From: an uncultured Syntrophaceae bacterium
GTDB taxonomy: Bacteria > Desulfobacterota > BSN033 > UBA1163
DNA length: 64,000 bases
Direction of reading: 5' to 3'
NCBI GenBank assembly: GCA_964517975.1
Contig: CAZFDM010000126.1
Coordinates: forward strand, 1,818 to 65,817
In this document: positions 1-64,000 of the stretch, piece after piece
Numbering within the stretch: position 1 is the stretch's first letter
Layout of the letters: each line of letters starts with the position of its first letter
Made by a program: the position numbers and the translations under genes
The notes under the pieces: generated by a model
What the model saw: only the letters and a program-made list of their open reading frames with translations
Databases searched by the model: none
Told to the model about the DNA's origin: nothing

Positions 1-603
1 TCCGAGGATGGAAGTTTCACCTATGAAGGAATCCATCGAAAATTATGGGGCCTCCATCTCAATCTCCGAGGACTCCATCAGATCATCAATGCCACCACGG
101 CATTGGGAGCCTTAGAAGTATTGGAGGATCTCGGATATCCTGTCTCCATTGAGGCAATGGTAGAGGGGTTAAGAGAGGTGGAATGGCCAGGGAGGCTGGA
201 GGTGGTTTGCCAATCTCCCAAGGTGATTCTCGATGGAGCCCATAACCCAGCGGGGGCATTGGTCTTGAAGGAGACGTTAAAGGAAGAGTTTCAATATCAA
301 CACCTGATTCTACTCATTGGAATGATGAAGGATAAGGATGTTAACTCTTTCCTTCATCACTTAGTCCCCATAGCAGATTATATCATTCTCTCTCGACCTC
401 ACATGGAGCGAGCTGCCCCACCCCAACTGCTCAAACAGATATTGGGAGAGAATGGTAAGAAAGCAGAGGTGATTGAGGACCTCAACGAGGCCATCGAAAA
501 AGGCCTCTCCATGGTGAGTGGAAAAGATCTATTCTGTATCACTGGATCGCTCTATACCGTTGGGGAGGCAAGGGCCTTTTTCAATCCTGGAGGGAGAGGA
601 TGA
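1..603 (+). CDS. folC: folylpolyglutamate synthase / Mur-ligase family protein, C-terminal part (5' end outside window)
   Basis: frame open from nt 1 into ORF 103..603; Mur-ligase C-terminal motif DGAHNPAG; stop overlaps next gene start (ATGA at 600). Confidence 0.65.
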   Translation, partial: SEDGSFTYEGIHRKLWGLHLNLRGLHQIINATTALGALEVLEDLGYPVSIEAMVEGLREVEWPGRLEVVCQSPKVILDGAHNPAGALVLKETLKEEFQYQHLILLIGMMKDKDVNSFLHHLVPIADYIILSRPHMERAAPPQLLKQILGENGKKAEVIEDLNEAIEKGLSMVSGKDLFCITGSLYTVGEARAFFNPGGRG

Positions 604-2786
604 GATACCCATGGATTCTCTTAACCTCTTTCCTTCTCCTCCTTATCCTCTACCCATCCCAAGTCCTTTCGGCAAAGATGGGCGAGATAAAACTCCCTAC
701 AGAGATATCCAAAGAGGAAGGTCCTGTAGAGGTTGAGGCTGACCAACTCATCTACGATCAGAATGAAAAAATCTACCAAGCCCATGGGGCAGTAGAGGTG
801 AACCGTGGGGATATCTCCCTGAAAGCCGACCACGCCCAAATCAATATGGTCACGAAAGAGGTCAAGGCCTGGGGAAATGTGGTATTAAGAGAGGGAGAGG
901 ATGTGATGGAATGCGACCGCCTGGAGATCAATCTTGAAACTCGTTTGGGGAAGATCTATAACGCCAGGCTCTTTTTAAAGGAACAGAATTTTCATATCGA
1001 AGGCCGTGAAGCAGAGAAGTTGGGAGAAAACCATTACAGGCTGAGAGAGGGTTCGTTGACCACGTGCGATGGAAAAAAACCCCCTTGGAAATTTACTGTC
1101 CGTGAGTTGGAAGTAAAAGAGATGATGGTGGGGGGATGGGGAATTGCTAAAGGGCCGGTCTTTCATATCAAGGATATCCCGGTGCTTTATTTTCCTTATG
1201 GAATCTTTCCGGTGAGGAAAGAGAGACAGTCTGGTTTCCTCATCCCCAGGCTCGGATACTCTAAGGAATATGGTCCTGAGATTAAGAATGGCTTTTACTG
1301 GGCGATGGCAAAGAATATGGATGCGACGCTCACCATAGAGTGGTTGGGAGAGAGGGGAGCAAAGGGAGGGCTTGAATACAGATATGCCTTGACCCTTGAT
1401 ACAAATGGTCAAGTCAATCTCCATTATATAGATGATCGATCCATTAAAAAAGAGCGATACGCCATCTTTGCCCAGCACCAGCAGAGACTTCCCTACGACT
1501 TCTATCTCAAATGGAATATCAATCATGTGAGTGATATCCACTACGTTCGCGATTTTGATGAAGACCTGCCTGAGGAGGCAAAGATTGACTCCAGAAGCAG
1601 AAGACAGTTGAGATCAAACCTTTTTGGAGGAAAGAATTGGGATCAGTTCAGTTTCTTGGTAGATACCACAGTCTACAGAGATTTGATGAGGGACAGCAAT
1701 GACGAGACCGTTCAGAAACTTCCCCAGGTCAGTTTCTTTGCCCATCCCCAATCCCTATTTGGAACTCCTTTCTTTTATGAAATCTCCTCCTCCTACACAA
1801 ACTTCTGGCGGGAGAAGGGGGTGGAAGCCCAACGAGGAGATCTTTTTCCAAAGATCTCCTTTCCCCTAAGGCTCTTCAATGTGTTGAAGTTGGAATCGAG
1901 TGTGGGCCTAAGAGAGACCCTTTATCGAATCTATGATGATCCACTGAATCGACTGAAAGGATGGGAATCAAGAGAGACTCTTGAGGCTGTCATAGAGATG
2001 GGGGCTGAGTTTTATAGAATCTATGAGGGAGATACCTTCTCCAAGATCTCCAGCGTCTATCAGGTCTCGAGATGGATGCATACGATTGAGCCGACCATTA
2101 GATACTCCTATAGCCCCAGGGTTCATCAAAGCGACCTCCCCCTGTTTGATGAAGTCGATCGAATGCTCTATACGAATCAGATTACCTATGGAGTCACCCA
2201 ACGCCTGGTGGGGAAACCCTTAAAGGAAGGGGCGGCTTCGGGTCCCTATGAATATGCTAAGCTCAGGGTGTCTCAGAGTTACAGCTTTGGAGACCCTATC
2301 CAGAGGGAATCCAATGGAAAGGAAAGACATTTTTCAAATATCCGAGCAGAGATGTGGTTGAATTTTGGCCCCTACCTCACTGCCAAGGGAGAAACTGAGT
2401 TCAATCCCTATCATGGAAGGTTCGATGTATTAAATGGAGTGATCACGGTCAAGGACCGAAGGGAGGATATGGTTCAGGTTGAATATCGGTCCACCAAAAT
2501 CCCTAACCTTGAAAGGGTTAAGGCCATCAATCTCAACGCCCGGGTAAAAACCATCCCTCCCCTATATCTTTTTGGATCCTTCCGTTATAATCTCTTAGAG
2601 GGAATGAGAATCGAGACCATCTATGGAGCAGAATATCAGGCACAATGCTGGAGCCTTGCCGTAACGCTTGAAGATAAGAACCGATCTCCAGACCATACGC
2701 AAAAAAGGGATTTGAAATTTCAAATCTACCTTAATTTATTAAACCTCGGCTCAGTGGGGCACAAACCCTATTTAATGAAATTATAG
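600..2786 (+). CDS. lptD: LPS-assembly outer membrane protein LptD (OstA family)
   Basis: 728 aa, signal peptide, N-terminal OstA/LptA-like beta-jellyroll region followed by long beta-barrel-like C-terminus rich in aromatic/alternating residues. Confidence 0.75.
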   Translation: MRYPWILLTSFLLLLILYPSQVLSAKMGEIKLPTEISKEEGPVEVEADQLIYDQNEKIYQAHGAVEVNRGDISLKADHAQINMVTKEVKAWGNVVLREGEDVMECDRLEINLETRLGKIYNARLFLKEQNFHIEGREAEKLGENHYRLREGSLTTCDGKKPPWKFTVRELEVKEMMVGGWGIAKGPVFHIKDIPVLYFPYGIFPVRKERQSGFLIPRLGYSKEYGPEIKNGFYWAMAKNMDATLTIEWLGERGAKGGLEYRYALTLDTNGQVNLHYIDDRSIKKERYAIFAQHQQRLPYDFYLKWNINHVSDIHYVRDFDEDLPEEAKIDSRSRRQLRSNLFGGKNWDQFSFLVDTTVYRDLMRDSNDETVQKLPQVSFFAHPQSLFGTPFFYEISSSYTNFWREKGVEAQRGDLFPKISFPLRLFNVLKLESSVGLRETLYRIYDDPLNRLKGWESRETLEAVIEMGAEFYRIYEGDTFSKISSVYQVSRWMHTIEPTIRYSYSPRVHQSDLPLFDEVDRMLYTNQITYGVTQRLVGKPLKEGAASGPYEYAKLRVSQSYSFGDPIQRESNGKERHFSNIRAEMWLNFGPYLTAKGETEFNPYHGRFDVLNGVITVKDRREDMVQVEYRSTKIPNLERVKAINLNARVKTIPPLYLFGSFRYNLLEGMRIETIYGAEYQAQCWSLAVTLEDKNRSPDHTQKRDLKFQIYLNLLNLGSVGHKPYLMKL

Positions 2787-2809
2787 GCAACCGTCAGGAG
2801 GAAGAAGAG

Positions 2810-3538
2810 ATGAAAGGGGTGATTTTAGCAGGAGGATTGGGAACACGACTTTACCCATTGACCAAAGTGACCAACAAACACCTTCTCCCTGTCTATGATA
2901 AACCTATGATCTATTACCCCATTCAGACCATGATCAATGCAGGCATTGATGATATTCTTATTGTGACAGGGGGGAACAATGCGGGCGACTTCTTGAGGCT
3001 GTTGGGAAACGGCAAAGAGTTTGGGCTCAAACATATCAATTACACCTACCAGGAGGGAGAGGGAGGAATTGCTCAAGCCCTCGGATTAGCCGAGTTCTTT
3101 TCAGCAGGGGAAAAGATATGTGTCGTCTTAGGAGATAACATTATCGAAAAGAATATTCGAAAGGCGGCAGAATCGTTTCAAAAGCAGAAGGAGGGTGCAA
3201 AGATCCTTTTAAAAGAAGTCCCTGATCCCCACCGATTTGGTGTCCCGGAGTTAGAGGGAGATCGGATTGTTCGGATTGAAGAGAAACCCAAACAGCCTAA
3301 ATCAAAATACGCAGTGATTGGGATATACTTCTATGATCCAAATGTCTTCGAGATCATCAAAACGCTTAAACCCTCTCAACGAGGAGAATTGGAAATTACA
3401 GATGTCAATAACCAATACATTGAAAAAGGACTGATGACCTATGATATCTTAGAAGGCTGGTGGACCGATGCTGGAACCTTTGATTCCCTGCTTCGGGCAA
3501 ACCAATTGGTGGCCCAAACAGGAGCGAATAACCTTTAG
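2810..3538 (+). CDS. rfbA: glucose-1-phosphate thymidylyltransferase-like sugar nucleotidyltransferase
   Basis: N-terminus MKGVILAGGLGTRLYPLT..LLPVYDKPMIYYP matches RmlA signature G-x-G-T-R-L; first gene of rml cluster. Confidence 0.75.
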   Translation: MKGVILAGGLGTRLYPLTKVTNKHLLPVYDKPMIYYPIQTMINAGIDDILIVTGGNNAGDFLRLLGNGKEFGLKHINYTYQEGEGGIAQALGLAEFFSAGEKICVVLGDNIIEKNIRKAAESFQKQKEGAKILLKEVPDPHRFGVPELEGDRIVRIEEKPKQPKSKYAVIGIYFYDPNVFEIIKTLKPSQRGELEITDVNNQYIEKGLMTYDILEGWWTDAGTFDSLLRANQLVAQTGANNL

Positions 3539-3580
3539 CACCGCTAAGCCCTTAGCGGTTTCCCATAGGAGGAAGATGAG

Positions 3581-4036
3581 ATGATCCAGGGGGTGAGACT
3601 CAAACCCTTGAGGGTGATTCCGGATGAACGGGGAAGGGTAATGGAGATCCTTCGGGCGGATGATGATCTCTTTTTGAAGTTCGGCCAGGTTTACATCACC
3701 ACGACCTACCCTCAGGTGGTAAAGGCCTGGCACTATCACAAAATTCAAACGGATCATATTGCGGCCATTTCAGGAATGATCAAACTGGTTCTTTACGATC
3801 CGAGGGAGGATTCTCCGACCAAAGGGGAGATCAACGAATTTTTTATTGGGGTCCACCATCCCATGCTGGTTCAGGTTCCCAATGGGATCTATCATGGATG
3901 GAAATGTATCAGTGAGGAGGAAGCCATCATCCTTAACATCCCGACAGAGGTTTATGTTTATGATTCACCCGATGAGTACCGTCTTCCCCCTCATGGGAAG
4001 GATATTCCCTATGATTGGTCGAGGAAGGATGGTTAA
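3581..4036 (+). CDS. rfbC: dTDP-4-dehydrorhamnose 3,5-epimerase-like cupin
   Basis: 151 aa cupin with RmlC-like core (WHYHK, GxxHGW); operon context rmlA-rmlC-rmlB-rmlD. Confidence 0.7.
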   Translation: MIQGVRLKPLRVIPDERGRVMEILRADDDLFLKFGQVYITTTYPQVVKAWHYHKIQTDHIAAISGMIKLVLYDPREDSPTKGEINEFFIGVHHPMLVQVPNGIYHGWKCISEEEAIILNIPTEVYVYDSPDEYRLPPHGKDIPYDWSRKDG

Positions 4037-4043
4037 AAAGAAC

Positions 4044-4293
4044 TTTAAACTCTAAGCACTAAATTCTAAATCCTAAAGCAAAAATAAAAAAGACTTAACG
4101 TTTGGAACATTTAGATTTATTAGATTCTTACATGTTTAAGTCTGAGAATTTATCTCTAACACTTGAGAACAAATGGTGTCATGCTGAACTTGGTTCACCA
4201 TCTTGTTTTGTCCAAAAGGTGAGATCCTGAAACGAGTTCAGGATGACAAGTCTGTTAAATTTCAAATATTTTGGTTTAGAGTTTAGGATTTAA
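4044..4293. repeat. AT-rich structured spacer bounded by imperfect inverted repeats (MITE-like or regulatory RNA) inside rml operon
   Basis: left arm 4044..4078 (taaactctaag / taaatcctaaag) and right arm 4273..4293 (reverse complement ctttagagtttaggattta); internal perfect 8-bp hairpin atcctgaa-acgag-ttcaggat at 4224..4244; no ORF. Confidence 0.4.
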
Positions 4294-4335
4294 TGATTTG
4301 TCGATTGATTCAACCACTGGAAAGGGTGGAGAAAA

Positions 4336-5352
4336 ATGAAGATATTAGTGACGGGTGGTTGCGGGTTCATCGGAAGTAACTTCATTCGATATATGCTTAA
4401 GACCTATCCGAACTACTCTCTCATCAACATTGACAAACTCACCTATGCTGGAAATCTGGAGAACCTCTCCGATATCTCTCACTCCCCCCGTTATCATTTT
4501 ATTCAAGGGGATATTTCGGACCCTGTCCGGATGGGAGAGATCGTTGAAAAAGGGATTGATGCCATTGTCAACTTTGCGGCGGAATCTCATGTTGATCGGT
4601 CAATCGAAGATCCCAGCGCCTTTATCAAAACCAATATCTTTGGAACCTTTGTCCTTTTAGAAGCCATCCGAAAGCTTTTCCCCCAGCAGAAAATCCGTTT
4701 TCTCCACATCTCCACCGATGAGGTCTATGGTTCTTTGGGTGAGACCGGAGCATTTACAGAGGAAACCCCCCCTGCCCCCAATAGCCCATACTCCGCAAGC
4801 AAAACCGCAGCCGACATGCTCATCCGGTCTTACTTTAAGACCTATGGACTGCCGGTACTGATCACCCGTTGTTCCAATAACTACGGTCCTTATCAATTTC
4901 CTGAGAAGTTGATTCCATTAATGATCTCTAATGCGATCGAAGATAAGGAACTCCCCATCTATGGGGATGGAATGCATGTTCGGGACTGGATCTATGTAGA
5001 AGACCACTGTCGGGCCTTGGATGTGGTGCTCCACCATGGGAAAGAAGGTGAAATCTATAATATTGGTGGACAAAGCGAAAGGCCAAACCTTGTGGTAGCT
5101 CAAACCATTCTGGATTGGTTGGGGAAACCTTATTCCCTGATTCGACATGTCACAGACCGTCCAGGGCATGATCGCCGTTATGCGATTGACTTCTCCAAGA
5201 TCAAGAGAGAGCTCGGTTGGAAGCCTACCGTCTCGTTTGAAGAAGGAATCCGATTGACGATCGAATGGTATCAGACTCATCAGGAGTGGTGGAGAAAGAT
5301 CAAGAACAGAGAATATCTGACCTATTACGATCGAATGTATAAAAATCGATAA
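4336..5352 (+). CDS. rfbB: dTDP-glucose 4,6-dehydratase
   Basis: MKILVTGGCGFIGSNF NAD-binding motif, YSASK catalytic motif, 338 aa, GGAG RBS. Confidence 0.9.
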   Translation: MKILVTGGCGFIGSNFIRYMLKTYPNYSLINIDKLTYAGNLENLSDISHSPRYHFIQGDISDPVRMGEIVEKGIDAIVNFAAESHVDRSIEDPSAFIKTNIFGTFVLLEAIRKLFPQQKIRFLHISTDEVYGSLGETGAFTEETPPAPNSPYSASKTAADMLIRSYFKTYGLPVLITRCSNNYGPYQFPEKLIPLMISNAIEDKELPIYGDGMHVRDWIYVEDHCRALDVVLHHGKEGEIYNIGGQSERPNLVVAQTILDWLGKPYSLIRHVTDRPGHDRRYAIDFSKIKRELGWKPTVSFEEGIRLTIEWYQTHQEWWRKIKNREYLTYYDRMYKNR

Positions 5353-5390
5353 GGGAGGAGAGCAACGCTCTTGGCTCCAAATTGAGAGGA

Positions 5391-6260
5391 ATGAAGCGAT
5401 TGCTTATCATTGGGGCAAAGGGGATGTTGGGAAGGGAGTTGGTCGAGGTCCTCCAATCTTCCTTTCAGGTCAACCAGTATCCTGATCGAGAAATCTGGGC
5501 GTGGGATTTAGGGGATATCGATATTCAGGATGAAAGCGATACGATCTCAAAAATAGAGAATCTTCGCCCGGAGGTTGTGATCAATGTGGCTGCCTATACC
5601 GATGTGGATGGATGCGAGACCAATAAGGAAAAGGCCTTTGCCATCAATGCCGAAGGGATGAAGCATGTGGCCTTGGGAGCGGTGAAGTGTGGGGCCAAGG
5701 TGGTTTATCTCAGCACCGATTATGTGTTTGATGGAAGAAAGAGAGAGCCCTATACAGAGAACGATCCTCCTAATCCCCTCAATGTCTACGGCCGTTCTAA
5801 ATTAAAGGGAGAACAGTACCTCCAAGAGCAGGTGGAGGATTTCCTGATCGTTCGGACACAATGGCTCTTTGGAAGATATGGAAAAAATTTTGTTACCTCT
5901 ATCCTTCAACAGGCACGGGAGAAGAGAGTTCTATCGATTGTGAATGACCAGATTGGTTCCCCTACCTACACGGCTGATCTGGCAAAGGCCATTTCGATCT
6001 TAATTCAATCCAATGCTCGCGGGATCTTTCATGTGGCCAACAGTGACCTCTGTAGTTGGTATACCTTTGGACATGCGATAGTGAAGCTCTCAGGGTTGAC
6101 CGGGATAAAGATCATCCCTATCTCCTCTAAAGAACTGAACCGGCCCGCGATCCGACCTTCCTATTCTGTGCTGAGTACTCAGAAATTCAAAAGGGAGACT
6201 GGAATGTCCTTACGATCTTGGTCTGAGGCATTGAAAGAATATTTTATTAGCGTTCGCTAA
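5391..6260 (+). CDS. rfbD: dTDP-4-dehydrorhamnose reductase
   Basis: MKRLLIIGAKGMLG Rossmann N-terminus, RmlD-like length; ATG at 5391 preceded by GAGAGG RBS (track ORF starts at upstream TTG 5382). Confidence 0.85.
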   Translation: MKRLLIIGAKGMLGRELVEVLQSSFQVNQYPDREIWAWDLGDIDIQDESDTISKIENLRPEVVINVAAYTDVDGCETNKEKAFAINAEGMKHVALGAVKCGAKVVYLSTDYVFDGRKREPYTENDPPNPLNVYGRSKLKGEQYLQEQVEDFLIVRTQWLFGRYGKNFVTSILQQAREKRVLSIVNDQIGSPTYTADLAKAISILIQSNARGIFHVANSDLCSWYTFGHAIVKLSGLTGIKIIPISSKELNRPAIRPSYSVLSTQKFKRETGMSLRSWSEALKEYFISVR

Positions 6261-6287
6261 GGAGAGGGCAGAACTCACTTTTTGATC

Positions 6288-6315
6288 TTGCATTTTTTAT
6301 CATCCCATTATAAAT
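6288..6315 (+). promoter_or_regulatory. candidate sigma70 promoter for ugd (TTGCAT-N15/16-TATAAAT)
   Basis: ttgcat at 6288..6293, tataaat at 6309..6315, about 35 nt upstream of ugd ATG. Confidence 0.25.
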
Positions 6316-6349
6316 TTTTATCAAATTTGGGTTAACGTTCGAGTTTAGG

Positions 6350-7648
6350 ATGAATATCTGTGTGATTGGAACAGGTTATGTGGGATTGGTGACTGGAACC
6401 TGTCTCGCAGAATTCGGAATGAATCTAATCTGTGTGGATAGCGACCAGCAGAAGATCAATCTCCTCAGACAGGGAAAAATCCCCATCTTCGAACCAGGAT
6501 TAGAAGACCTCGTCCAAAAAAACCTGAGGGAGGGGAGGCTGAGGTTCTCAACGAGCATCTCCGAAGGGGTCACCTCCAGTCTGGTAATTTTTATTGCAGT
6601 GGGAACTCCTTCCAATGATGATGGTTCCGCAGACCTGCAGGCGGTTGAGGAAGTGGCCAAGGAGATTGCCCGTTCGATGGATGGATATAAAGTCATTGTA
6701 GTCAAATCCACTGTTCCAGTGGGAACCTGCCGTCGATTAAAAGAGTTGATCAGGGAGTATCAGCTCAAGCCCATCTCCTTCGATATTGTTTCCAATCCAG
6801 AATTCCAGAGAGAGGGTTCTGCGGTTGAGGATTTTATGAGACCCGATCGGGTAACCATTGGGGCAGAAAGCGAACAGGCCTTTGCCATTATGAAGGAGAT
6901 TTACAGTGCCCTCTACCTGATCGAAACCCCCTTTGTGCTGACCAACCTCGAAACCGCTGAAATGATCAAATATGCTGCCAATGCATTTTTGGCCACAAAG
7001 GTAAGCTTTATCAACGAAATTGCTAACCTCTGTGAGTTGATGGGGGCTGATGTTCACCATGTCGCTCGAGCGATGGGATTGGATGGGAGAATTGGAAGAA
7101 AATTTCTTCATCCAGGTCCAGGATATGGGGGTTCCTGTTTTCCTAAGGATACAAGGGCACTGTCCAGGATGGCGTCTGAACGGGGTTACTCCTTTAAAAT
7201 TCTCAACTCAGTGATTGAGGTCAATGAGGAGCAACGGTTGAGGATGGTGGAGAAGATAAAGCAAAAAGTAGGGGATCTCCGAGGGAAGACTATTGGGATT
7301 TTGGGCATCTCCTTCAAACCCAATACCAACGACATTCGAGAGTCCTCCTCCATCGTCATCATTGGCCATCTCTTAAACTTAGGGGCCAAGGTGAAGGCCT
7401 TCGATCCTGCCGCCATGGAAGAGGCGAAGATGGTCTTCCCGAATATCGATTACGGACGCGATGCCTATGAAGTGGCTCAAGGGGCCGATGCCCTGGTGTT
7501 GGTGACCGAATGGAACCAGTTTCGAAGATTGGATCTCCCTCGAATCAAAACCCTGCTTAAAAGTCCTGTCTTCATTGATTTAAGAAATGTTTACGATCCA
7601 GAACAGATGAAGCGGTTAGGGTTTGACTATTGCGGGGTAGGAAGGTAG
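6350..7648 (+). CDS. ugd: UDP-glucose 6-dehydrogenase (UDP-glucose/GDP-mannose dehydrogenase family)
   Basis: MNICVIGTGYVGLVTG N-terminal NAD motif, catalytic GGSCFPKD motif, 432 aa. Confidence 0.85.
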   Translation: MNICVIGTGYVGLVTGTCLAEFGMNLICVDSDQQKINLLRQGKIPIFEPGLEDLVQKNLREGRLRFSTSISEGVTSSLVIFIAVGTPSNDDGSADLQAVEEVAKEIARSMDGYKVIVVKSTVPVGTCRRLKELIREYQLKPISFDIVSNPEFQREGSAVEDFMRPDRVTIGAESEQAFAIMKEIYSALYLIETPFVLTNLETAEMIKYAANAFLATKVSFINEIANLCELMGADVHHVARAMGLDGRIGRKFLHPGPGYGGSCFPKDTRALSRMASERGYSFKILNSVIEVNEEQRLRMVEKIKQKVGDLRGKTIGILGISFKPNTNDIRESSSIVIIGHLLNLGAKVKAFDPAAMEEAKMVFPNIDYGRDAYEVAQGADALVLVTEWNQFRRLDLPRIKTLLKSPVFIDLRNVYDPEQMKRLGFDYCGVGR

Positions 7649-7657
7649 GGGGCGGTT

Positions 7658-8437
7658 TTGGGACGAGATGGAAAGGATTGGATTTTTGTCTCAGATGCCC
7701 ATTTTACTGGAAATGAGGCAGAGGAGATGGAAATCTTTCTCCGGTTCTTAGAAAGAGAGAAGAATCGGATGGCAAAACTCGTCATTTTAGGCGACCTTTT
7801 CGAATTCTTCTTCGGTTTTAAGAATCTTTTCATGAGAGAAAGACCCTCCCCTCTTTCGTTTTATCTACCCGTTTTAGAAAGGCTAAGGGATTTCTATGAA
7901 CAGGGTATTCAGATTGAATATTTTGAAGGGAATCACGATTTCTTCCTCTCCTCGTTTTTCAGAGAACAGTTTGCCATGGAGATTCCTGTCTACCCCGATG
8001 GGTGTGAGCAGAGGATCGGAGGAAAGAGGGCCTTTGTAGCCCATGGGGACCTTTCCAATCCGAAGCAGTGGAGGTATCGTCTCTTTCGAAGGCTCCTAAA
8101 GAATCGATGGACCTATCATCTCATCCATTGGGTGGGTCCAAACCTCTCCTTGAGGGTGGCCCAAAAGATGAGTCAAACCAGTTATCAGAGATATCACCAA
8201 CTCTCTTCGGCCCCACCTCCTGCCTTTAAGGAATTTGCCTATCAGAAATTCTTAGAAGGGTTTGAACTCGTCATCCTTGGACATTCGCACTATCCCGAGA
8301 GGGCTGAGGAGTGGGTTCAGGGCCGACAATGTCTTTATTTCAATGTAGGAGATTGGATGACCCACCGATCTTTTTTGCGATTCACCCCTCCGGAGCAGTT
8401 TCAATTAGAGAGATGGAACGATGGGGCAATGGGGTGA
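7658..8437 (+). CDS. lpxH: UDP-2,3-diacylglucosamine pyrophosphatase LpxH-like metallophosphoesterase
   Basis: motifs DAHF, GDLFE, GNHD, GHSH colinear with E. coli LpxH; TTG start 10 nt after ugd stop. Confidence 0.7.
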   Translation: MGRDGKDWIFVSDAHFTGNEAEEMEIFLRFLEREKNRMAKLVILGDLFEFFFGFKNLFMRERPSPLSFYLPVLERLRDFYEQGIQIEYFEGNHDFFLSSFFREQFAMEIPVYPDGCEQRIGGKRAFVAHGDLSNPKQWRYRLFRRLLKNRWTYHLIHWVGPNLSLRVAQKMSQTSYQRYHQLSSAPPPAFKEFAYQKFLEGFELVILGHSHYPERAEEWVQGRQCLYFNVGDWMTHRSFLRFTPPEQFQLERWNDGAMG

Positions 8438-8545
8438 TAGGGAGAGAGGAAGAGTGATGATAGAAACGAGAGATGGACACACCTCTGGACTAAAACTTAT
8501 TCCAGCGGAGAGGCACGGTCACGGTATTTTTGAGATCCATTAACG

Positions 8546-9133
8546 ATGGGACATCCAGCGGTTTTTCTTGATCGAGACGGAACAATTAATGAAGAGGTGG
8601 GGTACGTGAATCACATCGACCGATTGAAACTCCTACCCCGTGTGGGGGAGGCCATTCGATTATTAAACCAACATCAGATTAAGGCAGTTGTGATCACCAA
8701 TCAATCTGGGGTCGCGAAGGGCTATTTCCCAGAGTCATTGATCCATCAGGTTCACCAGAAGATGCAGGATCTTTTGAAGGCGGAAGGCGCCTATCTCGAT
8801 GGAATCTATTACTGTCCCCATCACCCTGATGTAGGACCGCCTCCCTATCGGCAGAAGTGTCGATGCCGAAAACCGGCCCCAGGATTGGTGGAGGATGCGG
8901 TAAGGGAGTTGAACCTCGATTGTTCTATCAGTTATATGGTTGGAGACCGTGGGGTAGATATCGAATTTGGCCATTTGATTGGCACCAAAACCATATTGGT
9001 CTTCACGGGATATGGAAAAGGGGAGTGGGAATACTTTAGAGACCAATGGAAAGTAAAGCCAGATTATGTGGCTGAAGACCTCTTGGGAGCAGTTCATTGG
9101 ATCCTTCTCCAAGAGTCGAAACGAGAAAGATGA
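8546..9133 (+). CDS. gmhB: D-glycero-D-manno-heptose 1,7-bisphosphate phosphatase (HAD family)
   Basis: FLDRDGTIN HAD motif I, Zn-binding C-x-H-x(n)-CRCRKP motif typical of GmhB. Confidence 0.8.
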   Translation: MGHPAVFLDRDGTINEEVGYVNHIDRLKLLPRVGEAIRLLNQHQIKAVVITNQSGVAKGYFPESLIHQVHQKMQDLLKAEGAYLDGIYYCPHHPDVGPPPYRQKCRCRKPAPGLVEDAVRELNLDCSISYMVGDRGVDIEFGHLIGTKTILVFTGYGKGEWEYFRDQWKVKPDYVAEDLLGAVHWILLQESKRER

Positions 9134-9145
9134 GAGAAAAGGAGG

Positions 9146-9334
9146 ATGAAGATGCCTATCAGCAAAGAGCTCTTGGACATCTTGGCCTGTCCAAAATGTA
9201 AGGGAGATATCTTTTTAAATCAGAAAGAAGATGGGTTGATTTGTAAGGCTTGCGGCTTACTCTATCCCATCAAGGACGACATCCCCGTAATGCTGATTGA
9301 CGAGGCCCTCCCCTATAAAGGCGAGGAGAACTAA
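9146..9334 (+). CDS. Trm112/YcaR-family small zinc-ribbon protein
   Basis: 62 aa, LLDILACPKCKG...L.C..C...YPI.DGIPVML matches Trm112/UPF0434. Confidence 0.65.
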   Translation: MKMPISKELLDILACPKCKGDIFLNQKEDGLICKACGLLYPIKDDIPVMLIDEALPYKGEEN

Positions 9335-9482
9335 GGTCAAAGGGTGAGCTTCCCATAATGGATAATCTCATTGGGTTTACAGAGGATGTTCTTAGATTTT
9401 GGGATAAGGATACCAAGGAGACAGAGGGGTCAAAGAAGAGATTTTATCTAAAATATGATATAATGTTTCAAAAGGAGACCCA

Positions 9483-9764
9483 TTGAAGAATATCCCCCAG
9501 AAGAGTGACCGCCTACCCCCCAAAAAGCCCACTGGAGAAAGACACACTTACCTTCGGGTGGGGGATAAAGTTTATCATAAACGATACAAATCTTGGGGAG
9601 GTGGGGTGGTGATTGAAACTCGTTCCTCGGAACAGCCAGGGGGAATGTGTTATGTTCGAATCCTCTTCCAGGATGGAAAACAGAGAACCTTTGATAATAA
9701 TTTTGAGAGTGCCTGCTGCTGCTACTATACAGGCATTACACTTCTTGATCGCATCGAACTATAA
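9483..9764 (+). CDS. small hypothetical protein (possibly DUF3553-like)
   Basis: 93 aa ORF, TTG start, GDKVYHK..GGGVV motif; weak recognition only. Confidence 0.3.
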   Translation: MKNIPQKSDRLPPKKPTGERHTYLRVGDKVYHKRYKSWGGGVVIETRSSEQPGGMCYVRILFQDGKQRTFDNNFESACCCYYTGITLLDRIEL

Positions 9765-9782
9765 AGGCTTCTCATAACCTTT

Positions 9783-10118
9783 CTACTTCTCCTCCCCTTT
9801 GCTCCAATATTCTCCCAAAAGGTCTCGACTGTGCTCGTCATCATGACAGTAAACACATAGATTTTCCCAATTTGACCCATCCGGCGGATTGTTCAAATAA
9901 TTCCCATCTTTATGGTGAACGGTCAGAAGATGTCGGGTCTTGGAATCAAACTCCCTTCCACACTTTGCGCAGATGAGACCATGGATCTGGAGGGAACGCT
10001 CCCGATACTCACTCCATTTGGGTTTATTCCTCTTAATTTCCTTTAAAATCTCTTCGACCGATTTCTGAGGAACACCTTTTTTAGGTCTTCGAATGATTCG
10101 ATAAGGTCTGTTTCTCAC
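9783..10118 (-). CDS. yajD: YajD-family HNH nuclease
   Basis: 111 aa, GTG start; LTVHHKDGN...DGSNWENLCVYCHDDEHS colinear with E. coli YajD. Confidence 0.75.
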   Translation of the reverse strand: MRNRPYRIIRRPKKGVPQKSVEEILKEIKRNKPKWSEYRERSLQIHGLICAKCGREFDSKTRHLLTVHHKDGNYLNNPPDGSNWENLCVYCHDDEHSRDLLGEYWSKGEEK

Positions 10119-10359
10119 CCAAAGAATCCCCTTTCATAAAATGACCTGAACCATTATATCATCCCTGCTTTTTGACATGCAACCCCAATCAAGAAATAGA
10201 CCCTGTGGCGCTTTTTGCCCATGGGTAAAAATCACTTGTTTAGGTCATCAAATTCTGCTATCTATAATTATATCTGAGAGTGGAACGTAGAATGGGGGCT
10301 TGATCATAAGTTCTCTCTCTTCTACCTTCCATCTTCCAATCAAAAAGGAGGTGGGGTTC

Positions 10360-11487
10360 ATGATCACTATTCCGGCCCACAAGGTAAGGCAGTTTGGGGT
10401 AGAATTTTATCAAACCTCTTTTACCTCAAATGACATTCAGAAATTAGTAAAATTTGAGGTATTGGATTACCCGATCCTTGAGGAGGGAGCAAAAAAGAAA
10501 AAACCATCTAAATCCAGTCCCATCAATTGGGAACTTCTTGAAAAAAGGATCGGCAGAAGTGAGGCGGCCTTCCAAAGGCCCATGATTCGGAAGAAGATTA
10601 GAGAACTCGTCCAATATTATTCTGACTGCCAGGAGGCCCAGAATCTTCCTGCCATCCCAGGGGCAGTCATTATGATCACGGAGAAGCGACTCAAGTTTTC
10701 ACCTCTTGGGAAGAATCCTAATATTGGAATGCTTCAGATTCCAGAAGAATCAGGGATCCTTCGATGTCTCGATGGTCAACACAGGCTCCTGGCTCTTGGT
10801 GCAAATCCGGATAAGGCGATGGAAATAGACGTCCCTGCTGTCCTTTTTGATTCATTGGATCCCAGACAGACCGTTGAGCTTTTTGTAACCATCAACGCCA
10901 AACATACTCGCCTCAACCCCTCCCACCTCATCTCACTGGCTGGGCGAAGACTCTATGCAGATCGCTATCAGGCTTTAGCCCATGATATCATCCGTCAACT
11001 CAATGAAGAGGAAGATTCTCCACTACGCGGTGAGATAAAGATATTGGGCGTTGGGAAAGGGAAAGTCTCCCAGGCCTCTCTGGCTGATGAGATGGTCGAT
11101 CTCTTTAACACTATTGAAAAGGTAGGTGGACCTGAGCGCTTTAAAGAATTTGAGGAGAATGGGAAACGCTTCTTCAGAAACTATTTTAAAGCCATTGTGG
11201 CGATCTTCCCAAAGGCATGGGCAGGCAGGAAATACAGTATAAAGACAGGGGCAGCACTCAGGGCCTTTATCCGGGTCAGCCCAGAGGTCATGGCTCGGTC
11301 AAAAGAGTTGAAAAAAGATGCCTTTGACTATTTTGGGATAAGGGAGGCGATTAAGAATTGGGGAGATCGAATCGGGGATGAGCGATTTGAGACCGAGGGG
11401 GAATGGAAGAGGAAACTTGCTGGCGGTACCCGAGGGACGGTAGATCTTCTGTCCCGTGAACTTCGAGATGCGATGAGAGTGACTTAA
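10360..11487 (+). CDS. DGQHR-domain protein (DndB/DpdB-like), stand-alone
   Basis: literal motif LRCLDGQHRLLAL; ATG at 10360 with GGAGG RBS (track ORF begins 10300); about 375 aa as for DndB-family proteins. Confidence 0.7.
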   Translation: MITIPAHKVRQFGVEFYQTSFTSNDIQKLVKFEVLDYPILEEGAKKKKPSKSSPINWELLEKRIGRSEAAFQRPMIRKKIRELVQYYSDCQEAQNLPAIPGAVIMITEKRLKFSPLGKNPNIGMLQIPEESGILRCLDGQHRLLALGANPDKAMEIDVPAVLFDSLDPRQTVELFVTINAKHTRLNPSHLISLAGRRLYADRYQALAHDIIRQLNEEEDSPLRGEIKILGVGKGKVSQASLADEMVDLFNTIEKVGGPERFKEFEENGKRFFRNYFKAIVAIFPKAWAGRKYSIKTGAALRAFIRVSPEVMARSKELKKDAFDYFGIREAIKNWGDRIGDERFETEGEWKRKLAGGTRGTVDLLSRELRDAMRVT

Positions 11488-11527
11488 GCAGGGGGAATCA
11501 ACTCATTTTTTCAAAAAAGGAGAAGGG

Positions 11528-12733
11528 ATGAAACGGTATCTGATCATTGGAGATGGCGTGGCAGGAGCAAGGGCGGCTGTAAAGATCCGTGAGGGCGACC
11601 CGAAAGGTGAGATAAGAATCTTTACCGATGAAGCCTATCCCTTTTATTACAGGGTTCGATTCCCAGAGTTGATTGCAGGCGAAGTAACCCTTCAAGGAAT
11701 TACCATTCATCCAGAAGCCTTCTACAAGGATAAGGAGATCTTTCTCCACTTGGAAGAAAGGATTATAGAGGTTTATCCTGATAAAGGAGAGGTCAAGAGC
11801 CAAAAAGAGAAGGTCTATCCTTATGATCTTTTGCTTATGGCCACAGGTGGATGTGCCTTTCTTCCTCCGCTCAAAGGGTCAGACAAAAAAGGGGTCTTCA
11901 CCCTTCGGACAATGAAGGATGCCATTGAGATAAAGGAGTTTTCTTCAGAGGTAAGGCAAGCGATCCTCATAGGTGGAGGCCTGGTGGGATTGGAAACAGG
12001 GGGAGCTCTCTTAAGGCGAGGCTTAAAGGTAGCGGTCATTGAACATAATCCGAGAATCCTTCCAAGGCAGATGGATCCTGAAGGGGCAACCTTTCTTCAG
12101 GAGAAGATGGAAAGGATGGGGTTTACTTTTTTCCTTAATGGAATCACAGAAGAGATCTTTGGAAAGGAGAAGGTAGAAGGGGTTCGCCTAAAAGATGGAA
12201 GAACCATTGAAGGGGAGATGGTGATCATCTCTGCAGGCGTACGGCCAAATGTTCAACTGGCACGGGCAATGGGATTGGAAATCAACAATGGGATTTTAGT
12301 CAATGATCGACTGGAGACAAGTTTTAGAGGGGTCTATGGAGCAGGGGATTGCTCTGAACATCGGGGGCGAGTCTATGGAATCTGGCCTGCAGCCCAGAAA
12401 CAGGGAGAGATCGCCGGAATGAATATGGCAGGAGGGGACGTTCTCTATGAAGGAACGGTCGTTTCAAATAAACTAAAAGTGGTGGGCATAGACCTCACCT
12501 CTGCAGGGGAAATTGATCCCGAAGGAAAACTGGAATGTGTGGTAAGAAGCGACCGAGAAAGATGTCACTACTGCAAAGTGACCTTTAAAGAGGACCGAGT
12601 GGTAGGCTGTATCTTCCTTGGAGAGACCAAAGGAGTCCCAGAAATCCTTCAGGCGATTGAGAATAAGATAGAGGTAAAGGATTTTAAGGAAGAGATCCTA
12701 AAAGAGGGGTTTGATTTTAAGAGGCTGAAATGA
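11528..12733 (+). CDS. FAD-dependent pyridine nucleotide-disulfide oxidoreductase (NirB small/NADH oxidase-like)
   Basis: two Rossmann dinucleotide motifs (IIGDGVAGARAA and ILIGGGLVGLETGG), GAGDC motif; 40 nt after DGQHR gene. Confidence 0.7.
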   Translation: MKRYLIIGDGVAGARAAVKIREGDPKGEIRIFTDEAYPFYYRVRFPELIAGEVTLQGITIHPEAFYKDKEIFLHLEERIIEVYPDKGEVKSQKEKVYPYDLLLMATGGCAFLPPLKGSDKKGVFTLRTMKDAIEIKEFSSEVRQAILIGGGLVGLETGGALLRRGLKVAVIEHNPRILPRQMDPEGATFLQEKMERMGFTFFLNGITEEIFGKEKVEGVRLKDGRTIEGEMVIISAGVRPNVQLARAMGLEINNGILVNDRLETSFRGVYGAGDCSEHRGRVYGIWPAAQKQGEIAGMNMAGGDVLYEGTVVSNKLKVVGIDLTSAGEIDPEGKLECVVRSDRERCHYCKVTFKEDRVVGCIFLGETKGVPEILQAIENKIEVKDFKEEILKEGFDFKRLK

Positions 12734-12751
12734 ATTGGCCGTGGGGTCTTC

Positions 12752-12786
12752 AAAAAAAATCCACCGTTCAGGTGGATTTTTTGTAT
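12752..12786 (+). terminator. rho-independent terminator (bidirectional-looking)
   Basis: aaaaaaatccacc-gttca-ggtggattttttg: 9-bp GC-containing stem, 5-nt loop, T-tract; 19 nt after oxidoreductase stop. Confidence 0.7.
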
Positions 12787-12935
12787 TGAGGAGGAAAGAG
12801 TTTTTTTCTTTTGTTAGTTAAATCTATACCATATCCACATTAAAAGAAGATTAAAAAAAGATTAAAATTTTCTAATCTTTCAACCCTTAAATTAGTCTTA
12901 AGGAATCAGAAAATAGGGCAAAAAAGGAGGGAGAG

Positions 12936-13493
12936 ATGGAGGAAGAGAGGAAATTGAGCGAAGAAGAATTTGTGATTCAGGCCATTAGGAAGTTAAGAAA
13001 GGAGCCCTTTCGGGGGATCCATAGCGTATACAGTGGATTCAACGAGGCTTTTCGAAGATATTTTAATGCGAATCCCATCGAGGCCACCCATAGACTCGCT
13101 CGAGAGGGAAAGATTGAGACAAGGCCCTTTAAGGGAGGGGTGATGCTCTTTCTACCTGGAGAGGCTCCTCAAAGGCCGTCTGTGGAAGAGGTGATTCGAA
13201 GAATCGTTGAGCCTGGGGATCGGACTCTTACGGAGGAGGAGTTCGTCCTTGAGGGAATCAAGAAGTTGAGAAGAGAACCTTACCGAGGGATTCATAGTGT
13301 CTTTAGCGGGTTTAACGACGCCTTCCGAAAACATTTTAATAAAGACCCAATCGAACTAACCAATAAAATGGCCTCGGAGGGAAAGATTGAAATCATCCCT
13401 CTAAAGAGTGGGAGAGGGGTCATGCTCTACCTTCCAGGAGAAGGGCCAAGGGGACGAAAAACTGAAGAGGCACTGAAGAAGATTTTAGGTTAG
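12936..13493 (+). CDS. hypothetical protein composed of two tandem ~85-aa repeats
   Basis: residues ~9-85 and ~100-180 about 60% identical (EEEFV.Q.IRKLR.EPFRGIHSV.SGFN.AFR..FN..PIE.T...A.EGKIE..P.K...GVML.LPGE); GGAGG RBS; family not recognised. Confidence 0.5.
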   Translation: MEEERKLSEEEFVIQAIRKLRKEPFRGIHSVYSGFNEAFRRYFNANPIEATHRLAREGKIETRPFKGGVMLFLPGEAPQRPSVEEVIRRIVEPGDRTLTEEEFVLEGIKKLRREPYRGIHSVFSGFNDAFRKHFNKDPIELTNKMASEGKIEIIPLKSGRGVMLYLPGEGPRGRKTEEALKKILG

Positions 13494-13516
13494 GGATTTA
13501 AGAAGAATTAACCCCT

Positions 13517-14053
13517 TTAGGATACCACGATCTCTTTTAGGGCTTCTTTATAGACGTCAAAGGTTTTGGTGTCAAAAAGGACAAATCTGACCAGTTTGAT
13601 TTCAGGATGATCTTTTAGATAGTCTCTCACAGTTGTTAAAGCAATCCGAGAGGCCTCTTCTACAGGATACCCATATACCCCTGTGCTGATGGAGGGAAAG
13701 GCAATCGAAGAGATTTTGTGTTGGGTGCAGAGTTCCAGGCTTTTTCGATAGGCGCTGGAAAGGAGTTCTGCATCTTTGGGTGATCCTGAATAGATTGGAC
13801 CTACCGCATGGATCACATACTTTGCCTTTAAGTTCCCACCTCCTGTAATCACCGCAGAACCAGTGGGGCACCCTTTATAGTTTGCCCTGAGTTCAGCCAT
13901 AATGGCCGGTCCCCCTGCCCTATGAATCGCACCATCCACTCCGCCTCCCCCTGCCAGTCGGGAGTTGGCGGCATTTCCAATGGCCTCAGTATCCTGTTGG
14001 GTGATATCACCCTGAACCACCTCTAAGGTTGATTGATGAACGGAAACCTTCAT
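13517..14053 (-). CDS. macro-domain protein (O-acetyl-ADP-ribose deacetylase, YmdB-like)
   Basis: 178 aa; GNAANSRLAGGGGVDGAIHRAGG and AFPSISTGVYGYP macro-domain motifs. Confidence 0.85.
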   Translation of the reverse strand: MKVSVHQSTLEVVQGDITQQDTEAIGNAANSRLAGGGGVDGAIHRAGGPAIMAELRANYKGCPTGSAVITGGGNLKAKYVIHAVGPIYSGSPKDAELLSSAYRKSLELCTQHKISSIAFPSISTGVYGYPVEEASRIALTTVRDYLKDHPEIKLVRFVLFDTKTFDVYKEALKEIVVS

Positions 14054-14134
14054 GACCTCCCCCCTTCTTTTTTCTACCTAAAAGAAAGAAGTAGCCTCCT
14101 CCCTGGACTCATAGTGTCTCGTAAAAGGATTTTT

Positions 14135-14743
14135 TTAAGTATTTAAAGGATTGAATAAATTTATCAAAAACCTCAAAGGCCGATGGGTCATAAACCCCAT
14201 CAAGGGCCTCCACTGGGTAATATAAAAGGCCACGATCCTCTCCCCACGTTTCGCAAAAATCACCTTAGCCTTTGCCTTCTCCTTTTTCACCGGATCCTTC
14301 CCTTCCACGGTGACTGATAGCCCTTCTTGCCCAAGGACCTGAACCTTCTTTCTCTCTAAGACTTCAAACTTTAATATGGCGTTCCAGAGAAACCTTTTAA
14401 AGAACTCCTTCTCCCTTCCCTCAAAGGTAGTTGAGCATCCAAATGGCTCCTCATCATAGGCAAAGATAGATTGGGATGGAAAAGGGCCTGGGTCTCTCCT
14501 CATAAATCCAAATGCAAACTCTCCCTCGTCCTCTCCTTCTGGCCAGAAGATATTCCAACCAAGTGGGGGTAACATAAACTCATATTCTCCCCCATAAATC
14601 ACTGTCCCCCTCGGAGTGACTTCATAGGGTTTCTTCTTCGTCTCCAAAGTGGCGCATCCCATCAGTAAAAGGAGATAGAAGATTAATAAAAATAGAGTAA
14701 GAGATTGTCTTCTCATCGTTTCTCTCCTGCTTATAAGGATCAT
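14135..14743 (-). CDS. hypothetical lipoprotein
   Basis: signal peptide with lipobox LLMGC; start overlaps stop of upstream peroxiredoxin gene; no recognised domain. Confidence 0.4.
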   Translation of the reverse strand: MILISRRETMRRQSLTLFLLIFYLLLLMGCATLETKKKPYEVTPRGTVIYGGEYEFMLPPLGWNIFWPEGEDEGEFAFGFMRRDPGPFPSQSIFAYDEEPFGCSTTFEGREKEFFKRFLWNAILKFEVLERKKVQVLGQEGLSVTVEGKDPVKKEKAKAKVIFAKRGERIVAFYITQWRPLMGFMTHRPLRFLINLFNPLNT

Positions 14744-15354
14744 TGATCTTCCTCGTTCAACTTCTTAAGGAATAGAAGGATCTCTTTGTAACGGGGAGAT
14801 CCATCCTGCACATATCGGATCACCCCTCTCTTATCAATAATGACTGTTCTTCGCGAAAAGACTGGATAGCCTTTAATCTCCAAAGAGGGTTCCACTCCAA
14901 AAGAGGCACCTAAAAACCCAGTCACATTGGAAAGAAGGGGAAAGGTTAAATCCAGACTTTTTGCCCAATATTTTAGGATAATCACATCATCTACACTGAC
15001 ACCCAGAACCCGGGCGTTGAAGCGCTCATAGAGGTAGAGATTCCTCTGATGGCCCTCCATCTCACCCGTTCAGATAGGGGTAAAGGCAGCCGGAAAGAAG
15101 GTGATGATGAGATGGTATTTCCCATAATACTCCTCTGCATAATTGATGAGTCGATCCTCGGTCGAAGGCAAGGTAAAATTCGGTGTCTCTCTTCCAACCA
15201 ACTCCATCTTCTTTTTTGCCTCTACATTGAAGCAAAGAAAGAGCAGTAAAACCATTACCCATCCCGACCACACCCAAAGTCCTTTTCTTCTCATGACAGA
15301 CCTCCTTCGAGGTTTTATAGACTTATTATAATAGGTTTTGTAAAGAGTTACCAT
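14740..15354 (-). CDS. AhpC/TSA-family peroxiredoxin with in-frame TGA (15070..15072) at the peroxidatic Cys position; candidate selenocysteine peroxiredoxin
   Basis: ORFs 15070..15354 and 14740..15060 share one frame, separated only by TGA; read-through gives FFPAAFTPI-U-TGEMEG...LGVSVDD...FPLLSN, the canonical F-T-P-x-C-T-x-E Prx motif; signal/TM N-terminus; Cys paralogue at 59443..60060. Confidence 0.6.
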
Positions 15355-15422
15355 CTGACCCTATCACAAAAATACCTTGCTAAAAAGGATTTAAGATGTT
15401 AATTTTGTTTTGGAGAAAAGAT

Positions 15423-15863
15423 ATGATTGCCTATGACCTTGTCTGTTCGAATGGCCACCTTTTTGAATGCTGGTTTAAGGATAGCACCTCCTTCGAGGAG
15501 CAGAAATCGGCAGGAATCATTAATTGTCCGATCTGCAATGACACCGATGTTGAAAAGGTCTTCTCTCCTTTTGCAATAAAAAAAGGAGAAGGAAGGAGGA
15601 AGGAAGAGGGAAGAGAGGATGGGGAGGAGAAGGGAAGAAAAGAGATAACTCTTCAACAAACCTTCCGAATGATCAATGAATATCTGGATAAGTATTTTGA
15701 GGATGTAGGCAGGAATTTTACCAAAGAGGCGCTTAAAATCCATTGGGGGGAGGCCGAGAAGAGAAATATTAAAGGGATTGCTACTCCACAAGAGGAGGCC
15801 CTTTTAAAGGAGGAAGGGGTTCCCTTTATCAAGGTTCCCATTGTGAAAAGGCTCGATAATTGA
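15423..15863 (+). CDS. DUF1178-like zinc-ribbon protein
   Basis: MIAYDLVCSNGHLFECWF...CPICN pattern typical of DUF1178; start placed at second Met of track ORF. Confidence 0.45.
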   Translation: MIAYDLVCSNGHLFECWFKDSTSFEEQKSAGIINCPICNDTDVEKVFSPFAIKKGEGRRKEEGREDGEEKGRKEITLQQTFRMINEYLDKYFEDVGRNFTKEALKIHWGEAEKRNIKGIATPQEEALLKEEGVPFIKVPIVKRLDN

Positions 15864-15912
15864 TGCGAAGTTTCGGGTCTTAAATGATAACAAAGTGTTG
15901 GACAACAGCAGC

Positions 15913-16701
15913 TTAAGGCCGTAAGGAGAATTGTATCTCTTGAAATTTACCTTCTCTAAAAATTAAGAGTTTTATTAAACCCCCTCCTTTTACCTCATCT
16001 ATCGCCTCTTCAAATTGCTGAAGGCTTCCTATCTCTTTCAAATTGACCTTTGAAATAATGTCCCCTGCCCTGATCCCAGAAAGTTCAGAGGGACTGCCAC
16101 CCACTACCTCCGAAACCAGAACTCCCTTGGGTCCCTTAAAGTTGAAATGGGAGGCCAAGGAGGGAGTGAGTTCCTGAACCCGAATCCCATAGCGTTCGGA
16201 GTGGGTAGGGGGTTGGGTCAAGGTAACTCCTTTTTGTTCGAGGATTTTTGCTGAGACATAAATGGGGCATTTCGATTTCAATGCAAGGATAATGGCATCG
16301 CTTGGCCGAGCATCCACTTCGATTAGATTTTTGTTGGAGATCAGCGAAAGGGTAGCATAGTAAGTATTATCCTTTAGGTCAACGACTCTCACCTCCTTCA
16401 ATTTAACCTGGACTTGACCCAGAATGGAATGAAGCAGGTCGTGAGTCATGGGTCTTGTTGAAGTGAGATGCCGGAGTTCCTTATCGATCGCATTGGCTTC
16501 GGGAAACCCAATCCATATTGGAAATAACTTTTTACCCTCTTTATCGGACAAAATGACGACAGGACTTTGTCCAATCCAATCAAGTCTCACCCCTTTTACC
16601 TCCATCTCAACAAAACCCGGCACACTCTCCCTGGCCATTGTGATGAAAACAAATAACAGAAGGAGGACTCCTGCAAGGATAAGTTTCCAATAGCGTTTCA
16701 T
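15913..16701 (-). CDS. membrane-anchored bifunctional-nuclease (BFN/DUF151) domain protein with C-terminal PDZ domain
   Basis: N-terminal TM; IEVDARPSDAIILAL BFN core; C-terminal PDZ-like GVLVSEVVGGSPSELSGIRAGDIISKVN. Confidence 0.5.
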   Translation of the reverse strand: MKRYWKLILAGVLLLLFVFITMARESVPGFVEMEVKGVRLDWIGQSPVVILSDKEGKKLFPIWIGFPEANAIDKELRHLTSTRPMTHDLLHSILGQVQVKLKEVRVVDLKDNTYYATLSLISNKNLIEVDARPSDAIILALKSKCPIYVSAKILEQKGVTLTQPPTHSERYGIRVQELTPSLASHFNFKGPKGVLVSEVVGGSPSELSGIRAGDIISKVNLKEIGSLQQFEEAIDEVKGGGLIKLLIFREGKFQEIQFSLRP

Positions 16702-16716
16702 GATTTTTCCTCTCCC

Positions 16717-17217
16717 TTATTGGTGAAGACTCACCTGATCTCCCTCAAGAGAAGGATGATGGGAAGGCAATCCCTTTCTCTTTGAGGATAAGGCCCTCTT
16801 TCTTAAAATGGCCATCAACCCAATAATGATCTTCTGTCCATCTCGCTTGGTCACTGGATTGGGCCTTTTGATAATCCGCTGGCAGAAGCCTTGATAATGG
16901 GCTTCTGTCCATCCCAATTCCCTTAAGAGGTAAGTGAGAAAGTCCTGCTGACTGGAGGTGATCGATTCCTCACCTTGAGGACTTCCAGCAGGGATAAGCC
17001 TTGATTTAGGACTTGGATGGTAGGGGTGGAGAAGAAGGCCTTTAAACCCCATCTCCTGGAAACGTGTCATCACCTTCTCAAATCCCTTTCGGGTCAATTC
17101 AGTTGAACTCTCTACCCCAGCCACTGCCTTGAGAATCTGGCGATAGGATTCCTCATCCAACCCAAGGTCCTCTTTGGCGATATGAACCAGTGCCTTCTTT
17201 TTCTTTCCGATTTTCAT
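16717..17217 (-). CDS. GemA/DUF1018-like phage-derived regulatory protein (orphan)
   Basis: KKKALVHIAKEDLGLDEESYRQIL...TELTRKGFEKVMTRFQEMGF resembles Mu GemA/gp16 family; start moved to internal Met (25 N-terminal residues of track ORF look non-coding). Confidence 0.4.
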   Translation of the reverse strand: MKIGKKKKALVHIAKEDLGLDEESYRQILKAVAGVESSTELTRKGFEKVMTRFQEMGFKGLLLHPYHPSPKSRLIPAGSPQGEESITSSQQDFLTYLLRELGWTEAHYQGFCQRIIKRPNPVTKRDGQKIIIGLMAILRKRALSSKRKGLPSHHPSLEGDQVSLHQ

Positions 17218-17454
17218 AAAAACATTATAACCCAAATCAAATAAAAAAAGGAGAGGGATAGGGATGGTATAACTCCAGCGAGATAAACTCATAAATGGAT
17301 GGAGGGCCTTTCCGATTATAGAAAAAGATATTATATTTCTTACCAGAATGGTTATTCATTCCCGCTTTCGATAGCACTTCTTAGAATCACTCGGTTTATA
17401 TGATATACACCTATTCGGGAAGGGTGGAGAAAGATAAATTCTAAGGGAGGGGGA

Positions 17455-17937
17455 TTGAAGATGAAGATCGGTGTGATTTCAGATACTCACTTAAAAGAAC
17501 CCCATTCTGAATTTAGGAAGATTATAGAGGGCTATTTCAAAGATGTGGAAAAGATCATTCATGCTGGCGACTTTATTGATTTTCGCGTTGCAGAATATCT
17601 TTCGGGGCTGAAAGATCTTATCGCGGTCTGCGGGAATATGGACCCTCCTGAAATTCGAGAGGCCTTCCCTTATAAGAAGGTTGTTGAACTTGGAGGATTC
17701 CAGATCGGCCTAATCCATGGCGGAGGACCTCCTTTCGGGTTGGAGTCAAGGGTTAGGGAAGCCTTCGATAAGGTGGATGCCATCATCTATGGTCATTCTC
17801 ACACACCGGCCAATCACCAGGTGAAAGAGATCTACTTCTTCAATCCTGGTTCCCCCACACGTTCTTTCATCCATCATGGAACTATCGGGGTATTAACTAT
17901 CGGTGAAAAGATAGAGGGCGAGATCATCAAGATTTAG
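17455..17937 (+). CDS. YfcE/MJ0936-family metallophosphoesterase
   Basis: IGVISDTH, AGDF, GNMD, GHSH motifs, 160 aa. Confidence 0.75.
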   Translation: MKMKIGVISDTHLKEPHSEFRKIIEGYFKDVEKIIHAGDFIDFRVAEYLSGLKDLIAVCGNMDPPEIREAFPYKKVVELGGFQIGLIHGGGPPFGLESRVREAFDKVDAIIYGHSHTPANHQVKEIYFFNPGSPTRSFIHHGTIGVLTIGEKIEGEIIKI

Positions 17938-18014
17938 GAAGGGTCAATAGACTTGAGTCAGATCAATCCTAAAGATCAAGAAACCCCCAAATCCCATAGA
18001 GAAAATACATAAGT

Positions 18015-18728
18015 TTACTTTTTCGAAGGTTTGGGGAGGGCTTGATGATAGCCCGTGGGCGGATAGAAAATTTCATCTTTCAATTCTTTTTTCTCTATCT
18101 TTTTTACTTCAAGCCGGTGGATCCCTCCCAATCCATAAGTCATGGTATAATCCTTCACCAAAATAGGAAACCCAATGGTTTTTAACTTTTCGTAGATCTC
18201 CCTTCCTTCTTTCATCTCGGAGCGAAACTGCTTTGAGAATCCTCTAACTATTTTCTCATTCACCTTCTCCATCTCTCCCATCTCCACCTCTCGGGTGACC
18301 CAATTCTCCTCGATTAGCTCTCCATCTGCTATAATTTCGACCTTCTCTGTAGGAAAGCCATTGATGATGGCTGTCTCACCTGTCTTTCTCACAATAATCT
18401 TTCTTTCCTTTGGTGGAATGGCTGGGGTGTCTTTTTTAAGCCGCCTTGAAACCTCCTTTTCCCACTGGGAGAATTTGATCTCTACATAGCTTTTGGAAGG
18501 GTGTTCTATCATGACTAATCGGTCCTCCTTGAAATCAATGATCGTTGTCAGGCCCTCCTCCAGATGGTCGGTGCGGAATCTAAATCCTGAATAATAGGTG
18601 ATGACTGAGGCAGGTTTTCCCTCCATATCCCTCATCACCTGTTCGATGACCATCCCCGCCCATCCCTCCTTAGGGAGCAGAGCGAACCCTGTCAAAAGAA
18701 TCCCTATTACAAAGGCCATCCGTTTCAT
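18015..18728 (-). CDS. secreted hypothetical protein (DUF4412-like?)
   Basis: signal peptide, 237 aa, charged repetitive C-terminus; weak family guess. Confidence 0.35.
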   Translation of the reverse strand: MKRMAFVIGILLTGFALLPKEGWAGMVIEQVMRDMEGKPASVITYYSGFRFRTDHLEEGLTTIIDFKEDRLVMIEHPSKSYVEIKFSQWEKEVSRRLKKDTPAIPPKERKIIVRKTGETAIINGFPTEKVEIIADGELIEENWVTREVEMGEMEKVNEKIVRGFSKQFRSEMKEGREIYEKLKTIGFPILVKDYTMTYGLGGIHRLEVKKIEKKELKDEIFYPPTGYHQALPKPSKK

Positions 18729-18737
18729 TTTTCCTCC

Positions 18738-20366
18738 CTATTCGATTTCTGAATCAAGTTCCTCTAATCTACGGTTTACTTCTTCCAATTTTCTCAACGA
18801 TCGGAGGTCAGGGACTCCTCTTCCTTTTGATTTTAAATGTCTCAACCTTCGGCGAAGCCTCTTGTAATTTCGGTCTAATTGATGGGAAAGGAGCATAAAG
18901 GTGTCCCAAGGGGATGGAACTTCTTCCTTCTCCTCTTGGGGGAAGGGTTCTTCCATTCCATCTCTTTCATATCCAAAAAGAGATCTTTTCTCCCTCCATT
19001 TGGGGAGGTTTGTTTTGAAAGGAAATTGCTCGTGGATTCGTTGAGCAAACTCCCTGGAAATCTTCTCTTCCCCATGGTTAATAAAGATCTCAAGTTGAGG
19101 GTTTTTAAAATGGGAGAGCCAATCGAGAAGCCCCTTCTGGTCTGCGTGAGCAGAAAACCCCCCCAGGGTATGAATATGGGCCTTGACCGCAATCTCCTCT
19201 CCGAGGAGTCTAACCATTTTTGCTCCATCGACGATTCTTCTACCCACTGTCCCTTCTGCCTGATAACCGATGAAAACAATATGGGAGGATTCTCGCCAGA
19301 GATGGTGCTTCAAGTGGTGTTTAATTCTTCCAGCCTCACACATTCCACTGGCAGAGATGATGATCCCTGGCCTTGGGTCTTCATTAATGGCTTTGGAGGC
19401 TTCAGTGGTTTGGGTGTAGAGGATTTCAGGAAATTCCAACGGATTTCCTCCCTCCAGTAAAAGGGTTTTCGTTTCCTCATCGAAACAATCAGGGTTTTTC
19501 TTAAAGATCTCTGTGGCAGAGATTGCGAGAGGACTATCGATATAAACCGGGATGGAAGGGATGGCGCCTTTTTTGATCAGTTGGCCAACGGTAAAAATTA
19601 TATTTTGGGTCCGCTCCACTGCAAAGGCAGGGATGATGACCTTTGCCTGTTCGCGGATTGCCTCCTGGATGATCGTTGATAATTCTTGAACGGTTTCTTC
19701 ATGCGATTTATGAGACCGATTCCCATAGGTCGATTCCAACCATACAAAATCCCCTTCTTCAATCAGGGCAGGGTCTTTAAGAAGAGGTTGACCCGTATTT
19801 CCTAAATCGCCAGAGAAGACCAATTTCTTCTCCTGGCCATTCTCCTTTACCCAGAGTTCAATGATGGCAGACCCTAAAATATGACCTGCATCTCGGAACC
19901 TTGCCTTCACCCCATCCCCTAAGGGGAACATTTCATCATAATGGATAGGATGAAAGAATCGAAGGCTCCGCTCCACATCCCTCATCGTATAGAGGGGAGT
20001 GGATTCATTTAGGCCAGACCTCTTGTTCTTCCGATTCCGCCATTCTGCTTCCATCTCATGGATATGTGCACTATCTTGAAGCATGATCTCGCAGAGGTCC
20101 AAAGTGGCTTTGGTACAGATCACCTTTCCACAAAACCCTTCTTTGACAAGTTTTGGAATGAGACCGCTGTGGTCAATATGAGCATGGGTGAGTAAGATAA
20201 AGGAGAGGTCTTGAGGGTGGTAGGAATGAACGTTGTGGTTTCTCTCTTCGAGTTCTTTGCCGCCCTGAAACATTCCACAATCAACAAGCCATTTCAGTGT
20301 CCCCTTTTCTAAAAGGGTCGCAGAACCCGTAACGGTTTGAACTCCGCCCAAGAATTCAACTCTCAT
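18738..20366 (-). CDS. MBL-fold beta-CASP ribonuclease (RNA-metabolising metallo-beta-lactamase)
   Basis: HAHIDHSG zinc motif, beta-CASP region, 542 aa with basic C-terminal tail. Confidence 0.8.
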   Translation of the reverse strand: MRVEFLGGVQTVTGSATLLEKGTLKWLVDCGMFQGGKELEERNHNVHSYHPQDLSFILLTHAHIDHSGLIPKLVKEGFCGKVICTKATLDLCEIMLQDSAHIHEMEAEWRNRKNKRSGLNESTPLYTMRDVERSLRFFHPIHYDEMFPLGDGVKARFRDAGHILGSAIIELWVKENGQEKKLVFSGDLGNTGQPLLKDPALIEEGDFVWLESTYGNRSHKSHEETVQELSTIIQEAIREQAKVIIPAFAVERTQNIIFTVGQLIKKGAIPSIPVYIDSPLAISATEIFKKNPDCFDEETKTLLLEGGNPLEFPEILYTQTTEASKAINEDPRPGIIISASGMCEAGRIKHHLKHHLWRESSHIVFIGYQAEGTVGRRIVDGAKMVRLLGEEIAVKAHIHTLGGFSAHADQKGLLDWLSHFKNPQLEIFINHGEEKISREFAQRIHEQFPFKTNLPKWREKRSLFGYERDGMEEPFPQEEKEEVPSPWDTFMLLSHQLDRNYKRLRRRLRHLKSKGRGVPDLRSLRKLEEVNRRLEELDSEIE

Positions 20367-20524
20367 GTTGAGAATCCTTTAAATTGAAACTCGATGCACA
20401 TCGCGCTAAGGTGTAGGATTGACTTTAAATTACTTTTTTCCTAATATAAAATTCTTAATTTATCAATAAAATTAATCGATGACTCATCATCCACCATTCA
20501 CAAACCAAGAGAATAGGAGGAACC

Positions 20525-21178
20525 ATGATTGATAGACAGTATGTGATTGATGAAATTACGATCAAGGATTCTTGGAGGATGTTTCGAATCATGGCCGAAT
20601 TCGTTGAAGGGTTTGAAACCCTTGCTAAATACCACCCGGCGGTAAGCGTCTTTGGTTCAACGCGGGCCAAACCCCAAGATGAAATTTATCAGATAGCCGA
20701 GCAGATCGGCAGGCTTTTGGCTCAAAATGGTTTTGCAGTGATCACGGGTGGTGGTCCGGGTGTCATGGAGGCTGCCAATAAAGGGGCTTCGTCGGTAGGG
20801 GGAAAATCGATTGGCTTAAATATAGAACTCCCTCTTGAGCAGAAACCCAATACCTATACAAACGTTACCCTTAGTTTTCGGTACTTCTTTGTCCGGAAGG
20901 TGATGTTTGTCAAATATGCGGTGGCCTATATTATCCTTCCTGGCGGATTTGGAACAATGGACGAACTTCTCGAATCTGTAACTCTCATTCAGACCCACAA
21001 GATTAAACCCTTTCCTGTGATTTTGGTAGGGTCTAACTACTGGAGAGGTTTTTTGGAATGGCTTAGAGAGGTTGTGCTCAAGGAGGGAAAGATTTCCCCC
21101 TCCGATTTTGAAATCCTCCGACTCATTGACGAGCCTGAAGAGGTTGTCAAAACAATCAAAAAGACCATTATCCTATAA
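20525..21178 (+). CDS. LOG-family (TIGR00730) cytokinin riboside 5'-monophosphate phosphoribohydrolase-like protein
   Basis: GGGPGVMEAAN and PGGFGTMDEL motifs. Confidence 0.85.
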   Translation: MIDRQYVIDEITIKDSWRMFRIMAEFVEGFETLAKYHPAVSVFGSTRAKPQDEIYQIAEQIGRLLAQNGFAVITGGGPGVMEAANKGASSVGGKSIGLNIELPLEQKPNTYTNVTLSFRYFFVRKVMFVKYAVAYIILPGGFGTMDELLESVTLIQTHKIKPFPVILVGSNYWRGFLEWLREVVLKEGKISPSDFEILRLIDEPEEVVKTIKKTIIL

Positions 21179-21262
21179 CTAAAAAGTAAAAAGGGGACAG
21201 ATTACTTTTGTTCCCTCGTTGGGAAGGAGTATAAAAAAACTACCTGTTTAAAAGAATTTGTA

Positions 21263-21365
21263 GGCTAACCCTTTTGGGTTACCTTTATTGAGGTAAGGGA
21301 AAAGACCTTACCCTATACATTGAATGATAAAAATTTTTTTGTAGGGTAAGCCCTTGTGGCTTACC
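21263..21365. repeat. three related REP-like palindromic hairpins in convergent intergenic region
   Basis: 21263..21284 taaccc-tttt-gggtta; 21292..21312 ggtaagg-gaaaaga-ccttacc; 21345..21365 ggtaagcc-cttgt-ggcttacc; shared GGTAASC core and shared tttgtagg lead-in for first and third. Confidence 0.55.
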
Positions 21366-21453
21366 ATTTCAGGGAAAAGATCAAACATCTCCTGAAATCT
21401 CCTGCCAAACTCAGTCGATTTAGATTTACCTCCGAACTACGAACTTATTAAGA

Positions 21454-22458
21454 TCAATTTCGAAAATGATGAACACCATCCACTACATAGTAGGTTAGGA
21501 GAGTAGTCAATTCAATTAATTTCTTTTCCTCCTCTTCGGGAAGATATCCCAACGTCTCATTCCGGCAGATGGCCTCCCACTGGCGAAGCCTTTTCCGAAC
21601 CGAGTGTTTATTTGAACCTGAGATCCAGAGGCTGACCTGTTCAGTAAGAGTTCTTGCATATTTCCGAATTAACTTCCAAGCGGGCAGAAGATTTTTCCAC
21701 CCATTTTGGGGCCTGGTAAAAAGTTCGTTCATATCTGTAAGATATTCCTGGAGCTCCTGATCTAAAATCTCTCCATCTAAACCCCACCATTCTGAAACCG
21801 TCTCCTCAATCTCTGTATAGGCTCCATCATGTTTTATCTCTAAATTCAGAGGTTCCTTCCCGGCTATCTCTTCCATGAGGTGGTCCACATAAGTGAGTTT
21901 CTCTAATGCGGTCGGCCAGTTTCGGTATTTGACTTCCCAATGAGATCTCGGATCAAGCCAGATGGCAAAGGTCTCCGCCCAATCCTCATCAGGATGTTTT
22001 TGGGCGTAGTGGGGATCTCCTAAGTAGTGAAGGTGGCGAACATAACTTTTTGACCAGGGGTTTACTCGGTAAAGATATCCATCTCGATACTTCTTATGGA
22101 AATCACCAAATATCTCTTTCCAGTCTTTCCGTTGCCAGAGTTTATAGGCATAGTTGACCGCATGACCTGTCTCATGACGAAGGGTCTTCAGAATCTCCTC
22201 TTTCGTAGGAGGATCCCCCTCAAGTTCTTTTAATTCTGGCATGGCCAAATAAAAAGGAATACTGACCGAGATCTTCTTATTGACGCATCCCCACTCATTC
22301 CCAAAATAGAAATCAGGCCAAAGAAGAATTTTTCTTGCCTTCAATTCTTTCTTTAGTCTTTTAAGAAGAGGCCCTATACTCTCCTCTACATTTAATTCCA
22401 AATCGGAAATCTTGGTCATTAAAAATTTTTGATAAAGAATCTCATCCATACGCCTCAA
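21454..22458 (-). CDS. HExxH zinc-metallopeptidase-like protein
   Basis: HETGHAVN motif plus downstream DEDWAETFA; 334 aa; family assignment tentative. Confidence 0.45.
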   Translation of the reverse strand: MRRMDEILYQKFLMTKISDLELNVEESIGPLLKRLKKELKARKILLWPDFYFGNEWGCVNKKISVSIPFYLAMPELKELEGDPPTKEEILKTLRHETGHAVNYAYKLWQRKDWKEIFGDFHKKYRDGYLYRVNPWSKSYVRHLHYLGDPHYAQKHPDEDWAETFAIWLDPRSHWEVKYRNWPTALEKLTYVDHLMEEIAGKEPLNLEIKHDGAYTEIEETVSEWWGLDGEILDQELQEYLTDMNELFTRPQNGWKNLLPAWKLIRKYARTLTEQVSLWISGSNKHSVRKRLRQWEAICRNETLGYLPEEEEKKLIELTTLLTYYVVDGVHHFRN

Positions 22459-22901
22459 CCTCCGATGATCTCAGCCCTGAAGTTGTATCAATTTTTTCGA
22501 TTGGTTAAAGGGAAAGAGTTCAAAATCCCTTGATAAGTTTTCGAGGGAGATAAGAAAATTAAAACCCCTTCAATGAAAAACTTATCAATGGAGAAAGAAA
22601 AACATAGACAAAAAACTAACCCCAATCAATAGTTAGGGTAATTTTTTTACAACTTCAGGTTTCAATAAATATAATATGCCCAAGGCTGAAGGTCAAAAAA
22701 ATTTTTTTCACAAGGTTATAATTTAAATCTTTATTTATTTTCAATAAGTTAGATAAGTATTAGTTTTGTTAAAAATTCAGGGTTTTAAAAAATTCTTCCC
22801 CTATTAATAACGCCCTCATCCTGTAAAAACAGTAAGTTTTATTGTAATATAAAGAGGAGGTCTAATATCATTTAAGAATAACTTTCAAAAGGAAGGTTTA
22901 A

Positions 22902-24374
22902 ATGGAAGTATATATCTCAGGCGTTGGAATGACCAGGTTTGGGAGATCAAAGGACTCGCTTGATAAAATGATGGCTGAGGCAGCAGGGTTGGCCTTAAAA
23001 GATGCTGGGTTGGAAAGAGTAGACGCCATCTATATTGGGGTCATGAATGTGGAGGAATTCGTAGGGGATTCAAATGTCGCAGCCCTTTTGACCGATACTC
23101 TTCATCTCACTGGCCTTCCTTCCACTCGTGTGGAAACCGCTTCTTCTACAGGGGCAGGAGCGTTTGAGGCCGCCTTTTATGCGGTTGCCTCAGGTTATAT
23201 GAAAGAGGTTCTGGTCCTTGCTGGGGAGAAGATGAGTCACCTTCCTACTCCCAAGGTCACCCAAATCCTCTCTGAAGTGATTGATCGCTCCGAAAGGAGA
23301 TATGGTGCAACCATGCCTGCATTGGCAGCACTGATCGCCCAAAGGTATGCCAAGCAGTACGGTCTCTCTCCCTCTTTGCTTGAAGACATTCTTTCCCATG
23401 TAGCTATCAAAAACCACTCCAATGGATTTCTCAATCCAAATGCCCAATTCAAAAAAAGGATTACCAAAGAGGACTATCTAAAGAGTCAGATGGTTTCCTT
23501 TCCTTTGCGGCTTTATGATTGTGCACCCATTTCGGATGGAGCAGCCGCGATGGTACTCACTTCAAAACCTACCCCCGTAATCGTTTCCGGAATTGGTCAT
23601 GCCACAGATACCATGGCAGTTAGACATCGTGCTTCCCTCACTTCGTTCAATTCAACCAAAGAGGCCGCCCGAAGGGCCTACAGCATGGCAAAGGTCAATC
23701 CTTCAGAAATTCAGTTTGCGGAGGTTCATGATGCCTTCACCCCTTTTGAGATCATCGGGACAGAGGATCTGGGTTTTTTCTCCCCCGGAGAGGGATGGAA
23801 GGCCTTAAAAGAAGGCTTAACTGAACTGAGAGGAAAACTACCCATCAATCCATCTGGTGGATTGAAATCAAGAGGACATCCTGTGGGAGCCTCTGGCCTT
23901 GCTCAACTCGTGGAGATTGTTTACCAACTAAGAGGGGAAGCAGGGAACGAAAGGCAACTGAAACGGGCAGAGGTTGGCTTGGCCCAAAGCACAGGAGGAT
24001 TGGGGAATAACAACTTCGTTACCATCCTTGAACGAACCGATCGAAAAAGGGTAAAGGTGGGAGGTTGGGAATTGGAATATCATCCGGAGACTCCTATCCC
24101 AGAAAAAACCTCTGAAGGCCCTCCTGTCGAAGGGATGGGGGCTCTCGAAACCTTTACCATCCTTCATTCCCCCCCCCAAGGATTTCTATCACCCCTGGCC
24201 CTTGCCTTTGTCAAAAGGGGAGATGGAAAGAGGGTGATGGCGTGCAATCCTAACTACCGATCTCCGAAGAAACTAAAGATAGGAAAAGTGGTTTTTTTAA
24301 GGGTTCAAGAAGGACTTTATGTCTTTGAAAAATTAACCTTCTGGAAACGCTTGAAGCACTGGCTTAAGAGGTAA
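22902..24374 (+). CDS. thiolase-domain protein fused to C-terminal DUF35-type OB-fold domain
   Basis: N-terminal 390 aa thiolase-like (SCP2/archaeal type: VETASSTGAGAF, CAPISDGAAAMVL, NPSGGL..GHPVGASG); last ~100 aa PPQGF..PLALAFV..G.RVMA pattern of DUF35. Confidence 0.65.
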   Translation: MEVYISGVGMTRFGRSKDSLDKMMAEAAGLALKDAGLERVDAIYIGVMNVEEFVGDSNVAALLTDTLHLTGLPSTRVETASSTGAGAFEAAFYAVASGYMKEVLVLAGEKMSHLPTPKVTQILSEVIDRSERRYGATMPALAALIAQRYAKQYGLSPSLLEDILSHVAIKNHSNGFLNPNAQFKKRITKEDYLKSQMVSFPLRLYDCAPISDGAAAMVLTSKPTPVIVSGIGHATDTMAVRHRASLTSFNSTKEAARRAYSMAKVNPSEIQFAEVHDAFTPFEIIGTEDLGFFSPGEGWKALKEGLTELRGKLPINPSGGLKSRGHPVGASGLAQLVEIVYQLRGEAGNERQLKRAEVGLAQSTGGLGNNNFVTILERTDRKRVKVGGWELEYHPETPIPEKTSEGPPVEGMGALETFTILHSPPQGFLSPLALAFVKRGDGKRVMACNPNYRSPKKLKIGKVVFLRVQEGLYVFEKLTFWKRLKHWLKR

Positions 24375-25392
24375 TGATTTGGGCCATCTGGCCTGCATAG
24401 ATGACAATATACCGCATGGCAAACCCACCGATGAGGACAGAGGTTGTGATCACGCCAGAAATCCAGGGGTTGTGCTCTCTCAATTCTCCATGCCAGATGT
24501 AATGAGGGATCAATTCGTAAACCTCCAAAGAAAGAGGAAGAAGAATACCTACCCCGACCACAAGGGTCCAGAAAAGAAGAGTAAACTCACCTCCCATAAT
24601 GAGATGAACCGCGGCCACTGAACTTCGGGGTGAAACGTATAAGCCCAGGATAAAAAGGAAGACAGCAATGATTGAAAAGACCATAAGGGTAAAATCAATG
24701 GAATGAATCATAAATTTATTCGTATTGATGTTCTCCCGGCTCATTCCCCGAAAACCTTTGACAAAGCATCCTACAAAACAGATGGCAGCCGAGCCGGTCA
24801 TCATTGCAGAGATTAAGAATAACATTGGGAGCATTGGATTATTCCAGAAGGGTCGGGCAGTGAGCGCCCCTAAAAGGACGCCGGTATAGATTCCAACTCC
24901 TATGGAGATAGGGATTCCAAACCCTGCAGTCAATCCCCGGATCGTAGTGAGGTTTTCTCCTCTGAACCGACTTAAAAATCGGTTTGATTGGATTCGAGGA
25001 ATAATTCTTAAATAATCAAATTTCTCAGGAAGCCAGAGATAGAAATGAGCGAAACTAAACAGGGAGAAAAAGAGAAGAAGCCAAGCCCCAAGAGACATGA
25101 CTGAATTGGGTTGGAAGGTAAGGAATAATTTCCAGAAAAGATGGGGTCTTTCAAGATCGTAGATCAAGGCAATGATCCCAACGAGGACTGGAAAGGGAGC
25201 AATATAGGCTCCAATCCTCGTCATGGTCTCGTATCGTTCGCGGCCAAGAAAATAGGCCGTTGCGGAGATAATGAAAGCTCCAGCGCTTAGGCCTGCTGCA
25301 AAGAGATCAATGGCTACAATCCAATTCCAGATGATATGTATCGTCCCTTCCACCTTAAACTCCTTAATAGCCTTTACGGGCACGCGACACAC
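24364..25392 (-). CDS. NrfD/PsrC-family polytopic membrane anchor of molybdoenzyme complex
   Basis: 342 aa, 8+ predicted TM segments, last gene of psr-like operon. Confidence 0.65.
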   Translation of the reverse strand: MCRVPVKAIKEFKVEGTIHIIWNWIVAIDLFAAGLSAGAFIISATAYFLGRERYETMTRIGAYIAPFPVLVGIIALIYDLERPHLFWKLFLTFQPNSVMSLGAWLLLFFSLFSFAHFYLWLPEKFDYLRIIPRIQSNRFLSRFRGENLTTIRGLTAGFGIPISIGVGIYTGVLLGALTARPFWNNPMLPMLFLISAMMTGSAAICFVGCFVKGFRGMSRENINTNKFMIHSIDFTLMVFSIIAVFLFILGLYVSPRSSVAAVHLIMGGEFTLLFWTLVVGVGILLPLSLEVYELIPHYIWHGELREHNPWISGVITTSVLIGGFAMRYIVIYAGQMAQIITS

Positions 25393-25456
25393 CTGCTCGC
25401 GCCCAGGGTCAGGGTTGCGCTTTCCTTCGATCCGTCGCCGACGAATCTTTCTAACT

Positions 25457-25714
25457 TCAGCCCCCTCCTATTTTGGGGACAAAGGAAGGATCTGCTTTCC
25501 CCATGGAGGCATCCCGATAGAGGGTAGGAGTATCCTTCCAATAACTTAACTCAATGGGTTCCTCTACTTTCTCTTGACCGCTTGTGAGATTCCAAAGGTT
25601 TTCCTGATTCCCAAATGCTTGAGATTTCTCCTTCTGCTTACATCCGATCAAAAGGAATAATCCTCCAAGAGTGAGGGCCTCAAATAACCTCTGGATAAAT
25701 TTCCTTCGTTCCAT
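25457..25714 (-). CDS. small Tat-signal lipoprotein candidate
   Basis: internal Met of track ORF 25457..25810 gives MERRKFIQRLF..LLIGC: twin-arginine motif plus lipobox; overlaps torD-like stop by 35 nt; purine-rich SD. Confidence 0.3.
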   Translation of the reverse strand: MERRKFIQRLFEALTLGGLFLLIGCKQKEKSQAFGNQENLWNLTSGQEKVEEPIELSYWKDTPTLYRDASMGKADPSFVPKIGGG

Positions 25715-26339
25715 CACTCCTCTTCTCCAATCTCTCTTTTTCTTTTTGGATGAAAAGATGAAGAACCTCCATGAGGCTCCAATAAAATGGATGGGCATTT
25801 GCCCTTTCACACGCTCCCTTAAGAAAAGGGATCCAATTGAGATGATCCTTTATAAACCTCTCAATGACTTCATCCCCTGCTCCTTGATAGAGATAAGCCA
25901 AAAACTCCAGTTCAATGATCAGATGATCCGGCATTCCCTTAAAGGAATCTGAGACCTCTATCCCCCATTGTTGAAAAAGGGTTGAAAGGTGAATGGCTGA
26001 ATCGCCCATCAGAAACCCCTTCTCTTTTGCAAAAGGAAGACAGCAATGAGGGTCTTGGGTCCAGGGCTTATAAAAAGACTCCACCAATGAAATTCTCTCC
26101 CCACCCGTATCGGAGAAGAGTCGGTAATACTCCTCCTTTAAATCCTTCAAAAGGATTTGGGAAGGCGATTCAGGCAAAAACCCTTTTAAACATCCGATCT
26201 CCCCTTCGAAAAATTGGACATAGGCCTTAAAAAAGGAATAGAGGTGACCTTGAGTTAACTGCTCCACCATTTCCTGATCCGGAGGGCAGAAAAGAGACGA
26301 AACGACTTTACAAAAAAAGGCTTTCTCTTTATGAGGCAT
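25680..26339 (-). CDS. TorD/DmsD-family molybdoenzyme maturation chaperone
   Basis: 219 aa, sits between psrB-like and membrane subunit, TorD-like helical pattern (EYYRLF, FLAYL). Confidence 0.6.
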   Translation of the reverse strand: MPHKEKAFFCKVVSSLFCPPDQEMVEQLTQGHLYSFFKAYVQFFEGEIGCLKGFLPESPSQILLKDLKEEYYRLFSDTGGERISLVESFYKPWTQDPHCCLPFAKEKGFLMGDSAIHLSTLFQQWGIEVSDSFKGMPDHLIIELEFLAYLYQGAGDEVIERFIKDHLNWIPFLKGACERANAHPFYWSLMEVLHLFIQKEKERLEKRSDGTKEIYPEVI

Positions 26340-26344
26340 TCCTG

Positions 26345-26884
26345 CTATCCCCTTTTATAGTAAATTCTTGGTTTGGTGTTGAGTTCTGCCTTAAACTGTT
26401 TCAACTTATGTTTAATAATGTATTGGGAGATCTCACTATTGGGATCATCCAGATCTCCAAACATCCTTACCCCGGTCATACAGGTCGTCACACATGCTGG
26501 CTTTTCACCCTTTTCAACAAACTCAATACAGAACCGACATTTTTCAATATAACCCTCTTTTTTAATGATTCGAACATTATAGGGACAGGCGGCAATACAA
26601 TACTTACAGCCGATGCATTTATTCTTATCTACCAAGACTACCCCGTCCTTCCTTTTGTGGGAGGCTCCAGTAGGACAAACTTTGACACAAGGAGGGTTAT
26701 CACAATGCTGACACTGGACAGGTAAGAATTCTCTTGTATAGTTGGGAAAACTTCCATATTCTCTTTCTTCGAGATGGTTATAGGCCTCCTTTTCTTCAAG
26801 GCTGTTCTGATTATGGCAGGCCACACGGCAAGCATGGCAACCCACACATTTTGTTTCATCAATCACCATTCCATATCGAGCCAT
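26345..26884 (-). CDS. 4Fe-4S ferredoxin-type subunit of molybdopterin oxidoreductase (PsrB/DmsB-like)
   Basis: four CxxCxxCxxxCP clusters in 179 aa. Confidence 0.85.
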   Translation of the reverse strand: MARYGMVIDETKCVGCHACRVACHNQNSLEEKEAYNHLEEREYGSFPNYTREFLPVQCQHCDNPPCVKVCPTGASHKRKDGVVLVDKNKCIGCKYCIAACPYNVRIIKKEGYIEKCRFCIEFVEKGEKPACVTTCMTGVRMFGDLDDPNSEISQYIIKHKLKQFKAELNTKPRIYYKRG

Positions 26885-26950
26885 AACTCACCAAATTTCA
26901 GATTGTGAATTTTAGAGTTAAATCTTATTTTTTAGGCTTTGCTCTATGCC

Positions 26951-29143
26951 CTATGCCTTATTCACTTGAACCACAATTTCCGATGCCATCACATGTCCTA
27001 CCGTTGGATCGAAATAAGTTGGAAGAAAATCGTTATAGGAGAGCCCAATATCATAAGCCGTTTTTAAATGTTTTGAGAAAATCCCATAACCGCTCGGAAG
27101 CCATACACAGGAGGGATGGATCCCCTCAATGAGACGGACTCGGATTCTCCCCTCACCGACTAAAGATTTAATCCTTACCCAATCCCCATCTTTAAGACCT
27201 AACTGCTCCCCTCTCTTTTTATTCATCCATAGTCGAATCAAATCATACCGGTGGCTCAATGCCATGAGGATGGGTTGATTGGCTGTCATGGAGTGAGTAT
27301 GGATCGCCTGTTTTCCATGGAGCAGTCGAAAGGAATGAGGATCCTTCGGATCAGGTGAAACCAAGGGTTCCTCCCACCTTGGAATGGGTGGGATCTCTAA
27401 ACGGTCCAAGGTTCGACAATAAATCTCAACCTTTCCTGAGGGAGTATTTAACTTATCGAATCCCTCCTTCCATTTCTCTCCTACAAATAGGACACCTTTC
27501 TCCTTCAACTGCTCAAGGGTCACGCCTAAAGGTTTGAGTCTGAGCCGATTGGCTTCCTCAATATCAAAACTGAAATACTTGCCCACCCCTAAATGCTTTG
27601 CCAATTCAATGATAATCTGAGTCCCAGGTCGAGTATCGAAGAGAGGTTTGACCACCTGTTGTTGAAGGCTCACCTGAGCCCTCTTTCCACTATGTTTTGT
27701 ATCGATTGCTTCGGTTCTCTCCAAGTAGAAGGATTCAGGTAAGACATAATGGGCTATGGAAGCGGTTTCAGAAAGAACGGTATCGATCACCACCAAGAGT
27801 TCAAGTTTTTTATAGCCTGCAATCACTCTCTTTGGATTTGGATTGGTCCGAAGGGGATTATAATGATACACGAATCCAGCTTTCAATTCCCCCCGAAGTG
27901 CCAATTCTGGAATGGCATGGGCAATCCCATCTCCATAGCTTCCCAAGGGATACCTCCCTGGCACCCCCGTTCCATCCAGTTTACCTATTGTGGGAAGTTC
28001 AGGTGCAGGGTGTTTAGGTTGAAGCTCCCCAAGATTTGCAGTCTTCGGGAAATAGATTCCTCCCTCTCGGTTAAGATTTCCTAAAAGACTATTGACAATG
28101 GCTAAGGCTCGAGCAGTCTGAAAACTATTCAGATATTGGGCTCCGAAGGCCCCATGGTAACCTCTATGGATAAGGGCTTTAGGTTTAACCTGAGCCATCT
28201 CACGGGTGATTCGTATAATCGTTTGCGATGGAATCTCACAAACCTTTTCAGCCCACTCCGGGGGATAATTGATAATCTGTTCCTCCAATTGTTCAAAGCC
28301 CACGGTTTTTTCTGCTACAAATTTCTTATCATATAACTCTTCTTTCACCATCACATTGATCATGGCTAAAAGGAGGGCTAAATCAGTTCCCGGTTTTATC
28401 GGAAGCCATTCATCAGCGAGGATGGCTGTTTCACTGTGTCTCGGATCCACAACCACCAGTTTGGCTCCTTTGGATTTAGCCTCTACGATTCTTTTCATCT
28501 GACCCAGATCAATACCCCCCGCGGGATTACGTCCAATAATCACAATATACCGAGAATTTGATAGATCGTTTGAAGGGAGTTCTCCAACAGTGTATACCCA
28601 ACCTGCATTTCTTGCCGTATAACAGGTAGATCCGTGGGTAAAATAGTGGGGACTCCCCAAGGCATGCATGAATCTTAATGCATAAAGATGGTTTGGCTGT
28701 GGGTAATTGACCCAGAAGATACTTTGAGGGCCATGTTCCAACATAAGGAGATTAATTTTTTGGGAAATCTCTTGATAGGCTTGCTCCCAGGAGATAGGTT
28801 CGAAACGGCTCCCTACTCTTTTTAAAGGGCTTTTAATCCGGTCGGGATTATATAAGTCATGAAGATATCCGTGTCCCTTGGGGCATACAACGCCTAAATT
28901 CCCATTGGCCTCTGGATTCCCTTCGATCTTCCAAAGCCTTCCGTTCTTCACATAGGCATAAATCCCGCATCGATTCCCACATCCATTACAGATTGTAGGG
29001 ACACGAGTGATCGGAGATTCAACCGATGCCTCAACCCATTTCTTAAAATCTATCCATTCGTTCTTAAGGGCGAGAGCACCAGCAGTCCCACCTGCTACTT
29101 TTAGGAAACCTCTTCTTGTAAGCCTAAGAGGGAAACGCTCCAT
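26951..29143 (-). CDS. Tat-exported molybdopterin oxidoreductase catalytic subunit (polysulfide/thiosulfate/tetrathionate reductase-like)
   Basis: RRGFLKVAGG twin-arginine signal, CNGCGNRCG Fe-S motif, 730 aa. Confidence 0.8.
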   Translation of the reverse strand: MERFPLRLTRRGFLKVAGGTAGALALKNEWIDFKKWVEASVESPITRVPTICNGCGNRCGIYAYVKNGRLWKIEGNPEANGNLGVVCPKGHGYLHDLYNPDRIKSPLKRVGSRFEPISWEQAYQEISQKINLLMLEHGPQSIFWVNYPQPNHLYALRFMHALGSPHYFTHGSTCYTARNAGWVYTVGELPSNDLSNSRYIVIIGRNPAGGIDLGQMKRIVEAKSKGAKLVVVDPRHSETAILADEWLPIKPGTDLALLLAMINVMVKEELYDKKFVAEKTVGFEQLEEQIINYPPEWAEKVCEIPSQTIIRITREMAQVKPKALIHRGYHGAFGAQYLNSFQTARALAIVNSLLGNLNREGGIYFPKTANLGELQPKHPAPELPTIGKLDGTGVPGRYPLGSYGDGIAHAIPELALRGELKAGFVYHYNPLRTNPNPKRVIAGYKKLELLVVIDTVLSETASIAHYVLPESFYLERTEAIDTKHSGKRAQVSLQQQVVKPLFDTRPGTQIIIELAKHLGVGKYFSFDIEEANRLRLKPLGVTLEQLKEKGVLFVGEKWKEGFDKLNTPSGKVEIYCRTLDRLEIPPIPRWEEPLVSPDPKDPHSFRLLHGKQAIHTHSMTANQPILMALSHRYDLIRLWMNKKRGEQLGLKDGDWVRIKSLVGEGRIRVRLIEGIHPSCVWLPSGYGIFSKHLKTAYDIGLSYNDFLPTYFDPTVGHVMASEIVVQVNKA

Positions 29144-29161
29144 ATTTCAGATTCTTTTTTA

Positions 29162-29204
29162 GGGGAGATAGATTTATAAAATGGATTTGCTTCTCTATCT
29201 CCCC
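29162..29204 (-). promoter_or_regulatory. 10-bp stem hairpin between rhodanese and psrA genes (intra-operon structure)
   Basis: ggggagatag...(23 nt)...ctatctcccc; no U-tract in mRNA sense; a weak GG-N10-GC sigma-54-like element overlaps it. Confidence 0.3.
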
Positions 29205-29210
29205 TCATTT

Positions 29211-29669
29211 TTATCTTTCTACGGGATAACCGGCCTTTACCCATTCCTCAAAGTGAGCATCCATAAGAACAGCCTGTTTGTAACCCATTTCGTTCAGAGT
29301 CTTTGTGGCCAGGGCTGATCGGGCAGCAGTGAGGCAATAGACATAGATTTTAGCCTCCTTATCTTGAATCTTATCCCAGATCACAAATTCCAACTTTCCA
29401 CGAGAGACATTGATCGCTCCTGGGAGATGACCTGCCTTAAACTCATCTGGATCTCTGACGTCAAGGATGTAGGCCTTCTCTTTTTTATCAATGGCGGCCT
29501 TCACATCAGCCGGAGTAACCTTCTTGATCTCCGCCTTTGCCTTTGCGACCCAATCCTTAACGACTGTGGTTGTCCAGGTAGGGACTTTCGGCTTATCCTG
29601 AGCCAATGAGAGGCTAACCATTGAAAGAACGAAAACCCATGCTAATATCCAAACCCAAACTTTCTTCAT
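29211..29669 (-). CDS. periplasmic single-domain rhodanese (Sud-like polysulfide-sulfur transferase)
   Basis: signal peptide, rhodanese fold with active-site loop YCLTAARS, directly upstream of psrA. Confidence 0.7.
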   Translation of the reverse strand: MKKVWVWILAWVFVLSMVSLSLAQDKPKVPTWTTTVVKDWVAKAKAEIKKVTPADVKAAIDKKEKAYILDVRDPDEFKAGHLPGAINVSRGKLEFVIWDKIQDKEAKIYVYCLTAARSALATKTLNEMGYKQAVLMDAHFEEWVKAGYPVER

Positions 29670-29728
29670 CTTTTTTCACCTCCTTTCTCTACCCAAGGCG
29701 TATATAATTGATAGCGATTGATCATTGG

Positions 29729-30085
29729 TTAAAAGCGATCTAAGTTCAGAAGTTCTTCCAATTGATTAAGGTTAAAGGGCTTGACCAAGTACCCCCGAAT
29801 CCCAGCCTTTAAGGCCTCCTGCCTCAATTCCTCATCATTTTTTACAGTCATCAGAATAGAGAAAATCTTTGGATTTTGACTTATCCATTCTTTTAACATC
29901 TCTATTCCCTCTCCATCTGGGAAGTGGTCTCCACAGAGAACAAGATCGAAAGGAATCTTTTTAAAAAGGGAATCTCCTTCTTTTTTGCCACATGCAACAA
30001 AAACCTCACAGTTTTTCCGATGACTAATAAAATAGGAAAGCGATTCCCCAATGGTCTTATCTTTTTCTACGATGAGTATCTTCAT
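29729..30085 (-). CDS. single-domain response-regulator receiver (CheY-like)
   Basis: 118 aa REC domain, KPF motif near C-terminus. Confidence 0.65.
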   Translation of the reverse strand: MKILIVEKDKTIGESLSYFISHRKNCEVFVACGKKEGDSLFKKIPFDLVLCGDHFPDGEGIEMLKEWISQNPKIFSILMTVKNDEELRQEALKAGIRGYLVKPFNLNQLEELLNLDRF

Positions 30086-30379
30086 GATTTTAAAATGAAC
30101 TCAACGGATACGAACAAAATAGCAACTTTAATGCCACTCTTTCTTAAGTCGGGTATTTTAAAAGGAAGATTGTAAAAACATCTTTTAAATCATGAAGATT
30201 AAAATTTTTTAAAATTTTAACAGGGAAGAAAAGCGAAGCATATGGAGATGAAGTTCTGAGGGATAACAAATATTGATGGAAAAAATTTTGGGATAACTTA
30301 TTGAGATGTTTAAATAATAATAAATCGTCTGTTTTTAAACATTCTGTTTGCAATCGAACATCAAAAATACTCGCGCAAT

Positions 30380-31741
30380 TTATCCCTTTATTCCATACTT
30401 TTCCATCCGGTAGAGAAGAGCAGAGCGAGAGATACCGAGAAGTTTGGCGGCTTGCATTTTATTTCCTTTTTTCATCTTTAACGCTTCGATAATATAATTT
30501 TTTTCGACTTCTTCAAGAATCACTCCCTGGGGAGGGATGACAGGTTTAAACTCTCCCTTGTCTTCTCGTTTTGATAGAAAAGCCAAATGTTTTTGATCAA
30601 TCTGATCCCCTTTTTCCAACAGGATGATTCGTTCGACTACATTTCGAAGCTCACGGATATTCCCAAACCAGGGATAAGAAAGGATGATTTCTTCTGCTTC
30701 TGGAGAGATATGGAAAAACCCCTTTTTAAACTGTTCGTTAAAATGATTCATGAAGAATTTAAAAAGGGGGAGGATATCTTCCTTTCGTTCTCTCAAGGGA
30801 GGGATGGTCAATTTGACCACATTCAGTCTAAAGTAGAGGTCCTCACGGAAATTTCCTCTTTTGATCTCGGACTCTAAATCCTTATTCGTGGCTGCGATGA
30901 TCCGAACATCTGCCTTTCTCTTTTCAACCCCTCCTACCCTGAAGTATTCCTTCTCCTCAAGAACTCTTAAGACCTTCACCTGGGCTGAGGGAGACAGTTC
31001 CCCCACTTCATCCAGAAATAGGGTCCCTTTTTCTGCCGCCTCAACCTTGCCGATCTTCCCCTTTTCCAAGGCACCCGTAAAGGAACCCTTTTCATAACCA
31101 AACAGTTCACTCTCGAAAAGGTCCTTAGGGATAGCCCCACAGTTAATTGGAATAAAAGGGAATGAAGAACGGGGACTCAAAAAATGGATATATTCAGCGA
31201 GGAGTTCTTTACCTGTACCGGTTTCCCCCTCAAGGAGGACCGTAGTGTCTGAACCCTGGGCAACCTTTTCAGCCAATTCCAAAACCTCTCTCATCTTTTG
31301 ACTAACCCCGATGATCCCACCCGACCGAAACTTTTCCTGGTATTGGGTGCGAAGCCATTCCACCTCTTTCTTCAAACGTATCCTTTCCAGTCCTTTCTTG
31401 ATCAACTCCTCAACCTGGTCTAATTCAAAAGGTTTGATAAGAAAATCAAACGCTCCCATCTTCATAGAGGTAACCGCCATCTCAATCGACCCCTGAGCAG
31501 TCATGATGATCACAGGAATATCGGGGGCCTCCTCTTTAACTCTACGGAGCACCTCATCCCCGTTGATCCCTGGAAGCCAATGATCTAAGAGGATAAGGTC
31601 GGGTCTCTCTTTTTTAAATTGTTCTAAACCCTCCTCCCCGGTTCGGGCAGTAACGACATCATACCCAGACGATCTTAAGGCCACTTCAAGAGAGTCTTTT
31701 AGGATAGGTTCATCATCGACCACTAAGATTTTAAACTGCAT
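30380..31741 (-). CDS. sigma-54-dependent response regulator (NtrC family)
   Basis: REC domain, AAA+ GETGTGKE Walker A, GAFTGA sigma-54 contact motif, C-terminal Fis-type HTH. Confidence 0.9.
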   Translation of the reverse strand: MQFKILVVDDEPILKDSLEVALRSSGYDVVTARTGEEGLEQFKKERPDLILLDHWLPGINGDEVLRRVKEEAPDIPVIIMTAQGSIEMAVTSMKMGAFDFLIKPFELDQVEELIKKGLERIRLKKEVEWLRTQYQEKFRSGGIIGVSQKMREVLELAEKVAQGSDTTVLLEGETGTGKELLAEYIHFLSPRSSFPFIPINCGAIPKDLFESELFGYEKGSFTGALEKGKIGKVEAAEKGTLFLDEVGELSPSAQVKVLRVLEEKEYFRVGGVEKRKADVRIIAATNKDLESEIKRGNFREDLYFRLNVVKLTIPPLRERKEDILPLFKFFMNHFNEQFKKGFFHISPEAEEIILSYPWFGNIRELRNVVERIILLEKGDQIDQKHLAFLSKREDKGEFKPVIPPQGVILEEVEKNYIIEALKMKKGNKMQAAKLLGISRSALLYRMEKYGIKG

Positions 31742-31780
31742 GACTTCCTCACTTCACGCCTAACGCACAGAGCCAATGGG

Positions 31781-33310
31781 TTAAGTAGGATTTGAGAATT
31801 TCCCCCCTGGAAAATGAATCGTAAAGACAGAACCTTTTCCTTCCTCACTCTCGACATCAATAGTTGCCCCGTGATGTTCTAAGATTTTAAGGCTAATTGA
31901 AAGTCCAAGGCCTGTCCCCTCAGATTTGGTTGAAAAGAAAGGATCAAAAATCTTTTTTAAAATGGATTTGGGAATCCCTACCCCTGTATCCTTTATCTCA
32001 ACCCCAACCCCATTATTCTTCTCCAAAAAGGTACGAATCGAAAGTGTTCCACCCTTTTCCATCGCCTGAATGGAATTGAGCATGAGATTGATCAGGACTT
32101 GCTGGATCTGATGAATGTCAATCCATACCTTGGGTAAGCCTCGTCCACCTTCAAAGAGAGTAAAGATATTACTCTTTTTAAATTTAGTCTGGAGAATAGC
32201 CAGGCTCTTTTCAACCACCTCATTGATCTCTTCCAGTTTAAAATGGGCCTCTTTGGGTTTGGCAAAATGGAGCATGTCATCCACAATCTTCTGAATCTTT
32301 TCGATTCCTTCCTCCGTGCTCTTCAGAATCTTTCTTTCTGTTTCAGAAAGATTCTTCTTTCTCAATAGGATCTGAGTGTTGATCTTGATCCCGGCAAGAG
32401 GGTTTCGAAGTTCGTGGGCAACTCCCGCCGTCAACTCTCCCAATGACGATAACCTCTCGGTTAGGATCAAACGTTCCTCCGTCTTCCTCAGTTGCGTGAT
32501 ATCCTTGCAGATCCGCGTGGCACCGATGATCCTCCCTTCCGCATCTCTCAAGGGAGAGATCGTCATACTGGTGATGATCTCTCTTCCGTCTTTGGTCTGT
32601 CGTTTCACTTCGACATTGGGAATCACTTCTCCATTCTTCACTCTCGCCATCCACTGATCCATCCACTTCTCTTCTTCTGCTCTCAATTTTTCATCCTTGG
32701 GATAGAGAAATTGGGATACCTTTTTCCCCATCACCTCATCCTTTGGGTATCCATAAATCTTCTCAGCCCCTTCATTCCAATAAATAATCTTTCCTTCAAG
32801 GTCAATCACCGAAATGGCATCCCCTGCTCGGTCCACAATCGACTCAAGGAAGTTCTTCGTTTCGATCAGTTCCCTCTGCAATCTGACCTTCTCCACCATC
32901 AAGGTATATCCTTCGACGGCACGATTCACAACAAAAGGGAAGGCTTTGGCACACTCCGCAGACCGATTGATATAATCGAACACCCCTTCCTTCATCGCTT
33001 CGAGGGAGAGTTTCGGATCTCCTTGGGGCGTTATGAAAATGGTGGGAATTCCAATCCCCGATTGATTAAACTTTCGAAGCCACTCCAACCCTTCACCATC
33101 GGGAAGGGAGTAGTCAAGAAGAAGAATATCAAATTTTTCTTTTTGAAGCATTTTCAAACATTCTTCTCCAGTGAAGACCCTCTCAATATGGTAAACACCC
33201 CCTGAACTCTTTAAAGAATCTTCAATCATCTCCAAGAAAGAGAGATCTTCCTCTGCAACTAAGATACGGATCTCGCGGCCCAAACCTATCTCCTCCGTTC
33301 CTTTACCCAA
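31781..33310 (-). CDS. hybrid sensor histidine kinase (REC-PAS-HisKA-HATPase)
   Basis: N-terminal receiver, PAS, H-box AHELRNPL, G-boxes DTGVGI/GTGLGL. Confidence 0.85.
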   Translation of the reverse strand: MGKGTEEIGLGREIRILVAEEDLSFLEMIEDSLKSSGGVYHIERVFTGEECLKMLQKEKFDILLLDYSLPDGEGLEWLRKFNQSGIGIPTIFITPQGDPKLSLEAMKEGVFDYINRSAECAKAFPFVVNRAVEGYTLMVEKVRLQRELIETKNFLESIVDRAGDAISVIDLEGKIIYWNEGAEKIYGYPKDEVMGKKVSQFLYPKDEKLRAEEEKWMDQWMARVKNGEVIPNVEVKRQTKDGREIITSMTISPLRDAEGRIIGATRICKDITQLRKTEERLILTERLSSLGELTAGVAHELRNPLAGIKINTQILLRKKNLSETERKILKSTEEGIEKIQKIVDDMLHFAKPKEAHFKLEEINEVVEKSLAILQTKFKKSNIFTLFEGGRGLPKVWIDIHQIQQVLINLMLNSIQAMEKGGTLSIRTFLEKNNGVGVEIKDTGVGIPKSILKKIFDPFFSTKSEGTGLGLSISLKILEHHGATIDVESEEGKGSVFTIHFPGGKFSNPT

Positions 33311-33428
33311 GAACCATTTACATGGTCCGTAGGGAATGTCTCTTCCAGTAAGTGATCAGTATCTTCAATTAGAATACCTCATTTTACTTTGGTTGACAAT
33401 CTTTCATCAATTTTTTTAATATGATTTT

Positions 33429-34781
33429 ATGATCGTCCTCATCTTTCTCCTTTTTTTTATGATCGTCGGACCTGCTTCTGGAGAGTCGTTCAAGGAATCT
33501 TCCCTTCAGGTTTGGATGGTGGGGGAACGCCGGTGGACCATTGAAGAGGAAGACCGTTACGCCCAATGGGTTGAAGCCAATCTCACGGAGGATTTCTTCA
33601 TTCGCCATAAAATACCTGTGGACTGTGCCGATGTACCTTATGCGGTCCGATGGATCTATGCGCGGATCGCCCGTCTTCCCGTTGCTGCCACCACCAAAGA
33701 TCATAAACTCATCGGGCACTGGTCCACCCAATGGGGAAACCTTCCCACTCATAAAGAATGGCATAAGGATCAACGGTTCCGGAGGGCCCTTCTCTATATA
33801 CTTTCTGAGACCACCACAAGAACCCTTCCTCTGGACACCTACCCGATCTTCATTGCTCCTGAATCGGTCACTCCAGGGACGGCGTTCTTCATCACCGAAT
33901 CCCATTCTGGGATCGTCGCTCGGATCATCATGGATGGAAGCCATGTCCATCCTGTCCAAACCTGGGAAGCTTCCTACCCTGCAAAGATTCAAAAATTGAA
34001 TCAGAGAAATTTTCTTTCCTCAAGGCCTGAATCAACCACCTATTCGGGTCTGGTGAAGTTTCGCTGGCCGATTTTTGAAAACGGTCGCTGGAGTTACCTT
34101 CCCTCAAAGAAGCACCCCTTCTATTCCGAAGAACAGTATTCCTCTCATTTTTATGAAGGTTATATAGACTATGCAGAGGCGGTAGCCAGACGGATTGATC
34201 CCAAGCAATATGATCCCCAGGAGAGGTTAGAAAAACTTCTTGAGACCATTGCCAATTATCTAAGGGAGAGGATTCCCATCGTGTTGGCGGGTTATCATCG
34301 ATGCCAACGGGGAGGATGTCGGGAAGGCTCAGAATTATGGGAGATCTATAGCACGCCAGGACGGGATGGTTTCATCATGCTTTTAATAGATTATCTCCGA
34401 GAGTTTGTTGAACTGAATCAACTGGACCAAGAGGAGTTAAAAAAGAAGATGGAGACAGTCTATCTTCCCATCTCCAAGGATCGTTTGGTGACCCTCTACC
34501 ATGTCTACCAGAACTACCTTTGGCTCTCCTCCCATCCCGAGGATTCCATCGAGGCACGCTGGGGCTTGAAAAAGTGTGACATGATCCTCTCAAAAATTAG
34601 GGCCACGGAAAGTTCGATCCGATTCATTGAGAGGACTTACCGAAAAAGGGATCCAAAGTATGCCCACTTTGCCACTCAGCAACAACAGGAGATTCTCCAA
34701 AGGCTGATCGAGGAATGGAATCGATCCCAATGCCAAAGGGAAAAATGGCTGAAGGAAACAGAAAAAAGGAGAGGGTTTTAA
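33429..34781 (+). CDS. secreted hypothetical protein, 450 aa, no recognised domain
   Basis: N-terminal signal peptide; long clean ORF; candidate leaderless promoter TTGACA(33393)-N18-TAATAT(33417) ending 6 nt before ATG, no SD. Confidence 0.5.
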   Translation: MIVLIFLLFFMIVGPASGESFKESSLQVWMVGERRWTIEEEDRYAQWVEANLTEDFFIRHKIPVDCADVPYAVRWIYARIARLPVAATTKDHKLIGHWSTQWGNLPTHKEWHKDQRFRRALLYILSETTTRTLPLDTYPIFIAPESVTPGTAFFITESHSGIVARIIMDGSHVHPVQTWEASYPAKIQKLNQRNFLSSRPESTTYSGLVKFRWPIFENGRWSYLPSKKHPFYSEEQYSSHFYEGYIDYAEAVARRIDPKQYDPQERLEKLLETIANYLRERIPIVLAGYHRCQRGGCREGSELWEIYSTPGRDGFIMLLIDYLREFVELNQLDQEELKKKMETVYLPISKDRLVTLYHVYQNYLWLSSHPEDSIEARWGLKKCDMILSKIRATESSIRFIERTYRKRDPKYAHFATQQQQEILQRLIEEWNRSQCQREKWLKETEKRRGF

Positions 34782-34787
34782 AGCCTA

Positions 34788-35174
34788 CTATATTTTCACA
34801 AAGAGCTGAACGGTCTCAAGAATTTCATGAACCTGGAAGGGTTTAGCAATAATCCAATCGACGCCAGATTCTCTAATTTTGTCTTCATCTAACCTGACTC
34901 CCCAACCCGTAACAAGAGCCACAGGGATTTTGGGCGTTCTCTCTTTGATCCACCGTACCACCTCCCAACCATTCATTCCCGGCATCCCCAAATCCGTCAT
35001 GACCATATCGACCAATCCACCTTTCTCGATATAGTTGGTCCCTGATTTTCCATCTGAGGCCTCCACCACTTGGTATCCTCCATAAAGGAGGATATCCCTG
35101 AGAAGGGACCTCACCCGTTCATCATCATCAATGATCAGGATGGTATGAGTAATGGGTTGGGTCTTTTCTTTCAT
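34788..35174 (-). CDS. response-regulator receiver protein (CheY-like)
   Basis: ILIIDDD...DLGMPGMNG...AKPF receiver motifs. Confidence 0.8.
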   Translation of the reverse strand: MKEKTQPITHTILIIDDDERVRSLLRDILLYGGYQVVEASDGKSGTNYIEKGGLVDMVMTDLGMPGMNGWEVVRWIKERTPKIPVALVTGWGVRLDEDKIRESGVDWIIAKPFQVHEILETVQLFVKI

Positions 35175-35180
35175 CTTTTT

Positions 35181-36836
35181 CTATGCCTCCTTTTGATGTT
35201 CAACAGCGGGAAGTCTTATGGTAAAGGTAGTCCCCATTCCTTCATGACTCTCTCCCCAAATCTCTCCGTGATGCCTTTTAATAATTCCATAAGAGATGCT
35301 CAGGCCTAGACCTGATCGATGGACCCCTTTCGTAGTAAAGAAAGGGTCGAAGATACGCTGCTGGATGGATTTGGACATCCCGATGCCATTGTCACCTACT
35401 TCAATAAAAACATACCCTTCCCCCATACCTGTCTTAAAAGTGATGGTTCCACCCTTTGGGAGTGCATCCATCGCATTGACGAAGAGGTTGACTAAAACCT
35501 CCCTAAGTTCAGCAGGGTTTCCCATGATTGGGGAAACCTCTCCCTGAATTTTATGGATTTGAATGGAAATACCCTTCTCCTCTGATTCATCTTTTATCTT
35601 GGGTTTCATCAATTCGATGGTCTCCTCGACGATCTCATTGATATTGAGAGGGAGGAAGGAATACTCCTCTGATTTAGGTCGCGAAAATTCCTGGATCTTC
35701 TTGATGGTTTGAGATCCATCCATGGCTGCTCGTTCGATAATACTTAGCTCTTTCTGAAGGGTTTCTTCTGATATCCTTTGAGCCCCTTGGTCCTTTTCCT
35801 TTAAACTCAATCGAATCAATTGAGCTCTGCCAAGGATTGCTCCCAAGACATTATTGAGATCATGGGCTACCCCTGCAGCCAGTTCTCCAAGGGCCCTCAA
35901 TTTTTCTGACTGAACCATCCTCTCTTCCATTTGTTTCTTCTCGGTAACATCTTTAAAATAGAAAATGGTATGAGATTGGCCAGAGGGCATCGAAAATCGA
36001 GAGGCACTTACCTCCACTTTCCTCTTCTCCCCATCTTTTCGGAACACCTCCGTTTCACGAACCAGACCCTCGTCCCCATTCGAATTTAATACCAATCCTT
36101 TGATAAACGCCTCCTGATCCTTCTCCCTCAGAATTTTCTCTAACCCCATTCTGGTCAACTCTTCCGGAGGATATTGGGTCAGGTGGACCAGCCGTTTATT
36201 GAAAAATTTAATCCGGTCATGCTCATCCAAAACGGTTACCGCGTCATGGGATCTCTCTACAATCTGGCGATATTGCTTTTCGGAGTCTTCCAACTCTTTC
36301 AACTCTATTTTGATCTGTCGGGTCCTCTTCTCAAAGGTCTGAATGAGAAATCCATAAAAAAGGTTGACCACAAAGATGAAAGGAATTCTTAGAAGAACCC
36401 CCTCCTCTAAGGCCTTTTCATCCAGACCCCTGCTCCAGAGAATCCAACCATAAACTCCACAGATGATGAGGGCATTGACCAAAAGCAATTTAAAACTTCG
36501 GGCAATGGAGGCAAAGAGAATAATTAAAAAATAGGCAAGATAGAAATCTGACTCAAATTGACCGGTGAGATAAATTCCTAATGAGATCATGAGGGTATCA
36601 AAGAGTAGAACGACATAGAAGAAGGAGAGTTTTAAAAAATAGGAAGCAGGGATGAAATAGGCCATGAGATTAGAGGAGAGATAAGCAAAGATAAGGAGTA
36701 AGGAAGTAGTTCCAGGAGATAAGGGGCCTCGGCTGAATAAGATGAGATAGGAGGTCACAATGATCGTCACCCATCTTAAACGGAGAACCATACGTTTCTG
36801 GGCGGTCAAATCTTTAAAATCTATTTCTTCTTTCAT
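35181..36836 (-). CDS. membrane sensor histidine kinase (multi-TM N-terminus, PAS, HisKA, HATPase)
   Basis: 5-6 TM N-terminal region, H-box AHDLNN, G-box GDNGIGM/GLGLSIS. Confidence 0.85.
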   Translation of the reverse strand: MKEEIDFKDLTAQKRMVLRLRWVTIIVTSYLILFSRGPLSPGTTSLLLIFAYLSSNLMAYFIPASYFLKLSFFYVVLLFDTLMISLGIYLTGQFESDFYLAYFLIILFASIARSFKLLLVNALIICGVYGWILWSRGLDEKALEEGVLLRIPFIFVVNLFYGFLIQTFEKRTRQIKIELKELEDSEKQYRQIVERSHDAVTVLDEHDRIKFFNKRLVHLTQYPPEELTRMGLEKILREKDQEAFIKGLVLNSNGDEGLVRETEVFRKDGEKRKVEVSASRFSMPSGQSHTIFYFKDVTEKKQMEERMVQSEKLRALGELAAGVAHDLNNVLGAILGRAQLIRLSLKEKDQGAQRISEETLQKELSIIERAAMDGSQTIKKIQEFSRPKSEEYSFLPLNINEIVEETIELMKPKIKDESEEKGISIQIHKIQGEVSPIMGNPAELREVLVNLFVNAMDALPKGGTITFKTGMGEGYVFIEVGDNGIGMSKSIQQRIFDPFFTTKGVHRSGLGLSISYGIIKRHHGEIWGESHEGMGTTFTIRLPAVEHQKEA

Positions 36837-36984
36837 ATAACCCAGTGAGAAGAGTCTTTTTTCCTTCTATAATGATTTTTATTCGGAGAATGACTTATCG
36901 TTTTTAATCTCTTTGCTCCTTTTTTAAAATGGAGTTTCTTAATGGGACATCCCCCTTAAAATTCTTCAAGGGATTGCCTCCTTT

Positions 36985-38460
36985 TTATAAAAAATATTTT
37001 GTGATATCGATATGATAGTAATAGGGATCCAACGTCTTAACGATGCTTCTTTTAAAATGGCCTCCGTCCATTTCAGTTAGGTCGACCACCTCTTTCCTAA
37101 TCTCCCTCTTTTCATTTTGGTCAATGATAATGACTTTTGGCCGATCTGCCCAACGGGGGTCAGGATGGGGTTTATAGACGATTCCAAGTTCATGCGTGTT
37201 GAGAAGAACCAGTGAGCCAATGGGATAGACGCCTACGACTCCAATAAAGATCTTGAGAAGGAGTGGATCGAAGTGAACCCCCCTTTCTTTCATCATAATG
37301 GCCAGGGCTTGTTCTGGTGTATAGGGGATTTTCTTATAAATCCGGGGGGTGGTCATGGCATCGTAGGAATCCGCTATTTGGATGATCCTGCCAAAAAGGC
37401 TCACCCTTTTTTTCCGGAAGAGTTTAGGATACCCGGAAAGGTTGCTTTTGAGATGATGATCGAAGACCCCAATCACCATTCTCGGATTGATCTCGCCCAA
37501 CTGCTTCAAGTTGAGAATGGCCTCTACTCCCATGAGAGGATGTTTTTTCATTAACCCCCATTCCTCTTCGTCAAGGGCAGCCGGTTTGTTTAACAGCTCC
37601 CTCGGGATTTTCGATTTCCCAATATCATGCAGGAGTGCAGTAATCCCCAATTCGGTCAGCATCCCTCGAGAGAATCCCAATCGTTTTCCAATGGTGAGGG
37701 AATAGATGGAGACATTCACCGAGTGATTAAAGGTATATTCATCGTAGTTCTTAATGCTCGCCATTCCAAGAAGGATCGATTCATCCTCGATCACCAATTG
37801 GACCGCTTTTTGAGCCAGTCGTTTTAACCTTCTCACATCAGCGGACTGTTTCCCCTGAATGTTTCGGATCACTTCTTTGACCGTACCGATTGTTTCAAAG
37901 AAGACCTTTTGGGCCACCTCCCGGAAGTCCTCTCTGCGGGTAAGAACCATTCCATCCTCTGCCTCAAAGACCTCCAGAGGGTTTACCTCAATGATGGAAA
38001 TGCCCCGACTGGATAACTCCTCGTTAAGGAGAGTTGCATTTTCCTCGCGGCCCTCTTCTAAGTTCATCAAGGCGTATACAAATTCCCTGAGGATTCTTTC
38101 ATCGGCCCTCCCTTTAAAAACTACTTCCCCAATCAACCTCTTTTTCCACTGGGTCAGAAGATATTTGAAACTGGTAAATCCCTCCACAGAATACCTTAGC
38201 CGTTGATCGTTGAGGAAAATATCATCCTTCAAGATTTTGAGTGAGAAGCTTCCCTCTTTTTGAATGACCGAATTAATCGTCTCAAGCGACTCTTTAATAA
38301 ACTGGCTGAGGGCAACATTTTTCGAATCATAAATCTGGGAGATTTTCATCAAGACATGGAATTTTGTAACCAGGTTATTCCCCAGTCGGGAGAGATCAGC
38401 ATCCATGCCCTCTCCAGGTTTGATCATCCTCTTTGAAGTTTGTAGCGCCAACTCATCCAT
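36985..38460 (-). CDS. HD-GYP domain c-di-GMP phosphodiesterase-like protein
   Basis: HDIGK and HH..SGYP motifs in C-terminal half; N-terminal sensory region. Confidence 0.75.
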   Translation of the reverse strand: MDELALQTSKRMIKPGEGMDADLSRLGNNLVTKFHVLMKISQIYDSKNVALSQFIKESLETINSVIQKEGSFSLKILKDDIFLNDQRLRYSVEGFTSFKYLLTQWKKRLIGEVVFKGRADERILREFVYALMNLEEGREENATLLNEELSSRGISIIEVNPLEVFEAEDGMVLTRREDFREVAQKVFFETIGTVKEVIRNIQGKQSADVRRLKRLAQKAVQLVIEDESILLGMASIKNYDEYTFNHSVNVSIYSLTIGKRLGFSRGMLTELGITALLHDIGKSKIPRELLNKPAALDEEEWGLMKKHPLMGVEAILNLKQLGEINPRMVIGVFDHHLKSNLSGYPKLFRKKRVSLFGRIIQIADSYDAMTTPRIYKKIPYTPEQALAIMMKERGVHFDPLLLKIFIGVVGVYPIGSLVLLNTHELGIVYKPHPDPRWADRPKVIIIDQNEKREIRKEVVDLTEMDGGHFKRSIVKTLDPYYYHIDITKYFL

Positions 38461-38475
38461 TCTCTCAACCCTCTC

Positions 38476-40152
38476 TTAATGGAAGGATTGTTCAACTGAC
38501 CTTTTATTAGCCTCGATCATTTTCAATGCGTTGGAGGCACAGAGACGCATCTCATTCCACTTTTCTCTCTGGAACCATCTTCGTTTCTTCGAGATTTTCT
38601 TCAAGGTAGGGACAATCTCCTCAGACCCTGTCTCTGCCAAGGCCTTGAAAAAAGAGGCCTTTTCTTCATAATCCCTTTTATAAAAATCTTCGGACAGAAT
38701 AATCTCCATCAGGGGTTTGGTTGCTCCTTGTTTGGCGGTTTTGGCAAAAAGGATAGAGGCCTTTGCTCTGATCTCGGGAGAGGGATCCTTCAATAGTTTA
38801 TAGAGGAGATCTTTTCCCTTATTTCCAAATTTATTTAGAACTTGGAGTAATTCTTCCCTGACCTTTTGATCGTTGTGGTCCGTGAGGCCTTCCAGATATT
38901 TTAACGTGGAAGGATGTTTTATCCTTCCGAGGACGTAAAGGAGGTGACTCACCAGAAACGAGTTTGGGTCCTTTAAATACTTGGTTAAGGGCTGGATCTC
39001 TTCCCGGCAAAGTTCCACCAAAACATCGCAGATGGCCTTCCTCCACTTCCCGGACTCTAACTCCCCAAGGAGTAAACAGAGGGGATCAATGGCCTGTTTT
39101 GTCAGAAAGGAGAGGTATTGGAGAATCGAATCTTGATTTCGCTCTCCATTGGTTTTCATGGCTTTGCCTAAAAGTTCAACCGATTGGGGGCTCGATGATG
39201 CATCAAGAATCCGGAGGATGGCAAAGATCTGTTTATCTTTCAACGCCATCGATTCCATCGTTTCATTGAGATTTCTTAAAATGGTTACCACCTTCTCAAT
39301 CTCCTTCTGCTCGAGCAGGGAGTGGATGAGACGTTCGAAGTAAGAGATCATATTCTCATAGGCATCCACATCCTCACCGAGATGGAGAAGGATTTCAATG
39401 AGATTATTGATTAAGAAAAAAAGATATTCAGGCGTTTGCTCCTGCTCTACTTCTTGCCGGAGCCTCTCCATTTCATCTGGAGTGAGTTGGCACGCTTGAG
39501 CAAGGGATTGTCCTAAAGAAGGGTTGATCAACTGTTTGAGTCCCTCCTCCTCCCTTAATTCCTGTCTGGCCTCCTTCTCGAAAATCCCCTCCCCTAATCC
39601 TCCATCCGGAAACCCTTTAAACTCTGAGCCGTTGACCAGATCCTCCCAGGTTGCGGGAACAAAGATACCACTCCCTCCCAAAAAATCGTCCACCGTAGTA
39701 AAGGAGATGTGAGAAAAATCTTTCTCCCAAAGAAGAGTAACCAGGTCATCCTCCATCCGATTCACATGTTCTCCCTTCCTCACCACATTGAGGAAATCAA
39801 GAATTTCTCTAAACTCCAGTCCTTTTGTAAACTGGATTTCCCGAATTCCGTCTTTAAAGAATAGGAAGGATAGGCTCTCCTTTAGATCCTGACTTTCATA
39901 AACCACTTTCCCTTGATAGAAAAGTTGATGTTCCCCAATCTGAAGACTGAATGAATCAAATTCATGGAAGTAGTGCTCGAAGTCCTTCCTCAGGCGCTCC
40001 AAGAATTTCGAAAGGATAGGATGTCCTGTTTCATAAAGTCGAAAAGCCTTGACCGTTTGGAGAAAACTCTGAATCAACGCCCGGGTGGACTTCACTCCTT
40101 CTTCAAGGATCTTTTCGTCAAACATATCTACCTTTTCCTCTGACTTCCTCAC
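38476..40152 (-). CDS. HEAT/PBS-lyase repeat protein
   Basis: C-terminal repeated (DP.P.VR..A...L) HEAT-like units; 558 aa; first gene of signalling operon. Confidence 0.55.
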   Translation of the reverse strand: MRKSEEKVDMFDEKILEEGVKSTRALIQSFLQTVKAFRLYETGHPILSKFLERLRKDFEHYFHEFDSFSLQIGEHQLFYQGKVVYESQDLKESLSFLFFKDGIREIQFTKGLEFREILDFLNVVRKGEHVNRMEDDLVTLLWEKDFSHISFTTVDDFLGGSGIFVPATWEDLVNGSEFKGFPDGGLGEGIFEKEARQELREEEGLKQLINPSLGQSLAQACQLTPDEMERLRQEVEQEQTPEYLFFLINNLIEILLHLGEDVDAYENMISYFERLIHSLLEQKEIEKVVTILRNLNETMESMALKDKQIFAILRILDASSSPQSVELLGKAMKTNGERNQDSILQYLSFLTKQAIDPLCLLLGELESGKWRKAICDVLVELCREEIQPLTKYLKDPNSFLVSHLLYVLGRIKHPSTLKYLEGLTDHNDQKVREELLQVLNKFGNKGKDLLYKLLKDPSPEIRAKASILFAKTAKQGATKPLMEIILSEDFYKRDYEEKASFFKALAETGSEEIVPTLKKISKKRRWFQREKWNEMRLCASNALKMIEANKRSVEQSFH

Positions 40153-40169
40153 CAGTTAAAACTCCTCTT

Positions 40170-40358
40170 TTAGTTGTTTGAACTCTCACCTTTCAGGAAT
40201 CGATCCAATTCTGATTTTAGAACCTTCCAACCCCTTCCTGCTTTGGCCCCTTTGATTCTTCCCTCATAGAGATACTTTAAATAGGTTGGTCTTGAAATTC
40301 TTAGGTATTGACAGGCTTCCTGGGTTGTCATCACCATGTCTTCTCTCTCATTTATCAT
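40170..40358 (-). CDS. excisionase-family (HTH_17) DNA-binding protein
   Basis: MTTQEACQYLRISRPTYLKYLYEGRIKGAKAGRGW matches Xis/AlpA-type HTH. Confidence 0.5.
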   Translation of the reverse strand: MINEREDMVMTTQEACQYLRISRPTYLKYLYEGRIKGAKAGRGWKVLKSELDRFLKGESSNN

Positions 40359-40471
40359 CGTTTTCCACCTTTTGTATCAGGTTTTACAGAGATTGATAGC
40401 ATTTTCTATACCAAATGGGCAAAGATTATTTAACCTGTTAATTTAATTAAAAATTTTCATTAGGATCCACA

Positions 40472-40536
40472 TGGTATAATAAAAAATAATGACAATTTTT
40501 GTCCCTATATAGATAAGAATATCATGGTGATATAAT
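40472..40536 (+). promoter_or_regulatory. two extended -10 promoter elements (TGnTATAAT) upstream of nth
   Basis: tggtataat at 40472..40480 and tgatataat at 40528..40536 in AT-rich intergenic region. Confidence 0.3.
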
Positions 40537-40588
40537 AGTTTTTCAGTTAAAATGAGGGTTAATCCAATAAGGTTGCTTGGAGGAGAGG

Positions 40589-41239
40589 ATGAAAAGACCA
40601 TCAAACCCAAAAAGGGTAAAAGAGATCATCAAACTTCTATCAAAGGAGATCCCCGATTCAAGAATTGCACTAAGATTCTCCAATCCCCTTGAACTTCTCG
40701 TTGCTACCATTCTCTCGGCTCAATGTACCGATGTCAAAGTCAATCAGGTTACTCAAACTCTCTTCAAAAAATACAAAAATGCAAAGGACTACTTAAATGT
40801 AAACATAAAAGAATTAGAAGAGGATATTCGTCCAACCGGGTTTTACCGAAATAAAGCGAAAGCGATTCAAAAGTGTTGTCAAGAATTGGTGTCACGATTT
40901 GGAGGAGAAGTCCCAAAAACCATGGAAGAGTTAGTGACCCTACCTGGGGTTGGACGAAAAACTGCCAATGTGATCCTTGGAAATGCCTTTGGAATCCCTG
41001 GGATTGCAGTCGATACTCATGTGCATCGGGTAAGTCAGAGGATCGGTTTGACCAAGAAAGATGATCCAATGAAGATCGAATTTGATCTCATGGAGATCGT
41101 TCCGAAGGAAGAATGGACCCATTTTTCAAACCTTCTTATCTGGCATGGAAGGAAAACTTGCATTGCTCGGAAGCCTCTTTGCGAGAAATGTTCCATTAAA
41201 AAATTTTGTGATTATGGATCCGATCAGGGAAGGACATAA
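40589..41239 (+). CDS. nth: endonuclease III
   Basis: HhH-GPD (LPGVGRKTANVIL), catalytic K/D, C-terminal C-x6-C-x2-C-x5-C 4Fe-4S loop; ATG 40589 after GGAGGAG (track starts at TTG 40577). Confidence 0.9.
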   Translation: MKRPSNPKRVKEIIKLLSKEIPDSRIALRFSNPLELLVATILSAQCTDVKVNQVTQTLFKKYKNAKDYLNVNIKELEEDIRPTGFYRNKAKAIQKCCQELVSRFGGEVPKTMEELVTLPGVGRKTANVILGNAFGIPGIAVDTHVHRVSQRIGLTKKDDPMKIEFDLMEIVPKEEWTHFSNLLIWHGRKTCIARKPLCEKCSIKKFCDYGSDQGRT

Positions 41240-41298
41240 TTATTTTCAAACCATAAAAAATATGATAAGAAGGTCTATCATCCTGAGGGCTTTAATCA

Positions 41299-42633
41299 TT
41301 GAGTCATTTTTCTGATAGTTACTGTAAAAAAACACCCCTTTCGGAAAGTCTCTTTAGAAGGGCAAAGAGAGTCATGCCAGGTGGCGTCTCCCACAACATT
41401 CATTACTTTCCTCCCTATCCTTTTTTTATCAAAACGGGTGAGGGTTCAAAAATTTGGGATGTCGATGGGAATGAGTATATTGACCTCTGGATGGGCCATT
41501 ATACGCATATTTTGGGCCACCACCCAAAGATCATCATTGAGGCAATAGAAAAACAGTTGAGAGATGGAATCCATTGGGGGATCCTCTTTGAAAGGCAGGT
41601 GGAGTGGGCAGAGTTGATTTGTGAGTTGGTTCCCTCTGCAGAATTGGTAAGATTCTGTTGCTCTGGCACGGAGGCCACCATGTATGCAGTTCGTGTGGCA
41701 AGGGCCTTCACAGGGAAGAAAACCATTCTAAAGATCGCAGGGGGATGGCATGGGGGAAATTCGGATCTCACAGTAGGGATTAAAATGCCATATGAAAAGG
41801 AGGAAAGCCTTGGTCTTCTGCCGGGATGTCAAACCTATACGAAGGTGATTCCATTTAATGACCTTAATGGTTCACTGGAAATCATTGAGCAAACCCGGAA
41901 TGATTTGGCCGGAATCATCCTTGAACCCATAGTAGGCGAGGGTGGATTTTCGCCTGCGATGCCTGACTATCTCCATATGCTTCGGCGAGAGACACAGAAG
42001 CTCGGTGCCCTTTTGATCTTCGATGAAGTGATCTCAGGTTTCAGGGTGGCCTTAGGAGGGGCTCAGGAGAGATTGGGTGTTGTCCCTGACCTCACCACTC
42101 TTGGAAAGATTGCAGGAGGAGGATTTCCGGTGGGGGCTCTGGTAGGGAGGAGAGAGATATTGGAAAAGACTTCACCCGAAAGAAAGTGCAATAAATGGGA
42201 GAGAATTCTAATCGGTGGGGGAACCTTTTCGGCTCATCCTTTTACGGTTTCAGCAGGGCTTGCCATGCTAAGATTTCTGAAAGACCATTCCAAAGAAGTT
42301 TATCCTTCTCTGGAGACTAAAGGAGAGAAATTGAGGAAAGGGCTCCAAAAGGCTTTTGCTGAGGAATCTTTGAAGGCTACGGTCACTGGGACCGGATCCC
42401 TTTATCAAGTCCATTTCCCTTTCAACAAAGACGTTCTCTTCAACTCCCCTCATGCCATCCATCAGTTTACAGATTTAGAAAAGAGGGAAGTGGAATTCAG
42501 AATCAGGATGTTGGCAAAGGGAGTCCATGTCATGCATGGAGGAGGTAGCCTTTCAACCGCTCACTCGGAAGAAGACATCGAAAGGATCTTCCAGGCGACA
42601 AAAGAGGTGGCAAAAGAGATGGCTCAGTCATAA
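41299..42633 (+). CDS. class-III aminotransferase, glutamate-1-semialdehyde 2,1-aminomutase-like
   Basis: PGGV..., WDVDGNEYID, DEVISGFRV (PLP-lysine region) colinear with HemL family but diverged. Confidence 0.7.
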   Translation: MSHFSDSYCKKTPLSESLFRRAKRVMPGGVSHNIHYFPPYPFFIKTGEGSKIWDVDGNEYIDLWMGHYTHILGHHPKIIIEAIEKQLRDGIHWGILFERQVEWAELICELVPSAELVRFCCSGTEATMYAVRVARAFTGKKTILKIAGGWHGGNSDLTVGIKMPYEKEESLGLLPGCQTYTKVIPFNDLNGSLEIIEQTRNDLAGIILEPIVGEGGFSPAMPDYLHMLRRETQKLGALLIFDEVISGFRVALGGAQERLGVVPDLTTLGKIAGGGFPVGALVGRREILEKTSPERKCNKWERILIGGGTFSAHPFTVSAGLAMLRFLKDHSKEVYPSLETKGEKLRKGLQKAFAEESLKATVTGTGSLYQVHFPFNKDVLFNSPHAIHQFTDLEKREVEFRIRMLAKGVHVMHGGGSLSTAHSEEDIERIFQATKEVAKEMAQS

Positions 42634-42713
42634 GGGTGGATTGGGAAATTCGAGTGTCGAATTTAATCCGCAATCCACAATCCAAAATCCGCAATTCATT
42701 AAGGAGGTGCCTT

Positions 42714-43436
42714 ATGAAACAATGGGGGATGATTTTATTAGGAGGAACATTTTTTTTCACATTGCTGTTAGGAGGTTTGGCTATGGCAAAGGAGACCGAA
42801 AAGATTGGGGTTATTGTCGTGGATATCCAGGGGGACTTCACGAAATTTAAGAATGGCTCTTTGGCGGTAGAAGGAACAGATGAAGTCTATATTAAAGCCG
42901 TTGAAGAAAATACGAAAAAACTTAAGTCAGCAGGTTACCCCATTTATGCAACCCAGGATTGGCATCCTAAAAACCATGCCTCCTTCTTCACCAACCATCC
43001 TGGGAAGAAGGCTTTCGATGTGATTAAACTCCATGGGAAGGATCAGGTGCTTTGGCCTCCCCACTGCGTTCAGAAGACTCCTGGTGCGGAAATCCTTCTG
43101 GATAAAAAATTATTCAAGGCTGTCGTAAAAAAAGGAATGGATCCACAATATGACAGCTATTCTGGCTTTCAGGACGATGGTGGAAAGAAAACCGAAATGG
43201 ACAGAATTTTAAAGAAGGATAAAATCAAGAAGGTTGTGGTTTATGGCATCGCAACGGATTATTGTGTCAGGGCAACGGCTCTTGATGCGGTAGCATCGGG
43301 ATATAAAGTCATCATGATTAAGAATTTAAGCCGTGGGGTGGCTCCAGATACTTCACAAAAGGCCATCGATGAGATGAAAGCCAAAGGGGTTTTAATCCTC
43401 GATGATCTAGACCTTGAAAAGATCAAAACCAATTGA
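42714..43436 (+). CDS. exported nicotinamidase/isochorismatase-family hydrolase
   Basis: VVDIQGDF, QDWHP, catalytic ATDYCV motif; ATG 42714 with AAGGAGG RBS and signal/TM (track starts 42636). Confidence 0.75.
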   Translation: MKQWGMILLGGTFFFTLLLGGLAMAKETEKIGVIVVDIQGDFTKFKNGSLAVEGTDEVYIKAVEENTKKLKSAGYPIYATQDWHPKNHASFFTNHPGKKAFDVIKLHGKDQVLWPPHCVQKTPGAEILLDKKLFKAVVKKGMDPQYDSYSGFQDDGGKKTEMDRILKKDKIKKVVVYGIATDYCVRATALDAVASGYKVIMIKNLSRGVAPDTSQKAIDEMKAKGVLILDDLDLEKIKTN

Positions 43437-43500
43437 TTCTCAGAACATCCTCTAAAAATAAGGGTGGCACTGTTTGGGGGTCATAATTCGTAGAATCTTA

Positions 43501-43588
43501 GGGTCAGGCAACGGAAACACGGTATTTTCTTTTCCATCCTTTGAGCACATTCTCTTTCACTTAATACTGAATTACCGTTGCCTGACCC
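43501..43588. repeat. 88-nt element closed by perfect 14-bp GC-rich inverted repeat (candidate sRNA/bidirectional terminator)
   Basis: gggtcaggcaacgg (43501..43514) pairs ccgttgcctgaccc (43575..43588); between convergent gene ends. Confidence 0.45.
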
Positions 43589-43647
43589 CATTCATTACCT
43601 TCCGGAGACTGGACCCTCACCTGGGCGGGTATCTATTAAATAATCCC

Positions 43648-46600
43648 TTATTTCTTTTTTAATAGGTCTAATAATTTTTCGATTTGATATTCGGATTGTT
43701 CCTGGGCTTTCTGCCATGTTTGAATCATGGAGTAACATCTTTCTAACTCTTTCACAACCGCATGGATAGGGCGGAGCGGATCGGAGCCGATAATCAATGC
43801 CGCCACCATCATCAGCCACCAGAGTATCTCCTCGAAGGCTTCTTTGTTGAACCACCAAATACCCTTGTAATGGTTGACGCTTAAGAATTGTCGAACATCA
43901 TCATTATTGAACAAAGATTCTAAGACCATATAGGCTTGATTTTGATCAGATGGTTTTTCCTCAAACCAATTTTGATGGCTCGTGAGCAATTTGATGATTG
44001 TCAAGGAATTCCGTGAAGCGACCTCATCAAGCCCCCAATCCCTTAGCGCAGATAGGAGGGTTTTTCCTAACCCCCATTCATCAATCCAATTGCGGCTTTT
44101 TCCTGCGAAGTCCTTTGGATGAGCCACCTTGCCAAGGGCATGAACAAATAACCAACCCAACAGCGTCGTCCAGAGAAAGGGTGAATCGGTCAGTTTGTTA
44201 TGCAAGTATTCTGCTGCTTCCTTAACCCCTTTGGGTTGGAGTCGTGGATAACGGCTGGTGATGATGGGTAGGTAAAGGATGGCTTCAAGTTTCTGCCTTA
44301 CTTCTCGGGCAATCGCCACTTCATCTTCTCCTCCTCCACTAAACTGTTTTACTTCTCTTAGGAGGTTAACGACCTTCTTTTCTACCTCTTCTATGAGGAG
44401 TTGATCGAGCTGGGCCTGTGGTTGGGTAATGCGTGCCTCGATTAAGCGACGGAAGAGGTCTTTATTGACCAGTTCCTTCAAAGCCTTCTGGAGAGGTTGC
44501 AAAAGCATTTCCTTAAATGCATCTTCAATACTCGGTACTCCACGGCCATTGAGTGTCTTTTCTATTTGAGCATAGTGATTCCATTGGTTATCCCGAACCT
44601 CTCTAAAGTCGAGAAAGACGTGATACTTGTAGGCCCCCAATTCTACATATAGTCCTTTCTCATAGAGTTCCTTGCTATTGCGAATGTACTCAAGACCACT
44701 TACATGGTCTCTGAACATGCAAAAGTAAGTGGGATCATTATGCAACCCAAGACCCTCTCCTAAATTTTTTTGAATCAATGAAGGCTCCTCCCCCCCATGC
44801 ATCTTCACCGAATAGGCCACAGAGGATCTTATCCATCCATGAGCAAAATCATATTTATTGTGATAGATGACCAAGGCTCGTTCATCTCCAAACCGATTGG
44901 AGAAGGCAAACACATTCTCATTGACAAAACCTTCAGGGGTGAAAAAATCGTAGAGCAAAAAATTTTTAACATCTGAAAAAAGGTGACGGCGCTTCATCAG
45001 CGGGAAAATCTCTCTCTCGTGGCGGTCGATCAATTCCTGGTCGGGCTGTTCATCCCATTTGGCAAAACGGTATTCCATTCCATATTTTTCTGTGAACCCT
45101 TCGATCTGACCATGGCCAAACATGGGAAGTCCAGGCAGGGTCACCATCATGGTGCAGACCCCAAAATACTTATCTCCCCTGCCGAACTGGGTCATGGCCG
45201 TTTCCTCATCCGGGTTACTCATAAAATTGACGAACCGCTTGAGGACTTCTGGATTGAATTCAAGAGTGTTCTTCATAACCGAACGATAGTTGGCGTTTTC
45301 CTCATCTTTCAACATATTCATAAAAGCACTATTATAGACACGGTGCATTCCCAAGGTCCGGACAAAAAATCCCTCTAATAGCCAAAAGGCCTCCGCTAGC
45401 AATAAGGTGTCTGGAGCTTCTTGGGCGACCCGGTCCACTACCTGACGCCAAAATTCTTCGGGCATATGGCGATTAAATTCTTCTTTCGTCATCCCAAATT
45501 CTGCTCGGGATGGAATGGCACCGCCTGTTCCTGGTTCCGGAAACCAGAGACGCTGAAAATGCCTCCTGGTCAGGGTCATCGCTGCGTCAAAACGGATGAT
45601 TGGAAATTTTCGAGCCACATGGAGAATGGTTCGAATCACCGCCTCACGGACTTCTTCTTTTAGGAAGTTCAATTGGGCCGTATCGTTCCAGGGCATTCGA
45701 GTCCCGTCGTTTCCATGATAGAGATATTTTTCACCTCCACTGTTGCGGTCCACGCGCTTAAAGACGACCGCTGCATCCGTTCGGTCATAATAATGGTCTT
45801 CAATATATATCCCTACCTCCCTATGCCATGAGAGGTCTGGTCCACTGAAACGATACGAGGGAAATGGGGGATGATCCAACGAAATAAACCAATCAGGATG
45901 TTCGATCACCCATCTCGAATCGATGCCCATATGATTTGGCACCATATCGCTTGCCAGACGAATCCCACGCCTCCAAGCCCGATCTTTTAAATTCTGAAAG
46001 GCCTCTTCACCTCCAAGGTCACTTGCGATCTGATAGTCGTAGAGAGAGTAGGCTGAGGCTACGACATCAGGATTTCCCATGATTTCCTTTATCTTCTTTG
46101 AGGCAAGACTTCTTTCCCACACCCCAATGAGCCATACTCCTGTGATTCCCCAACGGGCTAATAGATCCAGTTCTTCATCAGGGATCTGATCAAGCCTGTA
46201 GATCGAACGCTGATATTTTCGAGAAAGTTGATGAAGCCATACATAGACATTTTTTGCCATGAGAACCACCCTGGGCATCCATTCGAGATCGTGGCTAAAA
46301 CGCTCTGGCTCCCCTTCCATCCCGAGGTATTCATAGACCTCCACAGGGGGTCGTTCCCAAATGGCTACCCTCCGCCACTCTGCAATTTCTTCCTCTTTTA
46401 TAAAGTCAAGACTGCTGAGAAGTCTTAAAAGATAGGGTCCCAAAAGATAACCCCATCTCTCCCGGATATATTCTAACTGTCCTTTGAGGGAGTGGGGGAC
46501 AACTAAGGCAGGACTTCGAAGCATATCCACGAGATTCTGGTTTTCTGGGCCAAAGAAAGGTTGGGTGGCAAAAAACAGGTTAAGGGCAGCCATCATTGGC

Positions 46601-47157
46601 CGGTAGGATGTTTCTTCTTCTAAAAGGGTATCATCAAAGAGTTCGATAAAGGGAGAAAAGGCAGGATTAATATTGTCTAACCAAAGCATAAGCATCTCTT
46701 CCAATACGATTAAACGATGGGGAAGACCTTGGGTTTCTCCATCCAAGTAAGAATCCCTTTCTACTTCACCCCGATAAACTGCGACCGGTGGAAATTCATC
46801 TAAAAATTTTCTTAGTGTCTCATCCACACTGGATTTGCCCACCTTATCATAAAGCCAATTTAATGCTTGTTCAATCACAAGTGGATTTTTTTCACTACGA
46901 TACAAACCCACAATATAGTGAAGGATTTCGTCTATCAACCCCATGGCATTAATTTGCCCGGGCTTGACCGCTTGTTCGGGAAAGTTGATCAAATCCTTTT
47001 TTTCATTTATCTTCTGGGCAAACAGTCTTACCGCTCGGAAATTGGGAATAATGACATTTCCACTCAGTGTGAATAAGGCTTCGTCAAATTGGTAGAGGTC
47101 GCGCGCCTTGCGCGAGATATGGAATTCCATCTTCATAGAATTCACGCTATGCTCCAT
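43648..47157 (-). CDS. large GH13-like (alpha-amylase superfamily) glycoside hydrolase/glucanotransferase
   Basis: 1169 aa; GH13 regions I DMVPNHMG, II IRFDAAMT, III LLAEAFW in central part. Confidence 0.5.
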   Translation of the reverse strand: MEHSVNSMKMEFHISRKARDLYQFDEALFTLSGNVIIPNFRAVRLFAQKINEKKDLINFPEQAVKPGQINAMGLIDEILHYIVGLYRSEKNPLVIEQALNWLYDKVGKSSVDETLRKFLDEFPPVAVYRGEVERDSYLDGETQGLPHRLIVLEEMLMLWLDNINPAFSPFIELFDDTLLEEETSYRPMMAALNLFFATQPFFGPENQNLVDMLRSPALVVPHSLKGQLEYIRERWGYLLGPYLLRLLSSLDFIKEEEIAEWRRVAIWERPPVEVYEYLGMEGEPERFSHDLEWMPRVVLMAKNVYVWLHQLSRKYQRSIYRLDQIPDEELDLLARWGITGVWLIGVWERSLASKKIKEIMGNPDVVASAYSLYDYQIASDLGGEEAFQNLKDRAWRRGIRLASDMVPNHMGIDSRWVIEHPDWFISLDHPPFPSYRFSGPDLSWHREVGIYIEDHYYDRTDAAVVFKRVDRNSGGEKYLYHGNDGTRMPWNDTAQLNFLKEEVREAVIRTILHVARKFPIIRFDAAMTLTRRHFQRLWFPEPGTGGAIPSRAEFGMTKEEFNRHMPEEFWRQVVDRVAQEAPDTLLLAEAFWLLEGFFVRTLGMHRVYNSAFMNMLKDEENANYRSVMKNTLEFNPEVLKRFVNFMSNPDEETAMTQFGRGDKYFGVCTMMVTLPGLPMFGHGQIEGFTEKYGMEYRFAKWDEQPDQELIDRHEREIFPLMKRRHLFSDVKNFLLYDFFTPEGFVNENVFAFSNRFGDERALVIYHNKYDFAHGWIRSSVAYSVKMHGGEEPSLIQKNLGEGLGLHNDPTYFCMFRDHVSGLEYIRNSKELYEKGLYVELGAYKYHVFLDFREVRDNQWNHYAQIEKTLNGRGVPSIEDAFKEMLLQPLQKALKELVNKDLFRRLIEARITQPQAQLDQLLIEEVEKKVVNLLREVKQFSGGGEDEVAIAREVRQKLEAILYLPIITSRYPRLQPKGVKEAAEYLHNKLTDSPFLWTTLLGWLFVHALGKVAHPKDFAGKSRNWIDEWGLGKTLLSALRDWGLDEVASRNSLTIIKLLTSHQNWFEEKPSDQNQAYMVLESLFNNDDVRQFLSVNHYKGIWWFNKEAFEEILWWLMMVAALIIGSDPLRPIHAVVKELERCYSMIQTWQKAQEQSEYQIEKLLDLLKKK

Positions 47158-47298
47158 ACTCTATGCTTTTAGTCTCATAATATAGGCTATTCTCCTCCAG
47201 GACTCAAGAGAAATGATGGGCAACATCTTTGGACATTGACAGGAAGCATTGCAATGTGATATTTTGCAATAAAATGTCATGCAGGGGGGTGTTTGAAG

Positions 47299-47556
47299 AT
47301 GAAATCTCAAATTACCATCCGGTTGCCCGAGGATCTTGAGGAAGACTTGAACGAGATGAGCCGGAAGTTTCGGTTAAAACGCTCGGATATTGTTCGCATG
47401 GCCCTTGAGAAGTTTGCCAGAGAATTCAAGGGGGCCGAAACCGAAAGACCCTACGAAAAGGTTGCGGATGTGATCGGAACGATTTCAAGCGGTCTCCCTG
47501 ATCTCGGAGAGGCCCATAGAAAGTATCTTTTAAAAAGGATGAGGGGCCATGCGTAA
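47299..47556 (+). CDS. vapB: ribbon-helix-helix antitoxin (VapB/CopG-like)
   Basis: ITIRLPEDLEEDLNEMSRKF RHH N-terminus; overlaps toxin gene by 8 nt (ATGCGTAA). Confidence 0.7.
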   Translation: MKSQITIRLPEDLEEDLNEMSRKFRLKRSDIVRMALEKFAREFKGAETERPYEKVADVIGTISSGLPDLGEAHRKYLLKRMRGHA

Positions 47557-47962
47557 CCTTATCCTCGATACGGGACCTTTTGTTGCCTTGCTCGATTCGA
47601 GTGAGAGGAACCATGGGCGGTGCGTCCGTTTCCTTAAGGAGTTTCACGGCCAGATTTTTACGACGGAACCGGTATTGACGGAGGTAATGTATCTTCTCGG
47701 TCCCTCCATCAGGGACCAGAGGGCAGCGATGGAATTTATTTTAAGAGGTGGGGCTACCCTGGTTCCCCAATCGTTAAACAGTCTAAAAAGGGCAATGGCA
47801 TTCATGGAGAAATATAAAGATGTCCCAATGGATTTCGCCGATGCCACTCTTGTGACGCTTGCGGAGGAGATGGGAATCTCTGAAATATTTTCATTGGATA
47901 CAAAAGGTTTCAGCACCTATCGGATCCATGGGAAAAAACCCTTTAAAATATGGCCACAATAA
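47549..47962 (+). CDS. vapC: PIN-domain toxin
   Basis: ILDTGPFVALLD...acidic PIN residues; 137 aa. Confidence 0.8.
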   Translation: MRNLILDTGPFVALLDSSERNHGRCVRFLKEFHGQIFTTEPVLTEVMYLLGPSIRDQRAAMEFILRGGATLVPQSLNSLKRAMAFMEKYKDVPMDFADATLVTLAEEMGISEIFSLDTKGFSTYRIHGKKPFKIWPQ

Positions 47963-47965
47963 TGG

Positions 47966-49616
47966 GTGAGAGGGATGGCGACGCTCCATTTTAAAGGTAA
48001 AACTTTTGTCCAGAATCATCATTTGACGGTGAAGTATCACCAGCTCATCCCGAAGAAGGATAAGAGTTTAACGGACAAAGTTAGCCTTAACGATAACCTC
48101 ATTATCCATGGTGATAATCTCAAGGCCCTAAAGGCCCTTCTTCCCACTTATGCCGGTAAGGTGAAATGTATTTACATTGATCCACCTTATAACACCGGAA
48201 ATGAAAGATGGGTCTATAACGACAATGTCAACAGTCCGATGATGCAGGAGTGGCTTGGAAAGGTTGTTGACAGGGAAGATTTGACCCGCCACGACAAATG
48301 GCTCTGCATGATGATGCCGCGGTTGAAACTGCTGAGGGAGTTGTTGAGAGATGATGGAATAATCTTTGTGAGCATTGATGATAATGAAGTTCACCACTTA
48401 AGAATGCTGATGGATGAGGTGTTTCAAGAAGAGAATTTTAGAAATTTAATAGTTGTTCGAAGAGGTGTAAAAAGTGTTCAGGGTCAATTTGAAAGCATTG
48501 ATAAATTAGCAGAGGGTACAGAGTATGTTTTGGTTTATACGAAAAGTAAAGATTTTCGATTGAATCAATTCTTTATTGAGTTGTTTGAAACGCGACAAGG
48601 AACATGGAATAACCATTGGCGTGGAACAGATAGGCCGACTATGAGATATGAGTTGTTTGGAATTATTCCTTCAACTGGCCAGTGGCGGTGGAGCCGAGAG
48701 AGAAGCTTAAAAGCCATTGAGAATTATAAAAATTTACTTAAAGAATTTAAGAAAAATGGTTTATCAATTACTCAAAAAGAAATTGATGAATACTACTTAA
48801 AAAAAACTTGCAGAGGGAGATGATCTTGATCTATTAAGACTTTCAAGTACTGGGAAGCCAGAACATTATGTACCACCTTCTGATTACAAACTTGGAAGTA
48901 CAATGTGGACTGATTTACTTGCAAATCGCACAAAGGAAATTGTTGATATATTCGGAATGAAAGTCTTTGAGAATCCAAAATCAATTATGCTTCTCAAAAG
49001 ATTATTTGGCTTAGCGGGGGTAAATAGAGATAGTATTATCTTAGATTCTTTCGCAGGCTCTGGCACAACGGCTCACGCTGTTTTGGATTTGAATAAAGAG
49101 GATGGTGGCAATCGGAAGTTTATACTCGTTGAATGTGAGGATTATGCAGATAAAATAACTGCTGAAAGAGTAAGGCGGGTGATTAAAGGAGTTAAAAACG
49201 CAAAGGATGAGAAATTACGAGAAGGCCTTGGAGGGACATTCAGCTATTTTGAACTCGGCGACCCCATTGAGATGGAGAGCATTCTTGAAGGAGATAAATT
49301 ACCGAGTTACCTTGACCTTGCGCGATATGTTTTTTATACAGCTACTGGGGAAGAATTCGATCCTAAGAAGGTAAATGAAAAAAATAACTTCATAGGAGAA
49401 TCAAGAGAATATGAAGTCTATTTGTTTTATAAGCCTGACATTGATTATCTGAAATCGACCGCCCTGACGCTTGACAAGGCAAAAGAATTAGGTTCTTACA
49501 AAGGTAAGAGGCGTCTTGTCTTTGCCCCGAGTAAATATCTCGATACGGATTATCTTTTAGAGTATCGGATAGATTACTGCCAGTTACCTTTTGAGATTTA
49601 TAAGTTAAGGGAATAG
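47966..49616 (+). pseudogene. mod: Type III restriction-modification methyltransferase (Mod) split into two ORFs by +1 frameshift at A8 tract 48799..48806
   Basis: N-part has motif IV DPPYN; C-part (48903..49616) has motif I FAGSGTT; removing one A of the A8 run joins them in frame through LKKLAEGDDLDLLRLSSTGKPEHYVPPSDYKLGST. Confidence 0.7.
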
Positions 49617-49617
49617 A

Positions 49618-49878
49618 ATGCCAGAGATTAGTAGGTTTTTTGGTATCATCATCGCGATGTTCCATCGTGAACATTATCCACCACATTTCCACGCAAGGTA
49701 TGGAAGTTATATGGCATCGATCAGAATAGAAGATCTCGCAGTAGTTGAGGGGTATCTTCCTCCAAGAGCATTGGGGCTTGTTATGGAATGGGCTTATATG
49801 CATAAAGAGGAGCTTCTAAATGATTGGAAATTAGCAATGGAAAGAAAACCTCTTCTCCCGATCGAGCCGTTAAAGTAA
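49618..49878 (+). CDS. DUF4160-family protein
   Basis: 86 aa, GIIIAMFHREHYPPHFHARYG pattern. Confidence 0.55.
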   Translation: MPEISRFFGIIIAMFHREHYPPHFHARYGSYMASIRIEDLAVVEGYLPPRALGLVMEWAYMHKEELLNDWKLAMERKPLLPIEPLK

Positions 49879-49890
49879 GGAGGTGGCTTT

Positions 49891-50199
49891 ATGTACTACG
49901 ATGTGATTGAAGCAAGGTATATCGAAGGCTATAAACTGGAACTTACTTTCGAGAATGGGAAAAAAGGGGTCGTCGATTTTAAAGATTATGTAAAATTAGG
50001 AGGGGTTTTCAGCCGTTTTTCTGATCTTGAGTATTTCAAACAATTTTATATCAATAAAGAGTTAGGTGTTTTATGCTGGCCCGATGAGGTGGATATTGCT
50101 CCGGAGACACTCTATAGCGAGGCAACCGGCGAGCCATTGCCTTCATGGATGATTCCCAAAATAGATGAAGAGAAACCAGAGAAGGCAGTAGTCCTATAA
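49891..50199 (+). CDS. DUF2442-family protein
   Basis: 102 aa, YKLELTFENGKKGVVDF pattern; stop 3 nt before res start. Confidence 0.55.
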   Translation: MYYDVIEARYIEGYKLELTFENGKKGVVDFKDYVKLGGVFSRFSDLEYFKQFYINKELGVLCWPDEVDIAPETLYSEATGEPLPSWMIPKIDEEKPEKAVVL

Positions 50200-50201
50200 T
50201 T

Positions 50202-52718
50202 ATGGAGCTTAAAGAATATCAGAAAAAGGCATTGGAACAGGTCAAGCGTTATTTGGAAGCGCTTGCTGACTTCAAAGCTAAAAATGAGAGGCTGATAAAA
50301 CAGGACCCTGAGATTTCAATCAACTTCCCGCAAAAAGCGTGGGAGAAGGCAGTAGGGGCAAATTATTATTCAAGAAAGAATGGGTTAGGTGAGGATCTGC
50401 CCAATTTTTACCTCAAAATCCCTACAGGTGGAGGGAAGACCCTCCTTGCCTGCCATGCCATTGACCTGATAAATAGAACTTATTTAAAAAAACAGACAGG
50501 TATTGTCCTTTGGATTGTTCCGACCACACAAATTTATCGACAAACCCTAATAAATCTTAAAAACCGGGAACACCCTTATCGTCAGGTATTGGATATCTCG
50601 AGTGGTGGAAGAACCGTTATCTTAGAAAAGACAGATCGATTTACCCGATTGGATGTTGAAGAGAATCTTGTGGTGATGCTCTTGATGTTACCCTCTGCCA
50701 GCAGACAGAACAAAGAGGTGCTAAAAGTTTTTAAAGACAGCGGAGGGTTTGGTGAATTTTTCCCAGCCGAAGATGACAGAGTGGGAAATGAGAGACTTTT
50801 GAAAGCGGTTCCTAATCTGGATTGCTTTGGAGATGAGAAAGTCTTTTGGGGCCGGGTTGTTAAAACATCTCTCGGTAACACCCTTAGATTATTGAAGCCA
50901 ATCATTATTATTGACGAAGGCCATAAGGCATATAGTGAAATTGCCCAGAAGACCATCAGAGATTTTAATCCCTCAATTATAGTGGAGTTATCAGCCACCC
51001 CACCTAAAAACAGCAATATATTAGTCAACATCAGTGGACAGGAACTCAACCGGGAAGAGATGATTAAGCTCGATTTACATATTGCTAACAAAGCAAGTAT
51101 TGACTGGAAGAATGCCATGCTTGCCGCTCTGGAGAAGAGGAATTTTCTTGAGAAGAAAGCCAAGGAGTATGAAGCCAATACAGGGGAATATATTCGACCC
51201 ATCTGTCTCATTCAGGTCGAAAGGACGGGGAAGGAGCAAAGGGGCACAAAATTTATCCATGCCGAGGATGTAAAGGAATATCTGATCAAACAATGCGGGA
51301 TTTCAGAGGAAGAGATAGCCATAAAAAGCAGCGAGAAAGACGATATTGAAGGGATTGATCTTTTAAGTAAAGACTGCCCTATCCGCTTTATCATTACTAA
51401 ACAAGCATTGCAGGAGGGTTGGGATTGTGCCTTCGCTTATCTCCTTACTATCCTTACCAATCCGAGCTCACAGCTCAGCATCACTCAGCTCGTTGGAAGA
51501 ATTTTAAGGCAACCCAAAGCGAGAAAAACGAAGGTGAAAGAGCTGGACGAAAGTTATGTATTTTGTTTTAGGCAGAAGGCAAAAGCACTTTTAGAAAATG
51601 TAAAGAGGGGATTCGAGACTGAAGGGCTTGGAGATCTGGCTGGAAGGGTCTTAATGGAGGAGGGAGATAAAGAGACTATAGAAGCAACCAAAGAAAGGAC
51701 AGTGGGTTATAGAGAGAGATTTAAGAAATTTGAAGGGAAGATTTACCTTCCCAAATTTGTAATTCAGGAAAAGGATGGCTGGCGTGATGTCAATTATGAG
51801 ATGGACATTCTAAGCAGGATTGATTGGAACCAGATATCTATAGAGGCATTAAAAGATATTTCGCTTGGAAAGATAAGGCCCGAAGAGCATGAGATCGTTG
51901 TTGGATTAAGCGAAGATATAAAGGAGTTAATTAAAGAGAAAGGCAGGGTGTCTAAGGAAGGTGGTTTTGAAATCAACAAGGTCTTTATGACCAGACAGAT
52001 TTTGGATGTGGTTCCTAATCCATGGGTGGCCTATGAAATATCCAAAAAGGTGATTGACCTATTTTTGATGGAGAATGATGAAGAAACAGTTGCTAACAGC
52101 CTCGTTTTCATCATTGAGGAGTTGAAAAAACATCTGATCAAAGAACGGGACAGATTAGCAGAGAAGGTGTTTAAAGACCTCATAGAGAAAAAGGTTTTAT
52201 GGTTCTTTCTCCTTTCTGATAAAGGTGGTTATAAATTACCATCCAGCATAAAAGTGAAAAATACCTCCAAAGCACTTATAAGATCAGACCATACACCAAT
52301 CCAGAGAAGTCTGTTTGATTTTGTTCCAGAAGAGGAATTTAATGAACTCGAAAAATCGGTTGCCCTTTATCTTGACGAACAGGAAAGGCTTTTATGGTGG
52401 TATCGGAATTTGTCGAGGCAGGATTATTATGTTCAGGGATGGAAGAAAAATAGGGTGTATCCAGATTTCATCTTCACCGATATGGATCATAAAAAACAAG
52501 ACGATTATAGTAAGGTCTATGTCATTGAAACAAAGGGTTTGCATCTCAAAAACGAGGATACAGAGTATAAGAAGGATGTGTTTTCTTTTTGCAATAAATT
52601 GGGGAAGCAGAAGGATTGGCGAGATTTGAATTTGGAATTTAAAGAAAAGAGAGTGGAATTTCAGGTCGTTTTTGAAGATGAGTGGAAGAGGCGGATCAAC
52701 CAAATATTTGAAACCTAA
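50202..52718 (+). CDS. res: Type III restriction endonuclease Res subunit (SF2 helicase-nuclease)
   Basis: Walker A PTGGGKT, motif II IDEGHKA, SATP, QEGWDC, QLVGRILRQP; 838 aa. Confidence 0.85.
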   Translation: MELKEYQKKALEQVKRYLEALADFKAKNERLIKQDPEISINFPQKAWEKAVGANYYSRKNGLGEDLPNFYLKIPTGGGKTLLACHAIDLINRTYLKKQTGIVLWIVPTTQIYRQTLINLKNREHPYRQVLDISSGGRTVILEKTDRFTRLDVEENLVVMLLMLPSASRQNKEVLKVFKDSGGFGEFFPAEDDRVGNERLLKAVPNLDCFGDEKVFWGRVVKTSLGNTLRLLKPIIIIDEGHKAYSEIAQKTIRDFNPSIIVELSATPPKNSNILVNISGQELNREEMIKLDLHIANKASIDWKNAMLAALEKRNFLEKKAKEYEANTGEYIRPICLIQVERTGKEQRGTKFIHAEDVKEYLIKQCGISEEEIAIKSSEKDDIEGIDLLSKDCPIRFIITKQALQEGWDCAFAYLLTILTNPSSQLSITQLVGRILRQPKARKTKVKELDESYVFCFRQKAKALLENVKRGFETEGLGDLAGRVLMEEGDKETIEATKERTVGYRERFKKFEGKIYLPKFVIQEKDGWRDVNYEMDILSRIDWNQISIEALKDISLGKIRPEEHEIVVGLSEDIKELIKEKGRVSKEGGFEINKVFMTRQILDVVPNPWVAYEISKKVIDLFLMENDEETVANSLVFIIEELKKHLIKERDRLAEKVFKDLIEKKVLWFFLLSDKGGYKLPSSIKVKNTSKALIRSDHTPIQRSLFDFVPEEEFNELEKSVALYLDEQERLLWWYRNLSRQDYYVQGWKKNRVYPDFIFTDMDHKKQDDYSKVYVIETKGLHLKNEDTEYKKDVFSFCNKLGKQKDWRDLNLEFKEKRVEFQVVFEDEWKRRINQIFET

Positions 52719-52769
52719 ACCATTATCATCATATCTAACACCTTTGTTGTGTTCATTTAATAAAGAAGA

Positions 52770-53567
52770 ATGATCAAGATCGGCACAAGTGGGTTTTCTT
52801 TTCTGGATTGGAAGGGGCCGGTTTATCCTGTAGGGTTACGGGAAAGGGATATGCTCTCTTTTTACGAGAAAGAATTGGGATTTAATGCCCTGGAGGTTAA
52901 TTTCACTTACTATGCCCTTCCTTCCCAGAAGAGTTTTTTAGCGATGTCGAAAAAAACTACCAAGGACTTTGAGTTTGTTGTAAAGTCTTTTAAAGGGATG
53001 ACCCATGAGATTCGTGATAAGGGAACAGGGGAGATCCTGGATAATCAGGAGGTATTTAAAAAGTTTAAATATAGCCTCATCCCTTTACTGGAAGAAGGAA
53101 AACTGGCCTGTGTGCTGGCCCAATTCCCTTATGGATTCTTCCCAAACAAGTCAAACCTTGACTATCTTAAGCGGTTTCGGGAAGAGATGCTCGATATTCC
53201 TTTAGTCTTTGAGTTTCGGAATCAGATATGGCTCAAAGACCAGACCTTCCAATTTTTAGAAAGGAATGGGATTGGGTTTTGTGTGGTCGATGAACCGAAA
53301 TTGCCTAAGTTGATGCCCTATCTTCCAAGGGCCACTTCCGAGATTGGGTACTTTCGATTTCATGGGCGAAACCCGAACTGGTTTAACGCACCCACTTCAA
53401 TAAGGTATGATTATTTATATAGTGAAAAGGAATTAAAGGAATTCATCCCAGATATCAAAGATATTTCAAAAAGGACGGCAAAGACTCTGGTCTTTTTTAA
53501 TAATTGCCATGCAGGATCTGCAGCCAAAAATGCGGCCCAGATGGCGAGGATGCTCATAAACGAATAG
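52770..53567 (+). CDS. DUF72 (YecE-like) protein
   Basis: IGTSGFSFLDW N-terminal signature. Confidence 0.7.
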   Translation: MIKIGTSGFSFLDWKGPVYPVGLRERDMLSFYEKELGFNALEVNFTYYALPSQKSFLAMSKKTTKDFEFVVKSFKGMTHEIRDKGTGEILDNQEVFKKFKYSLIPLLEEGKLACVLAQFPYGFFPNKSNLDYLKRFREEMLDIPLVFEFRNQIWLKDQTFQFLERNGIGFCVVDEPKLPKLMPYLPRATSEIGYFRFHGRNPNWFNAPTSIRYDYLYSEKELKEFIPDIKDISKRTAKTLVFFNNCHAGSAAKNAAQMARMLINE

Positions 53568-53645
53568 GATTCAAGGGGCCTGGGGTTCGAATAAATTTTT
53601 TAATTCTTGAACCCCAACTCCTTGACTCCTTAACAAGGAGGTAAC

Positions 53646-54023
53646 GTGGTCAAGATCGATTTTAAGAAAGGGAAAGGGCTTGTCCCTGTCATCATTCAGG
53701 ATGCTACGACCCATGAAGTCCTCATGATGGGGTATATAAACCAAGAGGCTTGGAGAAAGACACTGAAGGAAAAGAAGGCAACCTTCTGGTCAAGGTCTCG
53801 GAAGAAACTCTGGTTAAAAGGAGAGACTTCAGGCCATGTTCAGGAGGTAAAAGAGATCTATCTTGATTGCGATGGAGATGCCCTTCTTTTTAAGGTAGAC
53901 CAGATCGGAGGGGCTGCTTGCCATACGGGATACCGGAGTTGTTTCCATTACAAGTATGAGAAGGGGAGATGGAAAATATCAGGAGAAAAGATATTTAATC
54001 CGAAGGAGGTATATCAATCGTGA
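53646..54023 (+). CDS. hisI: phosphoribosyl-AMP cyclohydrolase
   Basis: 125 aa, LVPVIIQD..., [15 protein letters not shown] motifs. Confidence 0.85.
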
Positions 54024-54892
54024 AGATTCTTAAAGTTGGAATTCCAAAAGGAAGTCTGGAAAATGCCACGATCGAACTTTTTCGAAAGTCGGGATGGAAG
54101 ATTTCTGTCAGTGGGCGAAGTTATTTCCCTTCGGTGGATGACGACGAGATGCGCTGTACGTTGGTTCGAGCCCAGGAGATGTCACGATTTGTAGAGATGG
54201 GGACATTAGATGCAGGGCTCACCGGGAAGGATTGGGTTTTGGAGAATGGTTCGGATGTTATCGTTGTTCAAGACCTGATTTATTCCAAAACCAGCCCTGT
54301 TCCTGCCCGATGGGTAGTGGTGGTGGCAGAGGATTCGCCCATTCGGACTATAAACGATTTAGAAGGGAAGAAGATCTTTACCGAACTGGTCAATTTCACT
54401 CGAAGATATTTTGCCGAGCGGAATATTCAGGTGGATGTGGAGTTTTCATGGGGGGCGACCGAGGGAAAGGTGATTGAGGGGTTGTGTGATGCGATTGTAG
54501 AAGTGACAGAGACCGGAAGCACCTTGAAGGCCAATGGTCTTCGGATTGTTGAAGAATTGATGCAGACCAATACTCAACTGATTGCCAATCGAGAGTCTTA
54601 CCAAGATCCATGGAAAAGGGAAAAGATTGAACAAATCTCTCTCCTTCTTCAGGGAGCCCTTCGAGCAGAAGGGATGGTTGGCCTTAAAATGAATGTTTCA
54701 GCCAACGACCTCCAGAGCGTCATCGAAATCCTACCGAGCATCACCGCACCTACCATCTCGAACCTTTTTCAAAGTGACTGGTTTGCCATAGAGGTGATGG
54801 TTTCTGAAAAGGTGGTCAGAGAGTTGATTCCCCAGCTCCTCAAACGAGGAGCAGTGGGGATCATTGAATACCCGCTCAATAAAGTCATTTGA
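54020..54892 (+). CDS. hisG: ATP phosphoribosyltransferase, long form
   Basis: [11 protein letters not shown]-terminus, 290 aa with C-terminal regulatory domain; 4-nt overlap with hisI. Confidence 0.85.
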
Positions 54893-54922
54893 GGCTAAGG
54901 GTTAGGCTGAAATAAATTTAAT

Positions 54923-56258
54923 TTAATCTTGACATTTTTGAAGAAGTCCAACCACTTCCATGTGATAGGTCTGTGGAAACATATCGATAAGTTCCAGCCT
55001 CTCGGTGGAGTATCCTCTTTCGGTCAGAAGTCGAAGATCCCGAGCAAAGGTGCTGGGTTCACAGGAGACATAAATCACCTTTTGGGGTTTTAGCCTGATC
55101 ATCTGTTCCAAAATATCCCGGCATCCCTTTCTTGGAGGATCGACTACAATGAGGGTGGGGTTTTCGTTTTCCAAACTCTTCAAAACCTCTTCAACCCTCC
55201 CCTGAATGAATTTACAATTTCTGATTCCATTTCTTTCTGCATTAAACCGTGCGTCCTGAATCGCTCTCCGATTCTCCTCAATCCCAAAGACTTCCTTTGC
55301 TCCTATCGCTGTTAGGGGAAGGGTTAGATTTCCAATTCCACAATAGAGGTCAAGTGCTCTCTCCACCTTATGTCTTCCTGCCCATTGGAGAATGGTTTGA
55401 ATTAACCTTCGATTCTGCATTGGATTGACCTGAGAAAAACTCCCAGGAGAGATTCGAAGAGTAAGCGTTTTATCCCCTTTTCCTGGATTCATAGGGATTT
55501 TAAATTTCAGGGTTGGATCACCTAAATGATTTAATCCTCCTTTTTGACCTATCACAATTCCTTTGAGGATGGGATGGGTTTTTAAAATTTCTTCAAAGAG
55601 GCTTTCTGTTTTTTTTCTTAGGAGAGAGATAAGGAAGGAGGATGACCCCTTGGTTCTCATCTGGAGAGACATTGATTTCTATTTCTTCTGTTTGAATAAA
55701 GGAAAGTAACCTTTCTCTAATTATTGACAAGAGTTGGTTGATTAAGGGATGGGCAATCGGACAGGTCTGGATATCTACCACCCGATGTGACTTCTCTTGA
55801 TAATAACCCAGCCTTTTCCCTTTTGCTTTCAGCTGAACTCTCACCCTATATCCATAGGGTTGAGGAGAGTGGATCACGGATGGGGGAGGGATTTCCTTAA
55901 GCCTTCCAATTCTTTTTAAGAGATCTTCTAAAATCTCCTTCTTGATCTTACATTGTCTCGAATAATCAATATGTTGCCAATGACAACCTCCACAACTCCC
56001 AAACCTTGTGCAGAGAGGGTTGGTTCTCCAAGGAGATGGATTGAGGATCTGAATTAACCTCCCCTTCGAGTAATTCTTCTTCTCCTCAATCACCTCGATC
56101 CATGCCCGATCCCCAGTCATGGTATATGGGATAAATACCACCTTCCCATGGATGCGAGCCACTCCATAGCCTTTAAAACCAACGGATTCGATAAGGACCT
56201 CGAATTTTTTCATCCTATTCAAAAATAGCATGAGGGGGGGATGAATCAATGGAGTCAT
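54923..56258 (-). pseudogene. rlmD: 23S rRNA (uracil-5)-methyltransferase RlmD/RumA split by frameshift at homopolymer (T8 on + strand 55609..55616)
   Basis: N-part 55593..56258 has TRAM domain and C..C..C Fe-S motif CTRFGSCGGCHWQH; C-part 54923..55672 has FSQVN, DLYCGIGN, VDPPRKG, YVSCEP; ORFs overlap 80 nt; deleting one base of the run restores ...LSPKKKTESLFEEIL... Confidence 0.7.
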
Positions 56259-56333
56259 AGAGGGAAAAGGAGAAATTTTACTTGAAAGGGATGGAAGAGA
56301 ATGAGTATGATAAAAAAATAGAATTGGTTCCTT

Positions 56334-57026
56334 ATGAAATCAACAGTAGAATTGGAAAGATTGCAAAGAAGAGTGGTTCGTTGTCGAAAGTGTCCCAGGC
56401 TGGTCACCTATCTTCAGGAGATTGAAAGCCATAAACCCAAGAGATTTCGGGAATGGACCTATTGGTCAAGACCCCTCCCCAGTTTTGGGGACCCATATGG
56501 TCGTGTTTTGATTGTTGGATTGGCCCCAGCCGCCCACGGAGGTAACCGAACCGGTCGAATGTTTACAGGTGATCGGAGCGGAGAATGGTTGTTCAATGCA
56601 CTCTACCAATTTGGTTTTGCTAATCAATCCAATAGTCTTCAACTGGATGACGGATTCAAGTTGAACGATTGTTATATTACAGCCACCATTCGATGTGCAC
56701 CCCCTCAGAATAGACCCTCCCCAGAGGAAATCGAAAACTGTCGGCCTTATTTTATAGAGGAACTAGACCTTCTTAGAAATGTCCAGATTTTCATTCCTTT
56801 GGGTCAAATTGCCTTTAATCAAACCTTAAAGGGGCTACGATTGAAAGGACTCAAAGTTCCACCTCTATCTTTTGGGCATGGGAGAGTCTATCCTCTTCCA
56901 AATGGGAAGACAATCGTCACCTCCTATCACCCAAGCCAACAAAATACCCAAACAGGTAGACTCACGAGGCCGATGTTTTATAAGGTATTTGAAATAGTTG
57001 GAGATATCCTAAAAGGCTATAACTAA
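56334..57026 (+). CDS. uracil-DNA glycosylase, family 4/5 (UDGb-like)
   Basis: N-terminal Cys cluster (CRKCPRL), GLAPAAHGGNRTGRMFTGD motif, C-terminal HPS. Confidence 0.7.
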   Translation: MKSTVELERLQRRVVRCRKCPRLVTYLQEIESHKPKRFREWTYWSRPLPSFGDPYGRVLIVGLAPAAHGGNRTGRMFTGDRSGEWLFNALYQFGFANQSNSLQLDDGFKLNDCYITATIRCAPPQNRPSPEEIENCRPYFIEELDLLRNVQIFIPLGQIAFNQTLKGLRLKGLKVPPLSFGHGRVYPLPNGKTIVTSYHPSQQNTQTGRLTRPMFYKVFEIVGDILKGYN

Positions 57027-57085
57027 TTGGTAGGGAAAGGAATTGATGGATAAAAAGACAATAATTTTAGTAGTTTAAAATTTTT

Positions 57086-57114
57086 TTGACATTCATTATT
57101 TTTTAATATAAAAT
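57086..57114 (+). promoter_or_regulatory. sigma70-type promoter TTGACA-N17-TAAAAT upstream of Fur-family gene
   Basis: ttgaca 57086..57091, taaaat 57109..57114; AT-rich spacer with partial dyad could hold a Fur/PerR box. Confidence 0.35.
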
Positions 57115-57182
57115 ATTTGTTAATAACCAATTTCTTAAAGAAAGCAAAATCTTTGTTGAATCATGAAAAACGAATAAATGAA

Positions 57183-57602
57183 ATGATTTCTAAGTTGAAG
57201 GAGAAACGGCTTCGCCTAACCCCACAGCGACTTGCAGTTGTAAAGATTCTGGCTACAAGTCAGGACCATCTCAGTGTTGAGGGGATATACCAAAGAGTAA
57301 AAGCAGATTTTCCCGTTACCAGTTTAGCTACCATTTATAAAATCATAAATGTACTTAAAAACGTCGGTGAACTTATGGAACTTGGTTTTGTTGATGATTG
57401 TAACCGATATGATGGTGCCAGACCTTTTCCTCATCCCCATTTGATCTGTATTCGGTGCAGGAAAATCCTTGACCCCGATATCTCTACTTTAACCGAACTC
57501 CCTAAGGAGTTAGAGGAGAAGACAGGGTTTCAAATCATTAACCATCGTCTTGATTTCTTTGGTATTTGTCCCGAATGCCAAAGAGAAAAACCTATTTTAT
57601 GA
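57183..57602 (+). CDS. Fur-family transcriptional regulator (PerR-like)
   Basis: LRLTPQRLAVVKIL HTH, HPHLICIRC...CPEC metal sites; start at ATG 57183 (track ORF starts at TTG 57117 inside promoter). Confidence 0.75.
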   Translation: MISKLKEKRLRLTPQRLAVVKILATSQDHLSVEGIYQRVKADFPVTSLATIYKIINVLKNVGELMELGFVDDCNRYDGARPFPHPHLICIRCRKILDPDISTLTELPKELEEKTGFQIINHRLDFFGICPECQREKPIL

Positions 57603-57615
57603 AAAGGAGGAAGGA

Positions 57616-58116
57616 ATGATGGCTAAGACAGAACAATTTTTAAAGGAGGCCTTTGCAGGAGAGTCTCAGGCGAACAGAAGGTATTTAGCCTTTGCAGCCA
57701 AGGCAGAACAGGAAGGCTATCCTCAGGTCGCTCGTCTCTTTAGGGCTGCTGCAGAAGCAGAAACCATCCACGCCCATAATCATTTAAGGGCACTCAAAGG
57801 GATTCGAAGTACGAAGGAGAATCTGGAAGAGGCCATTGCTGGAGAGACTCACGAATTTAAGAAGATGTATCCAGAGATGATTGAAGCCGCCAAACAGGAA
57901 GGAAACAAAGAGGCAGAACGAACCTTTCATTATGCCAATGAAGTCGAGAAGGTCCATGCCAACCTCTATCAAACTCTCCTCAACAACTTGGGAAAAACTC
58001 AGGAGGCCTTCCCTTATTATGTATGCCCTATTTGTGGTTACACAGCCGAGCGGGAGGCTCCCGAAACCTGTCCGGTATGTGGCGTAAAAAAAGATAAGTT
58101 TAAAAAAATTGATTAA
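57616..58116 (+). CDS. rbr: rubrerythrin
   Basis: ferritin-like E..H motifs plus C-terminal rubredoxin CPICG...CPVCG; ATG 57616 after GGAGG. Confidence 0.85.
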   Translation: MMAKTEQFLKEAFAGESQANRRYLAFAAKAEQEGYPQVARLFRAAAEAETIHAHNHLRALKGIRSTKENLEEAIAGETHEFKKMYPEMIEAAKQEGNKEAERTFHYANEVEKVHANLYQTLLNNLGKTQEAFPYYVCPICGYTAEREAPETCPVCGVKKDKFKKID

Positions 58117-58151
58117 GAATTCCTTTTTTGAATCTTCCCTCTCGAAAGGAG

Positions 58152-58322
58152 ATGATCATTATGGCCGAACATGTGATTAAACTGACAGACCAAGAAGTTC
58201 AAAAAATCCAGGCTATCATTTTAGATCGAGATAAAGAGGAGGCCTTTCGATTTCTCGTCGATGTCATCAAAGAGAAATTGAAAGCACCGACCAGCCGTCC
58301 CTGTGGTCCGACCCCTGTATAA
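58152..58322 (+). CDS. small hypothetical protein
   Basis: AAGGAG RBS then ATG 58152; 56 aa; between rbr and tpx. Confidence 0.3.
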   Translation: MIIMAEHVIKLTDQEVQKIQAIILDRDKEEAFRFLVDVIKEKLKAPTSRPCGPTPV

Positions 58323-58346
58323 TACCATAAAAAAAGGAACCCTCTG

Positions 58347-58871
58347 ATGAAAGAACGAACAGGACGGATTACCTTTAAAGGAAATCCTCTAACTTTAATT
58401 GGAAATGAAGTAAAAGTCGGGGATGAGGCCCCTGACTTTATTGCTTTGGACCCTGATCTTAACCCTATCTCATTTTCGACCTATCGGGGGAAGACCTGTC
58501 TTCTCTCTTCTGTCCCCTCCCTGGATACCCCAGTCTGTAATATGGAGACTCGAAGGTTCAATGAAGAAGCAAGCCGTTTAGGTCCAGACCTCACTATTCT
58601 TACCATCAGTATGGACCTTCCCTTTGCACAAAAAAGATGGTGTGCTGCCACAGGAGTAGATCGCATTCAAACTCTTTCCGACCATCGGGATGCCTCCTTT
58701 GGAACTTCCTATGGTGTTTTGATAAAGGAGTTAAGGCTTTTAGCCCGAGCTCTCTTTTTGGTGGATAAAAAAGGGGTCGTTCAATATGTCCAGATCGTTA
58801 AAGAGATAACCCATGAACCTGATTATGAATCCGTCTTAGGAGCCTTAAAAAATTTTGGGGGAGGAACATGA
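58347..58871 (+). CDS. tpx: thiol peroxidase (atypical 2-Cys peroxiredoxin)
   Basis: SLDTPVC peroxidatic motif, 174 aa. Confidence 0.85.
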   Translation: MKERTGRITFKGNPLTLIGNEVKVGDEAPDFIALDPDLNPISFSTYRGKTCLLSSVPSLDTPVCNMETRRFNEEASRLGPDLTILTISMDLPFAQKRWCAATGVDRIQTLSDHRDASFGTSYGVLIKELRLLARALFLVDKKGVVQYVQIVKEITHEPDYESVLGALKNFGGGT

Positions 58872-59431
58872 AAAAGATCATCTTTTTGGTTCTTTTGGTC
58901 TTAACTCTTCCATTTTTAGGGTTCCCATCGAATAAGCCTCCGGAAAAGGGTGAGTCCTTTCCATCCATCCAACTCCCTATCCCAAAGAGTCCATCTGAAA
59001 AAGCCTATCTTGGTCTTTCAGGAGAAGGCCTATTTAAAATCCCTCAAATTAAAGCAAAGGTGCTCATCATTGAGATTTTTAGTATGTATTGTCCCCATTG
59101 TCAGAAGGATGCCCCTGGAGTGAATGAGCTTTATGATCGGATTGAAAAGAACCCAGACTTCAAAGGGAAGATTAAACTCATCGGCATTGGCGTAGGAAAT
59201 ACCCCTTTCGAAGTAGAAATGTTTAAGAAGACCTATCAGATTCCCTTTCCCCTCTTTCCAGATCGAGACTATCTCCTTCATAAAGCCTTTGGCGAAGTGA
59301 GAACGCCTTACTTTATGGTAGTCAAAATCAAAGAGGAAGGGGCTTTAGAGATCGTTCACACCCAATTGGGAGGATATCCTGGAGCCGAAGCCTTTTTGGA
59401 ATTGGTTCAAAAAGTATCGGGATTAAAATAG
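58868..59431 (+). CDS. TlpA/ResA-like periplasmic thiol-disulfide oxidoreductase
   Basis: signal peptide, thioredoxin-fold CPHC motif. Confidence 0.7.
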   Translation: MKKIIFLVLLVLTLPFLGFPSNKPPEKGESFPSIQLPIPKSPSEKAYLGLSGEGLFKIPQIKAKVLIIEIFSMYCPHCQKDAPGVNELYDRIEKNPDFKGKIKLIGIGVGNTPFEVEMFKKTYQIPFPLFPDRDYLLHKAFGEVRTPYFMVVKIKEEGALEIVHTQLGGYPGAEAFLELVQKVSGLK

Positions 59432-59442
59432 GAGCCTTTAAG

Positions 59443-60060
59443 ATGAAAGAAAAAACCCTTTCTGTTCTTATCCTTCTTGGTTTGATGCTCTCCCTGTGGA
59501 TTTACACCCAAGACATTTGGGGTGTTTCTGAGGTATTCAAAGAAAATATCTTTCCGGTTGGCAAACTGAAACCTATTGATAGTCAATTAAAAGTAAAAGT
59601 TGGGGAGCGCGCTCCTGATTTTACCCTTCCTTCGATCTCTGGAGAAAAGATTTCACTAAGGCAATATCGAGAGAAAAAGAATGTCGTTCTTTCCTTTGTC
59701 CCTGCTGCGTGGACTCCTGTTTGTTCTGACCAGTGGCCGGGATATAATATTGCAAAGGAGATGTTTGACCAACACGAAGCCATCCTCCTTGGAATTGCGG
59801 TGGATAATCTTCCTACTCTTTTTGCCTGGACCAATCAGATGGGTAAACTCTGGTTCCCTGTGCTCTCTGATTTTTGGCCTCACGGAAAGGTAGCCAAAAG
59901 ATATGGGGTTTTGCGGTCTGATGGAACAGCAGAGCGGGCTCTCTTTGTAATCGATAAAAAAGGAATTATCCGCTACATTGACGTTCATGATATTAACAAA
60001 AGACCTCCACTTGAAGATCTGATGGGGGCTTTAGAAAAGCTAAAAACCCCATCACTCTAA
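59443..60060 (+). CDS. exported AhpC/TSA-family peroxiredoxin (Cys form)
   Basis: signal peptide, VPAAWTPVCSDQ peroxidatic motif; paralogue of the TGA-containing Prx at 14740..15354. Confidence 0.8.
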   Translation: MKEKTLSVLILLGLMLSLWIYTQDIWGVSEVFKENIFPVGKLKPIDSQLKVKVGERAPDFTLPSISGEKISLRQYREKKNVVLSFVPAAWTPVCSDQWPGYNIAKEMFDQHEAILLGIAVDNLPTLFAWTNQMGKLWFPVLSDFWPHGKVAKRYGVLRSDGTAERALFVIDKKGIIRYIDVHDINKRPPLEDLMGALEKLKTPSL

Positions 60061-60869
60061 TACCCTCTACCCCTCCTCTCTCCATTAAGGTGAGAAAGAG
60101 GGGTGGCAGGGGCTTGATTTAAATCCCCCAATTCATACTGTAGAATCCCGATTAAAGTAATGGCTGCCGTTTCTGTTCTAAGAATTCGTTGTCCCAATTT
60201 TACAGGGATAAACCCTTTCTCCATAGCAAGCCCTACTTCCTCTCTCGTAAATCCCCCTTCAGGCCCAACCATAAGATATATTCTTTTGACCTTATCATTA
60301 TTAGAGACTTCCCTCTCAGTTCGTAAGACCTCTTTTAGTCTCCTTCCTTCCTTCTCCCAGAGAAGAATCTTTAATCCCTCTTCTTCAGCCCATTTTAAAG
60401 CCTCCTGAAAGGTGCAATAGGACCCTATCTGAGGTACCCTTGCCCTCCTTGACTGCTGGGTTGCTTTAATAGCGATCTCTTGCCAGCGGTGAGCCTTCTT
60501 CTGTTTCGTTTCCCTTTCCTCTAAGGAAATAGACCTTTCTGATTTAAAAGGGACGATGGTCGAAACCCCCAATTCCGTTGCCTTTTGAATAATCCATTCC
60601 ATCCGTTCTTTCTTCGGGAGAGCCTGAAGAAGAACGATCTCCAACAGAGATTCAATCGGAAAGGTAAATGCCTCAAAGACAAGGGCGGATGCCTCCTCTT
60701 TCGAAATTCTAAGTATCCTTCCCCTGAAATCCCTCCCTTCTGAATCCGTGAGGGTGATGATACTTCCTACCCGCGCTCTTTGAAAACGAAGGGCCTCCAG
60801 AGGAGGCCCTTGAATTAAAACTTCCTGATTGATCTTAATGACATGATTAAGGACAATTCTATCCCTCAC
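60057..60869 (-). CDS. rsmE: 16S rRNA (uracil1498-N3)-methyltransferase
   Basis: RsmE-like PUA then SPOUT domain (GPEGGFTREE, RILRTETA); GTG start at 60869 aligns with E. coli MRIPRIY (track ORF extends to 60932, overlapping lon). Confidence 0.7.
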   Translation of the reverse strand: MRDRIVLNHVIKINQEVLIQGPPLEALRFQRARVGSIITLTDSEGRDFRGRILRISKEEASALVFEAFTFPIESLLEIVLLQALPKKERMEWIIQKATELGVSTIVPFKSERSISLEERETKQKKAHRWQEIAIKATQQSRRARVPQIGSYCTFQEALKWAEEEGLKILLWEKEGRRLKEVLRTEREVSNNDKVKRIYLMVGPEGGFTREEVGLAMEKGFIPVKLGQRILRTETAAITLIGILQYELGDLNQAPATPLSHLNGERRGRGY

Positions 60870-63345
60870 AGGTCGATTTTCTCCCTCTCTTCTTTTTCTC
60901 CTCTTTAGCCCCTTCCTCTCCTCCTCCTTCAAATTCTCTGATCTTCATTCCCAATTCTCGAAGTTTCTTGTCCACCAGGTCATTGACCGTTCCTTCTTTA
61001 AATCGTCCATCCTCCATTCTTTCTCCAGCCTCTACCCCTGTAAGGATTTCAATTCCCTGATCGATCGTCCGAACAGGATAGATGTGAAATTTCCCTTCCT
61101 TCACCGCCTGAACGACATCCTTTCTCAGCATCAGATCATCGACATTGAGATGGGGGATCATCACCCCTTGTCTTCCGGTCAACCCTTTGGCCTTACAGAC
61201 ATCAAAGAACCCTTCGATCTTTTCATTCACTCCACCGATGGGTTGAATCTCTCCCTTTTGGTTGACCGAACCCGTCACCGCAATATCCTGCCTGAGTGGG
61301 AGTCCGGAAAGGCTGGAAAGCAATGCATAGATTTCCGTTGAGGAGGCACTATCCCCTTCCACGCCGCTGTAGGACTGTTCGAAACAGAGACTGGCGCTCA
61401 TTGTGATGGGCTTATCCTGGGCATATTTTCCCCGTAAATATCCGGCCAGGATATAGACTCCTTTGTTATGAATGGGACCACTCATCTCCGCTTCTCTCTC
61501 GATATTGATAATCCCGGCTTTCCCTAATGAAGTTTTTGCCGTGATTCGAGAGGGTTTGCCAAACATGTAATCTCCTAAGTTGTAAATGGAGAGGCCATTG
61601 ACCTGCCCTACCACCATCCCGTCTGAATCGATCAGGATCGTCCCATCCTCGATCATCTCTTGAATCTTCTCTTCGATAAGGTTGACTCGGTACACCTTTT
61701 TTTCGATGGCCTTATCGACATGTTGTTCCTTTACAACCTCACTTCCATCCTTTTCTGCCCAATAATTTGCCTCTCTCAAAAGGTCGGCAATCAGGTGAAA
61801 CCGTGTGGAGAGTTTCTTCTGCTTCCCAGTCAGTTTAACCCCATATTCCACCACTGCGGCGATTCCTGTTCGGTCAAAAGGCCTTAACTTATCCTCCTCA
61901 CAGATCTTTTTAATGAAGGAAGCATATTGGTAAACCTTCTCATCATCTCGATTCATCACCGAATCAAAATCTGCCTTGATCTTAAAGATCTTCTTAAAAT
62001 CGTCATCCAAATTGTAGAGGAGGTAATAGAGATGGGCATCCCCAATCATGATCACTTTGGTATTGCATTCAATGGGCTCAGGTTTGAGGGCAGAGGTGGA
62101 GAAGAAATAAAACGGGTCATAGGTCTGGATTTCAATCACTTGATTTTTCAGGGTCCTCTTCAAGGCAGGCCACACCCAGGGCTCAGTGAGGGCATCCAGG
62201 GCATTAAAGATTAAATATCCTCCGTTTGCCCTTAAAAATGACCCTGCCTTGATATGCATGAAGTCTGTCCTCCAGACTCCAGAACGATCCAACACCCTTT
62301 CGATCGTCCCAAAGAGATTTCTGTAGTTTGGAGTGGTTTCCACAATGACAGGAGCCCCCTTGGTCTCCGAATTGTCCACCAACACGTTGACCTGGTATTC
62401 ACTGAAGGTGTCCACAGGTTGAGGGAAGGTTAGCCCTGGAAGGGGAGGGGCCACTGGTTCCTCTTTTTCTCTAAAGCGGGAAAGGTTGGCTAAAATATGC
62501 TCCTCAACTTCCTCTAAATAGTTTAGGACCTTTTCACTATTGAACCTCTCTTTAATATCAGAGATGGAGTCCTTTACTACCGGTGAGATCACCTCATTGT
62601 CCAGGGCAGTCAGTTCCTCCCTAATCCCCTTCTCTGCCTTCCTCGTCTCCTTGAAGATGTTTTCCAACTCATTGATCAGTTCAGCCTGCTTCGCTTTTAG
62701 CCTTTCAAGATCTTCTTTGGGAAACTTATCCTCTTCGGCCATCGCTTCCAATTGCTCGATGTTGACTGGATTTCCCTCCAAGACAGGAAAGATCCCCGGC
62801 CTTGAATAGGGACCCATCTGGACTTGAACCAGGGCAAATCCTTCCTTATTCACCTTTCTTTCAAAATCTCTGAATATCTCTGCCTGCCTAGTTCGATATC
62901 TTTCCAATACCTCTTTTTTCTTATCCAGATAGGTCTCATTTTCAAAAATGAGAGGGATTTTCTTCTTTAAGGTTTCGATTAGATTCTCCATCTCTTTTTT
63001 GAAGGCAATCCCTTGGCCTGCAGGGAGGGTTAACATATGGGGCATATCAGGATTCTTAAAATTGTTCACATAGCAGATGTCATTGGGTATCCTTCCCTTA
63101 ACATCCATTTCTTCAAGAAGGCGTTTTATCGTTGTGAAACGCCCTGTTCCAGCCAGACCGGTCACAAAGATGTTATATCCAATGCTATGAATATCCAACC
63201 CCACACGGATTGCCTCCAGAGCCCTTTCTTGGCCAATGATCTCTTGGCAAGGTTTGATGGCATCGGTGGTCTCAAAAGGAATTTGGTTTGGATCACAGCG
63301 CCACCTCAATTTTTCTACTGGAACTTCTTCAAATACCTTATCCAT
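60859..63345 (-). CDS. Lon-like ATP-dependent protease (LonC/COG1067 type)
   Basis: Walker A GLAGTGRF, C-terminal S16 protease domain with GVEGDSASS serine motif; 828 aa. Confidence 0.75.
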   Translation of the reverse strand: MDKVFEEVPVEKLRWRCDPNQIPFETTDAIKPCQEIIGQERALEAIRVGLDIHSIGYNIFVTGLAGTGRFTTIKRLLEEMDVKGRIPNDICYVNNFKNPDMPHMLTLPAGQGIAFKKEMENLIETLKKKIPLIFENETYLDKKKEVLERYRTRQAEIFRDFERKVNKEGFALVQVQMGPYSRPGIFPVLEGNPVNIEQLEAMAEEDKFPKEDLERLKAKQAELINELENIFKETRKAEKGIREELTALDNEVISPVVKDSISDIKERFNSEKVLNYLEEVEEHILANLSRFREKEEPVAPPLPGLTFPQPVDTFSEYQVNVLVDNSETKGAPVIVETTPNYRNLFGTIERVLDRSGVWRTDFMHIKAGSFLRANGGYLIFNALDALTEPWVWPALKRTLKNQVIEIQTYDPFYFFSTSALKPEPIECNTKVIMIGDAHLYYLLYNLDDDFKKIFKIKADFDSVMNRDDEKVYQYASFIKKICEEDKLRPFDRTGIAAVVEYGVKLTGKQKKLSTRFHLIADLLREANYWAEKDGSEVVKEQHVDKAIEKKVYRVNLIEEKIQEMIEDGTILIDSDGMVVGQVNGLSIYNLGDYMFGKPSRITAKTSLGKAGIINIEREAEMSGPIHNKGVYILAGYLRGKYAQDKPITMSASLCFEQSYSGVEGDSASSTEIYALLSSLSGLPLRQDIAVTGSVNQKGEIQPIGGVNEKIEGFFDVCKAKGLTGRQGVMIPHLNVDDLMLRKDVVQAVKEGKFHIYPVRTIDQGIEILTGVEAGERMEDGRFKEGTVNDLVDKKLRELGMKIREFEGGGEEGAKEEKKKRGRKSTCEG

Positions 63346-63546
63346 GATCCACTCCTCTCATTGAAGTATCAAAATTTTTTCGTTTTAATTTTCTACCTTA
63401 GAATTAGTGAAATGTCAACCTTGGGGGAAATTCTTTTGTTATAGGATAATGGGTGAAAACCTTTTCAGGTTTCAATTTTTCATTGCCTTCTTCGTCTTTT
63501 CAGATTAATATAAAACCATCTCTGTAAAGACGTAGAGGAGGAGAAT

Positions 63547-64000
63547 ATGTTGATGAAACCTTTTTCCATGCATCTTAACTTTAAGACCGGGGATCTCATC
63601 CCCCATGACCGAAAAAATATCCGTAAGCTCAGCCACATGAGGGGTATGTTTTTTGATACGGAAGCCGAGGATCGAATCCTTAAAAACGAAGACCCCGTGA
63701 TTTACTTCTTCAATGAGAAAATTCTACCCGAAGAGAATGGTCATCTTCAGATTGCTTCAACGACCATTCTTCCTGGTAAGATCGGTGAAGAATATTTTAT
63801 GACCAAAGGTCACTATCATCGAAGACCCGATACCTCAGAGGTCTATCTCGGGTTGGAAGGAGAAGGATATCTTCTCATTCAGACAGAGAGAGGAGATTTC
63901 GAATCCATCCTCATCAAGCCCGGGGTGGTTGCCTATATTCCTCCCTACTGGGGACACCGAATGGTCAATACCGGTACAAGGCCGTTTGTCTTCTTTGCTG
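63547..64000 (+). CDS. cupin-type glucose-6-phosphate isomerase (archaeal cPGI type), 5' part; continues past window
   Basis: GGAGG RBS; signature T-x3-P-x3-G-x-E-x3-T-x-G-H-x-H-x6-E-x-Y present as TTILPGKIGEEYFMTKGHYHRRPDTSEVY; strong colinearity with Pyrococcus cPGI. Confidence 0.75.
   Translation, partial: MLMKPFSMHLNFKTGDLIPHDRKNIRKLSHMRGMFFDTEAEDRILKNEDPVIYFFNEKILPEENGHLQIASTTILPGKIGEEYFMTKGHYHRRPDTSEVYLGLEGEGYLLIQTERGDFESILIKPGVVAYIPPYWGHRMVNTGTRPFVFFA

What the first reader, a model, noticed from the sequence alone, without database searches (positions are those of the whole stretch)
10360..12733. Orphan DGQHR-domain (DndB/DpdB-like) protein without dnd/dpd partners, operonic with an FAD/NAD(P) oxidoreductase
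Seen in sequence: ORF 10360..11487 carries the literal DGQHR motif (LRCLDGQHRLLAL) in a ~375-aa protein with strong RBS. 40 nt downstream is a two-Rossmann FAD-dependent disulfide-oxidoreductase-type gene, followed by a clean terminator at 12752..12786. Established knowledge: DGQHR proteins are known as DndB (regulator/nickase-like component of DNA phosphorothioation) and DpdB (7-deazaguanine DNA modification), always with dndCDE or dpd partners. None of those partners is present within 10 kb on either side. The neighbours are a housekeeping-type yajD HNH gene, a macro-domain gene and an unknown tandem-repeat protein. Inference: a stand-alone DGQHR (ParB-like nuclease fold) with a redox partner could be an uncharacterised DNA-modification or defense-related two-gene system, or a decayed remnant of a dnd cluster.
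Basis: partly seen in the sequence, partly recalled or inferred. Interest (0 to 1): 0.55.

Follow-up and report, generated by a model that had tools for sequence, protein, structure and literature searches.

The report
Stand-alone conserved DGQHR (ParB-fold) protein
The gene is a real, strongly conserved stand-alone relative of the DNA-modification helper proteins DndB and DpdB, found as a chromosomal gene in several soil and groundwater bacterial phyla, and the oxidoreductase next to it is only a local neighbour, not a partner.

Summary
ORF 10360-11487 encodes a 375-aa DGQHR-domain protein (TIGR03187 124 bits, cutoff 58.85). It is followed 40 nt later by a 401-aa FAD/NAD(P) flavoprotein and a strong terminator. 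No dnd or dpd gene lies anywhere in the 64-kb window.

The gene is an orphan, but it is not half of a two-gene system. In 83 related loci the oxidoreductase is adjacent in only 8, all from the closest Syntrophaceae-like lineage. Even inside the same syntenic block it can be missing (L005, L009). No other neighbour is shared across lineages.

It is not a decayed remnant. dN/dS is 0.03, length stays near 375 aa, identity across phyla is 52-69%, and all three DGQHR motifs are invariant. Sequence clusters follow taxonomy, there are no close plasmid or viral copies, and the gene has its own conserved promoter.

Its two-domain architecture matches true DpdB (hhalign 98.6%, residues 3-321). It fails the DpdB and dnd-associated DGQHR equivalog cutoffs.

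Best reading: a vertically inherited, housekeeping-type NTP-gated, DNA-binding ParB/Srx-fold dimer whose cellular role is unknown. This is an uncharacterised variant of a known kind, of moderate interest.

The parts
10226..10266 (+). Conserved promoter block of the DGQHR gene: A-rich upstream stretch, -35 TTGTTT (10236-10241), 17-nt spacer, TGc-extended -10 TATCTA (10259-10264).
   Evidence: An approximately 40-nt block is nearly invariant in 10 of 11 relatives of the closest lineage although synonymous sites are saturated. It is also present in L012, where the gene lies in a different context. Reading it as a promoter is inference from the consensus.
10281..10332 (+). 5' UTR hairpin (GGAAcGTAGAA ... 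TTCTACcTTCC), optional in relatives.
   Evidence: MFE is -21.5 kcal/mol with z=-2.1. A similar hairpin is present in L001 and L007 but absent or different in L004, L005, L010 and L011. No Rfam family matches.
10346..10353 (+). Shine-Dalgarno sequence AGGAGGTG of the DGQHR gene.
   Evidence: Read directly from the sequence and conserved in relatives.
10360..11487 (+). DGQHR-domain protein, 375 aa. The N-terminal ParB/Srx-like NTP-binding domain spans about aa 1-200 and carries QR (aa 72-73), DGQHR (aa 138-142, nt 10771-10785) and FxxxN (aa 175-179). The C-terminal all-helical domain spans about aa 200-375.
11528..12733 (+). FAD/NAD(P)H flavoprotein of the rubredoxin/ferredoxin-reductase (NirB N-terminal-like) type, 401 aa. 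It is a lineage-specific downstream neighbour, probably co-transcribed here, and not a conserved partner.
   Evidence: Based on (Pyr_redox_2 + Rubredoxin_C; full-length matches 3klj, 1xhc, 8c0z_E; adjacent in only 8 of 83 loci; no terminator in the 40-nt spacer).
12750..12789 (+). Intrinsic terminator, usable in both directions: A-run, TCCACC-GTTCA-GGTGGA, T-run.
   Evidence: One search gives -17.2 kcal/mol with z=-4.2; the sequence is.

Best explanation
ORF 10360-11487 encodes a stand-alone, chromosomally fixed member of the DGQHR branch of the ParB/Srx superfamily, and it has the same two-domain architecture as DpdB and DndB. It belongs to a distinct orthologous group that is inherited vertically in a Syntrophaceae-like lineage of Thermodesulfobacteriota, in Methylomirabilota (Rokubacteria), Binatia, two classes of Acidobacteriota, and Polyangia. 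The gene has its own promoter and no fixed gene partner. The most likely mode of action is inferred by analogy with DpdB and DndB. In that model a homodimer binds and hydrolyses a nucleoside triphosphate, probably ATP, at the QR/DGQHR/FxxxN pocket of the N-terminal domain. Nucleotide-driven closing and opening would then control binding of DNA by the basic C-terminal helical domains. The protein would therefore act as an NTP-gated DNA-binding switch with a housekeeping or regulatory role: autoregulation or transcriptional control, chromosome organisation, or help for an enzyme encoded elsewhere. It is not a component of a phosphorothioation, deazaguanine or mobile defence module. The downstream rubredoxin/ferredoxin-reductase-type flavoprotein is an unrelated gene that happens to sit behind it, and probably shares its transcript, in part of one lineage. 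What is shown: family membership, architecture, conservation, selection, and lack of conserved partners. What is inferred: NTPase activity, dimerisation, DNA binding and cellular role.
For: Family and architecture:
- TIGR03187 scores 124 bits against a cutoff of 58.85, and PF14072 scores above its cutoff.
- PADLOC DpdB models align residues 63-350.
- hhalign against a bona fide DpdB, encoded next to dpdA, gives 98.6% probability over residues 3-321.
- The QR, DGQHR and FxxxN motifs, defined in PMC4619093, are invariant in 31 diverse members.

Nucleic-acid binding:
- The family is uniformly basic, with median pI 9.6, and both domains have pI near 9.4.

Precedents for the mechanism:
- DpdB is a homodimeric, DNA-stimulated ATPase (PMC10164549).
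- DndB is a homodimeric autorepressor (PMC4507180).
- A DndB-like protein binds ATP and GTP (PMC12704722).

Housekeeping character:
- dN/dS is 0.03, and synonymous sites are saturated while 80-85% of residues are kept.
- DGQHR is among the best conserved genes of its syntenic block: 85% identity against 75% for the oxidoreductase.
- Sequence clusters coincide with taxon labels.
- More than 5,500 metagenomic homologues were found. The top 120 hits to the window protein are all 82-100% identical and 373-416 aa long, most of them 375 aa. Vicinamibacterales orthologues are at least 90% identical.
- There are no close copies on plasmids (at most 29% identity) or viral contigs (at most 36%, partial).
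- The surrounding genes are housekeeping genes.

Independence from neighbours:
- The gene's own promoter block is conserved, even in a different genomic context.
Against: - No biochemical or genetic data exist for any member of this orthologous group.
- The C-terminal domain has no structural match, so assigning it DNA binding rests on pI and on analogy.
- High conservation across phyla could also fit an enzyme acting on a protein or small molecule, as in the Srx, SerK and SbnI branches of the fold.
- Partners encoded elsewhere in these genomes could not be searched, because only +/-8-10 kb around each gene was available.
- The taxon labels come from MAGs, and a few are clearly odd (for example 'Bifidobacteriaceae' and 'Verrucomicrobiia').
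Confidence: 0.5

Rival explanations
1. One reading: the DGQHR protein and the flavoprotein form a dedicated two-gene DNA-modification or defence system, in which the redox enzyme supplies chemistry for a DNA modification.
For: The two genes are 40 nt apart on the same strand, with no terminator between them and a strong terminator after the second. The pair recurs in 8 related loci with gaps of 19-101 nt.
Against: The pair is confined to part of one lineage. It is missing in L005 and L009, which keep the same flanking genes, and in L006, L012 and all 70 or so loci from other phyla. The oxidoreductase evolves faster than DGQHR: 66-89% against 81-96% identity, and dN/dS 0.08 against 0.03. It belongs to the ordinary rubredoxin/ferredoxin-reductase family of anaerobes. 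It has no PADLOC hit. The context is not a defence island.
Confidence: 0.04
2. The gene is a decayed remnant of a former dnd or dpd cluster.
For: It is the only DGQHR/DndB-type gene in the window and has no partners.
Against: The ORF is intact and all motifs are invariant. dN/dS is 0.03. Length is constant across five or more phyla, the promoter is conserved, and thousands of near-identical-length metagenomic homologues exist.
Confidence: 0.01
3. The protein is the trans-encoded B component (regulator or ATPase) of a dnd, dpd or similar DNA-modification cluster located elsewhere in the genome.
For: It shares its architecture with DpdB. DpdA and DpdB do not form a stable complex, so physical gene linkage is not mechanistically required (PMC10164549). 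dndA is often unlinked from the other dnd genes (PMC3632139). The rest of the genome could not be inspected.
Against: It scores far below the equivalog cutoffs: DpdB 58.5 against 300, and the dnd-associated DGQHR model 46 against 450. The gene sits at lineage-specific, stable chromosomal positions and follows taxonomy, which is unlike the patchy, island-borne distribution of dnd and dpd clusters. No DpdA/D/J/K homologue lies within +/-8 kb in any of 83 loci.
Confidence: 0.1
4. The protein is an ATP-dependent enzyme acting on a protein or small molecule, like the Srx, SerK and SbnI branches of the fold. One version would be a sulfiredoxin-like repair enzyme tied to the nearby redox genes.
Against: The Srx catalytic Cys position is Gln (DGQHR against FGGCHR), and the nearby Cys136 is not conserved. 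The redox neighbours are lineage-specific. The whole length, including the C-terminal domain, aligns with DpdB, a DNA-stimulated ATPase. The pI is basic.
Confidence: 0.1
5. The protein is a nuclease or nickase, forming a GmrSD/SspE/DndI-like activity together with the divergently transcribed HNH gene at 9783-10118.
For: In GmrSD, SspE and DndI, ParB-like DUF262/DGQQR domains work with HNH domains (PMC4619093, PMC11662687). An HNH gene lies 240 nt upstream on the other strand.
Against: The HNH gene is a small separate protein found only in the closest lineage. It is absent in L011, L006 and L012 and in all other phyla. The C-terminal domain of the DGQHR protein has no HNH or EHxxP motif.
Confidence: 0.03

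Closest known systems
DpdB (DGQHR/DGQQR ATPase of the Dpd 7-deazaguanine DNA-modification system)
   Same: Both have about 375 aa and the same two-domain layout: an N-terminal ParB-like NTPase domain and a C-terminal helical domain. hhalign gives 98.6% probability over residues 3-321, and BLASTP identity is 29%. The QR, DGQxR and F/LxxxN motifs are shared.
   Different: The window protein scores 58.5 bits against the 300-bit equivalog cutoff. Its motif is DGQHR rather than DGQQR. There is no dpdA or other dpd gene in the window or in 83 loci. It is chromosomal, vertically inherited and in housekeeping contexts, rather than in an island or on a plasmid.
DndB (regulator of dndBCDE DNA phosphorothioation)
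   Same: Both match Pfam PF14072 and carry the DGQHR motif. DndB is a homodimeric DNA-binding protein that represses its own promoter (PMC4507180). The window gene likewise carries a strongly conserved promoter block.
   Different: The dnd-associated DGQHR model TIGR04172 scores 46 against a cutoff of 450, and no other DndB-specific model was listed at E up to 0.1. There are no dndCDE genes nearby. No TACG-N10-CGTA-type palindrome is evident in the conserved promoter block.
DUF262/GmrS-type domains of GmrSD, SspE, DndI and BrxU
   Same: They share the ParB/Srx fold with QR, DGQ(Q/H)R and FxxxN motifs (PMC4619093). There are weak hits to PF03235 and to BrxU.
   Different: The window protein has no fused HNH/DUF1524 nuclease domain, it is not in a defence context, and its PF03235 score is below the cutoff.
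ParB, PadC, KorB and Noc (CTP-dependent DNA clamps)
   Different: There is no PF02195 hit, no GERRxRA box and no recognisable HTH. No parA or parS context was noted among the neighbours that were examined.
Plasmid-borne orphan DGQHR modules (Burkholderia glumae p22s2p, Providencia plasmids, L. plantarum pCD033)
   Same: These are also DGQHR proteins without dnd or dpd partners.
   Different: They are only 22-26% identical to the window protein and sit on mobile elements. The Burkholderia and Providencia genes are each followed by a homologous partner of about 300 aa (28% identity, E=2e-24), which is absent from the window and from all family loci.

Membership tests
DGQHR domain family (TIGR03187 / PF14072) | Score above the curated HMM cutoffs | tested here: met
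   TIGR03187 scores 124.3 bits against 58.85, covering residues 6-311 and the full model 1-276. PF14072 scores 56.4 against 29.1.
DGQHR domain family (TIGR03187 / PF14072) | Three signature motifs: the QR pair, DGQHR and FxxxN (PMC4619093) | tested here: met
   Q72-R73, D138-G-Q-H-R142 and F175..N179 are invariant in 12 and in 31 diverse members.
DGQHR domain family (TIGR03187 / PF14072) | ParB/Srx fold of the N-terminal domain | tested here: met
DndB (dnd phosphorothioation regulator) | Match to a dnd-specific equivalog model | tested here: not met
   TIGR04172 scores 46.2 against 450. No other DndB-specific model appears at E up to 0.1.
DndB (dnd phosphorothioation regulator) | Encoded next to dndCDE | tested here: not met
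   Pfam scans of the ORFs across the 64-kb window found no PAPS-reductase-like DndC, DndD or DndE. No neighbour family is shared by more than 21 of 84 loci, and the families that were identified are unrelated to dnd.
DndB (dnd phosphorothioation regulator) | ATP-modulated binding to palindromes in its own promoter | not testable with these tools
   A conserved promoter block exists, but binding cannot be tested here.
DpdB (Dpd system ATPase) | Match to the equivalog model NF041060 | tested here: not met
   The score is 58.5 bits against a cutoff of 300. PADLOC DpdB scores 66.8 bits, which indicates homology only.
DpdB (Dpd system ATPase) | Encoded next to dpdA (a TGT-like gene) and other dpd genes | tested here: not met
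   tblastn with DpdA, DpdD, DpdJ and DpdK from pPOL9A gave no hit in the window or in 83 loci.
DpdB (Dpd system ATPase) | DNA-stimulated ATPase activity of a homodimer | not testable with these tools
   Only the shared architecture was shown.
Sulfiredoxin | Catalytic Cys in the FGGCHR motif, in a small single-domain protein | tested here: not met
   Gln occupies that position (DGQHR). Cys136 is not conserved. The protein has 375 aa in two domains.
GmrSD / SspE / DndI type IV restriction enzymes | DUF262 fused to, or strictly paired with, an HNH/DUF1524 nuclease | tested here: not met
   There is no HNH domain in the protein. The neighbouring HNH gene is separate, divergent and found only in the closest lineage.
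Canonical ParB (chromosome or plasmid partition) | PF02195 ParBc domain with the GERRxRA box, an HTH domain, and a ParA/parS context | tested here: not met
   There is no PF02195 hit at E up to 0.1, and no ParA gene among the neighbours.

The most novel reading that the evidence does not exclude
This orthologous group is a previously unrecognised housekeeping use of the DGQHR/ParB-Srx NTPase fold. It would be an NTP-gated DNA clamp or DNA remodeller, fixed in the core genomes of abundant uncultivated soil and groundwater lineages (Vicinamibacteria, Thermoanaerobaculia, Methylomirabilota, Binatia, a Syntrophaceae-like lineage, Polyangia). It would act in chromosome biology: nucleoid organisation, global or auto-regulation, or licensing a trans-encoded DNA repair or modification enzyme in the way DpdB licenses DpdA. 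It would not act in phage defence.
Probability: 0.3. Interest if true: 0.6.

Novelty: new variant of a known kind. Interest (0 to 1): 0.4.

Why it matters
DGQHR proteins are known only as accessories of DNA-modification and defence systems: DndB, DpdB, and the related DUF262 domains of GmrSD, SspE and DndI. This subfamily behaves like a core gene. It is under strong purifying selection, follows taxonomy, has no mobile copies and has no fixed partner. It is also abundant in soil metagenomes. [quoted passage not shown] It would also show what the DGQHR module does on its own, which could clarify the still unclear mechanistic role of DpdB and DndB. For annotation, the result warns against reading 'DndB/DGQHR' hits as evidence of phosphorothioation or defence.

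Tried and rejected
- Oxidoreductase as partner: rejected by tblastn of all window neighbours against 83 loci.
- Any conserved partner: all-against-all clustering of 5,119 ORFs from 84 loci found none. The largest non-self clusters were out-of-frame shadow ORFs of the DGQHR gene itself in high-GC genomes.
- PDB sequence search with the family profile gave nothing meaningful.
- The afdb50 fold library was not available.
- Exact-sequence look-ups of two other window proteins failed, so the rest of the window was annotated with Pfam instead.
- Rfam and tRNA scans of the window gave no hits.
- A shared upstream operator across phyla was sought. Each lineage has its own sigma-70-like promoter, and no common palindrome was seen.
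- Literature searches for DGQHR, DndB-like and PF14072 found no study of a stand-alone chromosomal subfamily.
- A cultured carrier was sought. The top hits were metagenomic, and those that carried a source name were MAGs.
- More distant relatives at 30-36% identity (P0158, P0220, P0249, P0253) also lack dnd or dpd neighbours and share no context with each other.
Full report
**1. Observation**

The ORF at 10360-11487 (+) is real. It starts 6 nt after an AGGAGGTG Shine-Dalgarno sequence and encodes 375 aa containing LRCLDGQHRLLAL. It matches the NCBIfam DGQHR domain model TIGR03187 over its full length, with 124.3 bits against a cutoff of 58.85 and E=7e-36. It also matches Pfam PF14072 (DndB) above the gathering score.

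The three motifs that define the domain in the literature are the QR pair, DGQHR and FxxxN (PMC4619093). They are present here as Q72-R73, D138-R142 and F175..N179, and they are invariant in alignments of 12 and of 31 diverse relatives.

Forty nucleotides downstream, ORF 11528-12733 encodes a 401-aa Pyr_redox_2 + Rubredoxin_C flavoprotein. The spacer has no significant hairpin. After the second gene there is a strong intrinsic terminator at -17.2 kcal/mol with z=-4.2. Co-transcription in this genome is therefore plausible.

The flavoprotein's full-length structural relatives are the C. acetobutylicum and P. furiosus NirB-family/NADH:rubredoxin-type reductases and the ferredoxin:NADH-oxidoreductase-like subunit in 8c0z. 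It lacks the Cys of the CoA-disulfide reductase/NADH oxidase type. It is therefore an ordinary electron-transfer flavoprotein of anaerobes.

**2. Absence of dnd and dpd**

Pfam scans of essentially all sizeable ORFs in the 64-kb window show housekeeping genes. These include a Mur ligase, LptD, rmlABCD-like genes, UDP-glucose dehydrogenase, HAD, Trm112, HNH, Macro, DUF1178, a BFN-PDZ protein, a beta-CASP RNase, a molybdopterin oxidoreductase cluster, two-component regulators, HisG and a Lon-like protease.

No DndA/C/D/E or Dpd component was found. tblastn with DpdA, DpdD, DpdJ and DpdK from a genuine dpd cluster finds nothing in the window or in any related locus.

The protein scores far below the equivalog cutoffs for DpdB (58.5 against 300) and for the dnd-associated DGQHR family (46 against 450). 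The 'orphan' part of the finding stands.

The premise that DGQHR proteins always have dnd or dpd partners does not. A 7.9-kb L. plantarum plasmid and Burkholderia and Providencia plasmids carry DGQHR genes without such partners. In the Burkholderia and Providencia plasmids the DGQHR gene is followed by a homologous partner of about 300 aa that is unrelated to anything here.

**3. The gene pair is not conserved**

A word-indexed search found more than 5,500 homologues. The top 120 are 82-100% identical and 373-416 aa long, most of them 375 aa; those that carry a source name are from Thermodesulfobacteriota MAGs.

A scan of one genome per GTDB species returned 80 loci at 52-96% identity. The lineages are:
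- Syntrophaceae-like Thermodesulfobacteriota (79-96%)
- Methylomirabilota/Rokubacteria (62-69%)
- Tectomicrobia, Polyangiaceae and Binatia (53-60%)
- Acidobacteriota, both Thermoanaerobaculia and Vicinamibacterales (52-55%)

tblastn of every window neighbour against the 83 loci shows the oxidoreductase next to DGQHR in only 8, all from the closest lineage. Within that lineage, L005 and L009 keep the flanking genes but go directly from DGQHR to the 185-aa ORF. L004 keeps the oxidoreductase but lacks the 185-aa ORF. L006 and L012 have the DGQHR gene in an entirely different context.

All-against-all clustering of 5,119 ORFs from 84 loci found no neighbour family in more than 21 loci. The lineage-specific neighbours, confirmed by Pfam, are:
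- GreA, convergent, in Rokubacteria
- LemA + HtpX in Thermoanaerobaculia
- LamB/YcsF in Vicinamibacterales
- HlyD-type and acyl-CoA synthetase genes

More distant relatives at 30-36% identity also sit in unrelated contexts.

**4. Not a remnant, and it behaves like a core gene**

Against L004 (dS 0.70), dN/dS is 0.03, compared with 0.08 for the oxidoreductase. Against the other relatives, synonymous sites are saturated while 80-85% of residues are retained.

In the shared syntenic block, DGQHR (85% identity to L001) is as conserved as RmlB, UDP-glucose dehydrogenase and the Macro protein. It is more conserved than the oxidoreductase (75%) or the HNH protein (73%).

Average-linkage clusters of the proteins coincide with the taxon labels, apart from a few evidently mislabelled MAG contigs. 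Within-cluster identity is 76-87% and between-cluster identity is 50-65%. Vicinamibacterales orthologues from soil metagenomes are at least 90% identical over 120 distinct 90%-clusters.

There is no close relative in 72,556 plasmids (best 29%) or in IMG/VR viral contigs (best 24-36%, partial).

The gene carries its own promoter-like block, TTGTTT-17 nt-TGcTATCTA at 10236-10264. This block is nearly invariant in the closest lineage despite saturated synonymous sites, and it accompanies the gene into a different context in L012. Rokubacteria have their own conserved TTGACA...TAGAGT promoter.

**5. What the protein looks like**

The AlphaFold2 model, built from a 36-sequence alignment, has pLDDT 80.7 and pTM 0.54. 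It shows an N-terminal alpha/beta domain (about aa 1-200) and a C-terminal all-helical domain (about aa 200-375). There are disordered stretches at aa 37-51 and 182-194.

A profile of the family aligns with a genuine DpdB over residues 3-321 at 98.6% probability, and BLASTP identity is 29%. The whole architecture, not just the motif, is therefore DpdB/DndB-like. The family is uniformly basic, with median pI 9.6, and both domains have pI near 9.4.

**6. How it most likely works**

This section is inference. DpdB is a homodimeric ATPase whose activity is stimulated by DNA. It is proposed to close around DNA through its ParB-like domain, with the DGQQR motif at the nucleotide site (PMC10164549). 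DndB is a homodimeric repressor of its own promoter (PMC4507180). A DndB-like protein binds ATP and GTP (PMC12704722).

Three observations fit an NTP-gated, dimeric DNA-binding switch: the invariant nucleotide-site motifs, the shared architecture and the basic charge. That is the best-supported mechanism.

The gene has strong lineage-level conservation, its own promoter, variable housekeeping neighbours and no mobile copies. Its role is therefore more likely chromosomal or regulatory than defensive.

The rivals are a trans-acting component of a distant modification cluster, an Srx/SerK-type enzyme, and a nuclease working with the neighbouring HNH protein. All are weaker. The Srx catalytic Cys is replaced by Gln, and Cys136 is not conserved. 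The HNH gene is specific to the closest lineage. The equivalog models fail. A trans-encoded partner cannot be excluded, because only +/-8-10 kb around each gene could be seen.

**7. Verdict**

It is an uncharacterised, housekeeping-type subfamily of a known domain family, which makes it a new variant of a known kind.

Interest is moderate (0.4). There is no new chemistry or architecture here. It is, however, a clean and abundant example of a DGQHR protein that has left the defence and modification context. It is worth a biochemical look and useful as an annotation caveat.

Noticed in passing
window 47966-53567: There is a type III-like restriction-modification remnant. An N6_N4 DNA methylase appears split into two ORFs: 47966-48823 matches the N-terminal part of PF01555 and 48903-49616 matches the C-terminal part. 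It is followed by a ResIII/DEAD helicase (50202-52718) and a DUF72 protein (52770-53567). The split suggests a frameshifted or otherwise disrupted methylase.
   Followed up: no
window 16717-17292 (-): A phage Mu GemA-like gene (PF06252) sits between a BFN-PDZ bifunctional-nuclease-domain gene and a metallophosphoesterase gene. It is conserved at the same syntenic position in L010, L011 and L016 (70-73% identity), so it looks like a domesticated gene rather than part of a prophage.
   Followed up: partly
window 14135-15060 (-): A 106-aa ORF matches only the C-terminal half of the AhpC/TSA profile (positions 55-124). It overlaps by 4 nt a 202-aa ORF with no Pfam hit. The pair is conserved in L001, L004, L005 and L011, so this may be an unusual split or truncated peroxiredoxin-like module.
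   Followed up: partly
window 10281-10332 (+): A hairpin in the 5' UTR of the DGQHR gene folds at -21.5 kcal/mol with z=-2.1. A similar hairpin with sequence changes is seen in L001 and L007, but it is absent or different in L004, L005, L010 and L011. No Rfam family matches. It may be a stability or regulatory element.
   Followed up: partly
It has no Pfam hit. It is conserved at 75-82% in the closest lineage, directly after DGQHR or after the oxidoreductase, but is missing in L004.
   Followed up: partly
L102 8734-10785; L103 8881-10751: Plasmid-borne DGQHR genes of Burkholderia glumae and Providencia are each followed by a homologous hypothetical protein of about 300 aa (28% identity, E=2e-24). 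This suggests a distinct mobile two-gene DGQHR module that is neither dnd nor dpd. The partner has no homologue in the window or in the 83 family loci.
   Followed up: partly
L036, L038, L039, L059 (about 130-200 nt upstream of the DGQHR start): In the Polyangiaceae-type loci, the sequence just upstream of the DGQHR gene reads in translation as ...GRGEGRSKKSAEQAAAMEALEAL. This looks like the C-terminal dsRNA-binding end of RNase III, so the gene would lie directly downstream of rnc there. The reading was made by eye and not checked with an HMM.
   Followed up: no
window 24364-33310 (-): This stretch holds a polysulfide/thiosulfate-reductase-like cluster: a molybdopterin oxidoreductase (26951-29143), a 4Fe-4S subunit (26345-26884), a NrfD membrane subunit (24364-25392), a delta-type chaperone (25680-26339) and a rhodanese (29211-29669). 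Next to it are a sigma-54 response regulator and a PAS histidine kinase. A 450-aa ORF at 33429-34781 has no Pfam hit.
   Followed up: no

What the first reader, a model, noticed from the sequence alone, without database searches (positions are those of the whole stretch)
14740..15354. Peroxiredoxin with in-frame TGA exactly at the peroxidatic cysteine codon: candidate selenocysteine-Prx
Seen in sequence: the minus-strand ORFs 15070..15354 and 14740..15060 share one frame and are separated only by TGA at 15070..15072. Read-through gives ...HLIITFFPAAFTPI-[TGA]-TGEMEGHQRNLYLYERFNARVLGVSVDD...FPLLSN..., a complete exported AhpC/TSA peroxiredoxin. The TGA falls on the Cys of the invariant T-P-x-C / C-T-x-E active-site motif. 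A Cys paralogue in the same window (59443..60060) reads WTPVCSDQ at the same place. TGA is used as a normal stop by many genes here (this gene's own end, the oxidoreductase at 12733 and others), so code 25 or other recoding is excluded. Established knowledge: Sec-containing peroxiredoxins (PrxU-type) exist, and Cys/Sec paralogue pairs are typical of selenoproteomes. Inference: this is a selenoprotein and not a nonsense pseudogene. The 60 nt of mRNA after UGA contain small hairpins (GAUGG-AGGG-CCAUC at +9..+22; CAUCAGAGG-AAUCUCUA-CCUCUAUG at +20..+43) that could be a bacterial SECIS, but I cannot fold them reliably by eye.
Basis: partly seen in the sequence, partly recalled or inferred. Interest (0 to 1): 0.8.

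Follow-up and report, generated by a model that had tools for sequence, protein, structure and literature searches.

The report
Selenocysteine peroxiredoxin with lipoprotein partner
The apparent stop codon inside this exported peroxiredoxin gene is almost certainly a selenocysteine codon, kept in all 80 related species examined and followed by conserved RNA hairpins, so this is a routinely mis-annotated member of a known class of selenoproteins.

Summary
A minus-strand AhpC/TSA peroxiredoxin gene (14740..15294) carries an in-frame TGA (15070..15072) exactly at the peroxidatic Cys of the PxxxTxxC motif.

It is not a pseudogene:
- All 84 related loci, including 80 different species genomes at 52-86% protein identity, have TGA there and none has TGC or TGT.
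- Both halves of the protein are conserved.
- Synonymous sites just after the TGA are frozen.
- The mRNA after the TGA folds far better than synonymous recodings (-29.8 versus -10.9 +/- 3.4 kcal/mol, 0 of 2000).

Two adjacent hairpins, both showing compensatory base changes, follow the UGA. The second has a canonical SECIS loop (N-G-U-N-N) but lies 60 nt downstream. That becomes 18 nt if the 42-nt first hairpin is discounted.

The mature protein has no cysteine at all, so it is a "1-Sec" enzyme closest to AhpE/BCP, not PrxU. It has a signal peptide. It is translationally coupled (ATGA) to a Mog1/PsbP-fold lipoprotein gene that is co-conserved in 83 of 84 loci.

selA, selB, selC and selD are absent from the window and could not be sought elsewhere in the genome.

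Verdict: a new member of a known kind, of moderate interest.

The parts
14740..15294 (-). Selenoperoxiredoxin gene: 184 codons including one Sec codon, ending at stop TGA 14740..14742.
   Evidence: Translation. Pfam AhpC-TSA E 1.9e-21. Orthologues in 84 loci. Best solved relatives are Bcp4 (3hjp) and AhpE (1xvw).
15301..15305 (-). Shine-Dalgarno GGAGG, 6 nt before ATG 15294.
   Evidence: Read directly from the sequence.
15217..15294 (-). Predicted Sec-type signal peptide MRRKGLWVWSGWVMVLLLFLCFNVEA|KKK. It holds the only Cys of the protein.
   Evidence: Judged by eye from the n/h/c regions and V-E-A at -3..-1, so this is an inference. In 78 orthologues all Cys lie in this N-terminal hydrophobic segment.
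15070..15072 (-). UGA selenocysteine codon at the peroxidatic position (P-A-A-F-T-P-I-U).
   Evidence: TGA in 84 of 84 loci, no TGC or TGT. It aligns with the peroxidatic Cys of AhpE and Bcp4.
15018..15059 (-). Hairpin 1, nt 14-55 counted from the U of UGA. About 15 bp with a C25 bulge. The apical helix is 26-30/39-43 and the loop is AAYCUYUA (15035..15042).
   Evidence: It is the MFE structure in at least 69 of 74 orthologues. Pair 30:39 is GC 65, AU 9. Pair 18:51 is GC 74, AU 3. Gly-codon position 21 is coupled to Glu/Asp-codon position 48. Synonymous sites in the stems are fixed while those in the loops vary freely.
14999..15017 (-). Hairpin 2, nt 56-74. A 7-bp stem (56-62/68-74) plus the pair 63:67. 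The loop is S-G-U-N-S (15006..15010), which is the canonical bacterial SECIS loop pattern.
   Evidence: No broken pair in the 7-bp stem across 78 sequences. Pair 58:72 is GC 54, AU 17, GU 7. Pair 62:68 is GU 39, GC 29, AU 10. Pair 63:67 is CG 32, GC 20. It out-competes the alternative lower stem 5-10/57-62, which has 10-41 mismatches per pair.
14109..14743 (-). Partner gene: a lipoprotein with a Mog1/PsbP-like fold. Its ATG overlaps the peroxiredoxin stop (ATGA). The window copy has a 1-nt deletion at 14203/14204 that shifts the frame for the last 30 residues or so.

Best explanation
Gene 14740..15294 (minus strand) encodes an exported peroxiredoxin whose peroxidatic residue is selenocysteine.

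Shown:
- The in-frame UGA sits at the catalytic position of an intact AhpC/TSA fold and is kept in every orthologue found.
- It is followed by two adjacent conserved RNA hairpins that show compensatory changes.
- The mature protein contains no cysteine.
- The gene is always followed by a lipoprotein gene of Mog1/PsbP-like fold, usually through an ATGA overlap.

Inferred mechanism:
- When the UGA reaches the ribosomal A site, about 10 nt of spacer fill the mRNA channel. Hairpin 1 (nt 14-55) stays folded at the channel entrance.
- Because the two ends of hairpin 1 lie side by side, hairpin 2 (nt 56-74, loop N-G-U-N-N) is placed where the E. coli fdhF mini-hairpin sits. The effective distance from UGA to the loop is 18 nt.
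- SelB carrying GTP and Sec-tRNA(Sec) binds the loop of hairpin 2 and delivers Sec, out-competing release factor 2.
- The gene's own terminal UGA has no such signal and is read as stop. It also overlaps the partner's ATG, which allows translational coupling.
- The protein is exported by its signal peptide and works in the periplasm as a '1-Sec' peroxidase: Se- is oxidised to Se-OH by a peroxide. With no resolving Cys, the Se-OH must be reduced by an external thiol. Candidates are an exported TlpA/ResA-like CxxC protein such as the one at 58868..59431, or a small thiol.
- The membrane-anchored partner lipoprotein has no conserved Cys. It probably tethers or scaffolds the enzyme at the membrane and does not transfer electrons.
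For: Conservation of the UGA:
- TGA is at the peroxidatic position in 84 of 84 loci, 80 of them distinct species genomes at 52-86% identity.
- All 120 best database proteins are 102-115-aa C-terminal fragments. Gene callers therefore truncate at the same place in hundreds of relatives.
- Protein identity is 66% over the 45 residues upstream of U and 73% downstream.

Peroxiredoxin identity:
- Pfam AhpC-TSA matches over the full profile length.
- U aligns with the peroxidatic Cys of AhpE, and the catalytic Arg aligns as well.

RNA signal:
- MFE is -29.8 kcal/mol against -10.9 +/- 3.4 for 2000 synonymous recodings. The most stable 66-nt stretch of the gene starts at the TGA.
- Normalised synonymous entropy is 0.275 for codons +4..+18 and 0.78 elsewhere in the gene (Mann-Whitney p = 1.3e-4).
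- In the two-hairpin structure 94% of cells are paired and 5 pairs show double changes. The covariation score is 0.115 against 0.071 in shuffles (0 of 500 reach it) and at most 0.056 in the slid controls.
- The loop of hairpin 2, S-G-U-N-S, matches the published bSECIS loop pattern (PMC13188914, Fig. 2).

Support from relatives:
- A close relative carries, on the same contig, a second selenoprotein gene (Trx-like, G-U-x-K-C). Its SECIS is a short GC stem with a G-first triloop, present in Sec forms (96% of cells paired) and absent in Cys forms (53%).
- The one full-length Cys homologue found (TGT) has lost most of the hairpin stability (-10 kcal/mol).
- Peroxiredoxin with a TxxU motif is an established bacterial selenoprotein family. 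Syntrophus and Geobacter are Sec users (PMC1794560 Table 3; PMC13188914).

Genetic code and partner:
- TGA is an ordinary stop in this window (13 of 53 long ORFs).
Against: - No selA, selB, selD or tRNA-Sec lies in the 64-kb window. The rest of the genome could not be read.
- Neither hairpin meets all four constraints of the published bSECIS model. Hairpin 1 has no G in the first two loop positions. The loop of hairpin 2 starts 60 nt after the UGA, whereas the model allows 16-37 nt.
- No Rfam family matches.
- G64-U65 are also the first two bases of an invariant Val codon, so their invariance alone does not show a constraint at the RNA level.
- The compensatory changes are counted over related sequences and may reflect only a few evolutionary events.
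- Export, the peroxidase activity, the reductant and the partner's role are all inferences.
- The window's copy of the partner gene is frameshifted.
Confidence: 0.92

Rival explanations
1. Hairpin 1 alone is the SECIS. It would be a non-canonical class whose AAYCUYUA loop, or an internal bulge, is what SelB recognises. Hairpin 2 would then be an accessory element, for example a ribosome pause site or an mRNA-stability element.
For: The base of hairpin 1 is at nt 14, where the E. coli fdhF mini-hairpin begins. Its loop lies 27 nt after the UGA, inside the 16-37 nt range. It is the most stable element and shows covariation and synonymous-site suppression. The review notes that some bSECIS elements do not fit the consensus.
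Against: [quoted passage not shown] The other selenoprotein gene on the relative's contig uses a short stem with a GGA or GUC loop. That resembles hairpin 2, not hairpin 1, and a genome normally has a single SelB.
Confidence: 0.3
2. Nonsense pseudogene, or two separate small genes: a 74-94-aa N-terminal peptide and a 106-aa C-terminal protein, as public annotation has it.
For: Gene callers annotate the two pieces separately. The window does contain at least one true frameshift, in the neighbouring partner gene.
Against: The same TGA is present in 84 of 84 loci spanning 52-100% identity, with both halves conserved. The split falls in the middle of one thioredoxin-fold domain, exactly at the catalytic residue. 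No ribosome-binding site precedes the internal ATG. The RNA structure is under selection.
Confidence: 0.01
3. The UGA is read through, but not as Sec. It could be decoded as Cys or Trp by near-cognate or suppressor decoding, or under a reassigned genetic code.
For: Two distant database peroxiredoxins show W at this position (P0289, P0291). These were probably translated with a TGA=Trp table.
Against: TGA ends 13 of 53 long ORFs here, including this gene itself. A dedicated, conserved RNA signal follows only this UGA. The position is the redox-active residue, where Sec/Cys exchange is the known pattern. Trp or Gly there would kill catalysis.
Confidence: 0.03
4. It is a selenoprotein, but its physiological role is not peroxide removal. 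It could be, for example, a periplasmic thiol/selenol oxidoreductase or a sensor acting on, or with, the partner lipoprotein.
For: No resolving Cys and no adjacent reductase. It is always paired with a non-redox scaffold protein. The only Cys-form relative has lost the catalytic Thr and Pro yet keeps the partner.
Against: The full peroxidatic signature PxxxTxxU plus the catalytic Arg is invariant in all Sec forms. 1-Cys peroxiredoxins such as AhpE are true peroxidases (this last point is my own knowledge, not a tool result).
Confidence: 0.12

Closest known systems
Bacterial selenoprotein family 'Peroxiredoxin (Prx)', motif TxxU, PF00578 (Zhang et al. 2006, PMC1794560; review PMC13188914)
   Same: AhpC/TSA fold. 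Sec replaces the peroxidatic Cys in PxxxTxxU. It occurs in anaerobic Deltaproteobacteria/Thermodesulfobacteriota such as Syntrophus and Geobacter. Several independent Cys-to-Sec origins are documented for the family.
   Different: This clade was found only in metagenome-assembled genomes. It has the signature U-TGEMEGHQRNLYLY, no Cys in the mature protein, a signal peptide, an obligate lipoprotein neighbour and a two-hairpin signal. Whether the catalogued Geobacter and Syntrophus proteins belong to this clade could not be checked. No isolate genome appeared among the 80 species hits.
PrxU of Eubacterium (Peptoclostridium) acidaminophilum (Sohling et al. 2001; NCBIfam NF040737)
   Same: The experimentally shown Sec-containing peroxiredoxin, with Sec at the peroxidatic position.
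   Different: Not the same subfamily: 42.7 bits against a cut-off of 270. As far as I recall, PrxU is a cytoplasmic protein of a Firmicute.
Mycobacterium tuberculosis AhpE (Rv2238c; PDB 1xvw, 4x0x) and archaeal Bcp4 (3hjp)
   Same: These are the best solved homologues (E 4e-15 to 8e-16). They share the fold and an active-site context (AFTGIC / AAFTSV) that aligns with AAFTPIU, and the catalytic Arg aligns too. AhpE is likewise a 1-Cys enzyme with no resolving Cys.
   Different: They have Cys, not Sec, and are cytoplasmic. No partner lipoprotein is known for them. Sequence identity is only moderate.
E. coli fdhF SECIS and the bacterial SECIS consensus (Zhang & Gladyshev model, as given in PMC13188914 Fig. 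2)
   Same: A stem-loop in the coding sequence directly after the UGA. The loop of hairpin 2, N1-G-U-N-N2 with N1:N2 often paired, and its 7-8-bp GC-rich stem fit the consensus. If hairpin 1 is discounted, the UGA-to-loop distance is 18 nt, the same as in fdhF by my numbering from memory (G23/U24).
   Different: A 42-nt hairpin with compensatory changes lies between the spacer and the canonical hairpin. The linear distance is therefore 60 nt, outside the 16-37 nt range. There is no bulged U.
Mog1/PsbP-fold proteins (Mog1 1jhs, LpqN 6e5d, PsbP 2xb3, DcrB 6e8a)
   Different: Sequence identity is 5-13%. There is no Pfam match. None of these is known to pair with a peroxiredoxin.

Membership tests
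Peroxiredoxin (AhpC/TSA, PF00578) | Sequence match above the curated Pfam threshold over the whole domain | tested here: met
   76.7 bits against a cut-off of 26; profile positions 1-124 of 124.
Peroxiredoxin (AhpC/TSA, PF00578) | Active-site motif PxxxTxxC(U), with the peroxidatic residue at the aligned position, plus the conserved catalytic Arg | tested here: met
   P-A-A-F-T-P-I-U. U aligns with the Cys in FTGIC of AhpE. The first R of SRRTVIID aligns with the R of ANRGTFVVD in AhpE. The motif is invariant in 78 orthologues.
Peroxiredoxin (AhpC/TSA, PF00578) | Peroxidase activity | not testable with these tools
   Needs purified protein.
Bacterial selenoprotein (UGA decoded as Sec) | In-frame UGA at a position where homologues have a redox-active Cys | tested here: met
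   Cys stands at this position in the window paralogue, in AhpE and other solved peroxiredoxins, and in P0243 and other full-length database homologues.
Bacterial selenoprotein (UGA decoded as Sec) | The UGA and the reading frame on both sides of it are conserved among orthologues | tested here: met
   TGA in 84 of 84 loci. Mean identity is 66% upstream and 73% downstream.
Bacterial selenoprotein (UGA decoded as Sec) | selA, selB, selC (tRNA-Sec) and selD present in the same genome | not testable with these tools
   None lies in the 64-kb window or in the fetched flanks. The rest of the genome is not available. Indirect support comes from a second selenoprotein gene on a close relative's contig and from the literature on the lineage.
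Bacterial selenoprotein (UGA decoded as Sec) | Selenium incorporated into the polypeptide | not testable with these tools
   Needs 75Se labelling or mass spectrometry.
Bacterial SECIS consensus (PMC13188914 Fig. 2): hairpin 1, nt 14-55 | Apical loop of 3-9 nt, upper stem of 4-16 bp, 16-37 nt between UGA and loop, MFE <= -7.5 kcal/mol | tested here: met
   The loop is 8 nt, the stem about 15 bp, the spacing 27 nt, and the MFE -17.8 kcal/mol for nt 14-55.
Bacterial SECIS consensus (PMC13188914 Fig. 2): hairpin 1, nt 14-55 | At least one G in the first two loop positions | tested here: not met
   The loop is A-A-Y-C-U-Y-U-A. Positions 31 and 32 are A in 79 of 79 sequences.
Bacterial SECIS consensus (PMC13188914 Fig. 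2): hairpin 2, nt 56-74 | Loop of 3-9 nt with the pattern N1-G-[G/U]-N-N2, and a stem of 4-16 bp | tested here: met
   The loop is S63-G64-U65-N66-S67, and 63:67 pairs in 53 of 78 sequences. The 7-bp stem has no broken pair.
Bacterial SECIS consensus (PMC13188914 Fig. 2): hairpin 2, nt 56-74 | 16-37 nt between the UGA and the apical loop | tested here: not met
   The linear distance is 60 nt. It falls to 18 nt only if the 42-nt hairpin 1 is treated as a closed insertion, which is an inference.
PrxU (NCBIfam NF040737 equivalog) | Score at or above the curated cut-off | tested here: not met
   42.7 bits against 270.
BCP/PrxQ thiol peroxidase (NCBIfam NF006960) | Score at or above the cut-off, and a resolving Cys five residues after the peroxidatic Cys (CxxxxC) | tested here: not met
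   52.2 bits against 140. The sequence is U-T-G-E-M-E, with Glu at +5. No Cys occurs in any mature orthologue.
Mog1/PsbP-like fold (partner protein) | Structural superposition on members of the fold | tested here: met

The most novel reading that the evidence does not exclude
The recoding signal is a split, or 'interrupted', bacterial SECIS. A canonical SelB-binding mini-hairpin (GC stem, N-G-U-N-N loop) has been moved 42 nt downstream by an inserted hairpin that itself shows compensatory changes. Because the ends of that inserted hairpin lie together, the fdhF-like 18-nt geometry is restored. Signals of this kind fall outside the 16-37 nt rule used by current bacterial SECIS predictors. In addition, the enzyme and its always-adjacent Mog1/PsbP-fold lipoprotein would form a previously undescribed two-component periplasmic selenoperoxidase module that contains no cysteine at all.
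Probability: 0.35. Interest if true: 0.6.

Novelty: new member of a known kind. Interest (0 to 1): 0.42.

Why it matters
Practical value: hundreds of public database entries for this protein are C-terminal stubs of about 106 aa named 'peroxiredoxin Q/BCP' or 'redoxin domain-containing protein'. No curated NCBIfam model covers the clade. A simple rule, the motif FTP[IV]-TGA-ACN-GGN-GAR-ATG-GAR-GGN-CAY-CAG, would repair those annotations.

Biological value:
- It is a natural peroxiredoxin whose only redox-active chalcogen atom is selenium, and it is exported to the periplasm of strict anaerobes.
- This makes it a clean system for asking what Sec provides that Cys does not, and how a selenenic acid is recycled with no resolving thiol.
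- The strictly co-inherited, translationally coupled lipoprotein points to a partner-dependent mode of action that has not been described for peroxiredoxins.
- If hairpin 2 is the SelB site, the 16-37 nt spacing limit in bacterial SECIS predictors will miss selenoprotein genes of this type.

Tried and rejected
- **Rfam.** Neither the gathering-threshold scan of the whole window nor the permissive scan of 14950..15120 gave a SECIS or other credible RNA family.
It fits the G-in-loop rule, but the loop lies only 13 nt after the UGA. Its folding energy is only -1.7 to -4.6 kcal/mol, depending on whether the 12:25 pair is counted. Pair 12:25 is broken in about half of the sequences. It shows no compensatory change and competes with the well-supported hairpin 1. 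Rejected as the main element.
- **Long lower stem 5-10/57-62**, which is the MFE of the isolated 66-nt stretch. It has 10-41 mismatched sequences per pair and loses to hairpin 2, which uses the same 3' bases. Rejected.
- **Pairing of the UGA itself with UCAG at nt 74-77.** Considered. There is no variation to test it, and G73/U74 are explained by hairpin 2. Left open. C75 remains unexplained.
- **Sec machinery.** ARAGORN on the window and on 60 loci found no tRNA-Sec. Pfam scans of about 55 window ORFs found no SelA, SelB or SelD. This is uninformative for a 64-kb piece of a genome.
- **Other in-frame TGA genes in the window.** A scan for read-through candidates with at least 40 codons on each side found only this one credible case.
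- **A redox role for the partner.** Rejected because its internal Cys is not conserved: C in 30 sequences, Y in 32.
- **Conserved third genes**, such as a reductase next to the pair. None was found. Only the lipoprotein is co-conserved across both clades.
- **Promoter and terminator scan** of 13900..15500. Nothing above chance.
Full report
**1. The observation**

- On the minus strand, one reading frame runs from ATG 15354 or, more plausibly, ATG 15294 to TGA 14740..14742. ATG 15294 has a GGAGG 6 nt upstream. The frame is interrupted only by TGA at 15070..15072.
- The read-through product is MRRKGLWVW...FFPAAFTPI-[TGA]-TGEMEGHQRNLYLYERFNARVLGVSVDD...EEDQ.
- It matches Pfam AhpC-TSA over the whole profile (E 1.9e-21).
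- The TGA aligns with the peroxidatic Cys of solved peroxiredoxins. The best hits are Sulfolobus Bcp4 (3hjp) and M. tuberculosis AhpE (1xvw and others). The catalytic Arg also aligns.
- The Cys paralogue at 59443..60060 is 30% identical and reads WTPVCSDQ.
- TGA is an ordinary stop in this window: 13 of 53 long ORFs, against 26 TAA and 14 TAG.

**2. Pseudogene or recoding?**

- A search of 5.8 billion proteins returned 772 relatives. All 120 best hits (79-97% identity) are stubs of 102-115 aa that begin at the Met just after the TGA. Gene callers therefore stop at the same place everywhere.
- The exact C-terminal fragment occurs on several metagenome contigs with the same split.
- A scan of one genome per GTDB species returned 80 loci at 52-86% protein identity. 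They come from uncultured Syntrophaceae, 'Deltaproteobacteria'/Thermodesulfobacteriota, Geobacteraceae, Desulfuromonadales, Trichloromonas and Deferrisomatales.
- Every locus has TGA at this codon, making 84 of 84 when the four same-strain copies are included. None has TGC or TGT.
- Protein identity to the window is 66% on average over the 45 residues before the TGA and 73% after it.
- A nonsense mutation cannot be inherited unchanged across this range while both halves stay under purifying selection. The pseudogene reading is excluded.

**3. The RNA after the UGA**

Positions are counted from the U of UGA as nt 1, so window coordinate = 15073 - n.

- The first 66 nt fold to -29.8 kcal/mol. 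2000 synonymous recodings of the same 21 codons, drawn with the window's codon usage, give -10.9 +/- 3.4 and none reaches the observed value. The most stable 66-nt stretch of the whole gene starts at the TGA.
- Across the orthologues, normalised synonymous-site entropy is 0.275 for codons +4..+18 and 0.78 elsewhere in the gene (p = 1.3e-4).
- The few freely varying third positions inside the region (nt 12, 33, 36) are the ones that fall in unpaired segments.

Two helices are supported.

- **Hairpin 1 (nt 14-55; 15018..15059).**
  - It is the MFE structure in at least 69 of 74 sequences.
  - Pair 30:39 switches from G-C (65) to A-U (9), and pair 18:51 from G-C (74) to A-U (3).
  - The third base of a Gly codon (nt 21, C/U) is coupled to the third base of the Glu/Asp codon (nt 48, G/C) in 67 of 73 sequences. 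This is a register-shift pairing.
  - The loop is AAYCUYUA.
- **Hairpin 2 (nt 56-74; 14999..15017).**
  - It follows hairpin 1 with no linker.
  - Its 7-bp stem has no broken pair in 78 sequences.
  - Pair 58:72 is G-C 54, A-U 17, G-U 7. Pair 62:68 is G-U 39, G-C 29, A-U 10. The loop-closing pair 63:67 is C-G 32, G-C 20.
  - The A-U cases at 58:72 couple an Ala/Thr replacement to a synonymous Gly position, and there is no A·C combination.
- For the two-hairpin structure as a whole, 94% of cells are paired. The covariation score is 0.115, against 0.071 in shuffles (0 of 500 reach it) and at most 0.056 when partners are slid.
- One caveat applies: the sequences are related, so the cells counted are not independent events.
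- The long lower stem predicted for the isolated 66-mer (5-10/57-62) is poorly kept. It is replaced by hairpin 2.

**4. Which hairpin is the SECIS?**

- The published bacterial consensus has four constraints (PMC13188914, Fig. 2):
  - a 3-9-nt loop on a 4-16-bp stem;
  - a G in the first two loop positions, mostly in the pattern N1-G-[G/U]-N-N2;
  - 16-37 nt between the UGA and the loop;
  - an MFE of -7.5 kcal/mol or lower.
- Hairpin 1 meets all of these except the G rule.
- Hairpin 2 has exactly the consensus loop (S-G-U-N-S, often GGUC), but it lies 60 nt from the UGA.
- Subtracting the 42 nt of hairpin 1 leaves 18 nt. By my numbering from memory (G23/U24), that is the distance in E. coli fdhF.
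- An independent clue comes from a close relative (peroxiredoxin fragment 87% identical). On the same contig, about 9 kb away, it carries a second candidate selenoprotein, a 77-aa Thioredoxin_3-type protein with G-U-A-K-C (L086 661..894).
  - In 80 metagenome loci of that family the codon is TGA in 51 and TGT/TGC in 23.
  - The Sec forms carry a 6-bp GC stem with a GGA loop (GUC in two), starting 20 nt after the UGA. 96% of cells are paired, against 53% in the Cys forms.
- The SelB of this lineage therefore appears to read a short GC stem with a G-first small loop. That is what hairpin 2 looks like.
- I favour hairpin 2 as the SelB site, with hairpin 1 as a closed insertion that sits at the mRNA entrance. 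This is an inference, at roughly 55-60% confidence. The alternative, that hairpin 1 is a non-canonical SECIS, is kept as a rival.
- No Rfam family matches either hairpin.

**5. The protein**

- None of the 78 orthologues has a Cys outside the N-terminal hydrophobic segment. The mature enzyme therefore has Sec as its only redox-active residue and no resolving Cys. The position five residues after U, where BCP/PrxQ has its second Cys, is Glu.
- No NCBIfam model reaches its cut-off: PrxU 42.7 against 270, and BCP 52.2 against 140. The protein is a peroxiredoxin but belongs to neither of these curated subfamilies. By sequence it is closest to the 1-Cys AhpE group.
- The N-terminus looks like a Sec-type signal peptide (MRRK, a hydrophobic core, then VEA|K). 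This was judged by eye.
- In a library of 1.84 billion 50%-identity representatives, only 84 proteins match the C-terminal half. Most of these are again stubs.
- The single full-length Cys relative is P0243, at 55% identity. It reads FIANAFGPNC, so it has lost the catalytic Pro and Thr. It uses TGT, folds to only -10 kcal/mol in the equivalent region, and is still followed by the partner gene.

**6. The partner**

- The next gene (14109..14743) starts at an ATG that overlaps the peroxiredoxin stop (ATGA). The same overlap occurs in 75 of 82 loci.
- A homologue lies directly downstream in 83 of 84 loci. The one exception is cut off by a contig end.
- All other neighbours change between clades.
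- The protein has a lipobox in 72 of 76 sequences and no other conserved Cys. It has no Pfam match. 558 database relatives were found, and every one of the 120 best that carries a source name is called 'hypothetical protein'.
- The window's copy has a 1-nt deletion at 14203/14204 relative to the otherwise identical contig L001. The deletion shifts the frame for the last 30 residues or so.

**7. What could not be tested**

- No tRNA-Sec, SelA, SelB or SelD lies in the window or in the fetched flanks.
- Support for the Sec trait is indirect. It rests on the comparative evidence above, the second selenoprotein gene in a relative, and the literature. That literature lists Syntrophus aciditrophicus (19 selenoproteins, including a peroxiredoxin) and Geobacter species (8 each) as Sec users, and lists peroxiredoxin with TxxU as an established selenoprotein family with several independent Cys-to-Sec origins (PMC1794560 Tables 1 and 3; PMC13188914).

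**8. Verdict**

This is a real selenoprotein gene of a known kind, a Sec-peroxiredoxin.
- It belongs to a clade that is uniformly truncated in public annotation and is covered by no curated model.
- Features beyond the known pattern:
  - no cysteine in the mature protein;
  - export to the periplasm;
  - an obligate, translationally coupled Mog1/PsbP-fold lipoprotein partner;
  - a two-hairpin recoding signal in which the canonical loop lies 60 nt from the UGA.
- I rate it a new member of a known kind and of moderate interest. The interrupted-SECIS reading is the most novel possibility still open.

Noticed in passing
window 14203..14204 (minus-strand gene 14109..14743): A 1-nt deletion relative to the otherwise identical metagenome contig L001 (GGCCC-TTGATGG against GGCCCATTGATGG). 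It shifts the frame of the partner lipoprotein's last 30 residues or so. This is either an assembly indel or a real mutation in this strain.
   Followed up: yes
window 54923..56258 (minus): An RlmD/TrmA-like RNA methyltransferase is split into two overlapping ORFs: TRAM domain at 55593..56258 and the methyltransferase at 54923..55672. This is probably another frameshift in an A-rich run, which suggests indel errors in this assembly.
   Followed up: partly
L086 661..894 (TGA at 691); related loci L089-L168: A second candidate selenoprotein on a close relative's contig, about 9 kb from the peroxiredoxin. It is a 77-aa Thioredoxin_3-type protein with GMG-U-AKC. In metagenome loci 51 copies have TGA and 23 have TGT/TGC. 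The Sec forms carry a canonical SECIS (6-bp GC stem, GGA loop, 20 nt after the UGA) that the Cys forms lack. This gene is not present in the window.
   Followed up: partly
L085 799..1359 (protein P0243): The only full-length Cys-form relative found. It uses TGT and its motif has decayed to FIANAFGPNC, with the catalytic Pro and Thr lost. The RNA hairpins are mostly lost, yet it is still followed by the same lipoprotein partner. It comes from a single 1.6-kb contig.
   Followed up: partly
window 57117..60060 (plus): An oxidative-stress island: a Fur/PerR-family regulator, rubrerythrin, a Tpx-like thiol peroxidase (58347..58871), an exported TlpA/ResA-like thioredoxin-fold protein with CPHC (58868..59431), and the exported Cys-peroxiredoxin paralogue (59443..60060). 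The CPHC protein is a candidate periplasmic reductant for both peroxiredoxins.
   Followed up: partly
window 24364..29669 (minus): A polysulfide/thiosulfate-reductase-like operon: rhodanese, a molybdopterin oxidoreductase (730 aa, with no in-frame TGA), a 4Fe-4S subunit, a TorD-like chaperone and NrfD. A sigma-54 two-component system lies upstream.
   Followed up: no
proteins P0289 and P0291: Two distant database peroxiredoxins show Trp at the peroxidatic position (FTPVW, FTSVW). These are most likely TGA codons translated with a TGA=Trp table, which would make them further unrecognised Sec-peroxiredoxins.
   Followed up: no
window 14998 (nt 75 after the U of UGA): The third base of the Val codon just 3' of hairpin 2 is C in 78 of 79 orthologues (GTC), although it is synonymous and lies outside both helices. 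Unexplained. It may stack on hairpin 2 or take part in a further contact.
   Followed up: no
window 10300..11487 and 47549..52718: A DndB-like protein (associated with DNA sulfur modification). Separately, a PIN-domain gene followed by what looks like a type III restriction-modification set: two N6/N4 methylase ORFs, which may be one split gene, and a ResIII helicase.
   Followed up: no

What the first reader, a model, noticed from the sequence alone, without database searches (positions are those of the whole stretch)
47966..49616. Type III mod gene interrupted at an A8 homopolymer: phase-variable switch or homopolymer sequencing error
Seen in sequence: the Mod N-terminal part (DPPYN motif IV) ends at 48823, shortly after an A8 run (48799..48806). 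The C-terminal part (FAGSGTT motif I) restarts at 48903 in the +1 frame. Deleting one A from the run yields a continuous, sensible peptide across the gap (…EYYLKK-LAEGDDLDLLRLSSTGKPEHYVPPSDYKLGSTMWTDLL…). Established knowledge: Type III mod genes are classic phase-variable loci (phasevarions) switched by simple-sequence repeats, including homopolymers. With mod off, the Res subunit, which depends on Mod for DNA recognition, would be inactive as a restriction enzyme. Caveat from the sequence itself: rlmD at 55609..55616 has the identical lesion, one extra base in an 8-mer. Two independent 8-mer +1 events is also the signature of systematic homopolymer error in long-read or 454-type assemblies.
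Basis: partly seen in the sequence, partly recalled or inferred. Interest (0 to 1): 0.55.

Follow-up and report, generated by a model that had tools for sequence, protein, structure and literature searches.

The report
Real frameshift allele of Type III mod
The one-base frameshift that splits this DNA-methylase gene is real, not a sequencing error: the broken (A8) and intact (A7) versions both occur in wild hot-spring relatives, but it looks like an ordinary inherited knock-out at a slippery A-run, not a proven on/off switch.

Summary
An A8 run at 48799-48806 splits a Type III mod gene into 282-aa and 237-aa pieces, and removing one A restores a 546-aa Mod.

It is not an assembly artefact. The same A8, with no gaps, is in independent metagenome contigs from two other samples that differ by 19-23 SNPs. 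One of them is an Illumina HiSeq/metaSPAdes assembly from the Cone Pool hot-spring mat. Three further samples carry the same cassette with A7 and the exact intact 546-aa product.

The rlmD T8 lesion is also real and appears in four assemblies.

Evidence for a switch is weak:
- Only A7 and A8 are seen.
- The two states separate completely with linked SNPs, so one A7-to-A8 slip explains everything.
- More distant relatives have an interrupted AAATAAA at this site.
- The run is shorter than the 9 bases the field uses as its criterion for a homopolymer.
- A sister mod allele knocked out at a different poly-A run also carries a nonsense codon, so it is decaying.

Best reading: a recent loss-of-function allele, still segregating in the species, made by replication slippage in a horizontally acquired 4.8-kb Type III R-M cassette of an uncultured Thermodesulfobacteriota bacterium. 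It silences methylation and restriction together. Low-rate reversibility or leaky rescue is not excluded.

The parts
47293..47556 (+). Ribbon-helix-helix antitoxin-like gene (vapB-like). It is chromosomal and lies just left of the cassette.
   Evidence: PF12651 RHH_3, E 1e-5. Present in the sister lineage L097, which lacks the cassette.
47549..47962 (+). PIN-domain toxin-like gene (vapC-like). Its stop codon marks the left edge of the cassette.
   Evidence: PF01850, E 1e-10. Alignment to L097 ends at 47962.
47963..52768 (.). 4806-bp Type III R-M cassette (mod, DUF4160, DUF2442, res). It is present or absent as a precise block relative to the sister lineage.
   Evidence: In L097 the PIN and DUF72 genes are 10 nt apart, and the window aligns to it at 43603-47962 and 52769-64000 only. 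The cassette GC of 39.7% is about the lowest of all 4.8-kb windows (mean 43.9%, sd 1.5). The same cassette sits in another genomic context in L002.
47975..48823 (+). mod N-terminal fragment, 282 aa from ATG 47975 (GTG 47966 is an alternative start). It holds motif IV (DPPYN) and most of the target-recognition region, and ends in 4 out-of-frame residues plus a stop.
   Evidence: Gene callers on independent contigs give the same 282-aa product.
48799..48806 (+). The A8 homopolymer that carries the frameshift. A7 is the in-frame, ancestral state within the species, and AAATAAA is the state in more distant relatives.
48807..49616 (+). mod C-terminal part in the +1 frame, with motif I (FAGSGTT). 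The first ATG is at 48903, giving a 237-aa ORF.
   Evidence: The 32 residues between the tract and that ATG (LAEGDDLDLLRLSSTGKPEHYVPPSDYKLGST) are conserved among homologues with the same TRD.
49618..49878 (+). DUF4160 gene, resembling the DhiT toxin, nested between mod and res.
   Evidence: PF13711, E 7e-21. NCBIfam toxin_DhiT scores 84.8 bits, below its cut-off of 100. Conserved in L001-L003, L098 and L109.
49891..50199 (+). DUF2442 gene, resembling the DhiA antitoxin, nested between mod and res.
   Evidence: PF10387, E 1e-17. NCBIfam antitoxin DhiA scores 37 bits, far below its cut-off of 200.
50202..52718 (+). res, the Type III restriction subunit, 838 aa and intact.
   Evidence: PF04851 ResIII. 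PADLOC REase_III PDLC03653, E 2e-193, over residues 40-832. Weak match to EcoP15I Res, 4zcf_C.
50740..50740 (+). The only SNP inside the cassette between A8 and A7 carriers. It changes Res residue 180 from S (ancestral, in A8 carriers) to N (derived, in A7 carriers).
54923..56258 (-). rlmD (23S rRNA m5U1939 methyltransferase) split by a second real A7-to-A8 frameshift: T8 on the + strand at 55609-55616.

Best explanation
The window comes from an uncultured hot-spring Thermodesulfobacteriota bacterium. It carries a horizontally acquired 4.8-kb Type III restriction-modification cassette: mod, a DUF4160/DUF2442 pair, then res. A lysine-lysine A7 run had recently arisen in the target-recognition region of mod, from AAATAAA. 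In one sub-lineage of the species, replication slippage added one A to that run. The resulting A8 allele ends Mod after 278 native residues and separates motif IV from motif I. Type III Res depends on Mod for DNA recognition, so methylation and restriction are lost together, with no risk of the cell cutting its own DNA. The allele is inherited by descent and coexists in the species with the intact A7 allele. It is a segregating null allele, a pseudogene in the making, produced at a mutational hot spot. It is not a demonstrated contingency switch. Shown here: the lesion, that it is real, the A7/A8 polymorphism, its linkage to SNPs, and the status of the cassette as a block insertion. Inferred: slippage as the mechanism, the loss of both activities, and the absence of frequent reversion.
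For: 1. The lesion is real. A8 is present, gap-free, in L004 (Logan SRR10519663, 23 SNPs), L005 (IMG 3300022548, 19 SNPs) and L006 (IMG 3300010308, identical). IMG 3300022548 is an Illumina HiSeq 2x150 metaSPAdes assembly (PMC7490370).
2. The intact allele exists. L014, L015 and L016 carry A7 and the exact 546-aa product at 99.6-99.95% nucleotide identity in the same chromosomal context.
3. One event is enough. The cassette SNP at 50740 and all 10 right-flank SNPs shared by the informative contigs (52804-53198) separate A8 carriers from A7 carriers completely. Outgroups show that each branch has a single derived change in the cassette: +A in mod on one, S180N in res on the other.
4. The tract is young and unprotected. 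L001-L003 (85-89% nucleotide identity) have AAATAAA, and the extra A is the only indel in 4.7 kb against L001 and L003.
5. Products of A6, A9 and A10 tracts are absent from a collection of about 15 billion proteins.
6. The truncation removes a conserved block.
7. Decay is common in this cassette family. L098 has a -1 slip at a different poly-A run (A8 to A7 relative to the intact L109) plus a TCA-to-TGA nonsense codon. L002 has a 619-bp deletion in res.
8. The same lineage fixed an identical type of lesion in rlmD, a gene with no reason to phase-vary.
Against: Only consensus contigs were available, so minority A7 or A9 sub-populations within a sample could not be seen. There are only five informative haplotypes, and perfect association would arise by chance about 1 time in 10. 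Neither mod nor res carries a second lesion in the A8 allele, so decay has not started and reversion remains possible. Two independent poly-A knock-outs in two mod alleles could also be read as recurrent switching. Loss of methylation and restriction is inferred from what is known of EcoP15I-type enzymes and was not measured.
Confidence: 0.7

Rival explanations
1. Genuine phase variation. The A7/A8 run is a reversible contingency tract that switches the Type III system, and possibly a methylation-dependent regulon, ON and OFF within populations.
For: Both ON (A7) and OFF (A8) lengths occur among near-identical strains, and L016 differs from the window by nothing but the indel over 2 kb. res and the rest of mod are intact in the OFF allele. 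A second mod allele at the same locus is knocked out at another poly-A run. Type III mod genes are the classic phase-variable methylases (PMC5909438).
Against: The tract is 7-8 bases, below the field's criterion of 9 or more for mononucleotides. It is poly-A, whereas the mononucleotide tracts read in that survey are G runs. Relatives have an interrupted AAATAAA. Only two lengths are seen. The state separates completely with linked SNPs, with no homoplasy. All three A8 populations have A8 as consensus. The parallel case L098 has gone on to acquire a nonsense codon. rlmD shows the same lesion with no conceivable benefit from switching.
Confidence: 0.13
2. The A8 allele is still partly expressed. 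RNA-polymerase slippage (loss of one A or gain of two) or a +1 ribosomal slip of tRNA-Lys on AAA-AAA-A restores the frame in a fraction of products, giving low-level full-length Mod. The same would apply to rlmD.
For: Re-pairing is perfect for a +1 slip on the A run, and the corrected product equals the wild-type protein. Transcriptional slippage is productive on A9, and in some bacteria on A8 (PMC1088944). Two A8 frameshifts persist in this lineage, and rlmD shows no excess dN/dS (0.19, neighbours 0.03-0.34).
Against: There is no conservation of the frameshifted configuration beyond one young clade. Relatives and sister strains are in frame. No stimulatory element was sought or seen. A8 is at the weak end for slippage. 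The low dN/dS is equally explained by the lesions being recent.
Confidence: 0.12
3. Assembly or sequencing artefact: a systematic homopolymer over-call in the MAG, with a true sequence of A7.
Against: A8 in mod recurs in three other assemblies and T8 in rlmD recurs in four. One of these data sets is documented as Illumina. The contig name of A7-carrying L014 (k141_) suggests, by inference, a MEGAHIT short-read assembly. These contigs include strains that differ by SNPs. Other assemblies resolve A7 at the same site, and the A7/A8 state tracks linked SNPs.
Confidence: 0.03

Closest known systems
EcoP15I-type Type III restriction-modification systems (Mod2Res complexes; PDB 4ZCF)
   Same: Mod is a beta-class N6-adenine methyltransferase with motif IV (DPPY), then a variable TRD, then motif I (FxGxG). 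Res is an SF2-helicase-type subunit encoded downstream. PADLOC MTase_III and REase_III match at full length, and phmmer hits EcoP15I Mod at 2e-38 and H. pylori-type Mod 6k0w at 1e-44. TRD swapping between alleles at one locus matches known mod allele families.
   Different: Mod (546 aa) and Res (838 aa) are shorter than in EcoP15I (644 and 970 aa). Two small TA-like genes sit between mod and res. Sequence similarity of Res to EcoP15I Res is marginal (E 3e-5).
Phase-variable Type III mod genes (phasevarions): modA in Haemophilus and Neisseria, modH in H. pylori (G-tract)
   Same: A frameshift at a simple repeat inside the mod ORF turns the methylase OFF. ON and OFF lengths both occur among strains.
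   Different: The tract is A7/A8, short and made of A, and it does not meet the criterion of 9 or more bases (PMC5909438). It is not conserved in relatives. Only two lengths are seen, each tied to one haplotype. The host is a free-living hot-spring anaerobe, and no switching or regulon was shown.
Homopolymer frameshift pseudogenes rescued by polymerase infidelity (transcriptional slippage at A/T runs; Baranov et al. 2005, PMC1088944)
   Same: A +1 lesion in an A run inside an otherwise intact ORF, and two such lesions in one 64-kb stretch.
   Different: Runs there are typically 9 or more bases, and the frameshifted state is conserved across taxa. Here the state is young and polymorphic, and no expression data exist.

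Membership tests
Type III R-M system | Mod is a beta-class N6-adenine methyltransferase with the order motif IV (DPPY/F), TRD, motif I (FxGxG) | tested here: met
   DPPYN lies upstream and FAGSGTT downstream of the tract. PF01555. PADLOC MTase_III full length, E 5e-121. PDB Mod chains 6k0w and 4zcf.
Type III R-M system | Res subunit with helicase-like ATPase motifs, encoded in the same operon downstream of mod | tested here: met
   PF04851 ResIII plus DEAD. PADLOC REase_III PDLC03653, E 2e-193, residues 40-832. Same strand, 586 bp downstream, with two small genes in between. The C-terminal nuclease motif was not examined separately.
Type III R-M system | Res activity depends on Mod for DNA recognition | not testable with these tools
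   Established for EcoP1I and EcoP15I. Assumed here.
Phase-variable mod (phasevarion) | A simple-sequence repeat in the ORF long enough for high-rate slippage (9 or more for mononucleotides in the REBASE survey) | tested here: not met
   The tract is A8 here and A7 in the ON allele. The criterion is quoted from PMC5909438.
Phase-variable mod (phasevarion) | Tract length varies among and within strains, independently of genetic background | tested here: inconclusive
   A7 occurs in 3 samples and A8 in 3 samples plus the window. No other lengths are seen. The state is completely linked to flanking SNPs among 5 informative haplotypes. Heterogeneity within a sample cannot be seen in consensus contigs.
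Phase-variable mod (phasevarion) | The repeat is maintained in related alleles or species | tested here: not met
   L001, L002 and L003 have AAATAAA, encoding N-K. The residues at this site vary across homologues.
Phase-variable mod (phasevarion) | Reversible ON/OFF switching with methylome and expression changes | not testable with these tools
   Needs reads, cultures or methylomes.
Pseudogene (decaying gene) | The reading frame is disrupted relative to intact orthologues, with loss of conserved sequence | tested here: met
Pseudogene (decaying gene) | Further lesions or relaxed constraint have accumulated | tested here: not met
   A8 carriers show no further change in mod or res. The lesion is too recent to judge. 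The parallel allele L098 does have a second lesion.
Programmed transcriptional slippage or recoding site | The frameshifted configuration is conserved across diverged relatives | tested here: not met
   Sister strains (A7) and relatives (AAATAAA) are in frame. rlmD is in frame in L097.

The most novel reading that the evidence does not exclude
Short poly-A runs (7-8 bases) in the target-recognition region act as low-rate, reversible ON/OFF switches of a Type III R-M cassette in a free-living, uncultured hot-spring Thermodesulfobacteriota bacterium. They would arise repeatedly in different TRD alleles (the window allele and the L098/L109 allele), extending phasevarion-like behaviour beyond host-adapted pathogens and below the accepted tract-length threshold. 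Leakiness from transcriptional slippage might also contribute.
Probability: 0.12. Interest if true: 0.5.

Novelty: new member of a known kind. Interest (0 to 1): 0.27.

Why it matters
The lesion is biology, not homopolymer error, and it shows how public metagenome contigs can answer that without raw reads. Biologically it is a snapshot of ordinary R-M turnover. A recently acquired Type III cassette is being lost through the safest route, knocking out mod, which disarms res as well, at the most mutable site in the gene. Intact and null alleles coexist in natural populations. It would matter more only if reads or methylomes showed frequent reversible switching. That would place phasevarion-type regulation in an environmental thermophile with a tract shorter than current survey criteria accept.

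Tried and rejected
1. Scanning metagenome contigs for the 21-mer GATGAATACTACTTAAAAAAA, to obtain a tract-length distribution, returned only three unrelated chance matches (L011-L013). That collection does not hold the relevant contigs.
2. Scanning genome contigs for the 27-mer found nothing, so the species representative either lacks this allele or is absent.
3. The genome-contig scan with the Lon protein gave only 83% identity to a Thermodesulfobacteriota MAG, so taxonomy is resolved to phylum only. L017 had no rlmD nearby.
4. Exact look-ups of hypothetical A6, A9 and A10 mod products and A6, A7, A9 and A10 rlmD products all came back absent. This is informative for mod. For rlmD it only shows that no allele with an identical sequence and an intact frame has been catalogued.
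5. dN/dS of rlmD against L097 was computed to date the lesion. At 0.19 it lies within the range of neighbouring genes, so it shows only that the lesion is recent or tolerated.
6. A functional split methylase made of two separate polypeptides was considered and rejected. The 32 residues lost between the frameshift and the next ATG include a conserved block (DLLRL..GKPEHYVPP).
7. A -1 programmed ribosomal frameshift on A-AAA-AAA was considered and rejected, because the -1 frame runs into a stop after 13 codons (A9-equivalent frame).
8. The overlapping ORF pair 57117-57602 / 57550-58116 (Fur and rubrerythrin) is not a frameshift. They are separate genes whose ORFs are artificially extended upstream. 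The pair 25457-25810 / 25680-26339 was not resolved.

Full report
**1. Observation**

The window has an A8 run at 48799-48806.
- The upstream frame runs from ATG 47975 (an alternative GTG lies at 47966). It encodes DPPYN and stops at 48823.
- The +1 frame is open from the run onward, contains FAGSGTT, has its first ATG at 48903 and stops at 49616.
- Removing one A gives a 546-aa protein. It matches PF01555 and PADLOC MTase_III PDLC03644 over 1-542 of 542 positions, E 5e-121. It also matches the Mod chains of PDB 6k0w and EcoP15I 4zcf.
- It aligns over 100% of its length with 546-aa homologues at 94-95% identity.
- Downstream lie a DUF4160 gene, a DUF2442 gene and an intact 838-aa Res (PF04851; PADLOC REase_III, E 2e-193).

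This includes the second lesion in rlmD: T8 at 55609-55616, which is A8 on the gene strand and has one base too many.

**2. Artefact or biology?**

Exact-protein look-ups located independent public contigs.

The split mod with A8 occurs, without any gap relative to the window, in three contigs:

| Contig | Source | Difference from window |
|---|---|---|
| L004 | Logan assembly of SRR10519663 | 23 SNPs in 8.6 kb |
| L005 | IMG 3300022548 | 19 SNPs in 8.4 kb |
| L006 | IMG 3300010308 | identical; possibly the window's source data |

IMG 3300022548 is the Cone Pool hot-spring mat co-assembly from Little Hot Creek, California. It was sequenced on Illumina HiSeq-2500 at 2x150 and assembled with metaSPAdes (PMC7490370). 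That platform does not systematically over--mers.

Three other samples carry the same cassette with A7 and the exact 546-aa product:

| Contig | Source | Identity to window |
|---|---|---|
| L014 | ENA ERZ27245602; same amylase-RHH-PIN context | 99.6% |
| L015 | IMG 3300025794 | 99.8% |
| L016 | Logan SRR5216256 | no mismatch in 2 kb other than the indel |

The rlmD T8 recurs gap-free in four assemblies, L007-L010. Both lesions are real features of a natural population.

**3. Organism and locus**

The window matches an 82.5-kb NCBI contig. Its Lon protease is 83% identical to that of a Thermodesulfobacteriota MAG. The organism is therefore an uncultured member of that phylum, found in hot-spring mats.

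A sister lineage, L097 (IMG 3300031749), is 94-95.6% identical in nucleotide sequence. It has the order amylase, RHH, PIN, DUF72, hisI, hisG, rlmD, with only 10 nt between PIN and DUF72. Window 47963-52768 (4806 bp) is thus a precise block insertion or deletion relative to it.

The cassette is about the most AT-rich 4.8-kb stretch of the window, at 39.7% GC against a mean of 43.9% (sd 1.5). It occurs in a different genomic context in L002. Between strains it carries a single SNP in 4.8 kb, while both flanks carry many. This points to recent horizontal acquisition or spread.

**4. Switch or single mutation?**

- In the SNP table, the cassette SNP 50740 and all 10 right-flank SNPs covered by both A7 contigs (52804-53198) separate the A8 carriers (window/L006, L004, L005) from the A7 carriers (L014, L015) without exception.
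- SNP 50740 changes Res S180 to N. Outgroup Res proteins have S. The A7 branch therefore has one derived change (N180) and the A8 branch one derived change (+A). This is a simple two-branch genealogy with no homoplasy.
- More distant cassettes (L001-L003, 85-89% nucleotide identity) read AAATAAA (Asn-Lys). The extra A is the only indel in a 4.7-kb alignment with L001 and L003. The history is AAATAAA to A7 (T to A) to A8 (slip).
- Hypothetical products of A6, A9 and A10 are absent from a collection of about 15 billion proteins.
- The field's survey criterion for a potentially phase-variable mod gene is a mononucleotide tract of 9 or more bases (PMC5909438). A7/A8 does not meet it.

Statistical power is limited. 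With five informative haplotypes, perfect linkage would arise by chance about 1 time in 10, and consensus contigs hide minority lengths.

**5. Context from sister alleles**

At the same chromosomal site, other MAGs carry mod alleles with different target-recognition domains (L098/L109 and L110). This is the TRD-swapping pattern typical of Type III mod genes.
- L109 has an intact 541-aa Mod with an in-frame A8 (E-R-K-K-K-F).
- L098 is 99.2% identical across mod but has A7 there, which is a -1 frameshift. It also has a TCA-to-TGA nonsense codon 60 nt downstream, while res stays intact.
- L002 has an intact mod, but res is broken by a 619-bp deletion.

This cassette family is therefore inactivated often, and poly-A runs are the preferred breaking points. 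In the one case old enough to judge, the broken mod kept decaying and did not switch back.

**6. Mechanism**

Shown:
- A one-base expansion of an A run truncates Mod after residue 278 and separates motif IV from motif I.
- The 32 residues between the frameshift and the next ATG include a block conserved in homologues with the same TRD (DLLRL..GKPEHYVPP), so two separate fragments are unlikely to be active.

Inferred:
- The expansion arose by replication slippage.
- Type III Res needs Mod for recognition (established for EcoP1I and EcoP15I), so the allele abolishes methylation and restriction together and carries no cost from self-restriction. That makes mod a safe target for loss.
- Reversion from A8 to A7 is possible in principle.
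- Leaky correction is mechanistically possible, because re-pairing on the run is perfect and the corrected product equals the wild type. It could occur by RNA-polymerase slippage or by a +1 slip of tRNA-Lys. A8 is at the weak end of what is known to slip (PMC1088944), and nothing here supports conservation of the frameshifted state.
- rlmD shows dN/dS of 0.19 against L097, within the range of its neighbours (0.03-0.34). That is consistent with a recent lesion.

**7. Verdict**

| Reading | Probability |
|---|---|
| Segregating null allele from a single slip in a recently acquired cassette | about 0.7 |
| Genuine phase variation | about 0.13 |
| Leaky rescue by slippage | about 0.12 |
| Sequencing or assembly artefact | about 0.03 |

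This is a new instance of a well-known kind of event and is of modest interest. Read-level tract-length counts and methylomes would settle it.

Noticed in passing
window 49618-50199; L099 7694-10505; L101 7650-7656: The gap between mod and res behaves as a variable cargo slot. Here and in L001-L003, L098 and L109 it holds a DUF4160/DUF2442 pair (resembling the DhiT/DhiA toxin-antitoxin pair, below NCBIfam cut-offs). In an 82%-identical Mod relative it holds HTH+M78 peptidase, PIN/DUF4411, a 101-aa ORF and DUF1828. In Bacillus relatives mod and res are 5 nt apart.
   Followed up: partly
window 54923-56258 (T8 at 55609-55616): rlmD (23S rRNA m5U1939 methyltransferase) carries a real A7-to-A8 frameshift, present in four independent assemblies. 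The sister lineage L097 has an intact 435-aa gene with AAT-AAAAAAA at the site. No intact allele of identical sequence is catalogued. The organism seems to live without RlmD or relies on slippage.
   Followed up: partly
window 47963-52768 vs L097: The whole R-M cassette is a precise 4806-bp block, present or absent between the PIN stop codon and the DUF72 start codon. No integrase or transposase is present, GC is about the lowest in the window, and there is almost no diversity inside it although both flanks are SNP-rich.
   Followed up: yes
window 48429-49034; L098 and L109 (mod); L110: At least three different target-recognition-domain alleles of mod occupy the same chromosomal locus in related MAGs, with conserved N- and C-terminal parts. 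This is TRD shuffling as in the modA/modH allele families.
   Followed up: partly
L098 about 461-530 vs L109: A second, independent poly-A knock-out of mod (in-frame A8 reduced to A7) is accompanied by a TCA-to-TGA nonsense codon, with res still intact at 838 aa.
   Followed up: yes
L002 5873-7769 (window equivalent 50801, 50815-51433): In another relative mod is intact, but res is broken by a 619-bp deletion plus a 1-nt deletion.
   Followed up: partly
window 44683-46604 (alpha-amylase-family gene, 43648-47157, - strand): SNPs among near-identical strains form mosaic blocks: L004, L005, L014 and the window share different segments. This suggests homologous recombination between strains just left of the cassette.
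   Followed up: no
window 24169-24177: A C9 run, the longest homopolymer in the window, lies in frame (Pro-Pro-Pro) in the C-terminal extension of a thiolase-like gene (22902-24374). By length it is a better candidate for a slippage-prone tract than the A8. Its variation between strains was not examined.
   Followed up: no
window 58809 and 58846 (3' end of AhpC/redoxin gene 58347-58871): Two 2-nt indels relative to L097 lie 37 nt apart near the 3' end. They look like a compensated frameshift that rewrites the C-terminus (174 aa against 160 aa).
   Followed up: no
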